Below, in pieces: positions 1 to 64,000 of a stretch of 64,000 nucleotides of DNA. The translations under genes and the position numbers were made by a program. The notes below the pieces were generated by a model. The model saw only the letters and a program-made list of their open reading frames with translations. It made no database searches and had not been told where the DNA came from. Numbering within the stretch: the first letter of the stretch is position 1; every line of letters starts with the position of its first letter. This DNA is from Candidatus Latescibacterota bacterium (lineage in GTDB: Bacteria; Latescibacterota; UBA2968; UBA8231), in assembly GCA_965215195.1 (NCBI GenBank), contig CBDCDC010000002.1:2176001-2240000 (forward strand). Reading direction: 5' to 3'.

Positions 1-563
1 CAAGTCCATTCTCGATGGGTGGTGCGTTCGATTATGTCATCCCAAGTACGCACAAGCTCAGGTGTGTGAATCGGGTAGGAGTATTCGGGCATAGTATAGG
101 CCGATTTTATCCAAACCACATCAACCCCTTCCAACGCCGCCGTTAAGCACATCGTGGGACGGGAATCTACGATAGCGAGGTCGGGCTTCAAGCGGCCAAC
201 CAGCGCCCGCTCGGCTTCCACGCTCTGATGGATCAACGAGTCGCAGTCCGCCTCATTCGTGCCAAAATCCAGTACTGCTCCCAAGTCTTGTATCGGCGTG
301 GCGAGGTCGTGCAGTGGGAACTCCGCTTGCCGGACTGGGTCCGCAAACGAACCCGTGCCCGCAAACTCAACTGTGTATCCTCGACGGCGGAGCGTCGTAC
401 CCACCACCAAAGCACGATGCACAGAAGCACCATCAAAGCCGTGAAAGAAGATCAGTATTGAAACTCGGTTTCGATCAAGCCGGTGCGAGCGTTCCTTTTC
501 CTCAAGACGTCTGATGACCTTGAAGAGTCCGGCTACGGTCCGCTGTCGTATTGCGTTGAACAT
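1..563 (-). CDS. GT-B fold glycosyltransferase (GT1/MGT-like), N-terminal part; runs off the window start
   Basis: Not in the ORF track. Manual translation from ATG 563 (SD AAAGGAGG upstream) is open to base 1: MFNAIRQ...ILIFFHGFDGASVHRALVVGTTLRRRGYTVEFAG...ERALVGRLKPDLAIVDSRPTMCLTAALEGVDVVWI. This matches the GT1 N-terminal Rossmann pattern (L..RG..V.FA; kPDlvi.D). Confidence 0.75.
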   Translation of the reverse strand, partial: MFNAIRQRTVAGLFKVIRRLEEKERSHRLDRNRVSILIFFHGFDGASVHRALVVGTTLRRRGYTVEFAGTGSFADPVRQAEFPLHDLATPIQDLGAVLDFGTNEADCDSLIHQSVEAERALVGRLKPDLAIVDSRPTMCLTAALEGVDVVWIKSAYTMPEYSYPIHTPELVRTWDDIIERTTHREWT

Positions 564-574
564 CGTCCCCTCCT

Positions 575-1780
575 TTATATTCGGCCGCTCGTCCGCAGCA
601 GCTCTTCTACGAACTCAACCTTGTCGTCTAGCTGAAGTTCGCGGTATAGTTCCAAGGCTTGCCGCCACTGAAGTACGGCATCAAAAGGAGCCTGATTCGA
701 CGCATAGACCCGCCCCAAGCGAACTCTAACGTCGGCTACGGCCTCCAAGTCCGATACCTTCACAAACAATTGCACCGCCTGCCGATACGCTTCCTCGGCC
801 GCCTTAAGGTTTTCAACGTCCATATAGTTATCGCCCAAAAGAGTCGCTTGTGCCGCCCGGCCTCTGTTGTCTCCAATCGCGTCAAACAGTTCTCTAGCCT
901 GCTGGAACAACGCCGTGGCTTCTCGCGGGTCGCCTTTCTCTCGCAACACTTGCCCAAGACCGCTCACGGTGCGAGCCTCAAACTGTTTATTGCCTAATTT
1001 TCGTTGAATGGCCAGCGTCCGACAGTACATGGCTTCCGCCTCATCAAACTGACCCATCTGTCTATATACGCCGCCCAAGACGCTGTAATGATGAGCCAAT
1101 CCCTCGTCGCGCTGGAGCCGCTCCTCAATCGCAAGGCCTTTTTTGAGGATGGCTTCGGCGTCGGCTAAACGCTGCTGTCCAAGATAGACCATACCCAAGC
1201 CCTGATAATGGCCGGAAACACCTGGTAGATCGTCGAGTTCTTGACACACTTTTAGTCCCTGCTGGAAGTAGGCTTCGGCCTCTTCCGGTTTGTTCTGCTG
1301 GAGCGCCAACCGTCCCAAGTTGCCGCATTCTTCCGCCCAATAGGCCCTATTGCCCAACGCCTCGTGAAGTTGCTGAGCGCGGGTGTGCAGTTCTCGTGCC
1401 TCGGCGATTTTTCCTTGCAGATGAGCGACAAAGCCTCTGTTGCTATAGCTGACAGCCAGACGCTCCTCATCGCGGCGTTCATTATTGATCGCAAAGGCTT
1501 TATTGAGATAGTCAACCGCCTCGTCCATCCGTCCCATGACTTGGTACATCAGTCCCAAGCCGCTACACGCATCGGCTTCTAGCTCGTCATCTTGCCACTG
1601 CCGTCCCTTTTTAAGGACTCTTTTATACAGGGCTTCGGCTCTGTCGAGTTTCCCTTGTTCCTTGTAATAGCGCCCTAACAGGAGACAAGCCCTCACTTGG
1701 AGGCGCATATTGCGGTCTTGTACGGCCCACGCCCGCTGGATCGCAACGTCGCATTCGGGAATTAACGGAATGATTTCCAT
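575..1780 (-). CDS. Tetratricopeptide repeat protein
   Basis: About 9 tandem ~40-aa TPR units (e.g. A..YSNRG...HLQG...EA..LH.RA); SD GAGGAGG upstream. Confidence 0.9.
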   Translation of the reverse strand: MEIIPLIPECDVAIQRAWAVQDRNMRLQVRACLLLGRYYKEQGKLDRAEALYKRVLKKGRQWQDDELEADACSGLGLMYQVMGRMDEAVDYLNKAFAINNERRDEERLAVSYSNRGFVAHLQGKIAEARELHTRAQQLHEALGNRAYWAEECGNLGRLALQQNKPEEAEAYFQQGLKVCQELDDLPGVSGHYQGLGMVYLGQQRLADAEAILKKGLAIEERLQRDEGLAHHYSVLGGVYRQMGQFDEAEAMYCRTLAIQRKLGNKQFEARTVSGLGQVLREKGDPREATALFQQARELFDAIGDNRGRAAQATLLGDNYMDVENLKAAEEAYRQAVQLFVKVSDLEAVADVRVRLGRVYASNQAPFDAVLQWRQALELYRELQLDDKVEFVEELLRTSGRI

Positions 1781-1801
1781 ACCTCGCAGTTCCCTCCTCG
1801 G

Positions 1802-2010
1802 TTACAGCTTTTGCACGGCTTCCCATACCGGCGGCATCCCGCGCGCAAAAGAAGCGATGGTTCCCTCCTCGCTGATCACGTAAAATTGCGGTACGCCCCC
1901 GATCTGATAGGCTTGGGCAACCGCACCGGCCGAATCGACCAAAACGGGTATGGCCAAGTCGTGGGTTTCGACGATTTGCTGCACTTGGCCTTTCGTGCCT
2001 TGGCTGACTA
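1802..2010 (-). pseudogene. 3' half of a TlpA/AhpC-type redoxin split by IS630
   Basis: Removing the IS joins ...HLLL to VSQGTKGQVQQIVETHDLAIPVLVDSAGAVAQAYQIGGVPQFYVI in frame, restoring the thioredoxin-fold C-half with its cis-Pro loop (GVP). Confidence 0.9.
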
Positions 2011-3230
2011 GTGTCTTTTGACAACTAAAGTTATGGATGCGATATTCATGTCGAATCTCCAGCGCGAACTGATACCTGAGGAGTCTAGATATGAAGAAAT
2101 ATATCGTGCGTCTCCCCGACGAAGCGCGTCAGCAGTTAGAAGCTCTGGTCAGCACAGGTCACGCCCCAGCCTACAAGATCAAACACGCGAATATACTTTT
2201 GAAAGCCGATGCAGCAGGGCCCTGCTGGACAGATAGGGCTATTGCGGAAGCATTCGCCTGCCATAGAGTCACCGTCGAAAACGTTCGGAAACGTTTTGTA
2301 GAGCACGGGATGCAGGCGGCCTTAGAACGTAAAAAGCGCGTACAGCCGCCCCGCGAGAAGATTCTGGATGGAGCCGGTGAAGCCCGTTTGATCGCGCTGG
2401 CTTGTAGCCATCCCCCCGAAGGACGCAACCGCTGGACATTGGAGTTACTGGCCGACACGTTGGTCGAACTCAACGTGGTGGACTCCATTTCGTATCGCAC
2501 GGTGGGACGGACGCTAAAAAAAACGAATTGAAGCCGCATCTGCGTACCTGTTGGGTGATTCCACCTGAACAAAATGCAGCCTTTGTAGCCTGCATGGAAG
2601 ATGTTCTGGATCTGTATCATCGGCCCTACGATCCGAAAAGGCCTTGGGTGTGCATGGATGAGCAGCCCATCCAGTTGATTGGAGAAACCCGTATCCCGCT
2701 GCCCGCACGGCCTGGACACCCCCAACGGTATGATTACGAATACGCGCACAATGGCACAGCGGTCAATTTTCTGTTTACAGACCCCTTGGCCGGTTGGCGC
2801 AAGGTCAATGTGCGCTCACGCAAGACCGCTGTGGACTGGGCTTTTGAAATCAAAGAGCTATTGGAGGTGGATTATCCAGATGCTGAAGTGGTCTTGGTGG
2901 TGTGTGATAATCTCAACACGCACACGATTGCCGCTTTGTATGAAGCGTTTGAACCGGCCCAAGCGCGCCGGTTAGTTAGACGACTTGAGTTGCATTACAC
3001 CCCCAAACATGGCAGTTGGCTCAATATCGCTGAAATTGAGTTGCGCATTTTGTCCCAGCAATGTCTAAATGCGCGCATACCCGATGAAGAGACCTTGAAG
3101 GCGGAAACCCACGCTTGGGAACAGGCACGCAACGAAAACCAGAAAGCCGTGGACTGGCGGTTTACCACCGATGATGCGCGCATTAAACTGAAACGGCTTT
3201 ACCCAAAATTTTAAGTGTCAATAGATACTA
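2009..3230 (+). mobile_element. IS630-family insertion sequence, apparently intact
   Basis: Imperfect terminal IRs TAGTGTCTTTTGACA / TAGTATCTATTGACA; duplicated TA inside a CTAG target (2009-2010 and 3229-3230); HTH and DDE ORFs. Confidence 0.95.
2091..3214 (+). CDS. IS630 transposase in two ORFs (2091-2531 HTH; 2528-3214 DDE) joined by a probable programmed frameshift
   Basis: A8 run at 2516-2523 (LKKTN); motifs MDEQ, CDNLNTH, YTPKHGSWLNIAEIE; typical C-terminus ARIKLKRLYP. Confidence 0.93.
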
Positions 3231-3552
3231 GTAGTAAATGGATCTCTTGGGGAAGGTCGTACTCTACCAAGTGGCTTTCTAACTCGTTGCAATACGGGCA
3301 GGTAGGGGTTACAAAGATCAGCCCTACTCGCTGCCCCTTAAAACCGCTGAGTCTGACGGGGTCCCCTTGCACGGAGGGCAATTCAAAATCAGGGGCATCC
3401 GTTCCCTCAGACAGAGGCTCAGAACGCTTTGTATCCCCCTCGCTCCAGACGATCCCCACTGATTCCTCAGACTTCCCCTTAAAAATTAGCGCGAGCAACA
3501 AGACCACGCTGACAAGCCCGGCGATCTTCCAATGCTTTTGATCGGCCATCAT
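3229..3552 (-). pseudogene. 5' half of a membrane-anchored TlpA/AhpC-type redoxin (CPYC)
   Basis: N-terminal TM, APDFELPSVQGDPVRLSGFKG, TPTCPYC; interrupted at CTAG by IS630. Confidence 0.9.
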
Positions 3553-4100
3553 TGTGTCCTCTCTTCTTCTATTACTTTTTGCGCGGACTGCACGATGTTC
3601 TCAATCGGAAAGCCTGAACCCCGAACGGCCTCGACGATCCGCTGTTCCCCATCCACCAAAAGCGCGGTCGGGAAATTCGTGATGTTGAGATGCTCCATTG
3701 TCAGCAGCGTATCTACGGCAATGGGAAAGGCCAAGGCGTGTTCGGTGACCTTTTCCATCAATCCTTCCCGCGTGTTGGCAATCATCAAGATGGGAATATC
3801 GGTAGCCGCTTCCCCTATAATGGGGTACATGGTATCACAGGCATCACAACCTAACAGGGTGAAGACCAGCAAGTAAGAAGTACCTTGGTACAGGTAAGTA
3901 GAAATAGAGGCACCGTCTAACTGTTCGAGGTCGTATTCCGGGATGCGTTTCCCTAGCAGGTAGTCTAAGCCGGTAGCCACTGGGGCGATTGGCGGATTGT
4001 TGATTTTTGTCGCCAATAATATGCTAGTCCCCAAGAAGATGCCCAACACTGTTGACAGCAACAGCATCGTCGCTTGCGGTTTCGAGCGCGTAGCTTCCAT
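3549..4100 (-). CDS. Membrane-anchored thioredoxin-fold redoxin (CDAC)
   Basis: N-terminal TM, LLVFTLLGCDAC, FPIAVD, TNFPTALLVD; ATGA overlap with the next gene. Confidence 0.85.
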   Translation of the reverse strand: MEATRSKPQATMLLLSTVLGIFLGTSILLATKINNPPIAPVATGLDYLLGKRIPEYDLEQLDGASISTYLYQGTSYLLVFTLLGCDACDTMYPIIGEAATDIPILMIANTREGLMEKVTEHALAFPIAVDTLLTMEHLNITNFPTALLVDGEQRIVEAVRGSGFPIENIVQSAQKVIEEERTQ

Positions 4101-4118
4101 CGTGTACCTTTCCTTTCC

Positions 4119-5276
4119 CTAAAGCGCATCGAACAACGGCTGAATCCACCGATTGGCCGGCCGGACGATACTGCCGGCCCATATCAGGGTTAGGCTGACG
4201 CCAACCATTAAGGCCGGCGCAAAAGGCAGCGACAGTTCAATCTCTACCTGATCATCCCATTCGCGAAACAACCCCTTCTTTTGTAAGTCTTTTAATTGGC
4301 GCACTTTCCTGATGGTCAACGGCTTTCCCTTTCGGCCTATTCGCTCTCGTGTATCTCTACTCTGCTCGCTGAATGCGACCACTTCGACTCGATCTTTGGC
4401 GGGGGTTTCATAAATCGACTGGTGTAATACCATGCCCGGTTGTAAGGCATCGATAGAGACCGGCTGTACAAACTTCTGGTAGTCGAGAGAATGGATATAC
4501 ACATAGACGTTCCGTATGCCCCACAGCACAGCCCAAAGCACCAGATAGATCAGATAGTTCCCGGTGCTAATGGCGCTAAAGATACCGATTACAAGCCCGG
4601 GAACGATCAAGATGATTTTATTGGGTGCCTTAGTCATATCTTCATGAATCAAATAGAGCACCGCTCCCACCACGATAGCCTCGGCAAGAGTCAACGTCAC
4701 ACCGACTAACGTCGTCCCCCCTAACACCAGTCCGCTCAGGCCGGCCGCCTCAACCCCAGAGCGCAACCAACCCCAACTCATGCCCTTTCTAGGCTCGCTT
4801 GCAGGGGTCTCGATGGATTTTGTGGGTTTATGGATGACCAGAAGGACTAAAAGAAAAACGGTATTGGTCAAAATGGTATTGACCAACAAGGCCCAAATAG
4901 GAGCATTCAGCGAAAAGAAGGCCAAGGAAAACGTCGGCCATTGCCCACCAAACAACGTACTCGGTATGGCCGCGACCATGGCCCAATACAGCTTGGCATC
5001 TCCCGCCCCCCAGAAGCCATACATAAACAACAGGTAGCCGACGACAAATCCCAACAGACAGGATAGACCGATCTGGACGAGTGTAACCTCGCCCAAGACC
5101 CACAATCCCATCTGTCCCATCAACCCAAGACCGAGCAAGATCCAAGTAGCCGAGTTGGGAATCTCTCTATGGCTGATGTCCGTATAGGTGGTGTAGGAGG
5201 CGACCACCATGATCGAGCACAGTAAGGCCCATTCTAACAAGAAGACGGCATTGACCTCATTCAGCAACACATTCAT
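4119..5276 (-). CDS. A24-family prepilin/preflagellin peptidase with extra TMs and a FlaK-like C-terminal domain
   Basis: Two catalytic Asp motifs, YTDISHREIPN and GAGDAKL; C-terminal LQPGMVL...LPFAPAL. Confidence 0.85.
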   Translation of the reverse strand: MNVLLNEVNAVFLLEWALLCSIMVVASYTTYTDISHREIPNSATWILLGLGLMGQMGLWVLGEVTLVQIGLSCLLGFVVGYLLFMYGFWGAGDAKLYWAMVAAIPSTLFGGQWPTFSLAFFSLNAPIWALLVNTILTNTVFLLVLLVIHKPTKSIETPASEPRKGMSWGWLRSGVEAAGLSGLVLGGTTLVGVTLTLAEAIVVGAVLYLIHEDMTKAPNKIILIVPGLVIGIFSAISTGNYLIYLVLWAVLWGIRNVYVYIHSLDYQKFVQPVSIDALQPGMVLHQSIYETPAKDRVEVVAFSEQSRDTRERIGRKGKPLTIRKVRQLKDLQKKGLFREWDDQVEIELSLPFAPALMVGVSLTLIWAGSIVRPANRWIQPLFDAL

Positions 5277-5289
5277 AGCCCAATACTCC

Positions 5290-5880
5290 TCAAAAGGTGA
5301 TTCCCGTGGACTCTGCTAGCCAAGTTCCGGCTTGGCTCCATTGAGTCACCAAGGCATTCACGGACCGGGTAGCTCCGGTTATTCCATCGATATCTCGGCC
5401 TACGACCAAAGGCTCCGAGAGTGCCCGCCCGCTCAGTTGGGCAAAGAAGGCGGTCGGATCGAAGGGGCCATCGGCCAGTTCCCAAGATTCCAAGGGCAAA
5501 ACAGCCGCAACGCGATCTTCTTTCGGCCCGATGAGGATGCCCGCTAGTAGATCGCGGCAGGTCGCACAGGCAATATCGTGGCGCACGACGACTAGCTTGT
5601 AGGCCAACGCCTCGTCGTTTGTAAGAACGCGATAGGCTGACAATACACCGGAACGCGGCGCGGGTGTGGCCTGATACACTTCTGTTAGGTAGAGAGCGCT
5701 CGCGGTGGAATCGAACTCAGCGAGACGAAGAAGCATGACTTCTTCTGGTGGAATAGACGGCAGGGGCGATTCGGGGCTGAGGCTCTTTTCATAAAGGCCC
5801 ATAAGCAGGATGATCGCAGGTATTAATAGCAGGATTAAACCGGAGTAAATCCAGTATAATGGATGCTTAGGCTGTCCCAT
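5290..5880 (-). CDS. Membrane-anchored FMN-binding protein with a CxxC motif
   Basis: N-terminal TM; flavinylation motif DGITGATRS; CATC. Confidence 0.75.
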   Translation of the reverse strand: MGQPKHPLYWIYSGLILLLIPAIILLMGLYEKSLSPESPLPSIPPEEVMLLRLAEFDSTASALYLTEVYQATPAPRSGVLSAYRVLTNDEALAYKLVVVRHDIACATCRDLLAGILIGPKEDRVAAVLPLESWELADGPFDPTAFFAQLSGRALSEPLVVGRDIDGITGATRSVNALVTQWSQAGTWLAESTGITF

Positions 5881-5926
5881 GCCGTCTTATCCTCGTTCGA
5901 GTCAAATAGCTTAAAAGAATGTCCTC

Positions 5927-6748
5927 TTACGGCAGCTTCGTCGTCTTTTTCGCTTCCACCCGCCCATCAATTTCGACCTGATAGACATACACCCCGGCGG
6001 CCACCGCATTGCCCACCTCGTCGCGGCCATCCCACACGAACCGATGACTCCCCGCCCGCAGCGACCCGTCCCACACCTGCCGCACCCGACGACCCAACAC
6101 GTCGTACAGAGCCAAGTGGACCCGATCTTCGTCGTTAGCGAGATCGAGGGGAATGACCATTGTGGGATTGAACGGATTGGGATAGGCATTGCCCAGCCGA
6201 TGCTGCGCCGGCCGCGCTGCCGCCGACATCTGCACCGCCGTCGCAGTCGGTTGCTCCGCTTCCGAACAGGGCGTGGACGAGCACTCGCAATCTAACCCAG
6301 CAATGTCGTCATCCACGTTATAGTACGTGGTGCAGTACCGGTATGGCGTGGTCGAGTTTCTCTCCGCGCACCCGTCGTGGTAGCGACACTCCGTCTTTGG
6401 GGGGGTGAGGCAAGGGGCGGTCGGCTGCTCAGCCTCCGAACAGGGGATGGAGGAGTACCAGCAATCTCCGGTTATGTAGAGGTTACACTGCAAGTCCAAG
6501 CCATAGGTGCAGTAGCGGTATTGCTCGGTCGAATCCGCCGGGGCCCTATCGAAGCAGGGGTGGGGGCTGGAACTGGAGCTACAGCCGATCCAAGTAGTAG
6601 TCCCACACCGCACCCTGTCGTCGTCGTCGGATTCCCTAGCACTGGCGAGGATCGCAAGCCCCGCAAGGGCGATGATAACCCACCCCAATCCCTGCCGAGC
6701 CGGGGCCAAGCCGCTGGATGAGCCGATAAATTCACGCAAACTGTTCAT
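5927..6748 (-). CDS. Secreted Cys-rich protein (2 x 7-Cys repeats) with a C-terminal FlgD-Ig/sorting-type domain
   Basis: Leader shared with 9289-9570; repeats containing YRYCT and ending SS.PCSEAEQPTA; tail AYPNPFNP...YDVLGRRVR...WDGRD...GVYVY. Confidence 0.85.
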   Translation of the reverse strand: MNSLREFIGSSSGLAPARQGLGWVIIALAGLAILASARESDDDDRVRCGTTTWIGCSSSSSPHPCFDRAPADSTEQYRYCTYGLDLQCNLYITGDCWYSSIPCSEAEQPTAPCLTPPKTECRYHDGCAERNSTTPYRYCTTYYNVDDDIAGLDCECSSTPCSEAEQPTATAVQMSAAARPAQHRLGNAYPNPFNPTMVIPLDLANDEDRVHLALYDVLGRRVRQVWDGSLRAGSHRFVWDGRDEVGNAVAAGVYVYQVEIDGRVEAKKTTKLP

Positions 6749-6768
6749 AGTTTACCTCTCCTTAGTTG

Positions 6769-6830
6769 CTCAGTACATCCGCGGCCGTGCCACTACGGTA
6801 CTCGAAGTGAGGATTGAGCAGTAGCCGACA
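6769..6830 (-). promoter_or_regulatory. Conserved 5' leader element of the Cys-rich precursor genes, copy 1 (hairpin)
   Basis: Homologous to 9590-9654; AGTAC-CGTA-GTGGC-ACG-GCCGC-GGAT-GTACT stem. Confidence 0.55.
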
Positions 6831-6861
6831 CTATCTCACGAAATGAATTCATCCCCATCCC

Positions 6862-9045
6862 TCAAGGCAGCTTCGTCATCTTTTTCGCTTCCACCCGCCC
6901 ATCAATTTCGACCTTATAGACATACACCCCGGCGGCCACCGCCTTGCCCGCCGCGTCGCGGCCATCCCACACAAACCGATGACTCCCCGCCCCCAGCGGC
7001 CCCTGCCACACCTGCCGCACCCGACGACCCAACACATCGTACACCGCCAGCGACACCTCCGCCGCGTCCGTCGCTAAATCAAGAGGGATCACAACTGCCG
7101 GATTAAACGGATTGGGATAGCTGTCGCCGAGCCGATGTTGCACCGGCCGCGCTGCCGCTGGCGTCATCACCGCCGTCGCCTGCTCTCCCAGCGAATTCTT
7201 GAGTACATGCACTCCACCCAAGATCGGATCCAACACCACCAAGTCGAGATCGCCGTCGTTATCCATATCCCCGGACAGCACGGATCGCCCATTGCCCTCC
7301 AGCCAATGCCGCTCCCCGGCTTGAGTCGGGTTGACACTCCCTCCCCATTCGACAAAGACCCCAAAGCCCGAAGCCCGATCCCCGCCGATAAACACCCAGT
7401 CGTCCACCCCATCGGCGTTGAGATCGCGCACCAGCACCTTCGAGCGCCGCAACAGCCGATCATCATACAGCACCTCGGCTTCTAAGCGGTCTCCGGCTTC
7501 CTTGCTCTGCAAGACGATGCCCTTGCTCCCTTCAACTTGATCGGATGCCACCTCCGTGAGGAAATCCACTTGCCCATCCCCATCAAAATCGCCCACCCCT
7601 AACGTCGATGTATGTTCATCGAATTCAAAGATCGCGCCGCTCTGAGGCTCTTCGCCCAAGGCCCCCACAAACCACCTGTAAATCCCCCTCGACTCCCCGC
7701 GGATCGGCGTCCAAAACACGTCAAGTGTCTCATCGCCCGTAAAGTCGCCAATATGATGGGGTACATCGGTTTCGGAATACGCCACCTCCTCGAAGGTCCA
7801 TACGCCCTGTTCTACATCCCATACCTCTAGCGTGCTATAAAACTCCGCCGTACCCGCTATCGCTTCGTCTAAAGTGCCTTCATACGTAGCCCCTCCTACA
7901 ATTAATTCGGCCTTCCCGTCGCCATCCCAATCCGCCACACTATGAACCCATCTATCGACCTGCACGAGCATCTCGACTTGGAGATCCGGCCCGATAGACC
8001 ACACTTCTGTGCGGAGCTCCCGGTTGCTTCGCGATATCGCGATTTCGTCTTGACCATCGCCCGTCAAATCAGCACCCATCGCCTCTAAGTTCACCCCTGA
8101 GAAGACTAGTACCGTTTCGCCACCAATAGTAACCTCCCTTGGTTCCTCTTCTTCCTGTATAACAGGCCCCCGTTCTAAGGTCCCTTGCCCGTCATTGAGG
8201 GCCATCAGCCAGCCACTTATAGGTCTAGGCCCCTCTGATTCCGTTTCCATTCCCGTTTCCCAGAGGCCAAAAAGGTCTAAGTCGCCATCGCCATCCAAGT
8301 CCGTCAACACGCCCCCTTCCCTGTCGCTTAGATAGCCTTTTCTATGTCCTCTAGCGCCTACTTCTCCTATGCCTAGCGCAATCGGATAGAACACTGGTGA
8401 GGCAAAAAGTCCAGCCCCCTCAGAACGAAAGTAGTACTCTACGTGCGGCGGCGGCAGTTCCCCCTCTATCTGCTCTTCCACGCCCGTCAACTCGATCCAG
8501 TCGATCTCAAACGACTCAACGGCACCCGAACCATCTAGAAAAAAACCGAGTCGAATATTTTTCAATAGGCCCTCCCAGTGGTCTTGATCCGCCAACAACA
8601 GCACCACTTCCTGCCACTCGGTGGTAAAGACTATTCGTTGTCGGGGTTCGGGGCTGTCCTCAAAAAGGCCAAGGCCTACATAGCCTGAAGAGTAGTTTTC
8701 CCAATACATCCAAACCACCCCTTCCGTAGCGCGGTCATGGACGGTGCGGCAGCGGATGCGGACTTGATCGAACAAGCCCGAATCATACCCAATGGTATAA
8801 GAAACCACTTCGACATTCGACTGCCCAGAGGTGGTCAAATTCTCGAGGACGGAGGGCGAGACCGTGATGCGCCACACGCCGTCTTCAACCACCCCCGGAA
8901 ACTGGCTAAATTCACGCGTACCACCCACTTTATGAGTTTCTTTAGGGGTCCACCCTTGCGTCGTCCCATCGTCGAAATCCCATTTGATCGCCTCGGCGGG
9001 ATCGCCCCATAACACCACGCATACAATAACGGCTAGCTTCAACAT
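6862..9045 (-). CDS. Secreted FG-GAP/VCBS-repeat protein with an N-terminal beta-sandwich and a C-terminal FlgD-Ig domain
   Basis: Signal peptide MLKLAVIVCVVLWGDPAEA (SD AAGGAG); DLDGDGDLD, DWDGDG, DFDGDG and DLNADG repeats; YPNPFNP tail. Confidence 0.88.
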   Translation of the reverse strand: MLKLAVIVCVVLWGDPAEAIKWDFDDGTTQGWTPKETHKVGGTREFSQFPGVVEDGVWRITVSPSVLENLTTSGQSNVEVVSYTIGYDSGLFDQVRIRCRTVHDRATEGVVWMYWENYSSGYVGLGLFEDSPEPRQRIVFTTEWQEVVLLLADQDHWEGLLKNIRLGFFLDGSGAVESFEIDWIELTGVEEQIEGELPPPHVEYYFRSEGAGLFASPVFYPIALGIGEVGARGHRKGYLSDREGGVLTDLDGDGDLDLFGLWETGMETESEGPRPISGWLMALNDGQGTLERGPVIQEEEEPREVTIGGETVLVFSGVNLEAMGADLTGDGQDEIAISRSNRELRTEVWSIGPDLQVEMLVQVDRWVHSVADWDGDGKAELIVGGATYEGTLDEAIAGTAEFYSTLEVWDVEQGVWTFEEVAYSETDVPHHIGDFTGDETLDVFWTPIRGESRGIYRWFVGALGEEPQSGAIFEFDEHTSTLGVGDFDGDGQVDFLTEVASDQVEGSKGIVLQSKEAGDRLEAEVLYDDRLLRRSKVLVRDLNADGVDDWVFIGGDRASGFGVFVEWGGSVNPTQAGERHWLEGNGRSVLSGDMDNDGDLDLVVLDPILGGVHVLKNSLGEQATAVMTPAAARPVQHRLGDSYPNPFNPAVVIPLDLATDAAEVSLAVYDVLGRRVRQVWQGPLGAGSHRFVWDGRDAAGKAVAAGVYVYKVEIDGRVEAKKMTKLP

Positions 9046-9102
9046 GAGACCACAGCTCCTTTCCAACAGGTAAAATTCCGACCGACCGCGTACTATCCGT
9101 GC

Positions 9103-9260
9103 AAAAAAAAAAGAGCACCGGCTTAATCACTGACGTTACGCAGTTTTCCAGAAAATTCTCAATTTCACCCCAACATCTTGGGTCAACAGGCTTCGATAAA
9201 CCACAAGATAGAGAGCGACTGCGTAACGTCAGTTAATCACTACGATTAAACCGGCCTCTT
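9103..9260 (-). terminator. Intrinsic terminator after the 10-Cys peptide gene, interrupted by a MITE
   Basis: Without the MITE the sequence is AAGAGG-CCGG-T-TTAATC-gtagt-GATTAA-G-CCGG-TG-CTC followed by a T10 run; an uninterrupted homolog lies at 17247-17285. Confidence 0.7.
9130..9232. mobile_element. 103-bp MITE
   Basis: Perfect 15-bp TIR CTGACGTTACGCAGT (9130-9144 / 9218-9232) with a 7-bp target duplication TTAATCA (9123-9129 and 9233-9239). Confidence 0.88.
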
Positions 9261-9288
9261 ACCCCTTAGAAGCGGCCTTGATCTCTCC

Positions 9289-9570
9289 CTATGGGCAAAC
9301 GCAGCACTCCCAATGAGAGCATTGTCTCCTGCAGTTCACATCCATCGAACATGTCCTACATTCGCACTCCTTTATCCCATTCGTGTGCACAGCGCAATCT
9401 GCGTTAGACCTACTCTGTGTCCGTGGGTCGGGCTCGCAGGCAGCAGCTTCTCGCGCCCCGAGCAGGATGGCGACCCCGGTGAGGGCACTGATGACCCACC
9501 CGAGCCCCAACCCCTGCCGCATCGGAGCCAAGCCGCTCGACGACGTGAAGAATTCCCTCAAGCTATCCAT
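9289..9570 (-). CDS. 93-aa secreted Cys-rich peptide precursor (10 Cys in a 49-aa core)
   Basis: Start re-called at ATG 9570 (SD AGGAGG): MDSLREFFTSSSGLAPMRQGLGLGWVISALTGVAILLGAREAAA-CEPDPRTQSRSNADCAVHTNGIKECECRTCSMDVNCRRQCSHWECCVCP. The leader is paralogous to that of 5927-6748. Confidence 0.85.
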   Translation of the reverse strand: MDSLREFFTSSSGLAPMRQGLGLGWVISALTGVAILLGAREAAACEPDPRTQSRSNADCAVHTNGIKECECRTCSMDVNCRRQCSHWECCVCP

Positions 9571-9589
9571 GCTTCTTTCCTCCTGATAA

Positions 9590-9654
9590 CTCCAGTACCT
9601 CCGCGACCCCATGCCGCTACAATACTGGAAGTGAGCGTTGAGCAATGGCCGATA
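9590..9654 (-). promoter_or_regulatory. Conserved 5' leader element, copy 2 (hairpin)
   Basis: CCAGTAT-TGTA-GCGGC-ATGGG-GTCGC-GGAG-GTACTGG; homologous to 6769-6830. Confidence 0.55.
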
Positions 9655-9714
9655 CGAGTTTGTATTATCGCACCTCCTTTCGTCTGCATCGGCCTCGCCT
9701 TCGCGGAGTATATA

Positions 9715-9731
9715 TGCAAGTTCCGTGCCAA
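9715..9731 (-). promoter_or_regulatory. Sigma-54 (-24/-12) promoter
   Basis: TTGGCACGGAACTTGCA matches TGGCAC-N5-TTGC exactly; a sigma-54 activator gene lies directly upstream. Confidence 0.9.
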
Positions 9732-9851
9732 CAAGCAGGCCACGCACAAAAAAATCCTTTAGGAGGAACCTAAAGGATTGAAAAACATGATACTTAAAAT
9801 TATGGAAAGGGTCTCTCTACGATGCGCGGCCTCAGCCATTGGCGCAAGACA

Positions 9852-9947
9852 GCATACGATTTTCCGTATTTAATACGATTTTCCGTATTTAATACGATTT
9901 TCCGTATTTAATACGATTTTCCGTATTTAATACGATTTTCCGTATGC
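9852..9947. repeat. Five tandem copies of ATACGATTTTCCGTAT (19-bp period, TTA spacers); probable upstream activator sites
   Basis: Copies start at 9854, 9873, 9892, 9911 and 9930. Each is an ATACG-N6-CGTAT inverted repeat, ~125-215 bp upstream of the sigma-54 site. Confidence 0.9.
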
Positions 9948-10087
9948 ACTGAGGCCCCACCATCCCACTTTCGCTCCACAGCATTGAGGCGGGCGAAAGA
10001 AGCCGCGGGATAGACTTAAAGTAAAGCGACCCGCTTTGAAGACTTGGCTTTTGAGTTAGCTCCGGGGCCCTTGTAAAACGTTGCCCT

Positions 10088-13000
10088 CTACTTGCCCGTG
10101 CCGGGCTTTTTCGGTCGGCTTAGTCCATAATGGCGCATGCGGGAGCGCAGCCGTTCCGGGTTCATATTCAACACTTTGGCCGCGCCGCGCTCGCCATAGA
10201 CCATCCAGTTGGTCGCTTGCAGGGCCGCCACAATCTGCTGCTTTTCGTCCATGCCTTCGGCCGGTCCCGTCGCTTCGTCCCCCTCCCCGGTTGGCCGTGC
10301 CGCCGGCGCGAGCAACTTCCTTTCGTCCGCGTCTCCGGCTTGTTGCGCAACCTCCAGCGGCACATCCACCACTCGGATCACGCCCCCCTCGCACAACAAG
10401 ACCGCCCGATGAATCACGTGCTCCAACTCGCGCACATTCCCCGGCCAAGCATACGTCTGCAAGTACGCGACCACCCCGTCGGCTATCGTCGGTGCCGGCC
10501 GCTTGAGCTCTTGGGCATACTGCTCGGCAAAGTGCGCCACGAGCGCCGGTAGATCCTCGGGCCGCTGCCGCAGCGACGGAAGCGTTAACGTGAAGGTGTC
10601 TAAGCGGTAGAACAGGTCTTCGCGGAACGTACGTTCGGCGATGGCCTGCCGCAGGTCGCGGTTGGTCGCCGCAATGACCCGCACATCCACGGGTATAGGC
10701 CGCTGGCCGCCGACGCGGGTCAGGGTCTTCTCCTCTAAGATGTTCAGCAGCACCCGCTGAGACTCCAACGGCAAATCGCCGATTTCGTCCAAAAAGAGGG
10801 TGCCGCCATCGGCCAGTTCAAAGCGGCCAAGCTGGCGAGCATGGGCACTGGTAAAGGCCCCTTTCTCGTGGCCGAACAGTTCGTTTTCGATCAGTCCTGC
10901 CGGGAACGCCCCGCAATTGACGTGGATGAAAGGACGATCTCGGCGGGGGCTGGTGGCGTGGATGGTCTGCGCCAGCACGCCCTTGCCCGTGCCGGTCTCG
11001 CCCAGCACCAGCACCGTCATATCGGTCTCAGCGACCTGCGAGACTTTTTTTAGCGCCTCGTGCATGGCCGGACTGTGGCTCGGCACAACATGCTCAGCCG
11101 CCCCGCCCAGTAGCTCTTCAAAGGCTCGGAGGCGTTCGGTTTTGCTATCCGGGTGGACTTGTATAGCCAAGCCGACCACCTCGGACCGCAGGCTATCGCG
11201 GTCTATGGCCTGCACCTCAAAGCGGTAGTCGCCCACCGGCAGGGCCTTGTACGCCACCGCATCCGCGGCCGTGAACGCGCTCCATGGTTCGGCGGGGCCG
11301 TACCCTACCAAGCGATGGCGATAGCGCATCTGACTCGCACCGCTGCGGAAACTGATGCCTTGGAAGTGAAGGCGGATTTCCGGGGTGTCCTCGGAGCAGG
11401 ATACAGCGTCGGGCATGGCCAAGCGGTGCCCGGCCAGCACCTCGCGGATCACCAACCGCGGCGGCGTGTCGCCCGGCTGGTAGGCCACCAGCCCCGCCCG
11501 CGTCCCAAACCACACCCGACCATCGCGGTCGCACAAAACCGCCTCGACGATGTTGCCGAGCGCAGACGGCCCCAAGCGGATGCTCTGGAAGGTCTCGCCG
11601 TCGTAGCGGAGCACACCCCCGCCGCTGGTCCCAATCCAAATATGGCCCTGCGAGTCGGCCGTCAGCGCCAAGATGCCGTTGGCCGACAGCCCGGAATTGG
11701 TGGTGGTAAAGTGGCGCACCTGCCCGGACGAGAGGTCGAAGGCGAAAAGCCCCTTCGCCGTGCCGACCCACAACGTATTTTGGTGCTCCCACAACACGTG
11801 GACGTAGGCCATCGCCACGGCCTCGGCCCTCGCCACGGGGCGGAATTGACCCTCCTTATAGCAATAGAGCGCTGGTACGCGGCCGAAGAAACCGATCCAG
11901 AACACGCCGTTTTGGTCTTGCAGCAGGGCGCGGCACTCGTCGCCCTCCCACGCGTCGAAGGGCGTGAAGCGGTTGTCTTCTATCCAGCCAAAGCGGCCCT
12001 GGAGCGTACCAAGCCATATACGCCCTTGCTCATCTTCGCACAGCCCGGTGATTTTTTCCGAGTAGGTTTCGCCATCCACCGCGATCGCGTGCGGCGTCTG
12101 ACCCTCCCACTGGTACACCCGGCCGCTCTCCCCCCCGCTCCACACCTGCCCCTCGCCATCCACCATCAGCGCCGAAACGGTTTCAACCTGATCGAGCGGA
12201 CGAATCCGACCGTTTTCCATGCAGGCCATGCCGCTCATCGTGCCAAGCCACAGCCGGCCGGCCGCGTCTTCGCCCAAGTGGAGCACCTCCCGGTCGGGCA
12301 AGCCATTGACTTCGGTGTAGTACTGGATGCTGACCGGATCGCAAAAGACCAGCCCGCCCCCCCAAAGCCCGATCCAGATATTGCCCTCGCGGTCTTCATA
12401 CGTCAGGCGCGTACTCGAAAAGTCAACGTCCAGCAAGTTCGTGGAGAAATGATGCCACGCCTGCCCGTCGTAGCAGATCACCCCTCGACGCGCCATCCAC
12501 AGCCAACCCCGAGCGTCAGCCCGCACGTGCCGCGTCCCCTGCTGCCCGGTGTGTGCGGCCTTACGGCCTACGTCAATGAAGGCCAACTGCTCAGCGTCCG
12601 GATCGTACCGGCCAATCAAGGCTTCGCTACCCGTATAGTGGAAGGCAATCCACAGCGAGCCGGCGGGGTCTTGGGCGAATTTCCACGGCCAGCGCACCGC
12701 CCGCTCGCTGGTATCCATGCGTCGCCCATCCAAGCTGAGGACGCCTCGGGTCCACGTCGCCAGCCACGTGGTGCCGCCCGCGTCCGTAGCCATATCGTAC
12801 ACCCGCCCCAGCGGTTGGCCGCCCACATGCGTTAGGCACTTTGTGCAGCGGCCATCGGCAAACCACGCCACGCCCGCGCCGGTCAGAGCCAACACCGAGC
12901 CATCCGGCTGGGCTTGCAGCCCCAAAATCTCGTTGGAAGGCAGCCCGTGCTCCGTGGTGTACACCTCAAAGCCGCGCCCGTCGTACGCGGCGATTCCCCC

Positions 13001-13252
13001 GCCCAACGTGCCGAACAGCAGCCGCCCGTCGGCTTCCTCGGCAATGGCCATGACCGTCAGATTCGGCAGGCCATCTTCGAGGCCAAAGCGATCGAATCGC
13101 GCACTGTCGAACCGGCTGACGCCGCCGTCGGCCGTGGCGATCCAGAGAAAGCCTTGGCGGTCTTGGTAGAGGTCTTCGACGTGCATCCCGCCCAGCCCGT
13201 CAAAGACGGTGTACTGGGTGCTTAACACATGCTCAAAGGATAGGGCGCTCAT
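10088..13252 (-). CDS. Sigma-54-dependent Fis-family activator with N-terminal two-component-regulator propeller and YYY domains
   Basis: Repeated D..G.lWigT..G propeller blades; YYY domain (YRHRL...[15 protein letters not shown]); [45 protein letters not shown]; C-terminal HTH. Confidence 0.93.
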
Positions 13253-13285
13253 ATTGTCCTTTCGGCGTTCGTTAGGGGGTAGGTC

Positions 13286-14862
13286 CTACATCCCCCACAC
13301 CTCAATCACCACCCCACTAGACGACGTCTGGCGGCAGTGGAACACCTTGTCGTCCCACCGCCGCCCTTCGCGCCGGTCGAATATCACCAGATGACCCGCC
13401 TCGGCCTCACAGCAATCCATGTAGGCCGCCGTCTGTTCCAATCCCTCGGCGATAGTCTGCTCCAAGCTCTGGTGCAGAATTTTGCATTCGATCACCACTT
13501 TAAGCATCCGCTCGCCCTGCGGCCACACGATCAGCAAATCCGTCCGCCGCCGACCCAATCCATATTCCCGCTCAATCCGACCGCCGCTGTTGACGATGCG
13601 CTGCAAAAACGCTTGGAGCAGCAACTGCGGCCCCGCTTCCTTGTACTGGAACCGCTCCACCCAAGGCTCCGAATGCTCGCGAAAAAACCCTTGGAACGCC
13701 GCCAGCAACTTGCCCATGTCCAAGCTCCCGTCGGCATCCACATACCACGTCATGTCTTGGGCTAACGTCGCTTGGGTGGTATAGGTCAGTTCCCGCGGAA
13801 TGACTTCGCGGTAAAGCGGATTGGCGATGCACATGGGGTCGTCCATGCTGATGAGGCCCAAATCGCGGACGTACATCAAGTCGTCCGGGGGCAGCGAGCG
13901 CACCTCGGTGCCGCTCAGCAGCGGCTCAACCACCCGCCGCACCCGCTCCTCTTGCAGCTTGTCGGCCAACTGATCCAAGTGCGTCTCGCGCCGCAGGATG
14001 AGCTGCTCTTGCGCGGCGCGGATCGCCTCGGCCGCGACCGGACGATGCCACGCCGCGGCAAATTCGCCGTGGAAACAGGCTTCGTCGGCCAGCGCGTTGA
14101 CCAGCCACGGCTGCCCTTGCGTCTGCGTCCAGACCACGTCCAGCGCCTCGGCGGTAAACTGTTGGCCCGTTTCTGCGGTGTGCTGACCCAGCAACGCCAG
14201 CACCTCCTCCCGCGAAAAATCCCCCAACCGCAGCGACCGCGCCTTGATGTTGAACGCACTGCCGCCAGTGATGATCGCGTTCTCGGCCGTCGATTGAATG
14301 CGGTAGTCGCGCACATCGCGCACCCCGCACAGCACCACGCTCTGCGGAAAGTCCTCGGGACGCAAATCGTAGCCGGCCCGCAATTGCCGCAGTACCGACA
14401 CGAGGGTGTCGCCGACCAGTGCGTCGATCTCGTCAATCAGCAGCACCAGCGGCGTCGGCTCGGCTCCCGCCCAGCGGCTGAGCACCTGCCGGAGGGCTCC
14501 ATCGGGACCGTACCGCTGCAACGCATCGAACCAGATTTCCTCGACAAACTCGTCTTGCAGGGCCTGCCGGGCGCGCAAGGCCAATTCGCCGAGGATCGCC
14601 CGCATGGCGCGCTGGGTATCTTCCCGGCCCGCCTGTCCGACCTCGACATTGACATAGGCGCAGCGGTAGGCCCCTTCGGCATTGAGCAGCTCGCGCAACG
14701 CCAGCGGGCCGAGGTCTTGCCCGTCTGACGCGGCGCGTACAGGACGAAGTACTTCTCGTCCCGCACCAGTGCAAGCACCTCGGCCAAGTTCAGCCGATCC
14801 AACGGCGCGATGTAGTAGTGCTTTGTGGGCTTGACCGGACCAGCCGTATTAAAAAAACGCAT
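13286..14862 (-). pseudogene. AAA-family ATPase with a C-terminal PD-(D/E)XK-like domain, frameshifted
   Basis: Paralog of 43692-45332. A 1-nt deletion just after APRQTGKTSA (~14706) splits it into ORFs 14437-14862 and 13286-14698; this could be a sequencing error. Confidence 0.85.
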
Positions 14863-14979
14863 CTCGTTTCTCTTGGGGAGCTACGTAAACGACACTAAGG
14901 GTTGCTAACACGTGCTCAAAGTTTACCGATATTCGTTTTAACTCAACAGCTTCTAATGGCGCGAGCGAGGCTAGCATAA

Positions 14980-15040
14980 CTGACTTCACCCTGCCTTCGC
15001 AGGGGCAGGCTCTGCGAAGGCAGGGGGTGCGTAACATCAG
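14980..15040. repeat. Hairpin / degenerate MITE-like element
   Basis: CCCTGCCTTCGCAG...CTGCGAAGGCAGGG stem; the right end TGCGTAACATCAG matches 12/13 nt of the MITE TIR at 9220-9232. Confidence 0.5.
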
Positions 15041-15068
15041 TGAATAAACCTACCTGCCAAATGTCCCC

Positions 15069-17207
15069 TTACGGCAGCTTGGTCGTCTTTTTCGCTTCCA
15101 CCTGCCCATCCACCTTGACCTGATAGACGTACACCCCAGCGGCCACATCCTTGCCCACCTCATCGCGCCCATCCCACACAAACCGATGGCTGCCCGCCCC
15201 CAGCGGACCATCCCACACCGGCCGCACCCGACGACCCAACACATCGTACACCGTCAGCGACACCTCCGCCGCGTCCGTCGCCAAATCAAGGGGAAGCACC
15301 ACCGCCGGATTAAACGGATTGGGATAGCTTGCGCCCAGCCGATGTTGCACCGGCCGCGCTACTGCTGGCATCAGCACCGCGGTCGCCTGCTCGCTCAACG
15401 AACTCTTGAGCACATGCACCCCACCCAAGATCGGATCCAACACCACCAAGTCGAGATCGCCGTCGCCATCCATATCCCCGGACAGCACGTATCTCCCGGT
15501 TCCCGCCAGCCGATGCCGCTCCCCGGCTTGAGTCGGGTTGACACTTCCGCCCCATTCGACAAAGACCCCAAAGCCCGAAGCGCGGTCTCCGCCGATAAAC
15601 ACCCAGTCGTCCACCCCATCGGCGTTGAGGTCGCGCACCAGCACCGGCGAGCGTCGCAACAGCCGGTCATCGTATAGTACGTCTGCTTCTACGTTGTCTC
15701 CGCCGCGCTTTCTATACAAAACCAGCCCCTTGCTACCTTCTGTTTGATCGTGTATGAACTCCGTGAGGAAATCCACCTGCCCATCGCCGTCAAAATCGCC
15801 CACCCCCAACAGCCCTATCCTCTCATCGAATTCAAAGACCTCGCTCTCCTGAAACTCCGCATCCAAGGCCTGCACCCCCACAATCCACCTACTCTCCCGC
15901 CCGATGCCCTGCGTCCACAACACGTCGGGGCGTCCATCGCCGGTAAAGTCGCCGGCCTGAGCAAACGAATAGGTTTGGGAAATCGCCACCTCCGTGGCGG
16001 TCCACACGCCCTGTGCTACATCCCACACCGCTAACGAGCTAAAATACGTCGCCGTACCCGCCAGCGCTGCGTCTAAAGTGCCTTCAAACGTAGTCTCCCC
16101 GACAAATAACTCGACCCGGCCATCGCCATCCCAATCGCCCACCCCCTGAATCCAGCTATCGATCTGCGCGAGGACCTCGACTTGGAGTTCCTGATTGATA
16201 GACCACACTTCGGTCCGGGGCTCCCGGTTGCTGCGTGATAGCGCGATTTCGTCCTTACCATCGCCGGTCAAATCCGCACCCAGTGCGCTTAAGACCGCTC
16301 CACCTTCAGCTACTTCCTCTATAACAGGCCCCTGTTCCAAGACCCCTCGCCCGTCGTTGACGGCCATCAGCCAGCCACTTTTAGTCTCAAGAGGCCCATA
16401 CTTATTCTCTGTTCTCATTTCCCACAGGCCAAACAGGTCTAAGTCGCCATCGCCATCCAAGTCCGTCAACACGCCATCCGTATGATCCCTCTCCCCTATA
16501 TACGACCCTCCAATAGGGGCTTCCCCTAGGCCCGGGGCAATCGGATAGAACACCGGCGGCGCAAACAGGCCGGTCCCCGCAAAGTCAAAGTAGGACGCTA
16601 CCGGCGGCGGCGGCCGTTCTCCTTGGAGCATCTCTTCCACGCCGGTCAACTCGATCCAGTCAATCTCAAACGCCTCGACCACCCCAAGATCGGCATCCAA
16701 ACCAGAATTCAGACTAAAACTGAGCTGGATATTTTTTAACAGACCCTCCCATCCGTCTTGACCATCCAATGAGAGCACCGCTTCCTGCCACTCGGTGGTA
16801 TAGACTATGCCTTGTCCAACATAGCTCTCAAAAAAGAAAAAATCTCCAAGACCTGAAGATCTTTCCCACTCGATCCAAAAAGTACCCTCCGTAGAGCGGT
16901 CATGGACGGTGCGGAACCGGACGCGGACTTGATCAAACAGACCCGAATCATACCCGATGGGAGAAGAAACCACCGCGACCCCCGGCTGGGAGGTACGCAA
17001 ACTCTGGGTGACGGCGGGATCGACCCGGATCCGCCACACGCCATCGTCGACTACCCCTGGGAACTGGTGAAATTCACGCGTACCCCCCGATACAAGCGCT
17101 TCTTTGGGCGTCCACCCTTGCGTCGTCCCGTCGTCGAAATCCCACTTGATCGCTTCGGCAGGGCCGCTCCACAGCACAACGCCAGCAACAACAGCAAATT
17201 TCAGCAT
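15069..17207 (-). CDS. Secreted FG-GAP/VCBS-repeat FlgD-tailed protein, paralog of 6862-9045
   Basis: MLKFAVVAGVVLWSGPAEA-IKWDFDDGTTQGWTPKE; same architecture, near-identical C-terminal third. Confidence 0.88.
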   Translation of the reverse strand: MLKFAVVAGVVLWSGPAEAIKWDFDDGTTQGWTPKEALVSGGTREFHQFPGVVDDGVWRIRVDPAVTQSLRTSQPGVAVVSSPIGYDSGLFDQVRVRFRTVHDRSTEGTFWIEWERSSGLGDFFFFESYVGQGIVYTTEWQEAVLSLDGQDGWEGLLKNIQLSFSLNSGLDADLGVVEAFEIDWIELTGVEEMLQGERPPPPVASYFDFAGTGLFAPPVFYPIAPGLGEAPIGGSYIGERDHTDGVLTDLDGDGDLDLFGLWEMRTENKYGPLETKSGWLMAVNDGRGVLEQGPVIEEVAEGGAVLSALGADLTGDGKDEIALSRSNREPRTEVWSINQELQVEVLAQIDSWIQGVGDWDGDGRVELFVGETTFEGTLDAALAGTATYFSSLAVWDVAQGVWTATEVAISQTYSFAQAGDFTGDGRPDVLWTQGIGRESRWIVGVQALDAEFQESEVFEFDERIGLLGVGDFDGDGQVDFLTEFIHDQTEGSKGLVLYRKRGGDNVEADVLYDDRLLRRSPVLVRDLNADGVDDWVFIGGDRASGFGVFVEWGGSVNPTQAGERHRLAGTGRYVLSGDMDGDGDLDLVVLDPILGGVHVLKSSLSEQATAVLMPAVARPVQHRLGASYPNPFNPAVVLPLDLATDAAEVSLTVYDVLGRRVRPVWDGPLGAGSHRFVWDGRDEVGKDVAAGVYVYQVKVDGQVEAKKTTKLP

Positions 17208-17246
17208 GATATCACCGATCCTTTCCAACCGTGTAGAATAAGGAAA

Positions 17247-17285
17247 AAGGGACTGGCTCAATCGCTACGATTAAGCCAGTCCCTT
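17247..17285 (-). terminator. Intrinsic terminator, homolog of 9103-9260 without the MITE
   Basis: AAGGGACTGGCTTAATC-gtagc-GATTGAGCCAGTCCCTT followed by Ts on the minus strand. Confidence 0.75.
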
Positions 17286-17290
17286 CACTT

Positions 17291-17410
17291 AAGCACCCGC
17301 ACCGACCCGTCCGGCTGCGCTTGCAGACCCAAAATCTCGTCGGACGGCAGCCCGTGCGCGGTGGTGTACACCTCAAAGCCGCGCCCGTCATACGCGGCGA
17401 TCCCCCGCCG
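17291..17410 (-). pseudogene. ~120-bp fragment of the propeller-sigma-54 activator gene
   Basis: Near-identical to ~12885-13003 ([32 protein letters not shown]). Confidence 0.85.
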
Positions 17411-17556
17411 AAGTTATTCCCTACCTAGACGCACAAGGGTAACATCAATATGTAAGCCGCCCTAAGATACAACCGCCGACGCCCGTTTGTAGCCCGTGCG
17501 TTAGGCTGGATGTCACGCGCTCGTGAAACTCCTCGGCGCACCAGTCCTTCTTCATC

Positions 17557-18342
17557 TCACAGCAGTTCCGGCCGGAACTCCACGGCGTTGACGGCCTTTT
17601 TCCGGTCGCCATCGTCCTCAACCTCAAACTCGATGATCGCGCCGCGCACCTTGAGATGGGCAAAGTCCGCGTTGGACACCACCCCACCCCGCACCGTGCG
17701 CAGGTCGGTGATGTGCAGAAAAATATCTTCGCGTATGGTGTCCATCCCCAAGCCGGTCTGCACGGTCAAGAACCCGTAGCCCTTCTCCTCGTTGACCGCG
17801 TGTAGGATGCCGCGCAGGCGCTGAGTCGTACCGCGCTCGGAGAACAGAATGTCGGGCACCAAGTACCCAGAAAAGTGGTGATCTACCTCTTGGCGCAGGT
17901 CGGTGCTGGTGTTCATAAAAGACAGCAGATCGACCCGCTTGCCCCGGTTTTGCAGGGCGCGCACCAAGCGCACGAAATCGCCATCGCCGCTGCCCAACAG
18001 CACGTAGTCCAAATTCTCCGACTGCAACAGGGCATCTATCGCTAGCTCTAGGTCGGCGTCGGCCTTGACGATGGTGTCGCCTTCCGGAGTGAGATAGCGC
18101 CGCACTTCCTTGAGGATCAGGTGGTAGCCCTCCCGCCGCGCTCGAGTGCGATAAATTTCCCTCTTTTGGCGGTACTCTAAGTCCGTCTTTTCGCGCTCGC
18201 GGTCAATGGCCATATAGGCGTTGGCCCGCACCACGACCGCCCGCTGCGCCTCTACGAGGGCCTTGATCTGGCGAAACCGGATGGCGTAGCCGCCGCAGCG
18301 ATTGAGATTCTCCATATCGAGAAATATGCCTGCTTTTAGCAC
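17557..18342 (-). CDS. NYN (LabA/DUF88) domain protein with a C-terminal cold-shock domain
   Basis: Start re-called at GTG 18342; FLDMENL, KADADLELAIDAL, LGSGDGDF; C-terminal EEKGYGFL...DIFLHITDL. Confidence 0.88.
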   Translation of the reverse strand: MLKAGIFLDMENLNRCGGYAIRFRQIKALVEAQRAVVVRANAYMAIDREREKTDLEYRQKREIYRTRARREGYHLILKEVRRYLTPEGDTIVKADADLELAIDALLQSENLDYVLLGSGDGDFVRLVRALQNRGKRVDLLSFMNTSTDLRQEVDHHFSGYLVPDILFSERGTTQRLRGILHAVNEEKGYGFLTVQTGLGMDTIREDIFLHITDLRTVRGGVVSNADFAHLKVRGAIIEFEVEDDGDRKKAVNAVEFRPELL

Positions 18343-18366
18343 GTGTATCCTTCTTAGTTGGTAAGT

Positions 18367-18392
18367 GTAGGGGCACCCCTCGTGGGTGTCCT
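18367..18392 (+). repeat. REP-like palindrome (GTAG foot)
   Basis: GTAG-GGGCACCC-CTCGT-GGGTGTCC hairpin in an intergenic gap. Confidence 0.6.
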
Positions 18393-18404
18393 GTGGGGTG
18401 GGCG

Positions 18405-19481
18405 TCAAACGTGAAAAATGTACAGGTCGCGGGAAGGCAGCGGCAACTCTACCCAAGCACCGCCCGCACGATGGCTTTCGGCGACGGCGATGGTGGCTTC
18501 GGTGATGTGGTGGGTCACGTCGATGTGCCCACGCGTGGGGTGGCCGGATTCGCGCGCCGCTGCCAAATCCTCCAAGCAGCACTGGGTCGTACTGCGCGGC
18601 GTCACCGGACTGACGGGCACCTCTTCCCACAAGGTGCGCCGTCCTTGCGCAGCGCCGGGCCGGCGCAGCGAAACGTCGGCCCCGTTGTTGCACGAGCGGA
18701 TCGCGCCCTCCGAGCCGATGACCTCGAATTCCCACGGGGCCGCTGGAATGGACCACGCCTCAGCGCCGTTGGCAAAGCGCAGTTGATAGGTGGCGAGGGG
18801 ATCGGCCGGAATGTGATTGCCCTCAACTTGCAAGCCGCGGGGCAACAGCTCGCCGCGCACGGCGGCAATCGCCGGGTCGCCGATGAGATAGGACACCGTG
18901 TCGATCGAATGAATGTGCCCGTGCATCAGGCTGGAACTGGCGTAGTGAATCACGGCCCGCACCTCCCCGACCTGACCGGCCGCGACCGCATCCTTGACCG
19001 CCTCGTAGCGGTTGTCAAAGCGGCGCAGGACGCCCGTGTTAAAGAGCGCGTTGTTGCGCTTTACAGCATCGCGGATTTCGTCGGCGCGCTCCATCGAGCT
19101 GGCCATGGCCTTTTCGAGGTAGATCATCGGCACGCCCATATCGGCCACGGCCACTGCTAGGTCGGCGTGCGAGTCGCCGCGAAAACTCGCGTCCGGGGCT
19201 TCTCTAGCGGGCTTGGGCAAACAGGCCGCTGTGCAGATGGCCACGAGGTCGGGCTCTTCGCGGCGGATCATGTCGCGGAAGTCCTCGTACACGGCTGCTC
19301 CCCAGCGGCTTTGAAACGCATCGCGCTTCTCCGGCAAGATGTCCGCGCCGGCCACGAGCTCCAGCCGCTCGCTCGCCTTGGTGGCGGCCGCGACCGAATA
19401 GGGCACGTCGCCGTGGCCTTCGTCGTCAATGGTGCTGCCCATGCGCCCGAGGCCGATGATAGCTACTGTGTGTTTCTTCAC
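18405..19481 (-). CDS. Gfo/Idh/MocA oxidoreductase
   Basis: IIGLGRMG, PDLVAICT, IYLEKAMA, LRRF, HGHIHSID. Confidence 0.9.
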   Translation of the reverse strand: MKKHTVAIIGLGRMGSTIDDEGHGDVPYSVAAATKASERLELVAGADILPEKRDAFQSRWGAAVYEDFRDMIRREEPDLVAICTAACLPKPAREAPDASFRGDSHADLAVAVADMGVPMIYLEKAMASSMERADEIRDAVKRNNALFNTGVLRRFDNRYEAVKDAVAAGQVGEVRAVIHYASSSLMHGHIHSIDTVSYLIGDPAIAAVRGELLPRGLQVEGNHIPADPLATYQLRFANGAEAWSIPAAPWEFEVIGSEGAIRSCNNGADVSLRRPGAAQGRRTLWEEVPVSPVTPRSTTQCCLEDLAAARESGHPTRGHIDVTHHITEATIAVAESHRAGGAWVELPLPSRDLYIFHV

Positions 19482-19716
19482 AATGGCCCTCCTTTCTATG
19501 CCGCAGACAACCTACTCATCCCCGCAAAGTTTCGCCAGAGCCTGCCCGCTCAATTGGCGATGCCATCGCGCATACTCGAACCGCGAGGACCATTTTGCGA
19601 TCTCGCCGCAATTTTCCGCTGCCCGTACGGCTCACAGAACGGTAGCTCACCTTGACAGTCTTTTAAGCTATCGACTCTTTTTGCAGCCACCCAAGGCATA
19701 CCAGACCGGAGGCAGC

Positions 19717-20667
19717 ATGACCCAAGCGCAAGCCCCACCTCACCTAGACCCACGCAAGTTTCAAGACCCGGACGTCACCGCCGACGGAGAAGAACGAGCT
19801 AGGGTAGCGTTGACGCGGCTGGAGACCCTGTGGTTCAACACCGGCACCTTATGCAATCTGGAGTGCGCCAACTGCTACATTGAGTCGAGCCCGCACAACG
19901 ACCGCCTAGCGTACCTCACAGCGGCCGAGGTGGCGGCCTATCTCGACGAAATTGAGCGCGACCGGCTGGGCACGTGCGCGATCGGCTTCACCGGCGGCGA
20001 GCCTTTTATGAATCCCGAGATGCTCGATATGCTCGAAGACGTGCTGGAACGGGGTTTTGAGAGCTTGGTGCTGACCAACGCCATGCGGCCGATGATGAAG
20101 TGCGCCGATGGCCTGCTGCGGCTGCGCGAAACACACGGCGACCGGCTGACGATCCGCGTCTCCATCGACCACTACGAACCGGCCCGGCACGAGGCGGAGC
20201 GCGGCGAGCGCTCTTGGGTGCCGATGATCAAGGGCTTGCGCTGGCTTTCCGATTGCGGCTTCCGCCTAACAGCCGCTGGCCGCACGCTCTGGGGCGGCCA
20301 AGAGAGCGAGTTGCGCGCTGGCTTCGCCCGTCTCTTTGCCCATCTCGGCGTGCGCATTGACGCGACCGATCCCAGCCAGTTCGTGCTGTTCCCGGAAATG
20401 GATCCCTCCGTCGACGTGCCCGAAATCACCACCGGCTGCTGGGACATCCTCGGCCAGTCGCCCGACGACATCATGTGCGCTTCGTCGCGCATGGTCGTCA
20501 AGCGCAAGGGAGCCGATGCTCCAGTCGTGCTCTCCTGCACGCTGCTGGCCTATGACGAGGCTTTCGAGATGGGCCGGACTCTAGCCGAAGCTTGGAGTCC
20601 AGTGAAGCTCAACCACCCGCACTGCGCCCAATTCTGCGTCCTCGGCGGCGCTAGCTGCTCGGCCTGA
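19717..20667 (+). CDS. Radical SAM protein
   Basis: Start re-called at ATG 19717 (SD GGAGG); NTGTLCNLECANCY, FTGGEPF; C-terminal HPHCAQFCVLGGASC. Confidence 0.92.
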   Translation: MTQAQAPPHLDPRKFQDPDVTADGEERARVALTRLETLWFNTGTLCNLECANCYIESSPHNDRLAYLTAAEVAAYLDEIERDRLGTCAIGFTGGEPFMNPEMLDMLEDVLERGFESLVLTNAMRPMMKCADGLLRLRETHGDRLTIRVSIDHYEPARHEAERGERSWVPMIKGLRWLSDCGFRLTAAGRTLWGGQESELRAGFARLFAHLGVRIDATDPSQFVLFPEMDPSVDVPEITTGCWDILGQSPDDIMCASSRMVVKRKGADAPVVLSCTLLAYDEAFEMGRTLAEAWSPVKLNHPHCAQFCVLGGASCSA

Positions 20668-20792
20668 CTAACTTAGCAACTCGATCTGCCCGGACGCGCT
20701 CTGCCGCTGCACGCACAACAGCAGATCGCCGCGCCCGACCCGGATTTCGACCGGGTTGGAGATGCTGTCGCACACGTCCGGAATGAGGCTCT
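20668..20792 (-). pseudogene. Orphaned duplicate 3' end of thiN
   Basis: Near-identical to 22829-22932 apart from a 15-nt deletion between GTTGG repeats; encodes ...NPVEIRVGRGDLLLCVQRQSASGQIELLS-stop. Confidence 0.85.
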
Positions 20793-20921
20793 TGCTGGCT
20801 TAGGGTGGCAGGAAAACGCGGTAAAATGTTGGTGGGTTAGGGCGTCGGAGGTGCAGTCAGATGCTCCGGGTCGGCGATGCGGAGGATGGGGAGGTATGGT
20901 TCGTGGGATACACTAGGTCGC

Positions 20922-21296
20922 TTATTCCGGTTTGTACCCGTTGACCCACTCGGCCTTGCGAACGATCTGGTTTAGCCTTCCCTTGGTCTTTCTGCCCGTA
21001 ATAACGCAGTGCCCAAGGCCACCCGACGAGAAATCGCGAACTACCCCTAACCCCAACTCGCGTAGTACACCTACTCTTATAGACGCTAGATATTTCTCCG
21101 GGCCCTCATCCGCAACCGTAGCCGGATCGGTCTCCGAAATCAGATACACGGAGACGAGGCCATCAGGACCGTCCTGCTTGAACGCTTGAGTCGAAGGCCG
21201 AAGCCTTTGGATGTTTTGGTCGTCAGTAACGAAATTCTCAGCTACGCGGCGGAGCACGACTTCATCGTCGCTAATGCTGACGTCGTCGAATTCCAT
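20922..21296 (-). CDS. Hypothetical protein, possible RES/ADP-ribosyltransferase-like toxin
   Basis: Pattern DEVVLRR...PSTQAF...VSVY...GHCVI; last gene of the TIGR04255 islet. Confidence 0.55.
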   Translation of the reverse strand: MEFDDVSISDDEVVLRRVAENFVTDDQNIQRLRPSTQAFKQDGPDGLVSVYLISETDPATVADEGPEKYLASIRVGVLRELGLGVVRDFSSGGLGHCVITGRKTKGRLNQIVRKAEWVNGYKPE

Positions 21297-21317
21297 CGTT
21301 TGCCCGCGCAGTGAGTT

Positions 21318-21896
21318 CTAGCTTTCAATCACTGTCCGCGCATACTCAGACAATTGACTAAGATCGTCGCTGATTAGCCCCTCGCATTCTTCGGCAGGGC
21401 TCTTGAAGAAATACTCTATACCTCCCTCTGGAGCCACTTCGATCTCAAGGTCAATGCCGTTGCGATGCCATTCAACTTGTACGCCTCCATTCCAAGTAGG
21501 CACGACGGCGGGAGGCGGTGTCTGGCTATCGAGAACCTTAAGTAATATCTCCAACATATAGGCAATCGCCGCAGCTTGAGTGCGCGTAGCACCAGAACTC
21601 CAATTGTCCGTCCGCCACGGCAGAGCGGCTATCGCCTGTAGTGTGGGATAGAACCACTCCATCGCGTGTAGTTCTTGTCCCCTAATACGCCGCACCTCAT
21701 TTACAAATACCCTGTTGGCGTGGATATAAATCTCAATTGACCTGTTGGCGCTGACATAGATTTCAGGGTCGGGCGAGGAGAGTGTTTCACTCGTAGGCAC
21801 TGAAGGGGGGAACGCTAGAAAGTCATCGAAAGTAGCACTGTCGGAGAAGAGCCATTCCTGTGCTTGCGGGGTGGGGCTAAGTGCGATAGTTGTCAA
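21318..21896 (-). CDS. Hypothetical protein (TIGR04255-associated)
   Basis: TTGA overlap with the upstream gene; LPWRTDNWSS...PAVVPTWNGGVQVEWHRNGIDLEIEV. Confidence 0.65.
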   Translation of the reverse strand: MTTIALSPTPQAQEWLFSDSATFDDFLAFPPSVPTSETLSSPDPEIYVSANRSIEIYIHANRVFVNEVRRIRGQELHAMEWFYPTLQAIAALPWRTDNWSSGATRTQAAAIAYMLEILLKVLDSQTPPPAVVPTWNGGVQVEWHRNGIDLEIEVAPEGGIEYFFKSPAEECEGLISDDLSQLSEYARTVIES

Positions 21897-22750
21897 TTAG
21901 TCCTCCTCCAAACGCGATGCATCTCGCTCGAAGTTAGCGTTGCAAACCCTTGGACGATCCATTCATGCCCAAGGTTCATAGCCTTGATGATACCATCCGT
22001 GTCGTCGCCTTGGGGGGCACCTCGAAATGTGAGTTTCATCAGGTACATCGGCGTCTTGTCAGGCATGTGATGCATTGGTTCGACACTTACGTATAATCTG
22101 CCTTGAGGTCCATCACCCGCGCTGAGAATGACGTATTGAGAGACGTATCTCGTCTGCTCTGGCGGTGGCAGAAAGCCTTCGGTGAGGCGGGATGCGGCCG
22201 AAGGAATTACTCTTCCCAGCTCCGAATGACTGCTCCAGACATCTTCTTCGGGCAAGATGACGTTTACGTAGGTTACTTCGCACTGGACCGGGGATAGGTC
22301 TCCGCACCCTTCCGCGGAAAGAAATGTCTGGAAGTCGGCGAGTTCGTACTCGAAGTCGTTCCGTATTTTCTCATAGCGAGGGTACTCGTGTTGTGGTTGG
22401 AGCTTCCGCCAACTGTACCCGAATAGATCTTTCTGGATTTGCAATAGTTTTGTTTTGGAATTGCTCAGCATCAAAAGCCGTTGGGTAGGCGAAGTATCAC
22501 TGAACTGAATTTCGATCCGAGGCTCTTGTGGCCTCCCAAACGTCTCGATTGTTGGGGTCAGCGGGGCGGCCTCTTCACGCAGTGGGAACCGATCTCGAAC
22601 CTGACCCCATCTAAGCGCGATCAGTGTACCGTCGAGGATCGGCGCATCAAACTGCACCGAGACAGCGACTTCGACAACGGGCGGCTTTGCAAACTCTGGC
22701 AGCGACTTATTGCCTCCTTTCGTTTTACGGCTCTCGCATGTATCATTCAT
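21893..22750 (-). CDS. TIGR04255 family protein
   Basis: LPEFAKPPVVEVAVSVQF, LLQIQKD, YPRYE, CEVTYVNVI, C-terminal F..LTS.EMH.VW. Confidence 0.85.
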   Translation of the reverse strand: MNDTCESRKTKGGNKSLPEFAKPPVVEVAVSVQFDAPILDGTLIALRWGQVRDRFPLREEAAPLTPTIETFGRPQEPRIEIQFSDTSPTQRLLMLSNSKTKLLQIQKDLFGYSWRKLQPQHEYPRYEKIRNDFEYELADFQTFLSAEGCGDLSPVQCEVTYVNVILPEEDVWSSHSELGRVIPSAASRLTEGFLPPPEQTRYVSQYVILSAGDGPQGRLYVSVEPMHHMPDKTPMYLMKLTFRGAPQGDDTDGIIKAMNLGHEWIVQGFATLTSSEMHRVWRRTN

Positions 22751-22795
22751 CGCACCTACCCTGAGTGGCTTTTACAATGCTTTTACGCAATATAA

Positions 22796-23461
22796 TCACT
22801 CCACGACCACCTTGCCGCAACCCTCCTCCCGCTGCACGCACAACAGCAGATCGCCGCGCCCGACCCGGATTTCGACCGGGTTGGCCACTACCTCGTTGGA
22901 GATGCCGTCGCGCACGCCCGGAATGAGGCTCTCGGACCGCAAGGGCCATTTTAATCCAAACGTCTCAATGCCCTCGGCCGCGCCATTGAGCGGGCACAGG
23001 GAAATTTTCTGGCCGAGGGCGGCGCGGAAGCGGATGCAGCGGTCGATGAGGCGGATGTCGCAGTAGTCGTCAATTATTCGCAAGGCGAGGCGGTCGGCAA
23101 AGGTCTTGAGCAGGCTCAGATTGCCCAGCAGGTGATCGGTGCGCCGTCCCGTAAAACCGAGGAGCACGGCTTGAGTAACGCCCAAGGCGAGGGCGTGGTT
23201 GAGGACTTTTTGGCCGTCCGTGCCCATATTGCCCTCGGGATCGACGAGGACGAGGCGGTCGGCGGCGAGGGCGGCCTTGCTTTGGCGGCTGACCGAATCG
23301 AGATCGCCGACGATGTAATCGGGCGCGTACCCATAGCACCGGGCGGTATTGGCCCCGCCATCGGCGCACAGGATCAGATCGGCTGCTCGGGCGCAAGCGG
23401 CGAATAATTCCCGCGCCGGCGGCTCGCCATTGCCGACGATCAGAGCAGACCGACCGCCCAC
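22796..23461 (-). CDS. thiN: Thiamine diphosphokinase
   Basis: LCADGGAN, PDYIVGDLDS, TDGQK, GRRTDHLLGNL, GLKWPL, GISNE; downstream of a TPP riboswitch. Confidence 0.93.
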   Translation of the reverse strand: MGGRSALIVGNGEPPARELFAACARAADLILCADGGANTARCYGYAPDYIVGDLDSVSRQSKAALAADRLVLVDPEGNMGTDGQKVLNHALALGVTQAVLLGFTGRRTDHLLGNLSLLKTFADRLALRIIDDYCDIRLIDRCIRFRAALGQKISLCPLNGAAEGIETFGLKWPLRSESLIPGVRDGISNEVVANPVEIRVGRGDLLLCVQREEGCGKVVVE

Positions 23462-23465
23462 GGCT

Positions 23466-25817
23466 TTAGTCTCCCAAGGCCGAGAACCGCGTCGTCAGGC
23501 GCACGCCGACTTGGCGCGGATCGCCGTAGGTTTTGTACAGCTTGTCGGCGTAATCGGGCGGCTCTAGGCCAAAGTAGAAGCCGCGCACCCCGTAGCGCTC
23601 GTCGAGCAAGTTGCGGCCCCATAGCTGCACGGACCATACATCCCACTCATAGGCAATGTGGGCGTTGACCAATTGGTACGGCTCTGAGACTTGGTCGTGG
23701 CCATCGGAAAAGAAGAATTGGTCCATACCGGTCAGGGCCAGCCGCGCCCCCAAGCCCGACCGATGGCGGTATTCGCCGCCCAAGCTAAAGGTGTAGTTGG
23801 GCGCGTGGGCTGCGGCCCGGTCCCCCAGCATTATTTCCCCGTCTTCTGTGGGGAAGGTGTACGTATCGACGTGAGTAGTGAGCAGGCCCAGCGAGCCGAA
23901 GAGTTCGACTTGGGGTACGAGGCCGACGGTCTGCTCCCACTCCAAGCCGCTGTTGCGGCCTTTGACGGCATTGGCCGTAAAGTAGAAAAAGCTGTTGGGG
24001 TCGCCCGGATCCTGTTGGCTCGACAGCTCGACCTGCTGGTCTGAGCGCAGGGCGTGGAACAGGGTCAGCCCGGTGGAATAACGCGGCCCACTGGCGCGCC
24101 AGCCAAGTTCAAAATTGACGATGTACTCGGGGTCGTAGGGGCGGTTCTCCGCGGCCAAGTACGGATGCTGGTTGACCCCGCCGGAGCGGTAGCCACGCGA
24201 GGCCGCAGCGTACAAAGTCTGGCCCGGACGCCAGTCGTAACTGAGGGCCGCTTTGCCACCGCCCAGCCATTGGTCGACGGCAAACGCGGTGCTGGTGCTA
24301 TCGGCTCCGTAATTCGTCGTCGTCCCCTCATAGGCCGTGTCGCTGCGGTCGAGCCGCGCATTGACTTCCAGCCGCAAGCCCTCGCCCAAGGCCAGCCCGT
24401 ACTGGCCGTAAAAGGCCAAATTATCGATCTCGTAGCGCCCGTTCAGGTCTGTGGCGTCGCCGCCGAACAAATAGCCCGCGGCATTGTCTTCCTCTTCGAG
24501 CCGCTTCCAATAAGCCCCCACGACCAGTTCCTCGACCAACAGCCGGGCCTCTTGGCTCAACACCGTGCGGTCGCGCACATTGCGGTCGAAAAAGTCGTAG
24601 GTCCACCCCTCGACGTCTGGATCGAAGTTGTACGGCGCTTGCAACCAGTACTCGTCGTTGCCCCAATCGCCGTCAAAGCTGTGCTCCAATTCGCTGCGCG
24701 AAAACGCAGTAATCGCCACCAGTTCGGCACCGCTCCCGCCCAGCCCCCAAGTGCTCTTGAGCGAGGCCCCGGTCGTCTGCTGGCGGTCCTTGCCCGGCTT
24801 GTCGGAATAGGTGGTCAAGTCCGCGTTGTTGTCGGGCACCCAAGCGTCGTACCCATTGTCCATATCGGCCCAGAACAACGTGCCCAACACCTCGGGGCCA
24901 GCCGCCGGGGTCCAGCCGACCTTGGCGCGCAGCAACTGCTCGCGCCGGCGGTTGGTATCGTCGGCCCCGAGGAAGGCGTTGGAGCGAAAGCCGTTGGAAC
25001 GGCCGTTTTCGTAGCCCACGCGCAGCGCCAAGTCGGTCCCTACCGGCACATTCACCGCCCCGGAAAAACGCCCTAAACCATCGCTGCCCATCTCGGCGCT
25101 GCCCGCTCCGGCAAACCCCGGCTGGGGATCGGCCGATTGCAAATTGATCAGACCGGCCAAGGCGTTGGGGCCAAAAATGGTCGATTGAGGACCTTTGAAG
25201 ACTTCGACCTGATCGACGTCAAAGAGCAAGCCGGCCGTGCCCATGCCGCTCAAGTCGACATCGTCCATGACGAATCCCACCGAAAAACTGGGCGGCCCTT
25301 CGCCGGCGTAATGGCTGCGCTCGCCAATGCCCCGGATCTGGAAATAGCGCGGCCGGGACGAGCCGCCGGCCCAATTCAAATTGGGCACCATAGCGGTCGC
25401 GTCCTGCAAGTGCCCGGCCCCGCTGGCCCGGGAACGGTCCCCATCTACCACCGTGACGCTGGCGGCCAAGCGGTCGAGCCGCCGACGCACCAAGCCGCCT
25501 TCCACCACCACCTCGGGCGCTTGCAAAACCGCGCGCTCCAAGGCCACGATTAGGGGCAAGACGACCGCTACTCGTACGCTCTCGTAGCCGATAAAGGAAA
25601 TGTCGAGAGAGTCGCCCGGGGCCGCCTCCACCCGGAACCGGCCCTCGGCGTCCGTAGTGGTAGCCCTATCCCCGGCCTGCACATTGGCCCCTTCCAAAGG
25701 GCGACCCGTGGCCGCATCCAACACTTGGCCGGGCACCTCCTCGGCTTGGGCCAAGGATAGTGCCGACAGCGTCAATAAACCGGCCAGCAAGCTGGCCGAC
25801 GGCAGTGAAATTTTCAT
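23466..25817 (-). CDS. TonB-dependent receptor, probable thiamine uptake
   Basis: Signal peptide from ATG 25817; CarboxypepD-like N-domain; plug (IRGIG, VEVFKGPQSTIFG); C-terminal beta strand; TPP-regulated. Confidence 0.92.
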   Translation of the reverse strand: MKISLPSASLLAGLLTLSALSLAQAEEVPGQVLDAATGRPLEGANVQAGDRATTTDAEGRFRVEAAPGDSLDISFIGYESVRVAVVLPLIVALERAVLQAPEVVVEGGLVRRRLDRLAASVTVVDGDRSRASGAGHLQDATAMVPNLNWAGGSSRPRYFQIRGIGERSHYAGEGPPSFSVGFVMDDVDLSGMGTAGLLFDVDQVEVFKGPQSTIFGPNALAGLINLQSADPQPGFAGAGSAEMGSDGLGRFSGAVNVPVGTDLALRVGYENGRSNGFRSNAFLGADDTNRRREQLLRAKVGWTPAAGPEVLGTLFWADMDNGYDAWVPDNNADLTTYSDKPGKDRQQTTGASLKSTWGLGGSGAELVAITAFSRSELEHSFDGDWGNDEYWLQAPYNFDPDVEGWTYDFFDRNVRDRTVLSQEARLLVEELVVGAYWKRLEEEDNAAGYLFGGDATDLNGRYEIDNLAFYGQYGLALGEGLRLEVNARLDRSDTAYEGTTTNYGADSTSTAFAVDQWLGGGKAALSYDWRPGQTLYAAASRGYRSGGVNQHPYLAAENRPYDPEYIVNFELGWRASGPRYSTGLTLFHALRSDQQVELSSQQDPGDPNSFFYFTANAVKGRNSGLEWEQTVGLVPQVELFGSLGLLTTHVDTYTFPTEDGEIMLGDRAAAHAPNYTFSLGGEYRHRSGLGARLALTGMDQFFFSDGHDQVSEPYQLVNAHIAYEWDVWSVQLWGRNLLDERYGVRGFYFGLEPPDYADKLYKTYGDPRQVGVRLTTRFSALGD

Positions 25818-25865
25818 GTCTGCTCCCTCGTTTCGGATTTGCGGAAAAATTCCGTCGAGAGCGCA

Positions 25866-25898
25866 CAAAAAAACCGCTCAACCCGGATGGGCCAGCGG
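25866..25898 (-). terminator. Riboswitch expression-platform terminator
   Basis: CCGCTGGCCC-atcc-GGGTTGAGCGG followed by T7, between the aptamer and the start codon. Confidence 0.8.
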
Positions 25899-25920
25899 CG
25901 CGTACGCGGTTCGTACGACA

Positions 25921-26003
25921 TCCGTTTCCCTACGCTGGCACGATCCAGTTCAGGTTCGAAGGGTCTCAATCTCAGGCCCGCGGCCGGGCCACCCCCAACG
26001 GAA
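25921..26003 (-). ncRNA. TPP riboswitch
   Basis: GGGGTG...CTGAGA...ACCCTTCGAACCTGAACTGGATCGTGCCAGCGTAGGGAA, the THI-box consensus. Confidence 0.96.
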
Positions 26004-26198
26004 GCTATATTCTCAATGTCTTTACAATATAGGCCAGGCCCTCACGCGGGGCAATGCGCGCCTATCGCATGATGAAGTAGCCGTCCTCTGCAAACTAACT
26101 TCGGTATTCAAGGTGAGATCGGTCATGGTTTTCTTTTTGATTCGACACAGGCGAAGCACTAAGGCAGCTTTTAGCGCTAGAACCCACAGAAGGACCTT

Positions 26199-27089
26199 TT
26201 ACCGCTCTTCTTTTTTCGCGGCCAACCACGCCTCGAATTCGGCTTGCAATTCGCTTTGTCGCTGACTTTTGGCCTGCGGTGTGTCGAGCGGTTCGGGTCC
26301 GTGGAAGACATCGTAGCGCAACATGGCCAAGCCCGCGTCGACCGATAGATGCTGGCCGGTGATATAACTGGCTTCGTCCGAGACCAAAAACAGCGCGGCC
26401 TGGGCAATGGCCATCGGGTCAGTCGGCACGGGCAGGGGCAAATGGCGCATCTGGCTGCCAAAGCGCACCTCGAATTCGGGCAAATACTCTTCGCCCAATT
26501 CGTCGATCACGGTCCAAGTCTTGCCCGCAGCACCGCCCGGACACACGGCGTTGACCCGCACCTTGTAGGGCCACAACTCCACCGCCATACTGCGCACCGC
26601 CCCCAATATGCCGGCCTTGGCCGCCCCGTAGGCCGGATGTCCGGGCACCCCCACTAGGGCCTGCACCGAGGAGGTGGCGACAATGGCGCCGGCACCAGCC
26701 TGCTGCATGTGGGGCAGGCAGTAGTGAGCCCCTTCCATCAGCGCCATGAGGTTGACCATCAGCAGCTTTTCGGCCCCGGCCCTGTCGAATTGGGCAATGG
26801 TGCCCGAGGCTCCAGCATTGGCATTGCTCGAGAATATATCGAGCCGCCCATAGGTCTCCACCGCTCGGTCGATGCTCTCACGCAGGCCCTGCGTAGTGCT
26901 GACATCGCCGGCGACCGCACAGGCCCGACCCCCAGCCGCTTCAATGAGCCGCACGGTTTCGCCACCGCCGACCTCGTCCGTATCGCCGATCACCACGGCC
27001 GCTCCCTCGCGCGCAAACAACCGGGCCATGGCCCGTCCGATATTGCTGCCGGCCCCAGTGATCAGGGCCACCTTGCCCTGCAAACGCAT
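26199..27089 (-). CDS. SDR family oxidoreductase
   Basis: TGAGSNIG, YGAAK, VRVNAVCPG, ITGQHLSVDAG. Confidence 0.92.
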   Translation of the reverse strand: MRLQGKVALITGAGSNIGRAMARLFAREGAAVVIGDTDEVGGGETVRLIEAAGGRACAVAGDVSTTQGLRESIDRAVETYGRLDIFSSNANAGASGTIAQFDRAGAEKLLMVNLMALMEGAHYCLPHMQQAGAGAIVATSSVQALVGVPGHPAYGAAKAGILGAVRSMAVELWPYKVRVNAVCPGGAAGKTWTVIDELGEEYLPEFEVRFGSQMRHLPLPVPTDPMAIAQAALFLVSDEASYITGQHLSVDAGLAMLRYDVFHGPEPLDTPQAKSQRQSELQAEFEAWLAAKKEER

Positions 27090-27172
27090 GGCCTTGCTCC
27101 TTTGCTCAATGGACCGTCATCGCCGCATCCGGCAGCACCGGGCGGTGATAGCGGTACATCCAATGGACCATA

Positions 27173-28333
27173 TCAACTCCCCGGAAACGCGTACGTCTCC
27201 AATGCCCCCTCATCCACCTCAACGCCCAAACCCGGCCGATCTGTAACCTTGTAGTAGCCGTTTTCGGGTTCGTACGGCTCCTTGAGTATCCGACTCTTGA
27301 GCGCGTTGGCGCGATGGGCGTGCTCCATGATCATGAAGTTCGGACACGACGCCGACCACTCAACGGTCGCAGCAATCGCGAGGATCCCACCTCCTCCGAT
27401 ATGCGGCGCGACCGGAATGTTGTAGGTGTCGGCCAGCGTCGCAATCCGATGCCCCTCAGTAATCCCCGTCCGCGCAATGTCGTGCATCAAAATGTCGTAC
27501 GCCCGGCGCTCGAACTGCTCGCGCATTTCGTAGCGAGTGCGCGTCCACTCCCCTATCGCCACCGCCATATCCAGCGCCCGGGTGATCTCAGCCTGACCCG
27601 GAATATCCTCCGGTATTATCGGGGCCTCCAGCCAAGTGAAACGCAGCTTCTCGAGATCGCGACCCAGCAGGATCGAGCTTGAGACCGTCTGCCGCATGTG
27701 CGTATCGACCATCAGCATGATGCCCGGCCCAACGCGCTGCCGCACTGCGCGGCAAATCTCGGCGACGCCCTCCACATCCAACAACAAGTGCAACTTCAGG
27801 GCCTTGTACCCATAGCCCACGTGCTCCGCAGCCGCAGCCGCAACCTGCTCCGGGTCCGTGCCGCCGATCCCTGCGTAGAGCAAGATCTCATCTCGATAGC
27901 ACCCACCCGCAATTTTGTGGACCGGCTTTCCAATGGCCTTTCCCACGATATCCCACAACGCGATGTCAGCCCCGCCGATAGCGTCGATGTAGAAGCCCGT
28001 CGGATGTCCGCGCTCGCGCATCGCCCCGTAGTTGCGCGTCCAAATCGCCTCAATGTCGAACGGATCGCACCCTATCACCAACGGCCTAACCAATTCGCGC
28101 ACTATCGTCGCCGTAGTGTTCGGCGACACCGGCGACTGCGCCTCGCCCCACCCGACGATCCCGTTGTCCGTCTCAAGCCTGACAACTGTGGTCTCGTGAT
28201 GGGGCGCATAGATCGTCGTGGACCTCGAACGGTCCACATGGTAATCGCCGCCAGCGATCGTCGGCGGTTGCGCCGCCTCCTCGGCATGTTCACTGATCCG
28301 CAACGGGAACGCTCTAACATCAACTATTTTCAT
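27173..28333 (-). CDS. Mandelate racemase/muconate lactonizing enzyme family protein
   Basis: Start ATG 28333 (MKIVDV); GWGEA, DIALWDIVGK, LMVD, WLEAP, IGE, VAPH, PGLGVEVD. Confidence 0.92.
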   Translation of the reverse strand: MKIVDVRAFPLRISEHAEEAAQPPTIAGGDYHVDRSRSTTIYAPHHETTVVRLETDNGIVGWGEAQSPVSPNTTATIVRELVRPLVIGCDPFDIEAIWTRNYGAMRERGHPTGFYIDAIGGADIALWDIVGKAIGKPVHKIAGGCYRDEILLYAGIGGTDPEQVAAAAAEHVGYGYKALKLHLLLDVEGVAEICRAVRQRVGPGIMLMVDTHMRQTVSSSILLGRDLEKLRFTWLEAPIIPEDIPGQAEITRALDMAVAIGEWTRTRYEMREQFERRAYDILMHDIARTGITEGHRIATLADTYNIPVAPHIGGGGILAIAATVEWSASCPNFMIMEHAHRANALKSRILKEPYEPENGYYKVTDRPGLGVEVDEGALETYAFPGS

Positions 28334-28442
28334 CGCTCTGCTCGGCCGTGTTTTGTCTTTGACGTTGTTGGGCTTGCAAAGGTACATACATAATCAGCAA
28401 TACGCGCATACCACCCGCTAAAGAACTGGCGATGAAATCCAT

Positions 28443-29126
28443 TCAAACGGCGATTTTCGACAGGGAAATATGGCCCTTGAAACAGTGGTCCACGTCAGTG
28501 CCGGGTTGTCGTCCGCGCTCTTGATAGATTCCAGTGTATAGAAAGCCGTCGCCGGTCCGCGAGAATGTGGTTCTGTGGGGGCTCGTGTCCACCGGGGCGC
28601 GTTTCGTTTCCAAGCGTACTCGGTTGTGCTCGGGATGGGGCAGATTCACGTTCAGAAAACATCCGCCTTCCTGCGTCTCGTTCAGCACCTTATCCAAAAT
28701 CGGTTGCAGCCGTTCGGCAGCCAGCGGCCAGTCAACCGACCGGCCTTTTACGGTATAGTGGGACAGGGCGATGGCCTTACAACCGTGAATAGCAGCCTCC
28801 CTAGCGGCGGCTACCGTGCCGGATTCGTACACATCCACCCCAAGGTTGCCGCCGTGATTGATACCGGAGAGCACCCAGTCACCGTCGGACGCTAGGCTGC
28901 TGAGCGCCAGACGAGTACAGTCGGCCGGCGTGCCCCATATCCTGTAGCGTTCTTCCGTCAGTTTATCCACGCGAATGGGCCTATGGGTTGTCAACTGATG
29001 TCCAACGCCAGACTGGGGCTCGGCCGGCGCGACGACGACGACCGCGCCCCACCGCGACGCCAGACGGACCAAGGTCTGTAGGCCCTCTGCTTCAATGCCG
29101 TCGTCGTTGGTAACGATTATTTTCAC
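28443..29126 (-). CDS. surE: 5'/3'-nucleotidase SurE
   Basis: TNDDGI, QSGVG, GTPADC, SGINHGGNLG, SGTVAAAREA. Confidence 0.95.
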   Translation of the reverse strand: MKIIVTNDDGIEAEGLQTLVRLASRWGAVVVVAPAEPQSGVGHQLTTHRPIRVDKLTEERYRIWGTPADCTRLALSSLASDGDWVLSGINHGGNLGVDVYESGTVAAAREAAIHGCKAIALSHYTVKGRSVDWPLAAERLQPILDKVLNETQEGGCFLNVNLPHPEHNRVRLETKRAPVDTSPHRTTFSRTGDGFLYTGIYQERGRQPGTDVDHCFKGHISLSKIAV

Positions 29127-29252
29127 TGCGGCCCCTTAGTACACATCAGCGGCCCCGCAGCCACAGCCGGATCAATCCCAAGATCGGCCAAGACTTCCCC
29201 TCGCGGAAGAGGGTGTATTCGTCAAGTAATTCTCCTGTTTCGCACATCTCAC

Positions 29253-30866
29253 CTAGCCGCCCGACGCCGGTGCCGTGCGCTGCCACTCCATCCACTCGCT
29301 AAGCTCGCGCTGGGTGGCGTTGAAGCGCGAGCGCACCTCCGGTGGGAACACGTAGTGATTCACATTCAAAGCGAACGTCTTCGTGGCCCAGTAATTGATG
29401 TGGTATAGCCCGTTGGAGGGATAGCTGTAGCCTCCGGCCCTGAAAGAATAGGGTACGAGGCCCGTGTAGTTTTTGGGCAGCACGAGACGATTGCCGTAGA
29501 CGAGGTCCCCCGCCTGCAGATCATCGTGTTGACCATCGTCGAACAGCGCGAGTTTCTTGACCGTGATCTCTTCTCCCCATGTCTTGTAGGACGACAAATC
29601 CGTGATGTATTCGACGATGACGGCCTGGGGGCTGCGCGAAGTGGCTCGAAACACCACGCCGCGATCATCGGCATCGGGCGAGGGAAACGGATCGGAGCAG
29701 TACAAGTCCGCTAGAAGATTCTTTTTGACAAAGGGGAAATCCGTCAGGAACGATCTCCTTGCCGCCAGAAAGCCTTTCAGACGCGAGATCGCAGCGTCAA
29801 ATTCGGCGTTGGTGCCAAGCTTGGCTCCGTCCAGATAAACGTCCGACTTGATCAACTCGTACGTTGAATCAATCTCGGCCTCCACGGCGGCGAATCCGTG
29901 CTCGATGACGACGCTGACCTTGCTCCAGAACGACTCGCGATAGGCGTCGTATTCCATCAACCTCTGAAATAGAAGATGGTGTTTCAGATGGTAGAGGTAG
30001 AGTATGGAGGCCGTTTCAAGGTCGGGCCGGTATTTTCCGGTCCATAAATTGCCGAAGGAAGCATCGTGATCCCAAGGTAAAATTTGATGCAAGCGCCCGC
30101 TCGGATCGAAATAGAGCAGCGTATTCTTCCCCACGGCGTCTTGACTGGAGATAGCATAGGCGATCGCGAAGTATTGAAGCACACTCTCCACATCCACCAG
30201 AAGGGAAATCCGCTCTGCAAAATCCTCATACGTCAGATAGAGAAGCTGATTGAATAGCCGCTGCCCATCGATATAGTCGGATTCACCTCCCACCTTCTTG
30301 TTCCACGAAGAAAAGTAGGTGTCGTAATCCAGCAATGGCGCTGTATTCCCACCGTGATTCTCGGCTTTGTAGAGACTTCCGAGCTCGTAGTCGTAGCGCC
30401 GAAGAAGATCCTGATCAGGCTCCTCTACTTGGACGAAGACGCCCATGAAGTCATCGTTGACCATCAGGCTGATGTGCGCGGTATTCGGCGCTGGATGACC
30501 GATGAACTGATACAACCTCATGGCCAGCGCGTTGCGCATCAACGAGAGATCTTCGTACTCCGCGTTGAGGTTGAGCTCCCTGACTCCAACCGGATTGGAT
30601 GGATCCTCAAACCAGACCTTCCAGCTTTTCTTTGGTTGCGAGCGGGCTACCTCGCCCCGGAATCGCACCTCGCACTCGAGAACCTCGCCCGCGAAGGAAA
30701 ATTGGGCGGGATAGCGGACATTGCTGAAGGGGGACTGGTAGAGGGCACTCAGGTCGGCGGGATCGACGGTCAGGTGATAGGTTGGAAGTTCGAGCCGTTG
30801 ATCTTGGGCATAGAGAGAAGGCACGTAGATGGACGCCGCAACGAAAACGAGCACTAGCTCCCTCAT
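29253..30866 (-). CDS. Secreted CotH kinase family protein
   Basis: Signal peptide; RFRG...KKSWKV, LNAEYEDLSLMRN, LYKA, KN, PWDHD; DDGQHDDLQAGDLVYG (choice-of-anchor X-like). Confidence 0.88.
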   Translation of the reverse strand: MRELVLVFVAASIYVPSLYAQDQRLELPTYHLTVDPADLSALYQSPFSNVRYPAQFSFAGEVLECEVRFRGEVARSQPKKSWKVWFEDPSNPVGVRELNLNAEYEDLSLMRNALAMRLYQFIGHPAPNTAHISLMVNDDFMGVFVQVEEPDQDLLRRYDYELGSLYKAENHGGNTAPLLDYDTYFSSWNKKVGGESDYIDGQRLFNQLLYLTYEDFAERISLLVDVESVLQYFAIAYAISSQDAVGKNTLLYFDPSGRLHQILPWDHDASFGNLWTGKYRPDLETASILYLYHLKHHLLFQRLMEYDAYRESFWSKVSVVIEHGFAAVEAEIDSTYELIKSDVYLDGAKLGTNAEFDAAISRLKGFLAARRSFLTDFPFVKKNLLADLYCSDPFPSPDADDRGVVFRATSRSPQAVIVEYITDLSSYKTWGEEITVKKLALFDDGQHDDLQAGDLVYGNRLVLPKNYTGLVPYSFRAGGYSYPSNGLYHINYWATKTFALNVNHYVFPPEVRSRFNATQRELSEWMEWQRTAPASGG

Positions 30867-31065
30867 GGCCACAAAGCCTTTTTACTCATCGTTTCACCTC
30901 TCAGAGAAAATGATATATTTCACGATATACGACCTTAGTGCATCCGTCAAGGATACAGTCTCGAGCAGTCCCCTTCGGCGGCAGACGGCCTTGTTAGACA
31001 CCGGCTTTGCCTCTATTCTTGGTGGTGTGTAGAGTTGGCGCGTCAACAGCTTCTAAGGGTAGAGC

Positions 31066-31842
31066 ATGACAGACGACGAAAAGTATTTCTTCGACCTCAA
31101 CGGCTATCTCATTCTCAGGGATGTCGTCGATCCGGACACCATCCGCCGCTGCAACGAGGCCATCGATCACTACGACGACCAAATCGAGGTTCACGAGCGC
31201 CGCTTTGAAGGCGAGTCCAAGGCCCTGACCAGCGATGTCCGTCAGCGCTGGAGCGATGAGATGGTCGCCTGGCAGCGACCCCACTGCGAGCCTTTCCGCC
31301 AGTTGATGGTGCATCCCCGTCTCAAACCCTACTTGCGCACAATAATCGGCGACTACCACATGATCGAGCGGCCGCGCTTGGTTGTGATGGACAAAGGCTG
31401 CGCCGGTCACTACCTCCACGGCGGCCAACCCGATCGGCGGTCCTATTCGCTGACCTATCACTGGAAATTCGGCAAGATCTACAACAGCCTGACCCTAGTG
31501 GAATTCCCGCTGGCCGACGAAGGCCCCGGCGACGGCGGCTTGGCCGTGGTCCCCGGCGGCCATAAAGCCAACTATTCGATCCCCGAAGCACTGCGCCATT
31601 ACGAGGCTTTCCAAGACGAAGTAGTCGAGATCAACGTGCGCGCCGGCGATGTCGTGATCTTCGCCGAAGCCACCATTCACGGCACCCTAGTGTGGCGAGC
31701 GGACCATCAGCGCCGCACCCTGCTCTACCCCTACTGCCCGCGCTACCAAGCCCGCGTCTCCTCCATGTACGAGGTATCGCATCCGCCCTACGTCCGCGAC
31801 ATGACGCCAGAGCAACAAGCCGTCCTCCAACCGCCACACTAA
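31066..31842 (+). CDS. Phytanoyl-CoA dioxygenase (PhyH) family protein
   Basis: FFDLNGYL, LHGG, GGLAVVPGGHK, AGDVVIFAEATIHG, RR. Confidence 0.88.
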   Translation: MTDDEKYFFDLNGYLILRDVVDPDTIRRCNEAIDHYDDQIEVHERRFEGESKALTSDVRQRWSDEMVAWQRPHCEPFRQLMVHPRLKPYLRTIIGDYHMIERPRLVVMDKGCAGHYLHGGQPDRRSYSLTYHWKFGKIYNSLTLVEFPLADEGPGDGGLAVVPGGHKANYSIPEALRHYEAFQDEVVEINVRAGDVVIFAEATIHGTLVWRADHQRRTLLYPYCPRYQARVSSMYEVSHPPYVRDMTPEQQAVLQPPH

Positions 31843-31860
31843 AAGCGAACCCAAAGTCCT

Positions 31861-32631
31861 GTGAACGACGACGATAAATTCTTCTTCGACCTCAAAGGCT
31901 TCGTCCACCTCAAGGGGGTGCTGAACCAAGAGGAAGTGGACCGCTGCAACAGTGCCATCGACGCCCACGCCGAGCACTTTTTCCAGACCGAGCGCACCCT
32001 CGAAGGAAACTCCAAGGTTCTCGGCGGCACGAATAAGCAAAAGTGGATGGAGGGCATGTTGGCATGGGAACGGCCGCACTGCGAGCCCTTTCGCGACCTG
32101 CTCGTCCACGCCCAGATCCAGCCCTATCTCAACGAATTGCTCGGCGGCGGCTACCGCCTAGATCACGGTCCCTTGCTCATTGCCATGGACAAAGGCGACG
32201 GCGGCCACTTGCTGCACGGCGGCGGCGTTGAGCGCCAGGATTTCTCGCAGACCTACACCTTCAAATTCGGCCAGATGTTTTGCGGCTTGACCGCGGTCGA
32301 ATTCCAGCTAGCCGACGAAGGCCCCGGCGACGGCGGCCTAGCGGTCATACCCGGGTCCCACAAAGCCAATTTTCCCCTGCCCGAGAAGCTGTCCTTGTAC
32401 GAAGAACACTGCGAGTACGTCAAGGAGGTTCACAGCCAAGCCGGCGACGCCATTATCTTCACCGAAGCACTGACCCACGGCACGCTGGTATGGCAGGGCG
32501 AACACCAGCGCCGCTCCCTGCTCTACAAGTACAGTCCATCTTTCCAAGCCCACGCGCCCGGCTACCATCGGACGCAAGCCCCGGATTACATCCTCGACAT
32601 GAGCGACGAAGAACGCGCCATGCTCAGTTAG
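31861..32631 (+). CDS. Phytanoyl-CoA dioxygenase (PhyH) family protein, tandem paralog
   Basis: FFFDLKGF, LHGG, GGLAVIPGSHK, FTEALTHG, RRSLLYKY. Confidence 0.88.
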   Translation: MNDDDKFFFDLKGFVHLKGVLNQEEVDRCNSAIDAHAEHFFQTERTLEGNSKVLGGTNKQKWMEGMLAWERPHCEPFRDLLVHAQIQPYLNELLGGGYRLDHGPLLIAMDKGDGGHLLHGGGVERQDFSQTYTFKFGQMFCGLTAVEFQLADEGPGDGGLAVIPGSHKANFPLPEKLSLYEEHCEYVKEVHSQAGDAIIFTEALTHGTLVWQGEHQRRSLLYKYSPSFQAHAPGYHRTQAPDYILDMSDEERAMLS

Positions 32632-32716
32632 GGGCCGGTGCGCCCGAAGTGCGCGTCGTCCTCGACCGGCACGTCAGCCGCCAAGCTCACGGCTCTGCGC
32701 CCGGACCTGAGTCGAG

Positions 32717-33601
32717 CTACTCCGGCTCCTCACCAATACTCGCCAGCCTAGCCTTTGCTTCCGCGTAGAAATCCGCGGGCAGTGGCCCCTCCAAAGCCGC
32801 AGCGACATTGGACTGCATGTGCTCTAAGTTCGTCGTGCCGACAATCGTCGTGTGGCACGCTGGATGCGCGAGGGTGAAGCGCAGGACAAACTCGTGGCGA
32901 CTCATCCCGCCTATGAGTCCGTCGAGACCAGACCGCTCCCACTTCGACTGGCGCTCCTCATTGGCTCGGTGTCCGAGGCTAATGCCGCCGCGAATGAGAA
33001 TGCCGGCTCCGGCGTCGGCCGCTTGCTGAATAATCCTTTCGTGCTGGCGCTCAAGGGCGGAGTAGGGAATCTGAAACGCATCAAACGCACCCGACTCCAC
33101 GAACGCGGCTAAGTGCGGCAGCGTGGAAGACACGCCGATAAAACGGGTCTTTCCCGCCCGTCGAATATCCTCAAGCACTTCGATCAGTCCTCCCAGTTCA
33201 ACCTCTTCCACAGTGGGATTGTGCATCTGTAGCAGATCTACGCAGTCGGTCTTCAGGCGGCGCAGGCTCTGGTCGATGTTGGTGTGCAGACGCTCGGCCG
33301 TCCACAGGTGGCCCGGATCCAGCCTGTTGCCCTCCTCGTCGATGTTGCAGCCACATTTGGTAGCCAAGTAGAACTCGTCGCGGCGATGGCTGAGGTACTT
33401 GCCGATCCGCTCCTCGCTCGCGCCGTAATCCGGGGCCGTATCCACGAGGTTGATCCCCGCATCGAGGGCCGCATTCAACACGCGGCCCGCCTGAGCGTCG
33501 TACTCGGCTTCGTCCGGCAGGCCGCGCTCGGCCGCTCCAAAGCCGAGTTGTGTGACTTCGAGCCCGGTGCGACCGAGGGTGCGTTTAGTCAAATTTTCCA
33601 T
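32717..33601 (-). CDS. Aldo/keto reductase
   Basis: Start ATG 33601; LGRTGLEV, GINLVDTAPDYG, LATKCG, SLRRLKTDCVDLLQMH. Confidence 0.92.
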   Translation of the reverse strand: MENLTKRTLGRTGLEVTQLGFGAAERGLPDEAEYDAQAGRVLNAALDAGINLVDTAPDYGASEERIGKYLSHRRDEFYLATKCGCNIDEEGNRLDPGHLWTAERLHTNIDQSLRRLKTDCVDLLQMHNPTVEEVELGGLIEVLEDIRRAGKTRFIGVSSTLPHLAAFVESGAFDAFQIPYSALERQHERIIQQAADAGAGILIRGGISLGHRANEERQSKWERSGLDGLIGGMSRHEFVLRFTLAHPACHTTIVGTTNLEHMQSNVAAALEGPLPADFYAEAKARLASIGEEPE

Positions 33602-33716
33602 GGTTCCTCCTCGGAATGATTTGAATGTGGCGATGGCCGTCTCAAGGAGATCTGCTTGGAGACAGGCCAAGAATAATCTAAGTTATATGTCACAAGGGAG
33701 AGAGGGGAGGACCTAC

Positions 33717-34013
33717 TTGTCGCCGAGCCTCATAGAGCGCATAAGAGACAAGATTCGGGCGCACCAATACGATATGTCCGCTCACGCTATGGAGGAGATG
33801 GCCGAGGATTTACTGGATATTGTCGATGTCGAGACAGCGGTATGGAATGGACAAATCGTCCGTACGGAAAGGGACGATCCGAGAGGAACAAAGTACATCA
33901 TAGAAGGCACGGCTGTCGATCAGAAGACGCCAGTCGGTGTTGTCGGGCGTTTTACTGGAAACGACCGCTTCCTGATTATTACGGTTTACGAAGTCACCGA
34001 AATCAAGAAATAA
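33717..34013 (+). CDS. DUF4258 domain protein (putative toxin)
   Basis: SAHAMEEM.ED...GTKYIIEG...IITVYE; TTG start after GGAGG. Confidence 0.8.
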   Translation: MSPSLIERIRDKIRAHQYDMSAHAMEEMAEDLLDIVDVETAVWNGQIVRTERDDPRGTKYIIEGTAVDQKTPVGVVGRFTGNDRFLIITVYEVTEIKK

Positions 34014-34017
34014 GGCC

Positions 34018-34254
34018 ATGTACGGATACAATTGCGAATACTGCGACGGAACGGTTAAACCACGTCTTGTCGCGCATGAGGCGTTCAAGCACAAAAATAG
34101 GTTTGTGATTCTGGAAGATGTCGCGATAGGCGTCTGCGATTCGTGCGGCAATCGGTATTATTCCGCCGATATCCTTCACATAGTGCATGAAATAGCCACG
34201 GGCAAGAAAGCAGCTAAACGCAATGAGGTAATTCCAGTAGGGCATTTATTTTGA
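34018..34254 (+). CDS. YgiT-type zinc finger (MqsA-like)
   Basis: CEYCDG...VCDSCGNRYY; paired with DUF4258. Confidence 0.85.
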   Translation: MYGYNCEYCDGTVKPRLVAHEAFKHKNRFVILEDVAIGVCDSCGNRYYSADILHIVHEIATGKKAAKRNEVIPVGHLF

Positions 34255-34332
34255 TCCGCAGTAAGGGGTCGGTGCCCGCATACTTCGCTGTCCTTGAATT
34301 TTAGCCGCCCGAAGTCGGAACGATCTGGGGCA

Positions 34333-36291
34333 TCAGGACCGGCCAAGATCCCGCTCCCGCACCATTTCGTGTCCCTCAAACAAATCCCGCGCCACCGTCC
34401 CCTGCGCTTGGCGAGGCGGCTCGGCCCCCAGCATCTGGCAGAAGGTGGGCACTACATCGGCCGCGTGGATGTACCCCAACTTCTCCACCGGCCGCTCGTA
34501 TCCCCGCTTCACGCCCGGCCCGGCCAGCAACCACGAACCAAAGCTGGACGAGACCTCACTTTGGGTCGGCAGAAAGCCCCCGTGGTGCGCTCCGTACACA
34601 TTGGGTGCTCCAACACAGCCGCCGCCGGCAATGCCGCGCCACTGCCCGTAGTACCCGCTGACGTACCCGTGATCCCAAGCAAAGACCACATCGCCGCACT
34701 GGTCGCCCCACTGGCCGAGGAGGTACGCGTCGCGCCGCGGCAGGGCCACGGCCACTGGATTGCGCCCCACTTCTCGGTCGACCCACGTGCGCAGGGCCAA
34801 CAGCAACTCGGCCTCAATGCGGTCGAATTCCGCTCCCGGCTCGGCGTTGATGAAAATGTCGAATCCCTTGTCGTCCTTCATGTAGGCCCGGGTGCGCTCC
34901 CAGTCGATGTCCTCCTCGCGCACCTGATCGCGCACCAGTGCCTCTTCCTCGCCCTTGAGCACCAGAAAGCCTTGCTCGTGCAAGAACTGGCGGATATTGG
35001 CCACCCGCACATCGGGCGAGCACCCGTGGTCGGACACCACGCCCACGTATGTATGCTCATCCGCGTCTTCCCACAGCCGCCCCAAAATGCGGTCCCCCAC
35101 CTGATAGGCCCGCCGAAAGTAGTCCCAGTACTGTTCGGCGCGCTCGGCTGCGTACCCCGGGCACACAGGATCCACGTCCCCGAGGTGGATGTGGTTGAGA
35201 TAGTCGTACAGATGCCAGTGGCAAATAAAAAAGGAACAGCCTCGCTCCCGCAGCATGTAGCGTGCGACCTCGGCAAACCACATCCCCTGGTACTCGCATT
35301 CCTCCAAGGCCGTGTCAAAGTCGGCCATCCCTGCGGTATAGGGCAACATGGAGGCGTGTTCCTGATACGGGCCAAAGCGCTCCACTAACGCTCCGGCCAA
35401 CTCGTCGGGCAGGGTAAAGCCACCGGTATAGGTCACCTGAGTGCGGTAGAGCTTGAGCCGGCTGCCGTCCGCGGCCAGTTCCATCAGCTTGAAGCGCAGC
35501 GCAGCCGTCCGCTGACCGCCGTCGATGGCAAAATCCTCCACCGCCCACTCGCTCCATTCCCCCACCCCAGCAGCAGCCACGCAACGGGCCCCGTCCCGGT
35601 CGCGGCACACCAGCACCCGGTCGTAGCCCCGCCCCGAGCGGTCCACCGTTAGCAGATGGAACCCAGTGCGATCCCCACCCAACCGAGCTACTACCTCAAT
35701 GCGGCTCTCCAGCGGCGGGGCCTTGCTTGCGGGCAAGTTTCGCCACCCTTGGGCCGGGGTTAGCAGCGGAATCGGCTCGACGCTGCGCTGCGCTTGCCGC
35801 ACGGCCGTGCCATCGTGGTCCATGGCGATGGCCTCCTCTAGCGCGGCATCCGTGGTATAGGCCTGACAGGTGGCCACTTCAAAATCCGTACTGCGGTGCC
35901 CGGGGTGGCCAAAGCCATCAACCACAAAGCCGGTCTCCACCCCAGAGGGATGGGCCGCTGGATAGTGCATGGCCACGCTCTGCAGGCCTGCCCGCTCCAA
36001 GGCGTTCCAGATGCGCTCGGCATTGTTGGCCCGCCCGTCGAAGCTGTCGATCCGCTGGCCCGGCGCGATCTCCACCCGCCAGCGCGTCACTCCGTGCGTA
36101 CCCGTGTGCGCCCCGGTCGAAAGGGTGGCCCAGTTGGTCGGGGTCCACACTGGGAAAGAGGGCAGCGTCTGGTTGACCGCGCCCTCGCGCAGCAAGCGCT
36201 CGAAGTGGAGCAAAGCCCCTTCCGCGGCGAACCGCTTCATCATCGGGACGATAAAACCGTCCATGCCAAAGGCGTAAACTTTGCGCTCCAT
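34333..36291 (-). CDS. Alkaline phosphatase superfamily / type I phosphodiesterase
   Basis: GMDG, PVWTPTNWATLSTG, VVSDHG, DVVPT. Confidence 0.88.
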   Translation of the reverse strand: MERKVYAFGMDGFIVPMMKRFAAEGALLHFERLLREGAVNQTLPSFPVWTPTNWATLSTGAHTGTHGVTRWRVEIAPGQRIDSFDGRANNAERIWNALERAGLQSVAMHYPAAHPSGVETGFVVDGFGHPGHRSTDFEVATCQAYTTDAALEEAIAMDHDGTAVRQAQRSVEPIPLLTPAQGWRNLPASKAPPLESRIEVVARLGGDRTGFHLLTVDRSGRGYDRVLVCRDRDGARCVAAAGVGEWSEWAVEDFAIDGGQRTAALRFKLMELAADGSRLKLYRTQVTYTGGFTLPDELAGALVERFGPYQEHASMLPYTAGMADFDTALEECEYQGMWFAEVARYMLRERGCSFFICHWHLYDYLNHIHLGDVDPVCPGYAAERAEQYWDYFRRAYQVGDRILGRLWEDADEHTYVGVVSDHGCSPDVRVANIRQFLHEQGFLVLKGEEEALVRDQVREEDIDWERTRAYMKDDKGFDIFINAEPGAEFDRIEAELLLALRTWVDREVGRNPVAVALPRRDAYLLGQWGDQCGDVVFAWDHGYVSGYYGQWRGIAGGGCVGAPNVYGAHHGGFLPTQSEVSSSFGSWLLAGPGVKRGYERPVEKLGYIHAADVVPTFCQMLGAEPPRQAQGTVARDLFEGHEMVRERDLGRS

Positions 36292-36353
36292 AGGTCCTCA
36301 TTTAGTCGGTGGTTAGTGGCCAATAGTTAGCGGCTTTTTCTCGGAGACAGCAA

Positions 36354-37388
36354 CTACCGCCGCCGCAGCAATACCGTCACTTCGAGGCGGTTGTGGAACA
36401 AGTGCTTGACCCGTTCAATTTCGTAGGCCGGTGCGAGGGCCGCGGCTGTGCGGGCCAGCAGCCGGTGCGGGCGACGCACCACTAGTTTCACCGTAAGCAC
36501 GGCCCGGCAGCCCGCTTTGAGCCACGGGGCCATAGCCACCATCAATTTGGCCGACTCCTCGGGCTCGACGTTCATATCGTCGACCAACAAATCGAATTCG
36601 CCCGCTCCTTGGTACTCCTCGGCCTTGCTCTGCACGTAGGTCACCCCGGGCAGGGCCGCCACGGCCGGGGCCAAGGGGGCCGGATCAATGGCTACGACCT
36701 CCATGCCCCTATCCACCAGCACCTTGGTCCAGCCGCCAGGAGCTGCGCCCAGATCCAAGGCGCGTCCCCCGGCCACCTCGAGGCGGAATTTGCGCAGGGC
36801 CTCCACAAGCTTGAACTCGGCGCGGCTGACTGTGCGGGCGTGGCGCGAGAAAATGCGGTATTCGTCGCAGTGCTCGTTGAGGTTGTCGCCCGCTGGCGAA
36901 CAGCCCACATAGCCCCACCGGCCCAAGAGAAACACCGAAACTACTTGCTGTCGCTCGTCGATTGCCGCGGTCCAGTCGGAGAAGCGCGGCACCCCGCCCA
37001 AGGCCTCCAAGCGCGTGCCGATCCATACTTCGACGTCCTTGGCCCGGTAGTCGGTGTTCGGGCCGATCCGCCGGCATTGGACGGAAAAGGGATCGCCCGC
37101 GCCTAGGGGATCCAGCTCCAATACCGCGGCCTCCAAGATCGCCAGATCCCGGTCCATCACCTCGGTCAGTTCCACTTCCGCCTGCACCGGCATAATGTGC
37201 TTGACAAAGACGGGATCGGCCTCCACGACAGCGGCGATGAAATCTGCGGCCGCGCGCTCTGTCTCGACGAGGAACACCCCATCTTTGAACAGACACCTGC
37301 GGCGCAGGCGAGGATCGATTTCGACCAACTCGGCCCAAGCGGTCTTGTGCAGTTTTGGCGCGGCCGTGGCAATGAATCGAGCCGCCAT
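36354..37388 (-). CDS. THUMP + FtsJ-like RNA methyltransferase (RlmM-like)
   Basis: FSVQCRR THUMP segment; SRAEFKLVEA, LDLGAAPGGW, VLTVK. Confidence 0.85.
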   Translation of the reverse strand: MAARFIATAAPKLHKTAWAELVEIDPRLRRRCLFKDGVFLVETERAAADFIAAVVEADPVFVKHIMPVQAEVELTEVMDRDLAILEAAVLELDPLGAGDPFSVQCRRIGPNTDYRAKDVEVWIGTRLEALGGVPRFSDWTAAIDERQQVVSVFLLGRWGYVGCSPAGDNLNEHCDEYRIFSRHARTVSRAEFKLVEALRKFRLEVAGGRALDLGAAPGGWTKVLVDRGMEVVAIDPAPLAPAVAALPGVTYVQSKAEEYQGAGEFDLLVDDMNVEPEESAKLMVAMAPWLKAGCRAVLTVKLVVRRPHRLLARTAAALAPAYEIERVKHLFHNRLEVTVLLRRR

Positions 37389-37655
37389 CAAAGCTCCCTT
37401 TAGCTGCTAAAGAATGCGTGGAATTTGTTACAGTATCATTCGCTAAGGCGGCAACTGCGTGCGTCCTACCATCCAGTGCGAATGCGCCCCCAGGAGGTGT
37501 CGTGTACTTAGCGTTTACTTTATCGAGTGTCAACGGGCTGCGGCATCCCAACGCGCCATCTACTGGCCAGCTCGAGCAGCCTTTTGTTGACCGGTAGCGG
37601 CGGATTTGGCTACGTTTGCCCATTCGCCACACTACTCCATGCTCTAACCCACCCC

Positions 37656-39602
37656 ATGCCCCCAGCCCCCCAGCCCCCCCCCGCAATTCGCCTGCCGGCG
37701 ATGCTGACTGGCTTGGTGCTCTGCGCCCTGATCGCCGTCGGCCTGCCCTATGGGGAATTCGTCATCAAGGGCACTCGGCTGGGCTTGAGTTCATCGACGC
37801 CGGCCGCCTTTTTCTTGCTCTTCTCGCTGCTCGCGTTGGTGCAACCGCTGCTGAGGCTAGGGCAGCGGCAGTGGGCCTTCAACCGCGCCGAGCTGCTGCT
37901 GATTACCGCGATGATGATGCTGGCAACGGCGATCCCGTCGCGGGGCTTTACCGGTGCCACAATCCCCGCCATTTCGAGTGTGCTCTACTACGCGACCCCA
38001 GAAAATAGCTGGGCCGAGCTGCTAGTGCCCCACATCCCCACTTGGATGATCGTCCAAGACGAGGTGGCGATCAAGCAGTTTTACGAGGGGCTACCCCGCG
38101 GCGAATCCATCCCCTATGGCGCTTGGGTCGAGCCGCTTTTCTGGTGGTTGCTCTTTATGGCCGCCTTCTACCTCGTGCTCATCTGCGCGATGGTGATTAT
38201 GCGGCGGCAGTGGATGGACCACGAGCGGTTGCTCTACCCGCTGGTGCAAGTGCCGTTGAGGATGATTGAGGACGGCCCGCAACCAGCGCGCCTAAAGCCC
38301 TTTTTGCGCAATCCAATAATGTGGGCTGGCTTTGCAGTACCGGCGATCCTCAATACGATCAACTCCTTTAGCCACTACTACGAATTCGCGCCGCGCGTCG
38401 ATCTCAACCTGCCGCTCGCTTTGGGGCACGACGCGGTCGTCTTGCGCGTCCGGCTCAACTACCTGATGATGGGCTTGGCCTATTTTATTAATACGGGAAT
38501 TTCCGGCAGTTTGTGGTTCTTCTATCTGGTAGCCAAAGCCCAAGAATGGGCCTGCTCGACCCTCGGCATCTTCACCACCGAAGAGCTCGACGCTTACAGC
38601 CACGCCGGCCCCACCACGGGCATGTTGAGCCATCAGAGCATGGGCGCGATGATTGCGCTGGTCGTCTTGGGGCTGTGGACGGCGCGCGGGCATCTAAGGG
38701 CCGTGTGGCAGCAAGCCCGAGCCGGCCGCAGCGCAGCCGGGGAGTTGCTGTCCTATCGGACGGCCTTGGTGGGCTTGGCCGTAGGCTCAGCCGTCATGGG
38801 CTTGTGGCTGTGGCAGACGGGATTGCCTTGGTGGGCGGTGGTGCTTTTCCTCGGCGCGGCATTTGCCATCTTCCTCGCCCTCACGCGCGTGATTGTCGAA
38901 GCCGGGCTCTCGTCGGCCGTGGAGGGGCTTTCGGGCGCGGGCTTTGTGGTCTCGGGCGTCGGCTCAACCGCGCTGGGGGCGACCGGGATGATGGCGCTGG
39001 GCTTTACGCTCGCTTGGGCGGGCGACCTGCTGGTCTTTATGATGGCCCCCTGCGCCAACGGCATCCGCATGTTGCACGGCCTAAAGGTAGAGCGCCGGCG
39101 CGTCTTGGCGATGCTAACGGCGGCCTTGGCCATCGGCCTTTTGGGCTCGATCTATGCGACCCTGAACCTGGGCTACCAGTACGGGGCGCTCAACCTGCAC
39201 CGCCAGTATTTCTCCGGACTTTTTGCCTTGGAGCCGTTTCGCTTTGCCGCCCGCTTCATTGAGACGCCGACCGGACCCTATTGGCTGGGGTGGCTCTGGA
39301 ACGGGGTGGGAGCCGCGGTCATGGCGCTCTTGCTGTGGGCGCGCCACCACTTGTTGTGGTGGCCCCTGCATCCCATAGGCTACGTGGCCAGCGGCACTTG
39401 GATTCTCGGCAATATATGGTTCAGCATCTTTCTCGCTTGGCTGATTAAGTCCGTCGTTTTGAAGTACATGGGGCCGAGCGGCTACCGCTCGACGCGCTGG
39501 TTCTTTTTGGGAGTGATCCTCGGGCAATTCGCTTCGGGCGGGGCTTGGTTGGTCGTGGATGGCTTCACCGGCATGACGGGCAACGTGATCCGCATGTACT
39601 GA
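37656..39602 (+). CDS. DUF6785/DUF6784-type polytopic membrane protein (OPT-like transporter)
   Basis: Many TMs; RRQWMDHERLLYPL, WWPLHPIGY, FFLGVILG; start uncertain. Confidence 0.8.
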   Translation: MPPAPQPPPAIRLPAMLTGLVLCALIAVGLPYGEFVIKGTRLGLSSSTPAAFFLLFSLLALVQPLLRLGQRQWAFNRAELLLITAMMMLATAIPSRGFTGATIPAISSVLYYATPENSWAELLVPHIPTWMIVQDEVAIKQFYEGLPRGESIPYGAWVEPLFWWLLFMAAFYLVLICAMVIMRRQWMDHERLLYPLVQVPLRMIEDGPQPARLKPFLRNPIMWAGFAVPAILNTINSFSHYYEFAPRVDLNLPLALGHDAVVLRVRLNYLMMGLAYFINTGISGSLWFFYLVAKAQEWACSTLGIFTTEELDAYSHAGPTTGMLSHQSMGAMIALVVLGLWTARGHLRAVWQQARAGRSAAGELLSYRTALVGLAVGSAVMGLWLWQTGLPWWAVVLFLGAAFAIFLALTRVIVEAGLSSAVEGLSGAGFVVSGVGSTALGATGMMALGFTLAWAGDLLVFMMAPCANGIRMLHGLKVERRRVLAMLTAALAIGLLGSIYATLNLGYQYGALNLHRQYFSGLFALEPFRFAARFIETPTGPYWLGWLWNGVGAAVMALLLWARHHLLWWPLHPIGYVASGTWILGNIWFSIFLAWLIKSVVLKYMGPSGYRSTRWFFLGVILGQFASGGAWLVVDGFTGMTGNVIRMY

Positions 39603-39647
39603 CCCTGAATGCGTCATTCGCAGGGACGACCCTGTTGTTTGGACTGC

Positions 39648-39693
39648 TTGACAGGTAAAGTGCCTATAGATTATAGCTATTTTTATAGCTATT
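39648..39693 (+). promoter_or_regulatory. Sigma-70 promoter with a tandem palindromic operator for the TA operon
   Basis: TTGACA at 39648; ATAGCTAT palindrome repeated twice (TATAGCTATT at 39672 and 39684) over the -10/+1 region. Confidence 0.55.
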
Positions 39694-39722
39694 CTGTTGA
39701 ACTCAATGTCGGAGATCGAGAT

Positions 39723-39953
39723 ATGAGAACAGTCCAAATGACCCTCGACGAGGAACTGATTGAGGCGGTTGATAAGGTCGTAAAAAAAACAGGTACAACG
39801 CGATCGGCTTTTGCGCGGGAGGCTCTATACGCAGCTCTCAGGCATGAAGAAAAAAAAGAAAAGGAGCAAAAACACCGGGAGGGATATGCCCGCAAGCCGG
39901 TTCAATCAGGCGAATTTAGCCAGTGGGAAGACGAGCAAGTGTGGGCTGAGTGA
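39723..39953 (+). CDS. Ribbon-helix-helix antitoxin
   Basis: MRTVQMTLDEELIEAVD...TRSAFAREAL; TGATG coupling to the toxin. Confidence 0.88.
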   Translation: MRTVQMTLDEELIEAVDKVVKKTGTTRSAFAREALYAALRHEEKKEKEQKHREGYARKPVQSGEFSQWEDEQVWAE

Positions 39954-40270
39954 TGCGGCGTGGTGAGGTTCGTTGGTACCGATTCGCCCAGCCGGACAAA
40001 AAGAGACCCGTCGTTATTCTCACTAGGGATTCGGCGATTAAATATCTGGGCGAAATCACCGTAGCGCCGGTGACGTCGACCATTCGGGACATTCCCTCAG
40101 AAGTGCTGCTGTCTCAACGAGATGGAATGCCCAAAGCGTGTGCGATCAACCTCGATCACGTCCAGACCGTGTCCAAGGGTAAAATAGGTCCCTTGATTGC
40201 ATCTCTCTCACTGGCGAAGCTGGAGGAATTGCGCGGGGCGCTGCTTTTCGCATTGGGATTTGACGGCTAG
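39953..40270 (+). CDS. mazF: PemK/MazF family toxin
   Basis: [33 protein letters not shown]. Confidence 0.9.
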
Positions 40271-40277
40271 TTCTACG

Positions 40278-40532
40278 ATGTCGTCGAACCAGTCGGGCGA
40301 AGGGGAGATACGCAAGCGCCTCATTGAGGCGGACTTGGCGGACTGCATGGTGGCGCTGCCGGGCCAGCTCTTCTACTCGACCCAGATCCCCGTCTGCCTG
40401 TGGTTCCTCGCCCGGAACCGGCGCACCGCGCAATGGCGCGAGCAGCAGGCCGCGGCCCGCAGGTTGGACGCGGCGATTGCGAATAATTTGAAGAGCTTGG
40501 GGTTTCTTGCGAACACGGAGGACATACCATGA
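40278..40532 (+). pseudogene. hsdM: Type I R-M HsdM remnant, internally deleted
   Basis: [44 protein letters not shown] fused directly to the C-terminal ...EQQ...[14 protein letters not shown]. Confidence 0.85.
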
Positions 40533-40605
40533 TTCCGATAGTTGCCGAGCACGGCGCTGAACTGGAGGTGCTCTGCCAACGCTACAGCGTGGCGCGACTT
40601 GAACG
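40529..40605 (+). pseudogene. 5' stub of a minimal nucleotidyltransferase (MNT) antitoxin
   Basis: [25 protein letters not shown] after SD GGAGG; breaks off just before the expected FGS motif. Confidence 0.55.
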
Positions 40606-40626
40606 GGATGAAACCTATGAGGAAAT

Positions 40627-40911
40627 ATGGTTCGGCCAACTGAGGTAGAACCGAGAGCGGGATACCGCATCTGGCTCCGGTATTCGGACGGCGCGGCTGG
40701 GGAGATTGATCTGTCCCACTTGGCAGGGCAGGGCGTGTTTGCAGCTTGGAACGAGCCGGACTATTTCAAGAAGCTGCATATCGCTCCCCACAGAGCGATC
40801 ACTTGGGACGACGAGCTTGAGCTTTGTCCGGATGCGCTCTATATGGAACTTACTAGCAAATCGTTCGACGAATTGCCGGCCGACATTGACGTGATGGTCC
40901 CTGATGCCTGA
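40627..40911 (+). CDS. DUF2442 domain protein
   Basis: [15 protein letters not shown]...[15 protein letters not shown]. Confidence 0.85.
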
Positions 40912-41122
40912 ACGCTGCCGCTTCTACTACATCGTCATTCGCATGAGTGGCTATGAAGCATTGGTCGCGATTGACAACTTCACCGAAAGGCGAGGTCGCC
41001 TCCCTGCACGGGCGAGGAGGCTCGTAATCGAATGGGCATCGCTCCATCAAGCGGAACTAAGAGAAGCTTGGGACCGTGCTAGGAACTTGGCGCCACCGGG
41101 CAGGATCGCCCCGTTGGAGTAA
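40904..41122 (+). pseudogene. DUF4160 domain protein, lacking the H.PPH.H segment
   Basis: MP..CRFY.IVIRM joined to ...GRLP.RA.RLV.EWA.LHQ.EL...W...IAPLE; the conserved His-rich segment is absent. Confidence 0.7.
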
Positions 41123-41128
41123 AGTCTT

Positions 41129-41367
41129 ATGAACAGCGACTGGCGCGAGATTCCGGTGTCTGAGGTTGCTAATAGTTTGAGGCACTACCGACACTGGAAC
41201 CGCTGGCAGAAGTAATTTGCGCCTATGACAAACTTGCGCTAAATTTTAATGAACAGATATAGCTGAATACCGACGAAAACCGCACCCTCGATGCCCTGCG
41301 TGATACATCGCTGCCAAAGCTGCTATCGGGCGAACTGAAGGTGGACAATGTGAGAGTGCCTACTTAA
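41129..41367 (+). pseudogene. hsdS: Type I R-M HsdS remnant (N- and C-terminal stubs)
   Basis: MNSDWREIPVSEVA... and ...ENRTLDALRDTSLPKLLSGELKV with a short stop-containing spacer. Confidence 0.8.
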
Positions 41368-41497
41368 AACCTGTAGGTCATATCAGGTCAACTAGATTGA
41401 CATAGCACTAGCATTTTTCTTTGCGCCATACAAGGTGAAGGTGCTACTAAAGTAGCATTGAACAGATTGAGCAACACTTACTAGCAAGAGGTGGGAA

Positions 41498-43060
41498 ATG
41501 CTTAAAATCTGGGTAAAGGACTTCGGCCCTATCATTGAGGGTTCGGTAAGCCTGAGACCCCTAACCATATTCGTTGGTCCTAGCAATGCCGGCAAGTCTT
41601 ATCTGGCGATGTTGGTTTACTCCCGGATGCAGTCTCTTGAGGCGTTCTCCAGTACCCCCTATGGTGGATTCTCGGGTCGCGATCACTTTATGCCTAGAAG
41701 GCTGACTAGACGTAGAGTAGTCCCAGACCTGGACGAGCTAGAAATTAGCGAAGAAGTTCGCAAAGCCATCAGCGACTGGGTCCAGAAGCTCAAAACTAGT
41801 CCTCGTGAGACACTTGAGATTTCATTCGGAGATCTCCCTGAACAAGTGCGACGTCTGGTAGATGGCGGTGTCAAAAGATACCTGCAATCAACGGAACAGT
41901 TATTTAGCAGAGAACTGCAGAGGTGTCATGGAGACATTTCTGATATACGAAGTCGCAGAACGGGTGGTACTCACCTCCAGATCGGTCTTGAGCAGAGTCA
42001 GCCACTACTGAGGCTGAACTTTGAAGAAGAGAAAGACTCCCTTCGGACTTTGCCTAGCGAAGAATGGGATATATCCCAACAGAAGTTCAAGACTCCTGGA
42101 AGTCTGGTAAGTTCATTGCAAGCCGAGACGTCAAGACAAGACAAGGTATCAAGGCGCAATCGCCGGTCAAGAGAAACCTTGGAGATGCAATATATCGACT
42201 TTCTAGATCTGCTGATAGAGCATGCTTTAACCGCACTTTTTGAGGGGTTCCCAAGAAGTTGTTATTACCTTCCGGCAGCACGATCCGGGATTGCTCAGGG
42301 CCATAAGGCCATAGCGAGCATCCTAGTGCGGCAATCTTCTTTCGCCGCGATAAGTCCCTTGGAGATACCCACACTCTCCGGCATCATTACCGACTTCATG
42401 GGACATATACTTACCATGGAACAGGCAGGAGGCCGACATCACAGGTCAGGCATGAATAAAATGGGAGAGGTGGTAGATTTTATGGAGCGCGAAGTAGTGC
42501 GCGGAAAAGTCGACATCGAACGCAGCGGAGAAGTAACCTATCCAGAAATTTCATATGCCCCTATTACAGCTCAACCTATTGTGGGCAAATTCCCTTTCCA
42601 CAAAACGTCTTCCATGGTCTCAGAGTTAGCTCCGGTTATACTATTCTTGAAGTATTTAGTTCGCCCGGAGGATCTAGTTATCCTAGAAGAGCCAGAGTCG
42701 CACTTGCACCCTGCGAGCCAACGACAGATGGCTAGAGGTATCGCACGGTTGGTAAAAGCTGGCGTAAAAGTCATCATCACTACCCATAGTGACTACTTCA
42801 TCGGACAAATCAACAACCTGCTGAAACTCAGCCACGCCAGCAAGGAAAAGCGCACAAAGAGAGGCTACGCCTCCACGGATTGCTTGAAGTCGGATGACGT
42901 AGGTGCATACCACTTCCTGTTGGACGATAACTTGGGGGGAAGTTTAGTTAAAGAACTACCGATTATCCCTGATTTTGGCATTGATGAGCAGGAACTTGCT
43001 GCTGTTTCTGAAGCACTTTACGAAGAGACCATTTCGCTCCAAAGGGTTCGAGCCAAATAA
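41498..43060 (+). CDS. AAA_15/AAA_21-type (ABC/SMC-like) ATPase, defence-associated
   Basis: IFVGPSNAGKS, YLPAARSG, SSMVSELAP, LEEPESHLHP, ITTHS. Confidence 0.88.
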   Translation: MLKIWVKDFGPIIEGSVSLRPLTIFVGPSNAGKSYLAMLVYSRMQSLEAFSSTPYGGFSGRDHFMPRRLTRRRVVPDLDELEISEEVRKAISDWVQKLKTSPRETLEISFGDLPEQVRRLVDGGVKRYLQSTEQLFSRELQRCHGDISDIRSRRTGGTHLQIGLEQSQPLLRLNFEEEKDSLRTLPSEEWDISQQKFKTPGSLVSSLQAETSRQDKVSRRNRRSRETLEMQYIDFLDLLIEHALTALFEGFPRSCYYLPAARSGIAQGHKAIASILVRQSSFAAISPLEIPTLSGIITDFMGHILTMEQAGGRHHRSGMNKMGEVVDFMEREVVRGKVDIERSGEVTYPEISYAPITAQPIVGKFPFHKTSSMVSELAPVILFLKYLVRPEDLVILEEPESHLHPASQRQMARGIARLVKAGVKVIITTHSDYFIGQINNLLKLSHASKEKRTKRGYASTDCLKSDDVGAYHFLLDDNLGGSLVKELPIIPDFGIDEQELAAVSEALYEETISLQRVRAK

Positions 43061-43487
43061 GTCATGCAAAATCCCATCGGATACGTTCGCCGGAACCATC
43101 CAATTGGATGGCGTGAGTCCTAAGTCGTTGGCAATTATTCACGGTACCAAGTATCAGAAAATCAATAACTTCACTGAGAAGTTATGCGACCGGATATTAT
43201 TCTATGAGGAACACGGTTTTATCCTAGCAGCCGTCGAACTGAAGGGTGGTAGAAATGTCCATATATCTGAAGCTATCGCGCAGATTCAGAATGGATTGAG
43301 AGTTGCGAGCGACATCCTGAGCAATCGTCCCGTTGCAGAGTGGTTTCCCCTCTTGCTATATAAAGGTAGAATGAAACCCTATGAAACTAGACTCTTACGA
43401 AACAAGTCAGTGAAATTCCGAGGCGAACGGAAGAACATTATCAAGCGCGACTGTGACACTCAGTTAAGCACAATTCTATCAGACTAA
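42984..43487 (+). CDS. Small PD-(D/E)XK-like partner of the ATPase (start uncertain)
   Basis: CDRILF...AVELKGG...AIAQI nuclease-like motif. Confidence 0.6.
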   Translation: MSRNLLLFLKHFTKRPFRSKGFEPNKSCKIPSDTFAGTIQLDGVSPKSLAIIHGTKYQKINNFTEKLCDRILFYEEHGFILAAVELKGGRNVHISEAIAQIQNGLRVASDILSNRPVAEWFPLLLYKGRMKPYETRLLRNKSVKFRGERKNIIKRDCDTQLSTILSD

Positions 43488-43691
43488 CTAGACTGAAAAA
43501 GCCCCCTTAAGTCCCTAAATCTGTTCCTATATCTGAATACCAACCCTAACTCCGTGTGACTGTCATAACCACCTTCACCGAAGCCGCTGTCGAGCAGGCC
43601 GCCCTCACTTCTGAGGAGCACACTGTGATAATACCCTAGCCTCGCAGAAAGGGGGTTAGGGGATAGGTCCACCCATGAAAAGAGGCCCACT

Positions 43692-45332
43692 ATGACACAG
43701 CAATCGCGAACCGACCAGACACCGGGGCACCCTACCCGGCCCCAGCGCTTCTTCAACACGGCCGGCCCCATCGTCCCGGCGGATCACTACCATATCCCGC
43801 CATTGGAGCGGCTTGACCTCGACGACGTGTTGGCTCTGATCGAGCAAAAAAAATACTTCGTGCTGCACGCGCCCCGGCAGACCGGCAAGACCTCGGCTTT
43901 ACTGGCGCTGATGGAGGAACTGAACGGCAGCGGCTGGTATCGCTGCGTGTACGTCAACGTGGAGATCGGCCAGTCTGCCCGCGAGGACGTAGGCGCGGCC
44001 ATGCAGGCCATACTCAGTGAGCTGGCGTCGAGGGCGGAACGCCTCTTGGGCGAGCAGGTCGTGAAGGAGGTCTGGCGCGAAGTGCGCGATGAGGCCGGCC
44101 CCCACGGCGTGTTGCAGGCGGTGCTGAGTCGCTGGGCGGCGGCCGATGAGAGGCCGCTAGTGCTGCTGATCGACGAGATCGACGCCCTGATCGGCGACAC
44201 CCTCTTGGCCGTGCTGCGGCAACTGCGCGCCGGCTATCCCGACCGGCCGCAGCACTACCCGCAGAGCGTGATCCTATGCGGGGTGCGCGACGTGCGCGAC
44301 TATCGCATCCACTCCACGGCCGAGAACGCCCTCATCGCTGGCGGCAGTGCGTTCAACATTCGCGCCGAGTCCCTGCGCTTGGGTGATTTCTCGGCGGCCG
44401 ACGTGCAGGCACTGCTGGCGCAACACACTGCGGCGACCGGCCAAGCGTTCACGGAGGATGCCCTAAACGAGGTCTGGCAACTGACGCAGGGCCAGCCGTG
44501 GCTGGTCAATGCCTTGGCGTATGAAGCCTGCTTCAAGAACAAGGCCGGCCGGGACCGCAGCCAGCCCATCCCGGCTGCGGCGATATGCGCCGCCCGCGAG
44601 CAACTCATCTTGCGCCGCGAGACGCATCTCGACCAACTCACCGACAAGCTCCAAGAAGAACGCGTCCGCCGCGTCATCGAACCGCTGCTGAGCGGGGCCG
44701 AAGACGACGAGGCGATTCCCGAAGACGACGTGGACTACGTCCGCGATCTGGGCTTGGTGCGCCTATCCCCTTTCGCCATTGCCAATCCGATCTATCAGGA
44801 GGTCATCCCCCGCGCCTTGACCTATACCACCCAGCTCCGGTTCCGACACGACCCGGCTTGGTATGTGGATGCCGACGGGCGTCTGCGCGTCGCCGATCTG
44901 CTGGCCGCCTTCCAAGCGTTCTTCCGCGAGCATTCCGAGCACTGGGTTGAGCGGTTCCAATACAAGGAAGCCGGTCCGCAGTTGCTGCTGCAAGCGTTCT
45001 TGCAGCGCATCGTCAACAGCGGGGGTCGGATCGAGCGGGAGTATGGCTTGGGGCGGCGGCGCACCGACCTGCTGCTCATCTGGCCGGTGCCCGGGGCGGC
45101 TCGGCCGGGTCAAGCGGTGCAGAAGGTGGTAGTCGAATGCAAGGTGCTGTACAAGAGCTTGGAGGCGACGGTGCGCGCGGGCGTGGAGCAGACCCGTGCG
45201 TACATGGATCGGTGCGCCGCCGCGGAGGGGCATCTGGTGGTCTTTGACCGCACCGTCGGCAAGTCGTGGGACGAGAAGATATTCCGCGAGAAGGGCACGG
45301 GCGAGGCGAACATCACTGTGTGGGGGATGTAG
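43692..45332 (+). CDS. AAA-family ATPase with a C-terminal PD-(D/E)XK-like domain
   Basis: RFFNTAGP, APRQTGKT, LLIDEID, REYGLGRRRTDL, VVECK; intact paralog of 13286-14862. Confidence 0.9.
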   Translation: MTQQSRTDQTPGHPTRPQRFFNTAGPIVPADHYHIPPLERLDLDDVLALIEQKKYFVLHAPRQTGKTSALLALMEELNGSGWYRCVYVNVEIGQSAREDVGAAMQAILSELASRAERLLGEQVVKEVWREVRDEAGPHGVLQAVLSRWAAADERPLVLLIDEIDALIGDTLLAVLRQLRAGYPDRPQHYPQSVILCGVRDVRDYRIHSTAENALIAGGSAFNIRAESLRLGDFSAADVQALLAQHTAATGQAFTEDALNEVWQLTQGQPWLVNALAYEACFKNKAGRDRSQPIPAAAICAAREQLILRRETHLDQLTDKLQEERVRRVIEPLLSGAEDDEAIPEDDVDYVRDLGLVRLSPFAIANPIYQEVIPRALTYTTQLRFRHDPAWYVDADGRLRVADLLAAFQAFFREHSEHWVERFQYKEAGPQLLLQAFLQRIVNSGGRIEREYGLGRRRTDLLLIWPVPGAARPGQAVQKVVVECKVLYKSLEATVRAGVEQTRAYMDRCAAAEGHLVVFDRTVGKSWDEKIFREKGTGEANITVWGM

Positions 45333-45598
45333 GAGACTGGCTGGATTCCCTTCCTCGTAAAAAGAGGCCATCTATGCTTTCACCAGTTGCTGCTTCGCGC
45401 AGTGCCCGATAGCGGCGCGATTAAAGGGGGCTGGCCCCCGGTTTTAGTCCCTAAACCCCGGAATAGGGAGTCGCCCTATCCCCCCAAGACCCTCCCTTCA
45501 CGGCGCATCAGATAGCTTATAAACAACAAGAATTACATACAGTTAGTCATATCGGCAAAAACTTGACACCCGCCTAGCCGTTGATTAAATCAAACAGC

Positions 45599-47203
45599 AT
45601 GTCCATCGCCAATCCCCGCTTCCTGTGGCGCACTATCGCCCTGTTGGCCCTGTTTGGCTGCGCATCTGACGACACCGTCGTGGCCCAAGTCGGCGACGTG
45701 GCCCTCACGAAAGCCGCGTACTTGCGCTTTGTCGAGCGCTTGCCGCCCGGGTTGCAGAGCGAGAACGCACGCGACCACCTACAATCCCTCGTCGATCAGG
45801 AACTGCTGCTGCAAGAGGCCCGCGCTAGGGGAATTGAGCAAAGCGACGCGGTCCGCTACGAGCTAAACGCCCTCGTGCGCAAGCGGCTCTCCCAGCGCTA
45901 CCAAGCTCAAGTGCTCGCGCCCCAAGTCGAGGTGACGCCCGAGGAAGTCGAGCGCACCTTTGTCGACATGGGCTTCGACCGCGAGCGGCTGTTTGCGCGG
46001 ATTCTGGTGCGGCAGCAGCAAGATGTGGAGCGCGTATTGCAGGCACTGCACGCAGGCGAGCCTTTCGCCGAACTAGCGCAGCGCTTTGCGGCCAACGACC
46101 TTTTCGCCCAACAGGGCGACGGAGTCGTGGGCTGGATTGGGCGCACCCAAGCGCAGCGCTTTGCCATTCCGCCGCAGACCTTCCTCTCCCTGCCGGTCGG
46201 CCAAATCGCCGAGCCATTGCGGTTGGCGGGCGGCTGGCAAATCTACCGCTTTGTCGAAGACCGAGTAGCCGATAAGGCCGACTACGCGGAAGAAGCCGCC
46301 CGCGCAGCGCAGCGCGAAAAGTGGCAGAGTCGCCTGCAAATCGAAGTAGAAACCCTGAGCCGCTCCTTGAATCTCCAGTTGGACCGCGAAGGCCTCCAAG
46401 CCTTGCTGGCCGAGCCGAATCCCCCCGACTCGCTCGCCGCGCGGCCGCTCTATACCTTTGACGGCGGGGCGATTTCCTTGGGCGAATACCTCCACGATCT
46501 GCGCTCGGTCGGCTTCCGAGGCGCGTTGCAAGACAGCGCACAGGTCGTATCGTTGGCCCGCGCCGCGCTCCTGCCAGCCTATCTGATGACCGCGGCAGCC
46601 CAGCGGCGCGGATGGGATCGAGAAGCCGAATTCGTCGAGTGGCGCGAGCGCAAGCGCAAGGCCCTCGTTTTGCAGCAGCTCACCAAGGTAGAAACAGCGA
46701 CAAAGGCCGTCCCCAGCGAGGAAGAGGTCGCCGCGTACTACGAGGCGAACAAGACGCGCTTCCGCACGGCCGAATCCGTCCATATCAACCAGCTACTCGC
46801 ACCCACCCACGAGCAGGCCCAACAGTTGCGCGAAGCCCTCGCAAACGGCAGCACTGTCGCCGAGCTATTGGCCCGGCCGGGCGTGGAAACGCACGGCGAT
46901 CCGCACGACGACGGTGCGCTGCACCTGCGCAAGGTGGTACGAGCGCGCTATCCCCAACTCGTAGACGCGGCCTTTGCCGCAGAGGTCGGCGAATGGGATG
47001 GACCAGTAGAGGTGCTAGACCAATTTGCCGTGTTCCGGGTGCGCCACAAAGAGGGCGGCGACATCCAACCCTTCGCCCAAGCGCGGACGCAAGCGCGGGC
47101 CATCTTGGAAGCAAGGCGTCAGAACGAGCTCATGGATGCACTCATCCAACGCCTGCGCGCCGAGCGCGCAAGCCAAGTCACCTTATTCGCCGAGCACCTA
47201 TAA
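45599..47203 (+). CDS. SurA/PrsA-like peptidylprolyl isomerase lipoprotein (two PpiC domains)
   Basis: Lipobox LFGC; GEPFAELAQRF, GVVGWI, FAAEVGEWDGPV; TTGACA at 45563 upstream. Confidence 0.85.
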   Translation: MSIANPRFLWRTIALLALFGCASDDTVVAQVGDVALTKAAYLRFVERLPPGLQSENARDHLQSLVDQELLLQEARARGIEQSDAVRYELNALVRKRLSQRYQAQVLAPQVEVTPEEVERTFVDMGFDRERLFARILVRQQQDVERVLQALHAGEPFAELAQRFAANDLFAQQGDGVVGWIGRTQAQRFAIPPQTFLSLPVGQIAEPLRLAGGWQIYRFVEDRVADKADYAEEAARAAQREKWQSRLQIEVETLSRSLNLQLDREGLQALLAEPNPPDSLAARPLYTFDGGAISLGEYLHDLRSVGFRGALQDSAQVVSLARAALLPAYLMTAAAQRRGWDREAEFVEWRERKRKALVLQQLTKVETATKAVPSEEEVAAYYEANKTRFRTAESVHINQLLAPTHEQAQQLREALANGSTVAELLARPGVETHGDPHDDGALHLRKVVRARYPQLVDAAFAAEVGEWDGPVEVLDQFAVFRVRHKEGGDIQPFAQARTQARAILEARRQNELMDALIQRLRAERASQVTLFAEHL

Positions 47204-47215
47204 GGAGGTGCCATC

Positions 47216-50200
47216 GTGGTAAGAATAAAATGGTGCACACTCGCATATTGCCTGTTATGGGCATGGCTGCCGGCCAGCGCCCAGCGAGGGTACGACATCG
47301 TCGATGACCGCATTGTCGTATCCGGGCGCAGCCACTGGGAGCACTGGAAAAAACCCGAACACCTGACCACCATCGACAACTTGGGAGCGGTGCGTCCGCG
47401 GCACCTACGCTCGATCTACAACGTCCTCGCCGATCCCAGCATCACCCGTCTGGTCGTGATTACCAACAAAGACCGGCGCATCCTCAATGTAGATAGCACC
47501 CTGAAAGTGGATGTACTCGGCCGACCTGTTCAAGACACGCAGAAAAATTTCGTGTACGACTATCTGGTGCGGGCCGGGGTCAGCCGCGCAGGCTCCAACA
47601 TCGAGATGGCGGCCCACATCGTCGATGGCGATCCGACCACCTTCTGGGAGCCCGATCCGCGCGACCCCATCGAGCAGTGGTGGGTCGAGGTCGATCTGGG
47701 CCGCGCCGTGCCAGTAGAGGGCATTTCCGTGCGCTTCGTCGAAGAGGGGCTGGGCGATCCGTTCTTCAAGTACCTCCTCCTATTAGCACCGAATCAAACG
47801 CTATCGTTCGCCGACGACGGCAGGGTCAGTTTCGAGCTGTTTGTCCCCCACGAAGGGCCCAACACCCAGCAGCGCACCTTTTTCTTTGAAAGTGCAGTCG
47901 CAACTGGGGGAGTGTCCCTTGCGAACCCGGTCAACCCCGGGCTCGTAGATCCTACTGGCGGGATCAGCAGTGTCAAAAAACTGCGACAAAGCAGCGCCGA
48001 CCCGGCTTGGACCGGCAAGATCATCGAAACCATTCGCATCGTAATCACGGATACGCGCGGCGGGCGGGCCGAGCGAATAGACCAAGCCGCGTGGGAAGCA
48101 CTGCCGGCGCAGGAACGCGGCGACATCGTCCACTTCGTGCGCGACTTCGCCGGCCGCGAAGAGCCGGTGGACGCCGAGACCTACGAGTCCCTGGAGGAGG
48201 AGCGCCGTGGGCGGCGGGAATTCTACCGCCGAGAATTGCCGCGCCTAGCCGAGGTCGAAGCCTATGGCTGGGGAGACAACATCAGCCTCGGCCTAGTCGA
48301 AGGGGGCGGCACTTTGGATTTGACCTCGGCCGGTAAAACGCCGGGACCGGCCTTCGACGGGGATATCGGTAGTAGTTATCAGCAACCTACCCGAGACTTC
48401 CTCAACCCGGGTGCCAATGTGCTGACCATCGACATTGGCGGCACCGTGTGGCTGGACCAAATCCGCTTCGCCGGCGGCAATATCCGCGGTTACCAGATGC
48501 GGTCGTCCACCGGGGAACGCGATGCCCAAGGCAAGCTGCGCTGGCGCGCGATCACCCCACCAGAGCGGATAAAAAACGTCGATAACGGGTTCTTTGGCTA
48601 CCTCAACGATGTGCAGGATCCCGTGCGTAAGGTGCGCTTTCTCGATCTGTTGACCTTGGCCAATTTCATCGGCGACGATCAAAACCGCAGAGACCGCTTC
48701 TGGTCCCGCTTCAACGAACTGATGCTGTTTGCCGAAGGCGTACCCGCGGAAGTCGAACTGCAATCCAATCTCATTGAACTGCCTAAGCTGGTGACCTTGG
48801 GCAGTATCCACTGGGAGGCCGCCGCGCCCCCGGGCACCAAGGTTGAGCTGCGCACCCGCACCGGCGACCAGCTCATCCAGCAGGTGCGCTTCTACGACAG
48901 CAATGGCATCGAAAAAACCGCAGCCGAGCACAAAAAGCTCCTCGCCTTCCTCAAAGGGCCAATTGACACGTCCTTTGCAATAGGCCCGGGTTGGAGCCCT
49001 TGGAGCCAGCAATACCAGCAGTCCGGCGACCCGGTGACGTCGCCCAGTCTGCGCAAGTTCATGCAAATCGAGGCCCGTCTGCTCAGCGAGGACCGCGAGC
49101 TTAGCCCAGCGCTACAGAGCATCTCCGTAGAGTTGCACACTCCGGTCGCCCTCGGGCTGCAAGCCGAAGTCTGGCCGCCCGAGGCCCAAGTGGGGGTTCT
49201 GGACACTTTCGAGGTCTTCGTGCAACCCCAGTTCCTAGAGCGGCCCATCTCGGTCCGCAGCCTCGGATTCGACGAGATGCTCATCAGCGCCGATCCGGGC
49301 CTCGATATGCAGCTTATTGATGTGGCAATAGGCTCCGAGGAGCAGTTTGCATCTGGAGCACCGCAATCGCTTTTGGACCTCGCGAGCACTGACGGCCAGA
49401 TACTGCAAGGCGACTCGCTCCTAGTGCGCCTCCCGGAGGTTGCCCACAGCGCCACCGACGCGCTGCCGCAGCTATACTTCCGCACGACGGACGATGGCGA
49501 GGAAGTACCCACCAGTATCGACGGCCAGCTCCTGACGGCGACCTCGCACGCCCTGCTGCCAGACGCCGAGCGCGGCGCAGTGCGCTACTTCAGCAGGGCT
49601 GGTGAGGAAGTGGAGCAGGCCGCTTACGACGCGCTGCCGCCCGCGTCCCAAGGGCCGGTGCGCTACTTCCGCAAGGTAGTAGGTTTGGGCAGCCAGACGC
49701 TTTTCGACGAGGCCGGCGACACGCTCAGCGCGGCCCAGTACAACCGACTGGGCCGCGCCCGAGGGTGGGTCGTCGGGCGCGGCCTACTCGTGCGCCTGCG
49801 CTTTGCGGCCGCAGTCTTCCTGCACGGCACCAAGCTGAAGGTGGCCGTGCGCAACCAAGCGGCCAGCACGCCCTATCAGCCGGCCGACGCCGGCGACGCC
49901 ACTGCGCTGCGGCCATCGCAAACCTTGTCGATCGCCGCACTCGGTGCCGTGCAGGTCGTCGCAAACCTCTCGGTCGCACCCAATCCCTTCACGCCCAACG
50001 GCGACCTCGTAAACGACGTCGCTCAAATTGAGTTTTCGCTGTTCAAGGTCTATGCCGAGCGGCCGACCGCCGTCCGCATTTGGGCACTCGACGGCCGGCC
50101 CATGCGCCGGCTAGAGGGCACGGCCCAAGGCGGGCACCAGCACTTTACCTGGGACGGCAAGGACGACCAAGGCCGCGTCGTGCCGCCCGGTCTTTACATC

Positions 50201-50278
50201 TGCCAGATCGACGTCGAAATCGACGTCGAAGAGCGCGCCGGACAACGGCGCTCCCACCTCATCGCGGTAGCCTATTAG
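47216..50278 (+). CDS. Large secreted protein with discoidin-like domains and a C-terminal FlgD-Ig domain
   Basis: Signal peptide; DGDPTTFW...VEVDLG; PNPFTPNGD...WDGKD...PPGLY; ends IAVAY. Confidence 0.85.
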   Translation: MVRIKWCTLAYCLLWAWLPASAQRGYDIVDDRIVVSGRSHWEHWKKPEHLTTIDNLGAVRPRHLRSIYNVLADPSITRLVVITNKDRRILNVDSTLKVDVLGRPVQDTQKNFVYDYLVRAGVSRAGSNIEMAAHIVDGDPTTFWEPDPRDPIEQWWVEVDLGRAVPVEGISVRFVEEGLGDPFFKYLLLLAPNQTLSFADDGRVSFELFVPHEGPNTQQRTFFFESAVATGGVSLANPVNPGLVDPTGGISSVKKLRQSSADPAWTGKIIETIRIVITDTRGGRAERIDQAAWEALPAQERGDIVHFVRDFAGREEPVDAETYESLEEERRGRREFYRRELPRLAEVEAYGWGDNISLGLVEGGGTLDLTSAGKTPGPAFDGDIGSSYQQPTRDFLNPGANVLTIDIGGTVWLDQIRFAGGNIRGYQMRSSTGERDAQGKLRWRAITPPERIKNVDNGFFGYLNDVQDPVRKVRFLDLLTLANFIGDDQNRRDRFWSRFNELMLFAEGVPAEVELQSNLIELPKLVTLGSIHWEAAAPPGTKVELRTRTGDQLIQQVRFYDSNGIEKTAAEHKKLLAFLKGPIDTSFAIGPGWSPWSQQYQQSGDPVTSPSLRKFMQIEARLLSEDRELSPALQSISVELHTPVALGLQAEVWPPEAQVGVLDTFEVFVQPQFLERPISVRSLGFDEMLISADPGLDMQLIDVAIGSEEQFASGAPQSLLDLASTDGQILQGDSLLVRLPEVAHSATDALPQLYFRTTDDGEEVPTSIDGQLLTATSHALLPDAERGAVRYFSRAGEEVEQAAYDALPPASQGPVRYFRKVVGLGSQTLFDEAGDTLSAAQYNRLGRARGWVVGRGLLVRLRFAAAVFLHGTKLKVAVRNQAASTPYQPADAGDATALRPSQTLSIAALGAVQVVANLSVAPNPFTPNGDLVNDVAQIEFSLFKVYAERPTAVRIWALDGRPMRRLEGTAQGGHQHFTWDGKDDQGRVVPPGLYICQIDVEIDVEERAGQRRSHLIAVAY

Positions 50279-50296
50279 GGGCCAAAAGAGAGCGCC

Positions 50297-52960
50297 ATGC
50301 ACACTATTAGAATAAGCCTCGTTTTTCTACTCGTCGCGGCCGGAACAGCCCAAGAAGCAGCCGGCCAAGTCGATTACAGCGCGCGCCTAGGGCTGCAACA
50401 GGGCGACGAGACCTCCTTTGCGCCCCAAGGGCCGGACGTCATGCTCGGCGTCCTCGACCCAGCGGTGCGCCGCTGGTACGTGCCGCAGGAGCTCTACAAA
50501 GAGTACCACTGGCGCCAGTGGCAGTACACCAACTACGCCCGCAACCCCTACCAGCGCTATGTCGATATCAGCCTCGAAGGCAACTACTTTTACGACCTGT
50601 ACGGCAATTTTCTCACCCGTGGCTGGCTGATCTTCAACAACTCCCAGAGCAAGCCCCAGCAGTTCGGCAACTCGCTCCTCAAGTCCAACCGCTTCCAACA
50701 GTGGTTTTCCGACGTGGTCATCGCCTCCGACGCCAAGGGCCAATACTTCTACACCTTGACGACGAGCGCACAGATGCGCTCGGTGATCTCGCCGATGGTC
50801 TTTTCCAAGCCGCGCATGGACGGCGTACAGTTCGACCTCGCCACCGACCGCTACGAAGGGACGCTCATCTATTCGCGCTTGAGCAATCCAGGCGGCTCTA
50901 CCACCGAAGACCAAGAAGTGCTCCGCACCAACAACACCACGCTCTTCGGCGGGCGCTTCGCCTATCAGCTCAGCGATGCCTTGCAGTTGGGCCTACACGC
51001 GGTCAACGCCCACCAGTCGAACACGCTGTCGGACCGCTTGGTGGGCAACCCGTTTTCCGGTGCTTTGACCGTGGCGCAAAACAAGACCGTGGCCCTGATT
51101 CAGATCGTCCTGCGCGACGATTCCCCGGGCGACGACGCGGGTGGAGCCGCTTTCTTCGAGGCCGGCTCGGACGTGCTGATTACCTACGAGGACGGCACCG
51201 TTGATGCCGGCAAAGACATCCAATTCGAGCCAGTCATCGAGGGCGGCTTTGTCCAGCAGGGCTATATCGCCGCCAATGGCCCGGAGGAAATACGCCTGAG
51301 CTACAACTTCGACAGCCCGGCCTTTGTCGATCGGGCCTCGTTCCCCAAAGAGGACATCGTCAAAGTCGAGTTCCGGCTCGTGCTGGGCAACGACTATCAG
51401 GTCTGGATGACGTCCGACCGCCAAGTCAACCGCGACGGAGAGGCCGTGCTGCTGCTCGTGGCCCAAGCCGAGGGCAACGTGCAAGACATCACCAATTTGC
51501 AGACCGTCCGCTTCGAGTACGGCCTGCCCACGGCGACCCACATCTTCGGCGGCAACATCGAACTGCGCGACTACAAGGGCTTTGACCTGTACGCCGAATA
51601 CGACCTGAGCGTGAGCTACCGCAAGTACCCCAATGTCTTGCGCGACGAGCACCGCACTGCATCCGGCATCGGCGGTCGCCGCCGGGCACCGGCGTGGATG
51701 GTGAACGCGTCCAAAAAGGCCGCCCCCTTCTTTGCCTTTGGCGAGGCGTACAGCATGGATCCGCTCTACAACACGCGGACCTTTGTCACCACGGGCACGG
51801 GCGAAATCAACTACGACAGCGAGCGCGAGGGCATCGTCGAGCTCGTCGAAGACAACGACGACCAAGACCGCTTCCCGGACACGGTGCGCTTCGACTGGCT
51901 CCAGGGCGATTCCCAAGTCTTCCCGGGCTGGGACCAAAACAACGACTTCGTGCCCGACATCAACCAAAACGACAACTTCGTGCGCTCCAACGCCGTGCCC
52001 GACTACGAAGAACCTTTCCTCCGCTTCCATTCCGACCGCCCGGAATTCCTCTTCGGGATGGACATGAACAACAACTTCTGGATCGACCAATACGAAAACG
52101 ACGAAGAGCCAGATTACCCCTACCGCCGCGACCACCGCGGTTACAATGTGTACGGCGGTGCGGACCTGACGCCGCAGCTCAAGGTGATGGTCGGCGCACT
52201 GCGCGAGGAGCTCATCTCGTCGGATCAGCAAAACAAGAGCACCTACGCCCTCGTGACGTACGACAGCAATTCCCCGCGCTTGGGGCGCTTGCGCTTCTTT
52301 GAAATGAGCAAATTGGTGCAAGACGACATCCCCAATCCCCTCTTGCAGTGGGCGCCGGACAACACCCTGCGCGGCGGCGAGTTGACCAAGGTCGAAGACC
52401 CCCTGTTGGCCCGCGACACTTGGGTCAACCAGCTCTTTGTGGGCCACAACTTGCAGTCGGCCTCCTATAAAGTGCAGACCAAGATCAACTACGTGCGCTT
52501 CCGCCAGCTAATGAGCGCGGCCCGCCGGCAGGCCCTAGAGCTAGACGAGCAGGACTTCTTCTTTGGGGTGATCAACAAGGCCAGCTACCGCTATGCCTTG
52601 GGCCGGCTGAGCTTGGAGCCGCGCTGGAAAAGCGAATTCCGCAAGCAGTCGCGCAGCCTCTTCGCCTTGGAGCATTCCACCAGCCTGTACGAGCTGTTTT
52701 CGGCCGTCGTCGAAACCCGCGTCCTGCGAGCCACCCGACTGCAAGCGGGCGTCGAGTACCTGATTTTTAACGATTTCGACATCGATGCCAACGACTTCAA
52801 CTCCATCACCGGCGCGTTTCAGTTTACCAACCAGTCTCAGTACTTGGGCTACAGCCTCCACGCCCTAGCCGGGCTGCGCATCGAGCGCCAGGATTTCAAA
52901 GAGAAAGAGGCGCGGTACACGAGTCAGACCTTTATAACGATCTACGCAGGATTGGAATAG
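50297..52960 (+). CDS. Secreted/outer-membrane hypothetical protein with Asp-rich Ca-binding-like motifs
   Basis: Signal peptide; EDNDDQDRFPD, GWDQNNDFVPDINQND, DMNNNFWID; amphipathic C-terminal strands ending FITIYAGLE. Confidence 0.8.
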   Translation: MHTIRISLVFLLVAAGTAQEAAGQVDYSARLGLQQGDETSFAPQGPDVMLGVLDPAVRRWYVPQELYKEYHWRQWQYTNYARNPYQRYVDISLEGNYFYDLYGNFLTRGWLIFNNSQSKPQQFGNSLLKSNRFQQWFSDVVIASDAKGQYFYTLTTSAQMRSVISPMVFSKPRMDGVQFDLATDRYEGTLIYSRLSNPGGSTTEDQEVLRTNNTTLFGGRFAYQLSDALQLGLHAVNAHQSNTLSDRLVGNPFSGALTVAQNKTVALIQIVLRDDSPGDDAGGAAFFEAGSDVLITYEDGTVDAGKDIQFEPVIEGGFVQQGYIAANGPEEIRLSYNFDSPAFVDRASFPKEDIVKVEFRLVLGNDYQVWMTSDRQVNRDGEAVLLLVAQAEGNVQDITNLQTVRFEYGLPTATHIFGGNIELRDYKGFDLYAEYDLSVSYRKYPNVLRDEHRTASGIGGRRRAPAWMVNASKKAAPFFAFGEAYSMDPLYNTRTFVTTGTGEINYDSEREGIVELVEDNDDQDRFPDTVRFDWLQGDSQVFPGWDQNNDFVPDINQNDNFVRSNAVPDYEEPFLRFHSDRPEFLFGMDMNNNFWIDQYENDEEPDYPYRRDHRGYNVYGGADLTPQLKVMVGALREELISSDQQNKSTYALVTYDSNSPRLGRLRFFEMSKLVQDDIPNPLLQWAPDNTLRGGELTKVEDPLLARDTWVNQLFVGHNLQSASYKVQTKINYVRFRQLMSAARRQALELDEQDFFFGVINKASYRYALGRLSLEPRWKSEFRKQSRSLFALEHSTSLYELFSAVVETRVLRATRLQAGVEYLIFNDFDIDANDFNSITGAFQFTNQSQYLGYSLHALAGLRIERQDFKEKEARYTSQTFITIYAGLE

Positions 52961-52963
52961 CGC

Positions 52964-54907
52964 GTGATTTGGCGCAGCGACAATTTCGGCGCAGCCGTCA
53001 TCGGCATCGCACTCGTGGCCCTTTGGCCGCGCCTGACGTATCTCGCAGATACCGAGCAAAGCCCCTTCTTGGAGGTGCCCACAGCGGCGAGCCAGCCCTA
53101 CGTCGAGGTCGCTAGCGGGCAGAGTAACGCAGCGGTTGCCAGCCCCTTGTACCCGCTCTTTTTGCGCGGCCTCGTCGCGGCCGGGCTAGCGCCTCGCTAC
53201 GTCCAAGTCCTGCTGGGCGCGGTCAGTTGTGCGCTGGTGGCCCTAATCGGCCGCGCGCTTTGGGGGCCGAGCACGGGACTCGTCGCGGCCCTGTGCGCGG
53301 CCCTGTACGGGCCGGCCCTCTATTTCACCGGCTCCTTGCTGCCCCCGGTCCTCGCGGTATTTCTGGTGCTCTCGCTGTTGGCGGCGCTCTTATGGGCCGA
53401 TCGGCAGAGTAATGAGCGGGCGTTTTTAGGGGTCGGGCTTTTGCTGGCACTTTGCTTGCTGGCCGCGCCGCAAGTCGCACTTTTCGCGCCGGCCGTGCTG
53501 TGGTGGCTGTGGATAGAGGGGAAGCAGCGGGCGTGTGGGGCCTGTGCGCTGGGGACAGCTGGTGCGCTCGCGCTGTGGTATCTTTTGGGGATTGCTACAA
53601 GTGCGGGCGGCTCGCCCGATCTCCTCGTGCGCGGCGGGGAGCACTTGCCCGCGCTGGATATGTACCACGCGCGCGGCGATTCAGCCGTCCTAGCGGCCCT
53701 GTTGTGGAAATGGGGGCTCGCGTTTCCCTTCGGCTTGGTCGCGCCGCTGGCGCTATTGGGCGTGGGGTTTGCCGTGGCGGCGCGGGAGCGGGGTGCTTTG
53801 CTCGCGCTGCTGTTTGTCGCAACCGGCGCAGTCGGAATCGCGCTCTACGGTGCCCATGCCGAGACGCGCATGGTGCTGGTGCCCGTGCTCTTGCTCTTTG
53901 CGGTGAGTGGGGCCGGGCAACTGGCGCAAATGTCTTGGACGTGGAAGGGGGCCGCCGTGGCGGGATTGGTCCTAGTCGCGGCATTAGTCAATGCCAGTAC
54001 GCCCGCCATGGACCGGGCGGCGCAAGCCTCGCAGCACCGCTACTTGGGTCGCGCCTATGCGGAGTTGGGCATGACGGCCACGGCGATCGCCGCGTACGAA
54101 AAGGCCGTGGCCGCGGACAGTTCCGCCAAGGACGTGTATTGGGCCTTGGCGGCACTCTACGACGCGAGCGGCAAACCCGAGCGAGCACTGGGGGTTAGTC
54201 GGGTATTCGTCGCGCACTGGCCCGCCGACGAGCGCGGGCAGCGGGCACTCGGCGATCGCTACATGGCGGTGGGCCGTCCCCAACAAGCGCGCACCATCTA
54301 CCAACAGCTCGTCGCAAGCGGTGGGCACTGGGCACTGCTCGGGCACTTGGGGGACGCGCAACTGACGAGCGGCGCGCTCGACGAGGCCGTACAATCCTAT
54401 GAGCAACTGCTAACTTTGCGCCCGGATAGCAGTCGGGTGCGCTACCAACTGGCGCGCGCCTACGCTGCGGCCGGGCGAATGCAAGACGCCGAGCGATCCT
54501 ACCGCCAGCTCCTAGACAGTCCAGCCTATGGCGTGCAGGCGCGCGTGGAAGCGGCCGCACTCTTGCGGCGCAACGGCCAGCTAGCCGCCGCCCAACCGCT
54601 GCTCTCGCAAGTCCTAACGCTAGCGCCAGACCACCGCAAGGGACTGCTCCTATTAGGTGAAGTACTGTTAGAGCAGGGACAGCCCGGCGAAGCCCTAGCC
54701 CATTGGTTGCGCCTCGCCGCACTAGAGCCTCACAACTGGCGGGTCCAAGGGCACTTGAGCCAAGCGTACAGCGAATTGGGACAAGACGCCGAGGCACGGG
54801 ACGCCGAGGCGCGCTATCAGCGGGGAAAGCAGCGCGTCCAACTTCAGCAGCGCATCGAGGCTGAGCAGAAGGCATTGGCGAAAAAAATTCTCGGGGAAAA
54901 CTTATGA
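52964..54907 (+). CDS. GT-C (PMT/ArnT-like) membrane protein with C-terminal TPRs
   Basis: SPLYPLFL, VQVLLG, ALYGPALYF, LPFG-like segment, R.RM.L.P; TPR-rich C-terminal half. Confidence 0.75.
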   Translation: MIWRSDNFGAAVIGIALVALWPRLTYLADTEQSPFLEVPTAASQPYVEVASGQSNAAVASPLYPLFLRGLVAAGLAPRYVQVLLGAVSCALVALIGRALWGPSTGLVAALCAALYGPALYFTGSLLPPVLAVFLVLSLLAALLWADRQSNERAFLGVGLLLALCLLAAPQVALFAPAVLWWLWIEGKQRACGACALGTAGALALWYLLGIATSAGGSPDLLVRGGEHLPALDMYHARGDSAVLAALLWKWGLAFPFGLVAPLALLGVGFAVAARERGALLALLFVATGAVGIALYGAHAETRMVLVPVLLLFAVSGAGQLAQMSWTWKGAAVAGLVLVAALVNASTPAMDRAAQASQHRYLGRAYAELGMTATAIAAYEKAVAADSSAKDVYWALAALYDASGKPERALGVSRVFVAHWPADERGQRALGDRYMAVGRPQQARTIYQQLVASGGHWALLGHLGDAQLTSGALDEAVQSYEQLLTLRPDSSRVRYQLARAYAAAGRMQDAERSYRQLLDSPAYGVQARVEAAALLRRNGQLAAAQPLLSQVLTLAPDHRKGLLLLGEVLLEQGQPGEALAHWLRLAALEPHNWRVQGHLSQAYSELGQDAEARDAEARYQRGKQRVQLQQRIEAEQKALAKKILGENL

Positions 54908-56973
54908 AGCACTTGCTTGTCATAGGTGCATTGGTGCTTTTGCACAGTAGCGATTCGCAGGGGCGTCAAGTATTGCTCGTCGGCCAAGACGGCCAGATTA
55001 GCTGGGAGGGGGACGTGGAAGCCGGGGGCGCGGTGCAAACCATTGAGCCGGAGTATCGCTCCACTTTGGATCCCAACATCACCGAAATCGGCGTCGCGCC
55101 GGTCAATCTCGTCGATTTTGCCAGTGCGGATTTTCCCGCGAGCATCCTGCCGCGCCGAGTGCAGAAGGGGCAAAACCTCGCCGCTGAAATCGCCGAGCGC
55201 GGCGGCAGCATCCGCGCCCCGACCGTGTTCGACCTCGCCGAGTCCCAGCTACAAAACATCCTCGCGCAGATCGTATCGCCCGACCCCACTGGCGGGGCCT
55301 TTGAGCGCAAGGGACGGGACGTGTTGGGTACCTTGCTCGTGCTCGATTTGGGCGCGCGCTTTGGCGTCAACCAAATTCGCTTCTTCCCGCGCAATACGGT
55401 CTTTCCGTCGCTATCGACGCCCTTTCAGGAGGATTTCCTCAAAAACTTCGAGGTACACGTCAACGACGGCCAAGTGTTGACCGAGGCCGGCAACCCGATC
55501 TGGGAGACCTTTGCGGTGCGCACCAACAGCGCCGATCCGGTCGCCGTCATCGAGATCAACCCGCCGCGCTTTTTGCGCTTCATCCGCCTGCGCGCCACCT
55601 CATCCATCCCCTTTGAAGTGGAGAAATTCCAAGTCTTTGGCGAGGGCTTCTTTCCCACCGTGCAGTACATTTCCCCGATCATCGACATGGGCACCCCGGC
55701 CAATTGGGGGCGCTTGCGCTGGCTGGAGGAGACCGTCGGGCAGGCGAGTGCCGTGCAGATGCACATCCGCACCCGCAGCGGCAGGGACCCGTCGCCCTTT
55801 GCCTATACGCGCAAGCGAGTGGGGCGGCAAGACGCCGAGGAAATCGCGTTCTCAGTCGATGATCTCGACCAGCCGCTCTTGCGCGACGAGTACCTCGACT
55901 TGCCGGCCAAGGGAGGCCCCGCCGATGTGTGGGAGCGCGGCCCGGTGCGCGACGATTTGGCCAATTGGAGCCCGTGGACTTCGCCCTACGATCCGGTCGC
56001 CGGCACCAGCAGCGAGGGCGCGTTGGTCCTCTCGCCCGGGCCGCGCCGCTACTTCCAGTTCCGGGTTGACTTCCAGTCCGACGACCTAGAGTCGGCCAAA
56101 ATCCTGCGGCAGTTTTCCTTTGACTTCACAACGCCGCCGTTGGCCGATGTCCTCGTCGGCGAGGTCTTTCCGCGCGAGGTGCCGGCGGCCGCAGACATTC
56201 CCTTTGTCTATGCCGTGCGCGCCGAGATGGAGAGCGGGGATTTGCAGGGCTTCGACGGATTCGAGTTGGTCACCGGCAGCCGCATAGATCGCATCGAGCG
56301 CATTGAAATCATCGACGCGCAAGGCGAGTTCCTCTTAGCGCACGACTTTGCGGTGCAAGACGCAGTCGCCGACGAGGGCGACGTGGCCATCACTGCGATC
56401 TCGGAGCGCAGCTTTGCGGTGCGCTTCCCGCGAGTGGCAGCGCACAATAGCGTGTTGAAGATCCACTTTGTCAGCCGCATCCTCTCGTACAGCACGGCCT
56501 TTGAGGGCCGGGGATTGCTGTTGCAGGAAGACGCCTTCCAAAGCGTCCAAGCCGGCGACGCCACTGCGCTGGACGAAGGCGACATCTCGTTTAAGTCGGG
56601 CACTACCGTCTTGAGCCCGACTGTCAACAGCGGCAGCCTCGTGGGCAGCTTTGACCTCGCCGCGTCCGTTATTACGCCCAATGGCGACGGCATCAACGAC
56701 GTCTTGGCTATGGAATGCGAGGTTCTCGCAGTCGGCGGCGGGGCCCAGATTGCGGTCGATATATACGATTTAAGGGGACGCCGGGTGCGCCGCCTCTTCA
56801 ACATCGAAGGGCAGAGCGGCGTGTACAGCTCGGAGAACCTCACCCAACTGCGGTGGAACGGGACCGACGATCAGGGTGAGAACGTGGCCCCGGGCCTCTA
56901 TCTAATCCAACTCAATATCGAGGGCGATGCGCGCGCCAGTGCCAGTACGCGCACCATTGGGGTAGCGTACTAG
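54904..56973 (+). CDS. Secreted FlgD-Ig-tailed protein
   Basis: Signal peptide; LDLGARFGVNQIRFFPR, NWSPW, SPGPRRYFQ, TPNGDGIND, WNGTD; ends IGVAY. Confidence 0.85.
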   Translation: MKHLLVIGALVLLHSSDSQGRQVLLVGQDGQISWEGDVEAGGAVQTIEPEYRSTLDPNITEIGVAPVNLVDFASADFPASILPRRVQKGQNLAAEIAERGGSIRAPTVFDLAESQLQNILAQIVSPDPTGGAFERKGRDVLGTLLVLDLGARFGVNQIRFFPRNTVFPSLSTPFQEDFLKNFEVHVNDGQVLTEAGNPIWETFAVRTNSADPVAVIEINPPRFLRFIRLRATSSIPFEVEKFQVFGEGFFPTVQYISPIIDMGTPANWGRLRWLEETVGQASAVQMHIRTRSGRDPSPFAYTRKRVGRQDAEEIAFSVDDLDQPLLRDEYLDLPAKGGPADVWERGPVRDDLANWSPWTSPYDPVAGTSSEGALVLSPGPRRYFQFRVDFQSDDLESAKILRQFSFDFTTPPLADVLVGEVFPREVPAAADIPFVYAVRAEMESGDLQGFDGFELVTGSRIDRIERIEIIDAQGEFLLAHDFAVQDAVADEGDVAITAISERSFAVRFPRVAAHNSVLKIHFVSRILSYSTAFEGRGLLLQEDAFQSVQAGDATALDEGDISFKSGTTVLSPTVNSGSLVGSFDLAASVITPNGDGINDVLAMECEVLAVGGGAQIAVDIYDLRGRRVRRLFNIEGQSGVYSSENLTQLRWNGTDDQGENVAPGLYLIQLNIEGDARASASTRTIGVAY

Positions 56974-57026
56974 GCTTTATGCGATTCCACCTCACTGCGT
57001 GGGGGTTCAAAAAAGGAATGAGGATC

Positions 57027-59048
57027 ATGCTAAGGCGAAATCTATTGCGGGGGCTAAGTATCGCGGCTTGTTGCGCCAGTGCGGCTTGGGGCCGGGCCGA
57101 GTTTCACATCGGCGGGGCGACGGGTGCTTCTTGGCAGGGGCTGATCACCGACGAGCAGACCGAGTACACCATCGTCGATGACCAAGGCGCGGTCTTGGGC
57201 ACACTTCCCATTGCCATTGGCGCGGAGGAAGCGGGCGTCGATACCATGATCGCCTACTCCGACAACGCCATCCAGCCGATATGGGTCGATCCGTCGGTCA
57301 ATCTCGCGCTAGACGCGAACTTGGCCGCGCGCGGCGGCAACCTCTTCACGAGCGTCTCCACCGGCTACACCCGCGAGGCGGCCAAAGAGGTCCAAGTGAT
57401 GATCGACGGCGACCCGGAAACGGCGACCTTGCGCCAAGTCGATATCTCGCCGCGCCTAGCCGGCCTTAATATCGGCTACGTAAAAAACACGGTCGTCAAC
57501 CTCGGGGCCGAGATGCCGGTCAACCGCATCCGCTTCTATCCGCGCCCGGGCTTTGAGGAAAACTACTTGGCTTGGTACGAAATCGGCGTGGCTGACAACT
57601 CCGCGCCTTTTATGTCCTCGCCCCAAGAGCGCGCCCCGGGCAAGCGCTGGTATCACGACATCAGCCGCTCCCTCACCTCGACCAACGACCCGGAGTTCGA
57701 CATCCTAGAGCGCAACGTTGAAAACCTCGACCACGTCGTGGATTTGCGCTTTCTCACGCGCGACTTGCGCTGGGTAGGCATTCGCCCGATCAACCCCGAG
57801 CGCACTTGGGAGATCGCCGAAATGGAGGTGTACGGCGAAGGCTTCGTCACCAAGACCTCCTATCGCACGGGCGTGTTGGACTTTGGCCGCCCGGTGGCTT
57901 GGAGCAAAATCCGCTGGCAGGGCGAGGTGCCCGAGGGCACTCGGCTCGTGTTGCGCACGCGCACCGGCACCACGCCGCAGCCCAATCTGTTTTGGAAAAT
58001 CGGCAGCACCGGCAACTTTGAGCGGGTGTCCAAAGACGAGTACACCACGACCTACCAAGTGGGCCGCTTCAACCAGATCCAAGCGACGTACGATGTAGAA
58101 AACTGGAGCTTCTGGTCGACGCCCTACGACTTTGCGGCCGGGCGGCGCAACCCCGAGGCCACGGGCTGGGCGGACGGAACGCCCCTCCTCTCGCCCGGAC
58201 CCAGCCGCTACTTGCAGCTAGAGGTGGTCATGTTTTCGGACGGGAACAAAGCACCGCGCATCGACGAGATATCCCTGCTGTTTGCCGAAGATCCCGCGGC
58301 CCAAAGCGTAATCGCCGAAATCTGGCCGATTGAGACCGATAACTTCGAGCCGCAGACCTTCACCTATGTGGTGCGGCCCGTACTCGAAGACGGCGACCGG
58401 GGCTTCGACCGGCTGGAGATCTTCACCCAAGTCCCGGCCGCAGCCGTGCATTCGGTCGCAATAGATGGCCGGGAAATCATCGACAGCTTCCCGCCCAAGC
58501 TAGAGGAAGACCGGATCGTCATTAGCTTTGAGCCGTTTACTGCGCCGCGCGACAACGAGCGCCGCATTGAGGTCGTCTTCGACGCCAAGGTCCTGCGCTT
58601 TGGCGCGGAATTTACCGGTTGGGTGTACGACAGCACCGCGCCCGAGCTCAAGCAGCAAGTCCGGCCCGGCAACGCGACCTTCCGCTTTGCCGGCGACGCC
58701 CTATCGGTGCGCACACCCGTCGGCGGCGAACTCGTGCGGAAAGTCAGCGCACATCCCGCAATCCTGACGCCCAATGGCGACGGGATCAACGATCAGACCG
58801 TGATTTCGTACGATCTGCGCAACATCGGTACGCCGCGCCAGATCGCTTTGCGGATTTTTGACCTGTCCGGCCGGCTAGTGCGCGAGATAATCTCCACGCC
58901 AGCCGTCAGCGGCAGCTTTGCGGCGGCTTGGGATGGCCGCCACACCGAGGGAGACTTAGTCGCCCCGGGCGCGTACCTCTACCAAGTTGATCTAACCACC
59001 GACAAGGGCCTTTCAGCCGCTGCGGGCACCGTAGCTGTGGCCTATTGA
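57027..59048 (+). CDS. Secreted FlgD-Ig-tailed protein (paralog)
   Basis: Signal peptide; VNRIRFYPR, NWSFWS, SPGPSRYLQ, TPNGDGIND, WDGR; ends VAVAY; start uncertain (56979/57018/57027). Confidence 0.85.
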   Translation: MLRRNLLRGLSIAACCASAAWGRAEFHIGGATGASWQGLITDEQTEYTIVDDQGAVLGTLPIAIGAEEAGVDTMIAYSDNAIQPIWVDPSVNLALDANLAARGGNLFTSVSTGYTREAAKEVQVMIDGDPETATLRQVDISPRLAGLNIGYVKNTVVNLGAEMPVNRIRFYPRPGFEENYLAWYEIGVADNSAPFMSSPQERAPGKRWYHDISRSLTSTNDPEFDILERNVENLDHVVDLRFLTRDLRWVGIRPINPERTWEIAEMEVYGEGFVTKTSYRTGVLDFGRPVAWSKIRWQGEVPEGTRLVLRTRTGTTPQPNLFWKIGSTGNFERVSKDEYTTTYQVGRFNQIQATYDVENWSFWSTPYDFAAGRRNPEATGWADGTPLLSPGPSRYLQLEVVMFSDGNKAPRIDEISLLFAEDPAAQSVIAEIWPIETDNFEPQTFTYVVRPVLEDGDRGFDRLEIFTQVPAAAVHSVAIDGREIIDSFPPKLEEDRIVISFEPFTAPRDNERRIEVVFDAKVLRFGAEFTGWVYDSTAPELKQQVRPGNATFRFAGDALSVRTPVGGELVRKVSAHPAILTPNGDGINDQTVISYDLRNIGTPRQIALRIFDLSGRLVREIISTPAVSGSFAAAWDGRHTEGDLVAPGAYLYQVDLTTDKGLSAAAGTVAVAY

Positions 59049-59055
59049 GCGAGCA

Positions 59056-61662
59056 ATGGCGGGAACTGCGAAACGCATCTGCAAGATCGCCCTACTCTTA
59101 TGGGCTATCAACGGCGGCTCGGCCGCGGCCCAAATCGGGCTACTAGCCTCCCCAGGCACGGCGGCCCTCAACCCGGCGGTGCGCCGCTGGTACGTGCCCC
59201 AAGAGCTGGTCGCCGAACACCACTGGCGGCAGTGGAGCGCGACCAACTACGCACGCGCTCCCTATCAGCGGTACGTCAGTACCAACATCGAGGGGGATTA
59301 CTTCTACGACGCCTTTGGCAACTTCCTCAATCAAGGCTGGCTGATCTACAACGTATCCCAGTCCAACCCCGAGGAATTCGGCACCGTATTGTTCGAGGCC
59401 GAGCACTTCCGCAACTGGTTTTCCGAGGTCGCCGTGGCCTCCGAGCACAAGGGGCAATACGCGTACGCCCTGACCATCAGCAGCGACCTACGCACCACCC
59501 TAACGCCCATGGTGCTGTCCAAACCGCGCCTCGACGGCGTACAGTTCGACTTTGCCATGGATAAGTACCGGGGCACGTTCCTCTACGCACAGGCCAGTGC
59601 TCCGCGCGGCATCACCAATCAGGAGCTGCGCCGCACCAATTCCACCACCCTGATCGGGGGACGCCTTGAGGTGCAAATCGGGGATTTCGTCGAGCTCGGC
59701 GTCCACAGCGCCAACGCCCACCAAGCCAATTCCCTCTCGGAAGAGGCCCTGTTGAGCAATTGGGTGACCGGGTCGCTGACCCAAGGCCAAAACCGCACCA
59801 TCTCCCGCATCGAAATCGCGCTGCGGGACGACTCGCCCGACGACGGCGTGGGCGGCGCAGCGTATTTCCCGGCCGGCTCGGACATCTTCATCACCTATCG
59901 GGATGGCCGCGTGGATTCGGGCCGCGAGATCCGCTTTGAACCCGTGGTGGAGGGCGGCGCACCCAAGCCGGGCTATATTGAGGCCAACGGCAACGACGAA
60001 ATACGCCTGCGCTACGACTTTGACAGCGCGAGTTTCATCAACCGGGCTGCGGCCGACAAGACTGAGATCGTCAAAGTGGAATTCCGGCTGGTGGTAGCCA
60101 ACGACTATCAGGTCTGGATGACTTCCGACCAGCAGACCAGCGGTGGCGAGCCCGTGTTCCTGCTGGTGACGCAAGCACCGGGCAACATTGAGGACTTGTC
60201 CAATTTGCGCGTCATCAGCTTTGAGGCCGGGCTGCCGACAGCCACCCACCTCCTCGGCGGTACGGTGACGGCCACCGACGTGCTGGGCTTCGACCTGTAC
60301 GGCGAGTACGATCTCAATTGGAACTACCGCAAATATCCCAACATCCTCGTCGAAGAACACCAGACCTCAGCCGGCATTGTCGGCGCGCGCAGCGCACCAG
60401 CCTATATGCTCAATCTGTCGCGCCAGTGGTCCCGCTTCTTCCTCTACGGCGAAGCCTATCACATGGACCCGCGCTACAACACCCAAACTTTCGTCACCCG
60501 CGACGACGGCAGCATCGACTACCAAAACGACCGCAGCCTCCTAGATCTCGTGGAAGACAACGACGATCAAGACCGGGTGCCAGACGCCTTTCGCGCCGAC
60601 TGGGCCTTTCCCGACCGCCAAGTCTTTCCGGGCTGGGATCAGAACAACGACTTCGTGCCCGACATCAACCAAAACGACAGCCGAGAGCGCTCCAACTCGA
60701 TCCCGGACTACGAAGAGCCTTTCCTGCGCTTTGCGGCCGATCGGCCCGAATTCCTCTTCGGCGTCGACATGAACAACAACTTCTGGACCGACCAATACGA
60801 AAACGACCAAGAGCCGGATTACCCCTACAAGCGCGACCACCAAGGCTACAACGCATACGTCGGCACGTACTTGACTCCGCAGCTAAAGATAATCGCCGGC
60901 CTCCTGCGCGAGGACCGCATCTCTTCCAATGAGAAAAACCACAGCGCGTACGCACTCCTGCGCTACGACCGGAGCTGGCCGCGCTACGGCGATCTGCGCC
61001 TCTTCGGCATGACCAAGCGCGTGGAGGACGACATCGCCGACCCGCTCTTGCAGTGGGCACCCGACAACACCCTGCGCCTCGGCACCTTGACCGAGATCGA
61101 CGATCCGCTGCTGGCCCGCGATACTTGGATCAACCAGCTCTTCCTCGGCCACAAGGTGCGCGCCTTTGCCCTGCACCTCCAGAGCAAGGTCAACTACGCG
61201 GTCTTTCACCAGCTCATGGACGCCGAGCGCCGGCAGCGCTGGGGTTTAGCCGAGACGGATTTTTTCTTCGGGATGATCAACAAGGCCCACTATCGCCATG
61301 CGCTCGGCCCCCTCTATTTAGAGCCGCGCTGGAAGAGCGAATTCATCAAGCAGAGCCGCGACCTGTTCACGGACGAGCGCCGCACGACCCTCGCGGAACT
61401 CTTCTCGCTGTTGGCCGGCACTGATGTCCTAGAGATCACCAAACTACAAGCGGGCCTAGAGTACCTGATCTTCGACGATTTCGCCGCGGACGCCAACGAC
61501 TTCACGGCCCTGACCGGCGGCATTCAGTTCAAGAACGAATCGGCCTACCAAGGCTACAAGCTGCAGACCGTGATCGGGCTGGTGCTAGAGCGCAAGAACT
61601 TTAAGGACGCTCCATCGCGCACCGAGACCCAATCTTTCATCGCCATTTACGCAGGGATTTAA
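59056..61662 (+). CDS. Paralog of 50297-52960
   Basis: PAVRRWYVPQEL, EDNDDQDR.PD, PDYEEPFLRF; ends FIAIYAGI. Confidence 0.8.
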   Translation: MAGTAKRICKIALLLWAINGGSAAAQIGLLASPGTAALNPAVRRWYVPQELVAEHHWRQWSATNYARAPYQRYVSTNIEGDYFYDAFGNFLNQGWLIYNVSQSNPEEFGTVLFEAEHFRNWFSEVAVASEHKGQYAYALTISSDLRTTLTPMVLSKPRLDGVQFDFAMDKYRGTFLYAQASAPRGITNQELRRTNSTTLIGGRLEVQIGDFVELGVHSANAHQANSLSEEALLSNWVTGSLTQGQNRTISRIEIALRDDSPDDGVGGAAYFPAGSDIFITYRDGRVDSGREIRFEPVVEGGAPKPGYIEANGNDEIRLRYDFDSASFINRAAADKTEIVKVEFRLVVANDYQVWMTSDQQTSGGEPVFLLVTQAPGNIEDLSNLRVISFEAGLPTATHLLGGTVTATDVLGFDLYGEYDLNWNYRKYPNILVEEHQTSAGIVGARSAPAYMLNLSRQWSRFFLYGEAYHMDPRYNTQTFVTRDDGSIDYQNDRSLLDLVEDNDDQDRVPDAFRADWAFPDRQVFPGWDQNNDFVPDINQNDSRERSNSIPDYEEPFLRFAADRPEFLFGVDMNNNFWTDQYENDQEPDYPYKRDHQGYNAYVGTYLTPQLKIIAGLLREDRISSNEKNHSAYALLRYDRSWPRYGDLRLFGMTKRVEDDIADPLLQWAPDNTLRLGTLTEIDDPLLARDTWINQLFLGHKVRAFALHLQSKVNYAVFHQLMDAERRQRWGLAETDFFFGMINKAHYRHALGPLYLEPRWKSEFIKQSRDLFTDERRTTLAELFSLLAGTDVLEITKLQAGLEYLIFDDFAADANDFTALTGGIQFKNESAYQGYKLQTVIGLVLERKNFKDAPSRTETQSFIAIYAGI

Positions 61663-61665
61663 GCC

Positions 61666-61695
61666 TTGACGTACGCTTTTTTAGGCGCGTATATT
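61666..61695 (+). promoter_or_regulatory. Sigma-70 promoter (duplicated at 62877-62905)
   Basis: TTGACG-N18-TATATT; second copy TTGACA-N17-GATATT. Confidence 0.6.
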
Positions 61696-61791
61696 GAATT
61701 TTTATTTTGTTGCGGAACCGCAGAAGACAGCCGAGTTGCCGCATCTTCTCTCTTCTTTATTTCACCCCTATCTCGTGGAGGTAGCTTCACC

Positions 61792-62685
61792 ATGAAAAAG
61801 TCTCTCACCATCGCCTTGGCCTCGTTGGGCCTTGTGGTCGCGGCCCAAGCCCACGAGCCCCCTGGCGATCTGTTAGTCGCTGTGAATTTCCCCGATGCCA
61901 ACGTACCCGTCATCGACGGCAACGCCGACGAGTGGGCACCCGTGCCCCTCGACGCGTACGGGATTTTCAGCGAGTCCTTGTTCTCGATCCACGGCTTTGC
62001 CGGCGAGAACGTCGACCGCGGCGGGCTGGACGCCAGTTCCATGCAGATCCGCCACATCGTCGGGTGGAATGACGCGACCAACAACGTGTACATCACCAGC
62101 CGCGTCTTCGACGACATTCACATCACTCAGCGTCAAGATCCGGGCAAGTTCTTCTGGGATGACAGCGTCGAGTACGAGCTCAACGCTGCACACCAAGCTC
62201 GCGACGACCTCAATCCCGGCGACGATGCCACCAGCTTCAGCTACAAGTTTGCCTTCCCGGTCTATCAGGAGACCTTTGAGTGGTATCGCCCGATCCTCAA
62301 CCTGCCGTGGATGACCAGTGGCTCGCAGTATATCGAGATCGCCCACAGCTTCACGGGCGACGAGTTCGGCGAGAGCACGTACGACTACGAGCTGCGCATC
62401 CTGCCGATCGAGCGAATGCCGCGCTCGGATGAGGCCACCGAGGACCAGGTCGAAATCCACGACCTGACCGAAGGCGGCGTCATCCACATCACCCTGACGG
62501 TCAACGATGTCGATGGCGGCGATGGCGATGGCGACAACCGCATCGGCATGTGGAGCACCAATCCCATTTCGTGCTGCCACGCTGCCCAAGACTTGCTGCT
62601 AACCCCGGCCGATCCCAACATCGACTGGGGCACGGCCACGTCTGTCGAGGCCAGTAGCTGGGGCCGGATCAAGTCCCAGTTCTAG
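61792..62685 (+). CDS. Secreted CBM9/DOMON-like protein with a C-terminal SWGRIK motif
   Basis: Start re-called at ATG 61792 (SD GGAGG); PVIDG...EW, VGWND, VFDD, DDSVE, YEL.I; ends TSVEASSWGRIKSQF. Confidence 0.8.
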   Translation: MKKSLTIALASLGLVVAAQAHEPPGDLLVAVNFPDANVPVIDGNADEWAPVPLDAYGIFSESLFSIHGFAGENVDRGGLDASSMQIRHIVGWNDATNNVYITSRVFDDIHITQRQDPGKFFWDDSVEYELNAAHQARDDLNPGDDATSFSYKFAFPVYQETFEWYRPILNLPWMTSGSQYIEIAHSFTGDEFGESTYDYELRILPIERMPRSDEATEDQVEIHDLTEGGVIHITLTVNDVDGGDGDGDNRIGMWSTNPISCCHAAQDLLLTPADPNIDWGTATSVEASSWGRIKSQF

Positions 62686-62711
62686 GCTGTTTCAGCTCAA
62701 TCGCAGTACCA

Positions 62712-62754
62712 TTCCGGGCAGGTCTCGCCTCAGTGCGGGGCCTGCCCGAATTTT
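62712..62754 (+). terminator. Intrinsic terminator
   Basis: CGGGCAGGTCTCGC-ctcagt-GCGGGGCCTGCCCG followed by a T run. Confidence 0.8.
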
Positions 62755-62996
62755 TAGAAGGCTATATGCTCACCTAGAAACAGGTCAATTTCTGCCGATA
62801 AAATGGCTTTCTCGTCGTCCAGAACGAGGACGCCCATCCGCACCGAGCCATCGCCATGTACGCGGGGATTTAAGCCTTGACATACGCTTTTTCAGGTGTG
62901 ATATTAGCCGCCTTCATTTCGTTGCGGAACCGAGAAGATACCGGGTCGCCGCATCTTTTTTCTTCCCTAACCCTATTTCGTGGAGGTAGCTTTACT

Positions 62997-63890
62997 ATGA
63001 AAAAGTTCCTCACCACTGTCCTTGCCTCCTTGGGCCTTGTAGTTGCCGCTCAGGCCCATGAGCCGCCTGGTGAGTTGTTAGTCGCCGTGAACTTTCCCGA
63101 TGCCAACGTGCCCGTCATCGACGGCAACCCCAGCGAGTGGGGGCCCGTGCCTTTGGATCAGTACGGGATTTTTAGCGAGAGTCTGTTTTCGCTTGAAGGT
63201 TTTGCCGGCGATAACGTTGATCGCGGCGCCCTTGACGCCAGTTCACTCCAAGTTCGCCACATCGTCGGTTGGAACGATGGGACCAACAACCTCTATGCCA
63301 CCACCCGCATCTTCGACGACAGACACGTCACCCAGCGTCAGGACCCCGGCAAGTTCTTCTGGGATGACAGCGTCGAGTACGAAGTCAACGCTCAGCATCA
63401 GGCCTCCGAGGACCAAAACCAAGGCGACGATGCCACCAACTTTAGCTATAAGTTCGCCTTCCCGGTTTATCAGGAGACCTTCGAGTGGTATCGCCCCAAC
63501 CGCAACCTGACCTGGCTGACCAGCGGCTCGCAGTGGATCGAGATCGCCCACAGCTTCACGGGCGACGAGTTCGGTGAGAGCACGTACGACTACGAGATCC
63601 GCATCCTGCCGATCGAGCGGATGCCAAAATCGGAGGAGGCCACTGAGGACCAAGTTGAGATCCACGACTTGGTCGAAGGCAGCGTCATTCACTTCACGTT
63701 GACGATCAACGAAGTCGATGGCGGCGAAGGCGAAGGCGATAACCGCATCGGCCAGTGGAGCACCCAATCGATCGGGTGCTGCCGCGCGCTCAACGACCTG
63801 CTGCTAACCCCGGCTGACCCCAACATCGACTGGGGCACGGCCACGGCCGTCGAGGCGAGTAGCTGGGGCCGGATCAAGTCCCAGTTCTAA
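62997..63890 (+). CDS. Tandem paralog of 61792-62685
   Basis: Start ATG 62997; highly similar sequence; ends TAVEASSWGRIKSQF. Confidence 0.85.
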   Translation: MKKFLTTVLASLGLVVAAQAHEPPGELLVAVNFPDANVPVIDGNPSEWGPVPLDQYGIFSESLFSLEGFAGDNVDRGALDASSLQVRHIVGWNDGTNNLYATTRIFDDRHVTQRQDPGKFFWDDSVEYEVNAQHQASEDQNQGDDATNFSYKFAFPVYQETFEWYRPNRNLTWLTSGSQWIEIAHSFTGDEFGESTYDYEIRILPIERMPKSEEATEDQVEIHDLVEGSVIHFTLTINEVDGGEGEGDNRIGQWSTQSIGCCRALNDLLLTPADPNIDWGTATAVEASSWGRIKSQF

Positions 63891-63917
63891 GATTCTCTCT
63901 TTTTTAGTTGTCGCTAT

Positions 63918-63952
63918 TCGGGCAGGCTTTGCTACGTGCGAGGCCTGCCCAA
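63918..63952 (+). terminator. Terminator-like hairpin, homolog of 62712-62754
   Basis: GGGCAGGCTTTGC-tacgt-GCGAGGCCTGCCC; weak T tail. Confidence 0.6.
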
Positions 63953-63971
63953 ATGCTACGTAGGAGATTGT

Positions 63972-64000
63972 ATGATCACCCAAGAACAGATTGATTTCTA
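63972..64000 (+). CDS. Start of the next gene (MITQEQIDF..., PhyH-like opening), truncated by the window end
   Basis: SD AGGAG, ATG 63972; only 9 codons visible. Confidence 0.4.

Follow-up and report, generated by a model that had tools for sequence, protein, structure and literature searches.

What is the purpose of a pilin-type protease encoded next to secreted Cys-rich proteins? Two genes in the window (the whole stretch of DNA that was analysed, 64,000 nucleotides) share an N-terminal leader ahead of dissimilar cores, and a gene for a putative A24 peptidase is found close by. The first-pass annotation considered the leader to be a degenerate Flp-type (class III) prepilin signal attached to a library of variable cores. 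This interpretation is partly supported. The N-terminus common to both proteins is best read as a leader dedicated to sorting and not as a pilin signal. The features of the locus are listed in Table 1.

Table 1. Features of the leader-gene locus, with positions referring to the window.
Feature	Position	Strand	Remark
Thioredoxin-fold protein (C-P-Y-C), 113 aa	3211..3552	-	188-aa paralog is longer
Thioredoxin-fold protein (C-D-A-C), membrane-anchored, 183 aa, ResA/MauD-like	3549..4100	-	Profile matches
Predicted FlaK-like A24 (GxGD) aspartyl peptidase, 385 aa	4119..5276	-	PF01478, 35.0 bits (cut-off 26.5)
FMN_bind-like protein, membrane-anchored, 196 aa	5290..5880	-	C-x-x-C and G-I-T-G-A-T flavinylation-type motif
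273-aa precursor	5927..6748	-	Same leader family, Cys-rich middle, C-terminal T9SS type A sorting domain
5'-UTR hairpin of the 273-aa gene	6769..6805	-	Conserved copy of the hairpin at 9591..9629
FG-GAP/VCBS propeller protein, 734 aa	6862..9066	-	Ordinary short signal peptide, T9SS sorting domain
93-aa precursor	9289..9570	-	Internal ATG of listed 152-aa ORF
Codons 1-44 of the 93-aa gene, coding for the leader	9439..9570	-	pN/pS 0.29 (core: 0.75)
5'-UTR hairpin of the 93-aa gene	9591..9629	-	About 20 nt before the ribosome-binding site
Sigma-54 promoter TGGCACGGAACTTGCA	9715..9730	-	About 145 nt upstream of the 93-aa gene
19-bp repeat, 4.8 units, internal ATACG/CGTAT palindrome	9854..9945	.	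Between activator gene and sigma-54 promoter
Sigma-54 enhancer-binding protein, 1054 aa	10088..13252	-	Sigma54_activat 6.4e-68

The leaders of the two precursors are identical at 30 of 42 positions (71%, E 8e-16 in BLASTP), a similarity which is far beyond chance; for the cores, BLASTP reported nothing significant. In the 93-aa protein, the leader (residues 1-44) reads MDSLREFFTSSSG-LAPMRQG-LGLGW..., continues with a hydrophobic helix and ends with A-A-A. The core has 10 Cys and C-V-C-P at its end. This protein has no Pfam or NCBIfam match, and the single confident element of its AF2 model is the helix at 23-43 (pLDDT 49.9). In the 273-aa protein, the leader (residues 1-38) ends with A-S-A, and domain assignments are FlgD_ig (4.4e-11) and TIGR04183 (27.4 bits, cut-off 23). 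Neither N-terminus is covered by a Pfam match. TIGR04183 also matches the 734-aa FG-GAP protein (29.6 bits), the gene of which sits between the two leader genes. In every locus of the genus that was examined, small leader genes are accompanied by such a gene. Based on the sorting domain and on a sortase encoded in the source genome (PorU model, 628.6 bits, cut-off 420), the 273-aa and 734-aa proteins are predicted to be T9SS type A cargo.

The source genome has 13 copies of the leader, as detected by regular expression and HMM scans of the six-frame translation. Six are close (E 1.5e-27 to 5.7e-21), six belong to a second subfamily (four small and two long), and one is a 44-aa fragment. At least 390 metagenomic relatives were obtained (E<=0.01). 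The leader starts with a short head, mostly neutral or acidic, that ends with [F]-x2-S-[E/S]-S-G. This is followed by 6-7 mostly polar residues (e.g., H-V-E-P-R-Q, F-A-S-P-H-K or E-V-S-S-K-Q), which often carry the sole positive charges. A hydrophobic helix of about 16-18 residues begins with [G/A]-L-x3-W and is followed by a Pro/Gly break and A-x-A. The head has 12 residues in the window copies and 12-50 in the family, with more than 26 in some relatives. Its net charge before the Gly is zero or below in 26 of 34 leaders, and that of the stretch after the Gly is at least +1 in 20 of 34. The complete region up to the helix is net negative in 112 of 120 relatives; for both window copies, it is neutral or +1.

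About 25 genomes contributed the 39 unique leader strings that were used to count motif conservation, with one string (L034) trimmed. The F is found in 35 of 38 and the Gly, six residues later, in 37 of 39, the exceptions being one D and one A. The W, 12 residues after the Gly, is present in 36 of 37. The F-x5-G spacing is thus retained in distant homologs, its loss having been named beforehand as evidence against a prepilin-like leader, and it is the best-conserved feature of the leader. The A-x-A after the hydrophobic stretch was also confirmed (A at -1 in 25 of 26 aligned leaders, A or V at -3 in 25). The G-L at +7/+8 is more variable (+7: G 26, A 5, I 3, others; +8: L 29, F 6). An alternative cut between RQG and LG had been suggested. 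This Gly is less conserved, being absent from the paralog C2:2151531-2152346 (LRK-WVAI), and A, V, I or N takes its place in divergent members.

The claim of a shared leader on variable Cys-rich cores held up, and both ORFs are located as described. In the best 120 of the at least 390 relatives, entropy is 0.23-0.43 bits at leader positions 11-50 and 2.3-2.5 bits in the core. The switch from conserved to variable is at A-Q-A, directly before D-x-C. In a set of 13+13 genes, pN/pS is 0.12 and 0.29 for the leader as compared to 0.72 and 0.75 for the core. As pS in the leader is 0.36-0.41, leader conservation reflects purifying selection and not recent copying. In 14 sequences of subfamily A, F7, S10-S12, G13, W25 and A42-x-A44 are invariant. 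Cores are either small (about 50 aa, with a C-x-C end) or longer with a T9SS sorting domain, and mostly have an even number of Cys. Among the best 120 relatives, this number is 4, 6 or 8 in 112, and the first Cys has a fixed place in 114.

The gene at 4119-5276 is predicted to code for a peptidase of family A24, considering the family model, the catalytic Asp motifs and the GxGD-protease fold of the predicted structure. FlaK_Arch matches with 1.8e-7, which is under the cut-off of that model. Both catalytic Asp motifs (D33 and G92-D93) are retained without exception in 12 sequences with 26-39% identity. The predicted model, which is of moderate confidence (pLDDT 72.5), has FlaK (3s0x_B) as best structural match (Z 11.9, rmsd 3.7, 159 residues aligned; next Z 6.6); a Foldseek search with this model, taken alone, returned no significant match. 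Four helices and a small beta domain are additional. The source genome is 95.2% complete and has exactly two A24 genes, each in one leader-gene locus. It has no match to Flp pilins (PF04964, E<=0.1), N_methyl pilins (PF07963), the T2SSE ATPase (PF00437) or the T2SSF platform protein (PF00482), and the controls for the last two models were positive in 13 of 14 genomes.

The association of leader and A24 genes extends beyond this genome. A leader gene is found within 5 kb of 39 of the 45 long-A24 genes from 29 genomes (within 500 bp for 13 of these), and this proximity persists down to 27-33% A24 identity. Of 168 genomes from the phylum, 29 have a long A24 gene, 36 have the leader and 28 have both; in the 29th long-A24 genome (G167), a local HMM detected a leader gene 133 bp downstream (E 0.004). 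A short A24 (187 aa) is paired with a leader gene in G004. When PF01478 was used for 132 genomes of the class, both were found in 31 (32 with G167), A24 only in 3 (2 with G167), the leader only in 5 and neither in 93. The surveyed genomes are related and not independent, so that these co-occurrence counts overstate the support. None of the 18 genomes from other classes that have canonical PilD-like genes (57-83 bits) contains the leader. Leader-bearing genes without an A24 match are found in two closed genomes (G011 and G022, 94% complete), with some leaders of G022 looking decayed or chimeric. Leader remnants without A24 in G039 and G041 are from loci that look degraded, and G024, with a leader and no A24 match, is only 75% complete.

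A second complete locus in the source genome (C2:2358874-2376000) is headed by a 1047-aa paralog of the sigma-54 activator. It continues with A24, FMN_bind-like and two thioredoxin-fold genes, followed by a leader gene plus an FG-GAP gene, three times. In the loci examined, the recurring genes are only those for A24, FMN_bind-like and thioredoxin-fold proteins (Pfam assignments cover the window genes and a few orthologs). The 1054-aa activator has Reg_prop propellers and a Y_Y_Y domain, with no evident signal peptide. The sigma-54 promoter motif matches twice in the window, where 0.06 matches are expected, and is kept upstream of small subfamily-A genes in other genomes. The 273-aa gene does not have a sigma-54 promoter of its own. 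By its position, the repeat at 9854..9945 is a candidate activator-binding array. The 5'-UTR hairpin has no Rfam match; it consists of 13 pairs, 4 of them with compensatory change among 14 sequences.

Flp pilins combine the F-x5-G spacing with two polar residues at +5/+6 and G-L at +7/+8. Both window copies match this layout. In the leader family, however, E-Y is replaced by R-Q, H-K, S-K, E-Q and others, and the source genome codes for neither a Tad ATPase nor a Tad platform protein. [quoted passage not shown] The Gly-ended leader is present here, and, as in class III substrates, an N-terminal motif with a near-invariant Gly precedes a membrane helix. Also, as in the PilD, TadV, FlaK, PibD and EppA systems, the gene for a GxGD protease of family A24 lies next to those for the presumed substrates. 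Direct attachment of the hydrophobic tract to the Gly is arguable only for the window copies (L-A-P-M/A-R-Q). The residues found at +5 are R, H, S, K, E and Q, with both window copies having R, and A-x-A is present. Further differences to class III systems are the lack of filament machinery, the hypervariable Cys-rich cargo, which is in part T9SS cargo, and the four extra helices of the enzyme. The degenerate Flp assignment was thus not confirmed. Non-pilin cargo with an A24-type signal is described in that source for the sugar-binding proteins of the Sulfolobus bindosome, but their localisation needs a canonical type IV filament system (Bas), which was not found in the source genome. The linkage to a pilin-type protease without pili points to a new use of the protease rather than to a pilin.

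We propose, with about even chances of being correct, that the A24 peptidase processes the leaders of a disulfide-rich secreted peptide library independent of filaments, and that each precursor is cut twice. A24 would cut at the Gly and SPase I, for which the source genome has one gene, at A-x-A. The sigma-54 activator would switch on the operon. The hydrophobic helix would insert the precursor N-in/C-out. The FlaK-like peptidase may then cut after the Gly (G13 in both window proteins), as suggested by linkage and conservation, on the cytoplasmic face, where known A24 systems cut according to PMC4471445. The short, positively charged stub would resemble a canonical class I signal peptide. Cleavage by SPase I after A-x-A, which is proposed because the motif is conserved and T9SS cargo needs to be released, would free the core into the periplasm. 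The two thioredoxin-fold proteins and the FMN_bind-like protein (see below) might form or shuffle the disulfides. Forms with a sorting domain would exit via T9SS, while the small forms may remain periplasmic or leave by another route. No filament would be made. A complex prediction counted in favor of A24-leader processing scored 0.39 (0.00 for the best of three controls, with 83% or more of the contacts agreeing between runs and a partner pLDDT of 60 or higher), but by calibration of the tool a pass of this kind is wrong in the majority of cases unless the complex is likely beforehand. It should be noted that in known A24 substrates the Gly is immediately followed by the hydrophobic tract, which is not the case for most members of this family.

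The leader might also be an ordinary Sec-dependent class I signal with an extended N-region, matured solely by SPase I, which we consider possible but rather unlikely. The conserved head would then serve in targeting, translation control or chaperone contact, while A24 may clear the spent signal peptide in the manner of a signal-peptide peptidase or act on an unrelated substrate. SPase I alone could indeed mature the leader proteins, given the conserved A-x-A with upstream Pro/Gly in nearly all members and the conserved/variable boundary exactly at this site. T9SS cargo must leave the inner membrane, the conserved hairpin shows that other control layers exist, and G011 and G022 retain leader proteins without any A24. 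The two leaders with D or A in place of the Gly also speak against processing by A24. However, normal n-regions are short, basic and fast-evolving, which does not fit the long, neutral or acidic head with its near-invariant Gly and low pN/pS. Plain short signals are found on the FG-GAP proteins of the same operons, and the A24 genes of the class nearly always occur with the leader family.

It is improbable that the proteins are RiPP precursors, with the leader being recognized by a modifying enzyme and the variable cores being modified and exported. A conserved leader on hypervariable cores is the expected pattern, and this part of the initial RiPP/toxin-library comparison stands. A radical SAM gene is encoded at 19429-20667, but on the opposite strand at a distance of about 10 kb. 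It was not seen in the second locus, and the conserved neighbourhood contains no RiPP maturase. Moreover, the leader holds a membrane helix and an SPase I site, and even Cys counts suggest disulfides. The term RiPP is an evolutionary analogy only, and "secreted peptide library" fits better. Despite the Flp-like layout of the window copies and the co-encoded peptidase, a true but degenerate prepilin, cut at G13 or before the L of RQG-L so that the retained helix polymerises into a filament or pseudopilus, is very improbable, considering the missing pilin and assembly genes, the polar residues after the Gly, the lack of Glu5, the A-x-A and the hypervariable cores, some with T9SS sorting domains.

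In the exosortase/PEP-CTERM, rhombosortase/GlyGly-CTERM and archaeosortase/PGF-CTERM pairs, the presence of a polytopic membrane protease matches, genome by genome, that of a paralogous family with one short conserved sorting signal next to a membrane helix. The same co-occurrence logic applies here, but in those pairs the signal is located at the C-terminus and the enzymes are not from family A24. With some reservation, as the chances seem slightly below even, we extend our proposal to an A24 peptidase which has wholly left filament biogenesis and now serves a sigma-54-controlled, hypervariable, disulfide-rich library of secreted peptides as its dedicated leader peptidase. With cuts on both sides of the membrane (A24 cytoplasmic, SPase I periplasmic), it would be the N-terminal counterpart of exosortase and rhombosortase. 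As a bolder extension, it is tempting to speculate that the short conserved head, once released into the cytoplasm, acts as a signal which the co-encoded sigma-54 activator would sense with its cytoplasmic propeller domain. A highly conserved pre-region, a hypervariable mature peptide and a fixed Cys framework are also described, in PMC4558851 and PMC11860864, for animal peptide libraries (conotoxins and mussel MgCRP-I). These are, however, eukaryotic, use the ordinary ER signal peptidase and are not known to be linked to a dedicated leader protease.

An A24 peptidase is usually taken to indicate type IV filaments, and its substrates are considered to be pilins. This lineage retains A24 genes without filament genes, beside one secreted Cys-rich family, so that an A24 match alone is poor ground for inferring pili. 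Leader-family members are currently annotated as "hypothetical" and the enzyme as "prepilin peptidase". If the cut at the Gly is confirmed, the substrate rule for GxGD proteases in bacteria would be widened, and the leader would be a new N-terminal sorting signal which genome annotation now misses. A large library of natural bacterial peptides, small and rich in disulfides, would then come to light, together with its own module for export and folding.

Components of the candidate folding module were assigned in part from profile matches below the respective thresholds. The 183-aa thioredoxin-fold protein matches ResA (7.5e-8) and MauD (2.5e-5), both under cut-off, and AhpC-TSA (0.0031). For the FMN_bind-like protein, sub-threshold PF04205 matches were obtained in 4 of 4 orthologs (E 0.003-0.055), and the Atlas lead is 0.90. 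ApbE is encoded elsewhere in the source genome. The [S/T]GA[S/T] flavinylation motif is as defined in the corresponding part of PMC8238504. Extracytosolic redox modules described there likewise combine an FMN_bind-type protein having this motif with thioredoxin-like proteins; here, DsbD, DUF3570 and DUF4266 are not matched, and the set is tied to A24 and hypervariable peptides. The gene for the 113-aa thioredoxin-fold protein abuts an IS630-type transposase.

Two Cys-rich proteins of 93 and 273 aa have a common N-terminus, here called the leader (30 of 42 residues identical, E 8e-16), while their cores cannot be aligned. A shared leader on divergent cores, already seen in the first-pass annotation, thus stands. 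Both genes belong to an operon-like row on the minus strand of the window: activator, 93-aa peptide, 734-aa FG-GAP protein, 273-aa protein, 196-aa FMN_bind-like protein, peptidase A24 homolog (A24; its orthologs are referred to as long A24) and two thioredoxin-fold proteins. An exact sigma-54 promoter stands upstream of the 93-aa gene, and the window has two such matches, as against 0.06 expected.

Features of the leader loci and their surroundings (C2, contig 2 of the own genome; other coordinates are those of the window)
Feature	Coordinates	Strand	Remark
Sigma-54 enhancer-binding protein	13252-10088	minus	activator
Perfect 19-bp tandem array	9854-9945		4.8 copies; unit ATACGATTTTCCGTATTTA with inner palindrome
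Exact sigma-54 promoter	9730-9715	minus	TGGCACGGAACTTGCA
5'-UTR hairpin	9591-9629 and 6769-6805	minus	CCAGTA...GCGGC...GTCGC...TACTGG
93-aa Cys-rich peptide	9570-9289	minus	C-x-C end at 9289-9300
FG-GAP protein, 734 aa	9066-6862	minus	T9SS sorting domain
273-aa Cys-rich protein	6748-5927	minus	T9SS sorting domain like that of the 734-aa protein
FMN_bind-like protein, 196 aa	5880-5290	minus	
Peptidase A24 homolog, 385 aa	5276-4119	minus	
Thioredoxin-fold proteins, two	4100-3549 and 3552-3211	minus	
IS630-type transposase (HTH_32 + DDE_3)	2091-3214	plus	adjoins second thioredoxin-fold gene
NYN-domain gene	17557-18756	minus	
Radical SAM gene	19429-20667	plus	
Second exact sigma-54 consensus	53445-53460	plus	TGGCACTTTGCTTGCT; within TPR-protein ORF 52964-54907
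FG-GAP/T9SS paralog expansion	C2:2140000-2176000, 455000-473000, 2358000-2376000, 2763000-2782000; window 15069-17261		
Second full leader locus	C2:2358874-2376000		
Long subfamily B paralog	C2:2779092-2779988		16092-16988 of the extracted region L005

A six-frame scan of the whole own genome resulted in 13 leader places: six of the window type (subfamily A), six with a longer head (subfamily B; M-K-S-L-T-F-V-L-E-A-T-L-L-A-P-L-V-E-F-A-T-S-T-S-G-H-V-E-P-R-Q-G-L-A-L-G-W...) and one fragment. Both subfamilies occur in two formats, peptides of 90-120 aa ending in C-x-C and proteins of 255-300 aa ending in a T9SS sorting domain. Five proteins came up when longer architectures were sought by a word search with the leader alone, four of them with a FlgD_ig/T9SS domain. 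In the long subfamily B paralog of L005, an internal repeat re-uses the leader end (V-V-A-G-L-A-V-V-F-G-A-V-D-E-T-P-A) before a second core, which suggests unequal recombination within leaders.

At least 390 relatives (E<=0.01) emerged from a profile search across about 5.8 billion proteins in which 8000 candidates were scored. Those with a name are all "hypothetical" and come from MAGs labelled Gemmatimonadetes or Gemmatimonadota. Among the best 120 of these relatives, column entropy is 0.23-0.43 bits at leader positions 11-50 versus 2.3-2.5 in the core, the switch lying directly after A-Q-A↓D-x-C. Of the 120, 112 contain 4, 6 or 8 Cys, and in 114 a constant distance separates the first Cys from the leader. 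Codon alignments were made from 13 genes per subfamily, each from different genomes. The leader has a pS of 0.36-0.41 and a pN of only 0.04-0.12 (pN/pS 0.12 and 0.29); in the core, pN/pS is 0.72 and 0.75, with 33-38% amino-acid identity. As leader pN is low despite this pS, selection on the protein, and not recent duplication, accounts for the conserved leader. NCBIfam has no family for the N-terminus of either window protein, and an AF2 model of the 93-aa precursor (pLDDT 49.9) forms only the leader helix.

At their C-terminus, the small peptides have a conserved C-x-C (xCxCxx or xxxCxC in 79 of the best 120 relatives). This recalls the C-terminal CXC of small secreted DUF4266 proteins in flavinylation/thioredoxin clusters, as described in PMC8238504. 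The small leader peptides have no Pfam match, DUF4266 included.

The invariant residues were counted in 39 unique leaders from about 25 genomes, very divergent ones included. F is present in 35 of 38 and is followed six residues later by Gly in 37 of 39 (the exceptions being one D and one A), so that the F-x5-G motif proposed from the two window copies is conserved in homologs. Trp follows twelve residues past the Gly in 36 of 37. The A-x-A after the hydrophobic stretch, also recognized at first pass, is retained throughout the family, with Pro or Gly before it and Ala at -1 in 25 of 26 aligned leaders. Divergent members often have S-E-S-G, then F or Y. The second cut site that had been considered, R-Q-G↓L, fares worse: its G varies far more (G 26, A 5, I 3, others), and one paralog in the own genome lacks the site.

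The leader, which at first pass looked like a degenerate Flp (class III) signal, is neither of these. According to PMC4471445, a class III signal has a hydrophilic leader with a terminal Gly and, immediately after it, a run of about 21 hydrophobic residues broken by Glu5; it lacks class I cleavage residues after this tract and works with an ATPase and a platform protein. The leader family shares only the Gly and the peptidase with this definition. The two window copies do align reasonably to Flp (L-A-P-M/A-R-Q-G-L, then the helix), but subfamily B and divergent members have polar residues after the Gly, so the family as a whole does not show the resemblance.

Leader and peptidase genes are tightly linked. 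The own genome (95.2% complete, 2 contigs) codes for exactly two A24 genes, both in leader loci. In the second full locus, the activator, A24, FMN_bind-like and two thioredoxin-fold genes recur, their proteins 40% identical to those of the window; then come three pairs of a leader and an FG-GAP gene. The co-occurrence counts are strong gene-neighbourhood evidence and not statistics, as related genomes are non-independent: of 168 genomes in the phylum, 29 have the long A24 (E<=1e-20), 36 the leader and 28 both. In the apparent exception (G167), a leader gene lies 133 bp downstream of A24 and is detected solely by a local HMM (E 0.004). With the Pfam A24 model, the 132 genomes of the own class comprise 31 with both (32 with G167), 3 (2) with A24 only, 5 with the leader only and 93 with neither. 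A leader gene is located within 5 kb of 39 of the 45 long-A24 genes (within 500 bp for 13). Of the other six, three have no leader match on their contig (one being that of G167, and at least one, in G019, lying on a contig below 3 kb, C212); for the remaining three, the nearest match is 10, 59 and 85 kb off. Lineages at 27-33% A24 identity, the most divergent ones, have the leader as the gene directly downstream of A24, and in one related genome (G004) a short A24 of 187 aa is paired with a leader gene. The leader is absent from all 18 genomes of other classes with canonical PilD-like genes (57-83 bits).

The A24 enzyme looks active and FlaK-like. Among 12 sequences with 26-39% identity to the window protein, all keep D33 (T-D-x4-R-x-[VI]-P-N) and G92-D93. 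Its AF2 model (pLDDT 72.5) matched the FlaK GxGD protease in a wide VIA search (Z 11.9, rmsd 3.7 A, 159/186 residues; next match Z 6.6). Foldseek against the PDB gave no match at E<=0.001 and placed FlaK no higher than rank 21; searching PDB chains by sequence with the A24 alignment yielded none either. Additional parts of the window enzyme are four helices at about 166-265 and, at 268-350, a small beta domain. In two distant relatives, the archaeal peptidase C-terminal domains PF06819 and PF06847 are present. The beta domain was considered as a basic binder of the acidic head, which was rejected (net charge -5 to +3 in 12 orthologs). Co-folding of A24 with leader residues 1-50 gave a weak pass (score 0.39, best of 3 controls 0.00), a level at which, by the tool's own statement, a pass is usually wrong if the pairing was not already likely. 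Agreement between runs is at least 83% of contacts and the partner pLDDT is at least 60; as the output lists no contacts, the pass does not locate the cut.

We give processing of the leader by A24 about an even chance. The precursor would be inserted N-in and cut by A24 after G13, and SPase I would then cut after A44 (93-aa protein) or A38 (273-aa protein). Of 34 leaders, 26 have a neutral or acidic head before the Gly and 20 a net positive stretch between Gly and helix, so head removal would leave a textbook-like class I signal peptide. Proteins with a T9SS sorting domain must leave the inner membrane, because the T9SS is otherwise not reached; these forms would exit via T9SS. The own genome has one SPase I gene, and PorU scores above its cut-off.

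It is rather unlikely, though to be taken seriously, that the leader is a plain extended Sec signal, for the maturation of which SPase I alone could suffice. Evidence against processing by A24 comes from two closed genomes (G011 and G022), which have leader genes and no A24, and from the two leaders with a replaced Gly. One of the G022 leaders lacks the Trp and another has a foreign head; G039 and G041 have leader remnants in transposase-broken loci. A real pilin is most improbable: the own genome has no match to Flp, the N_methyl pilin motif, the T2SSE ATPase or the T2SSF platform, with controls positive in known genomes. A RiPP, suggested at first pass by the conserved leader on divergent cores, has an equally slight chance. 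If processing by A24 is true, its novelty is a peptidase-substrate pair working outside type IV filaments. The literature surveyed (incomplete coverage) holds no description of the leader family, nor of an A24 peptidase dedicated to Cys-rich substrates other than pilins.

The thioredoxin-fold and FMN_bind-like proteins may carry out oxidative folding. The latter has an [S/T]GA[S/T] motif, which is the flavinylation motif as defined in PMC8238504. Sub-threshold FMN_bind matches were found in all four orthologs, and the genome codes for ApbE. A conserved C-x-x-C (I-A-C-A-T-C-R-D) is located upstream of the flavinylation-type motif. Neither DsbD nor CcdA is encoded in the leader locus. A periplasmic protein with flavin and dithiol could, with the two thioredoxin-fold proteins, be an unusual disulfide-forming module. 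The hypervariability, the fixed Cys frame and the pairing with FG-GAP surface proteins suggest that the peptides may serve recognition or antagonism at the cell surface.

FG-GAP paralogs with a T9SS sorting domain (about 700-740 aa) form a large expansion in the own genome. All begin with a plain signal, then I/L-x-W-D-F-D-D/E-G-T-T. They are interleaved with leader genes, M-K-R-P-W-K-V-P-F proteins of about 450 aa and glycosyltransferase-like genes.

The 19-bp array lies between the activator gene and the sigma-54 promoter and is likely an activator-binding array. A similar repeat is found in G022 as a repetitive pseudo-ORF next to the activator gene (extracted region L018, 5363-5671). The second sigma-54 consensus stands upstream of two CHU_C/T9SS-domain genes. 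An Rfam scan of window positions 3000-14000 gave nothing above noise, and the 5'-UTR hairpin has no Rfam family. It is conserved about 20 nt before the ribosome-binding site of the leader genes, even of those without their own promoter, and has compensatory changes in 4 of 13 pairs (14 sequences).

The second locus showed neither the radical SAM nor the NYN-domain gene; both lie about 10 kb from the leader genes in the window and probably have nothing to do with them. The second thioredoxin-fold gene codes for 113 aa, versus 188 aa in the paralogous locus; the window copy may be truncated.
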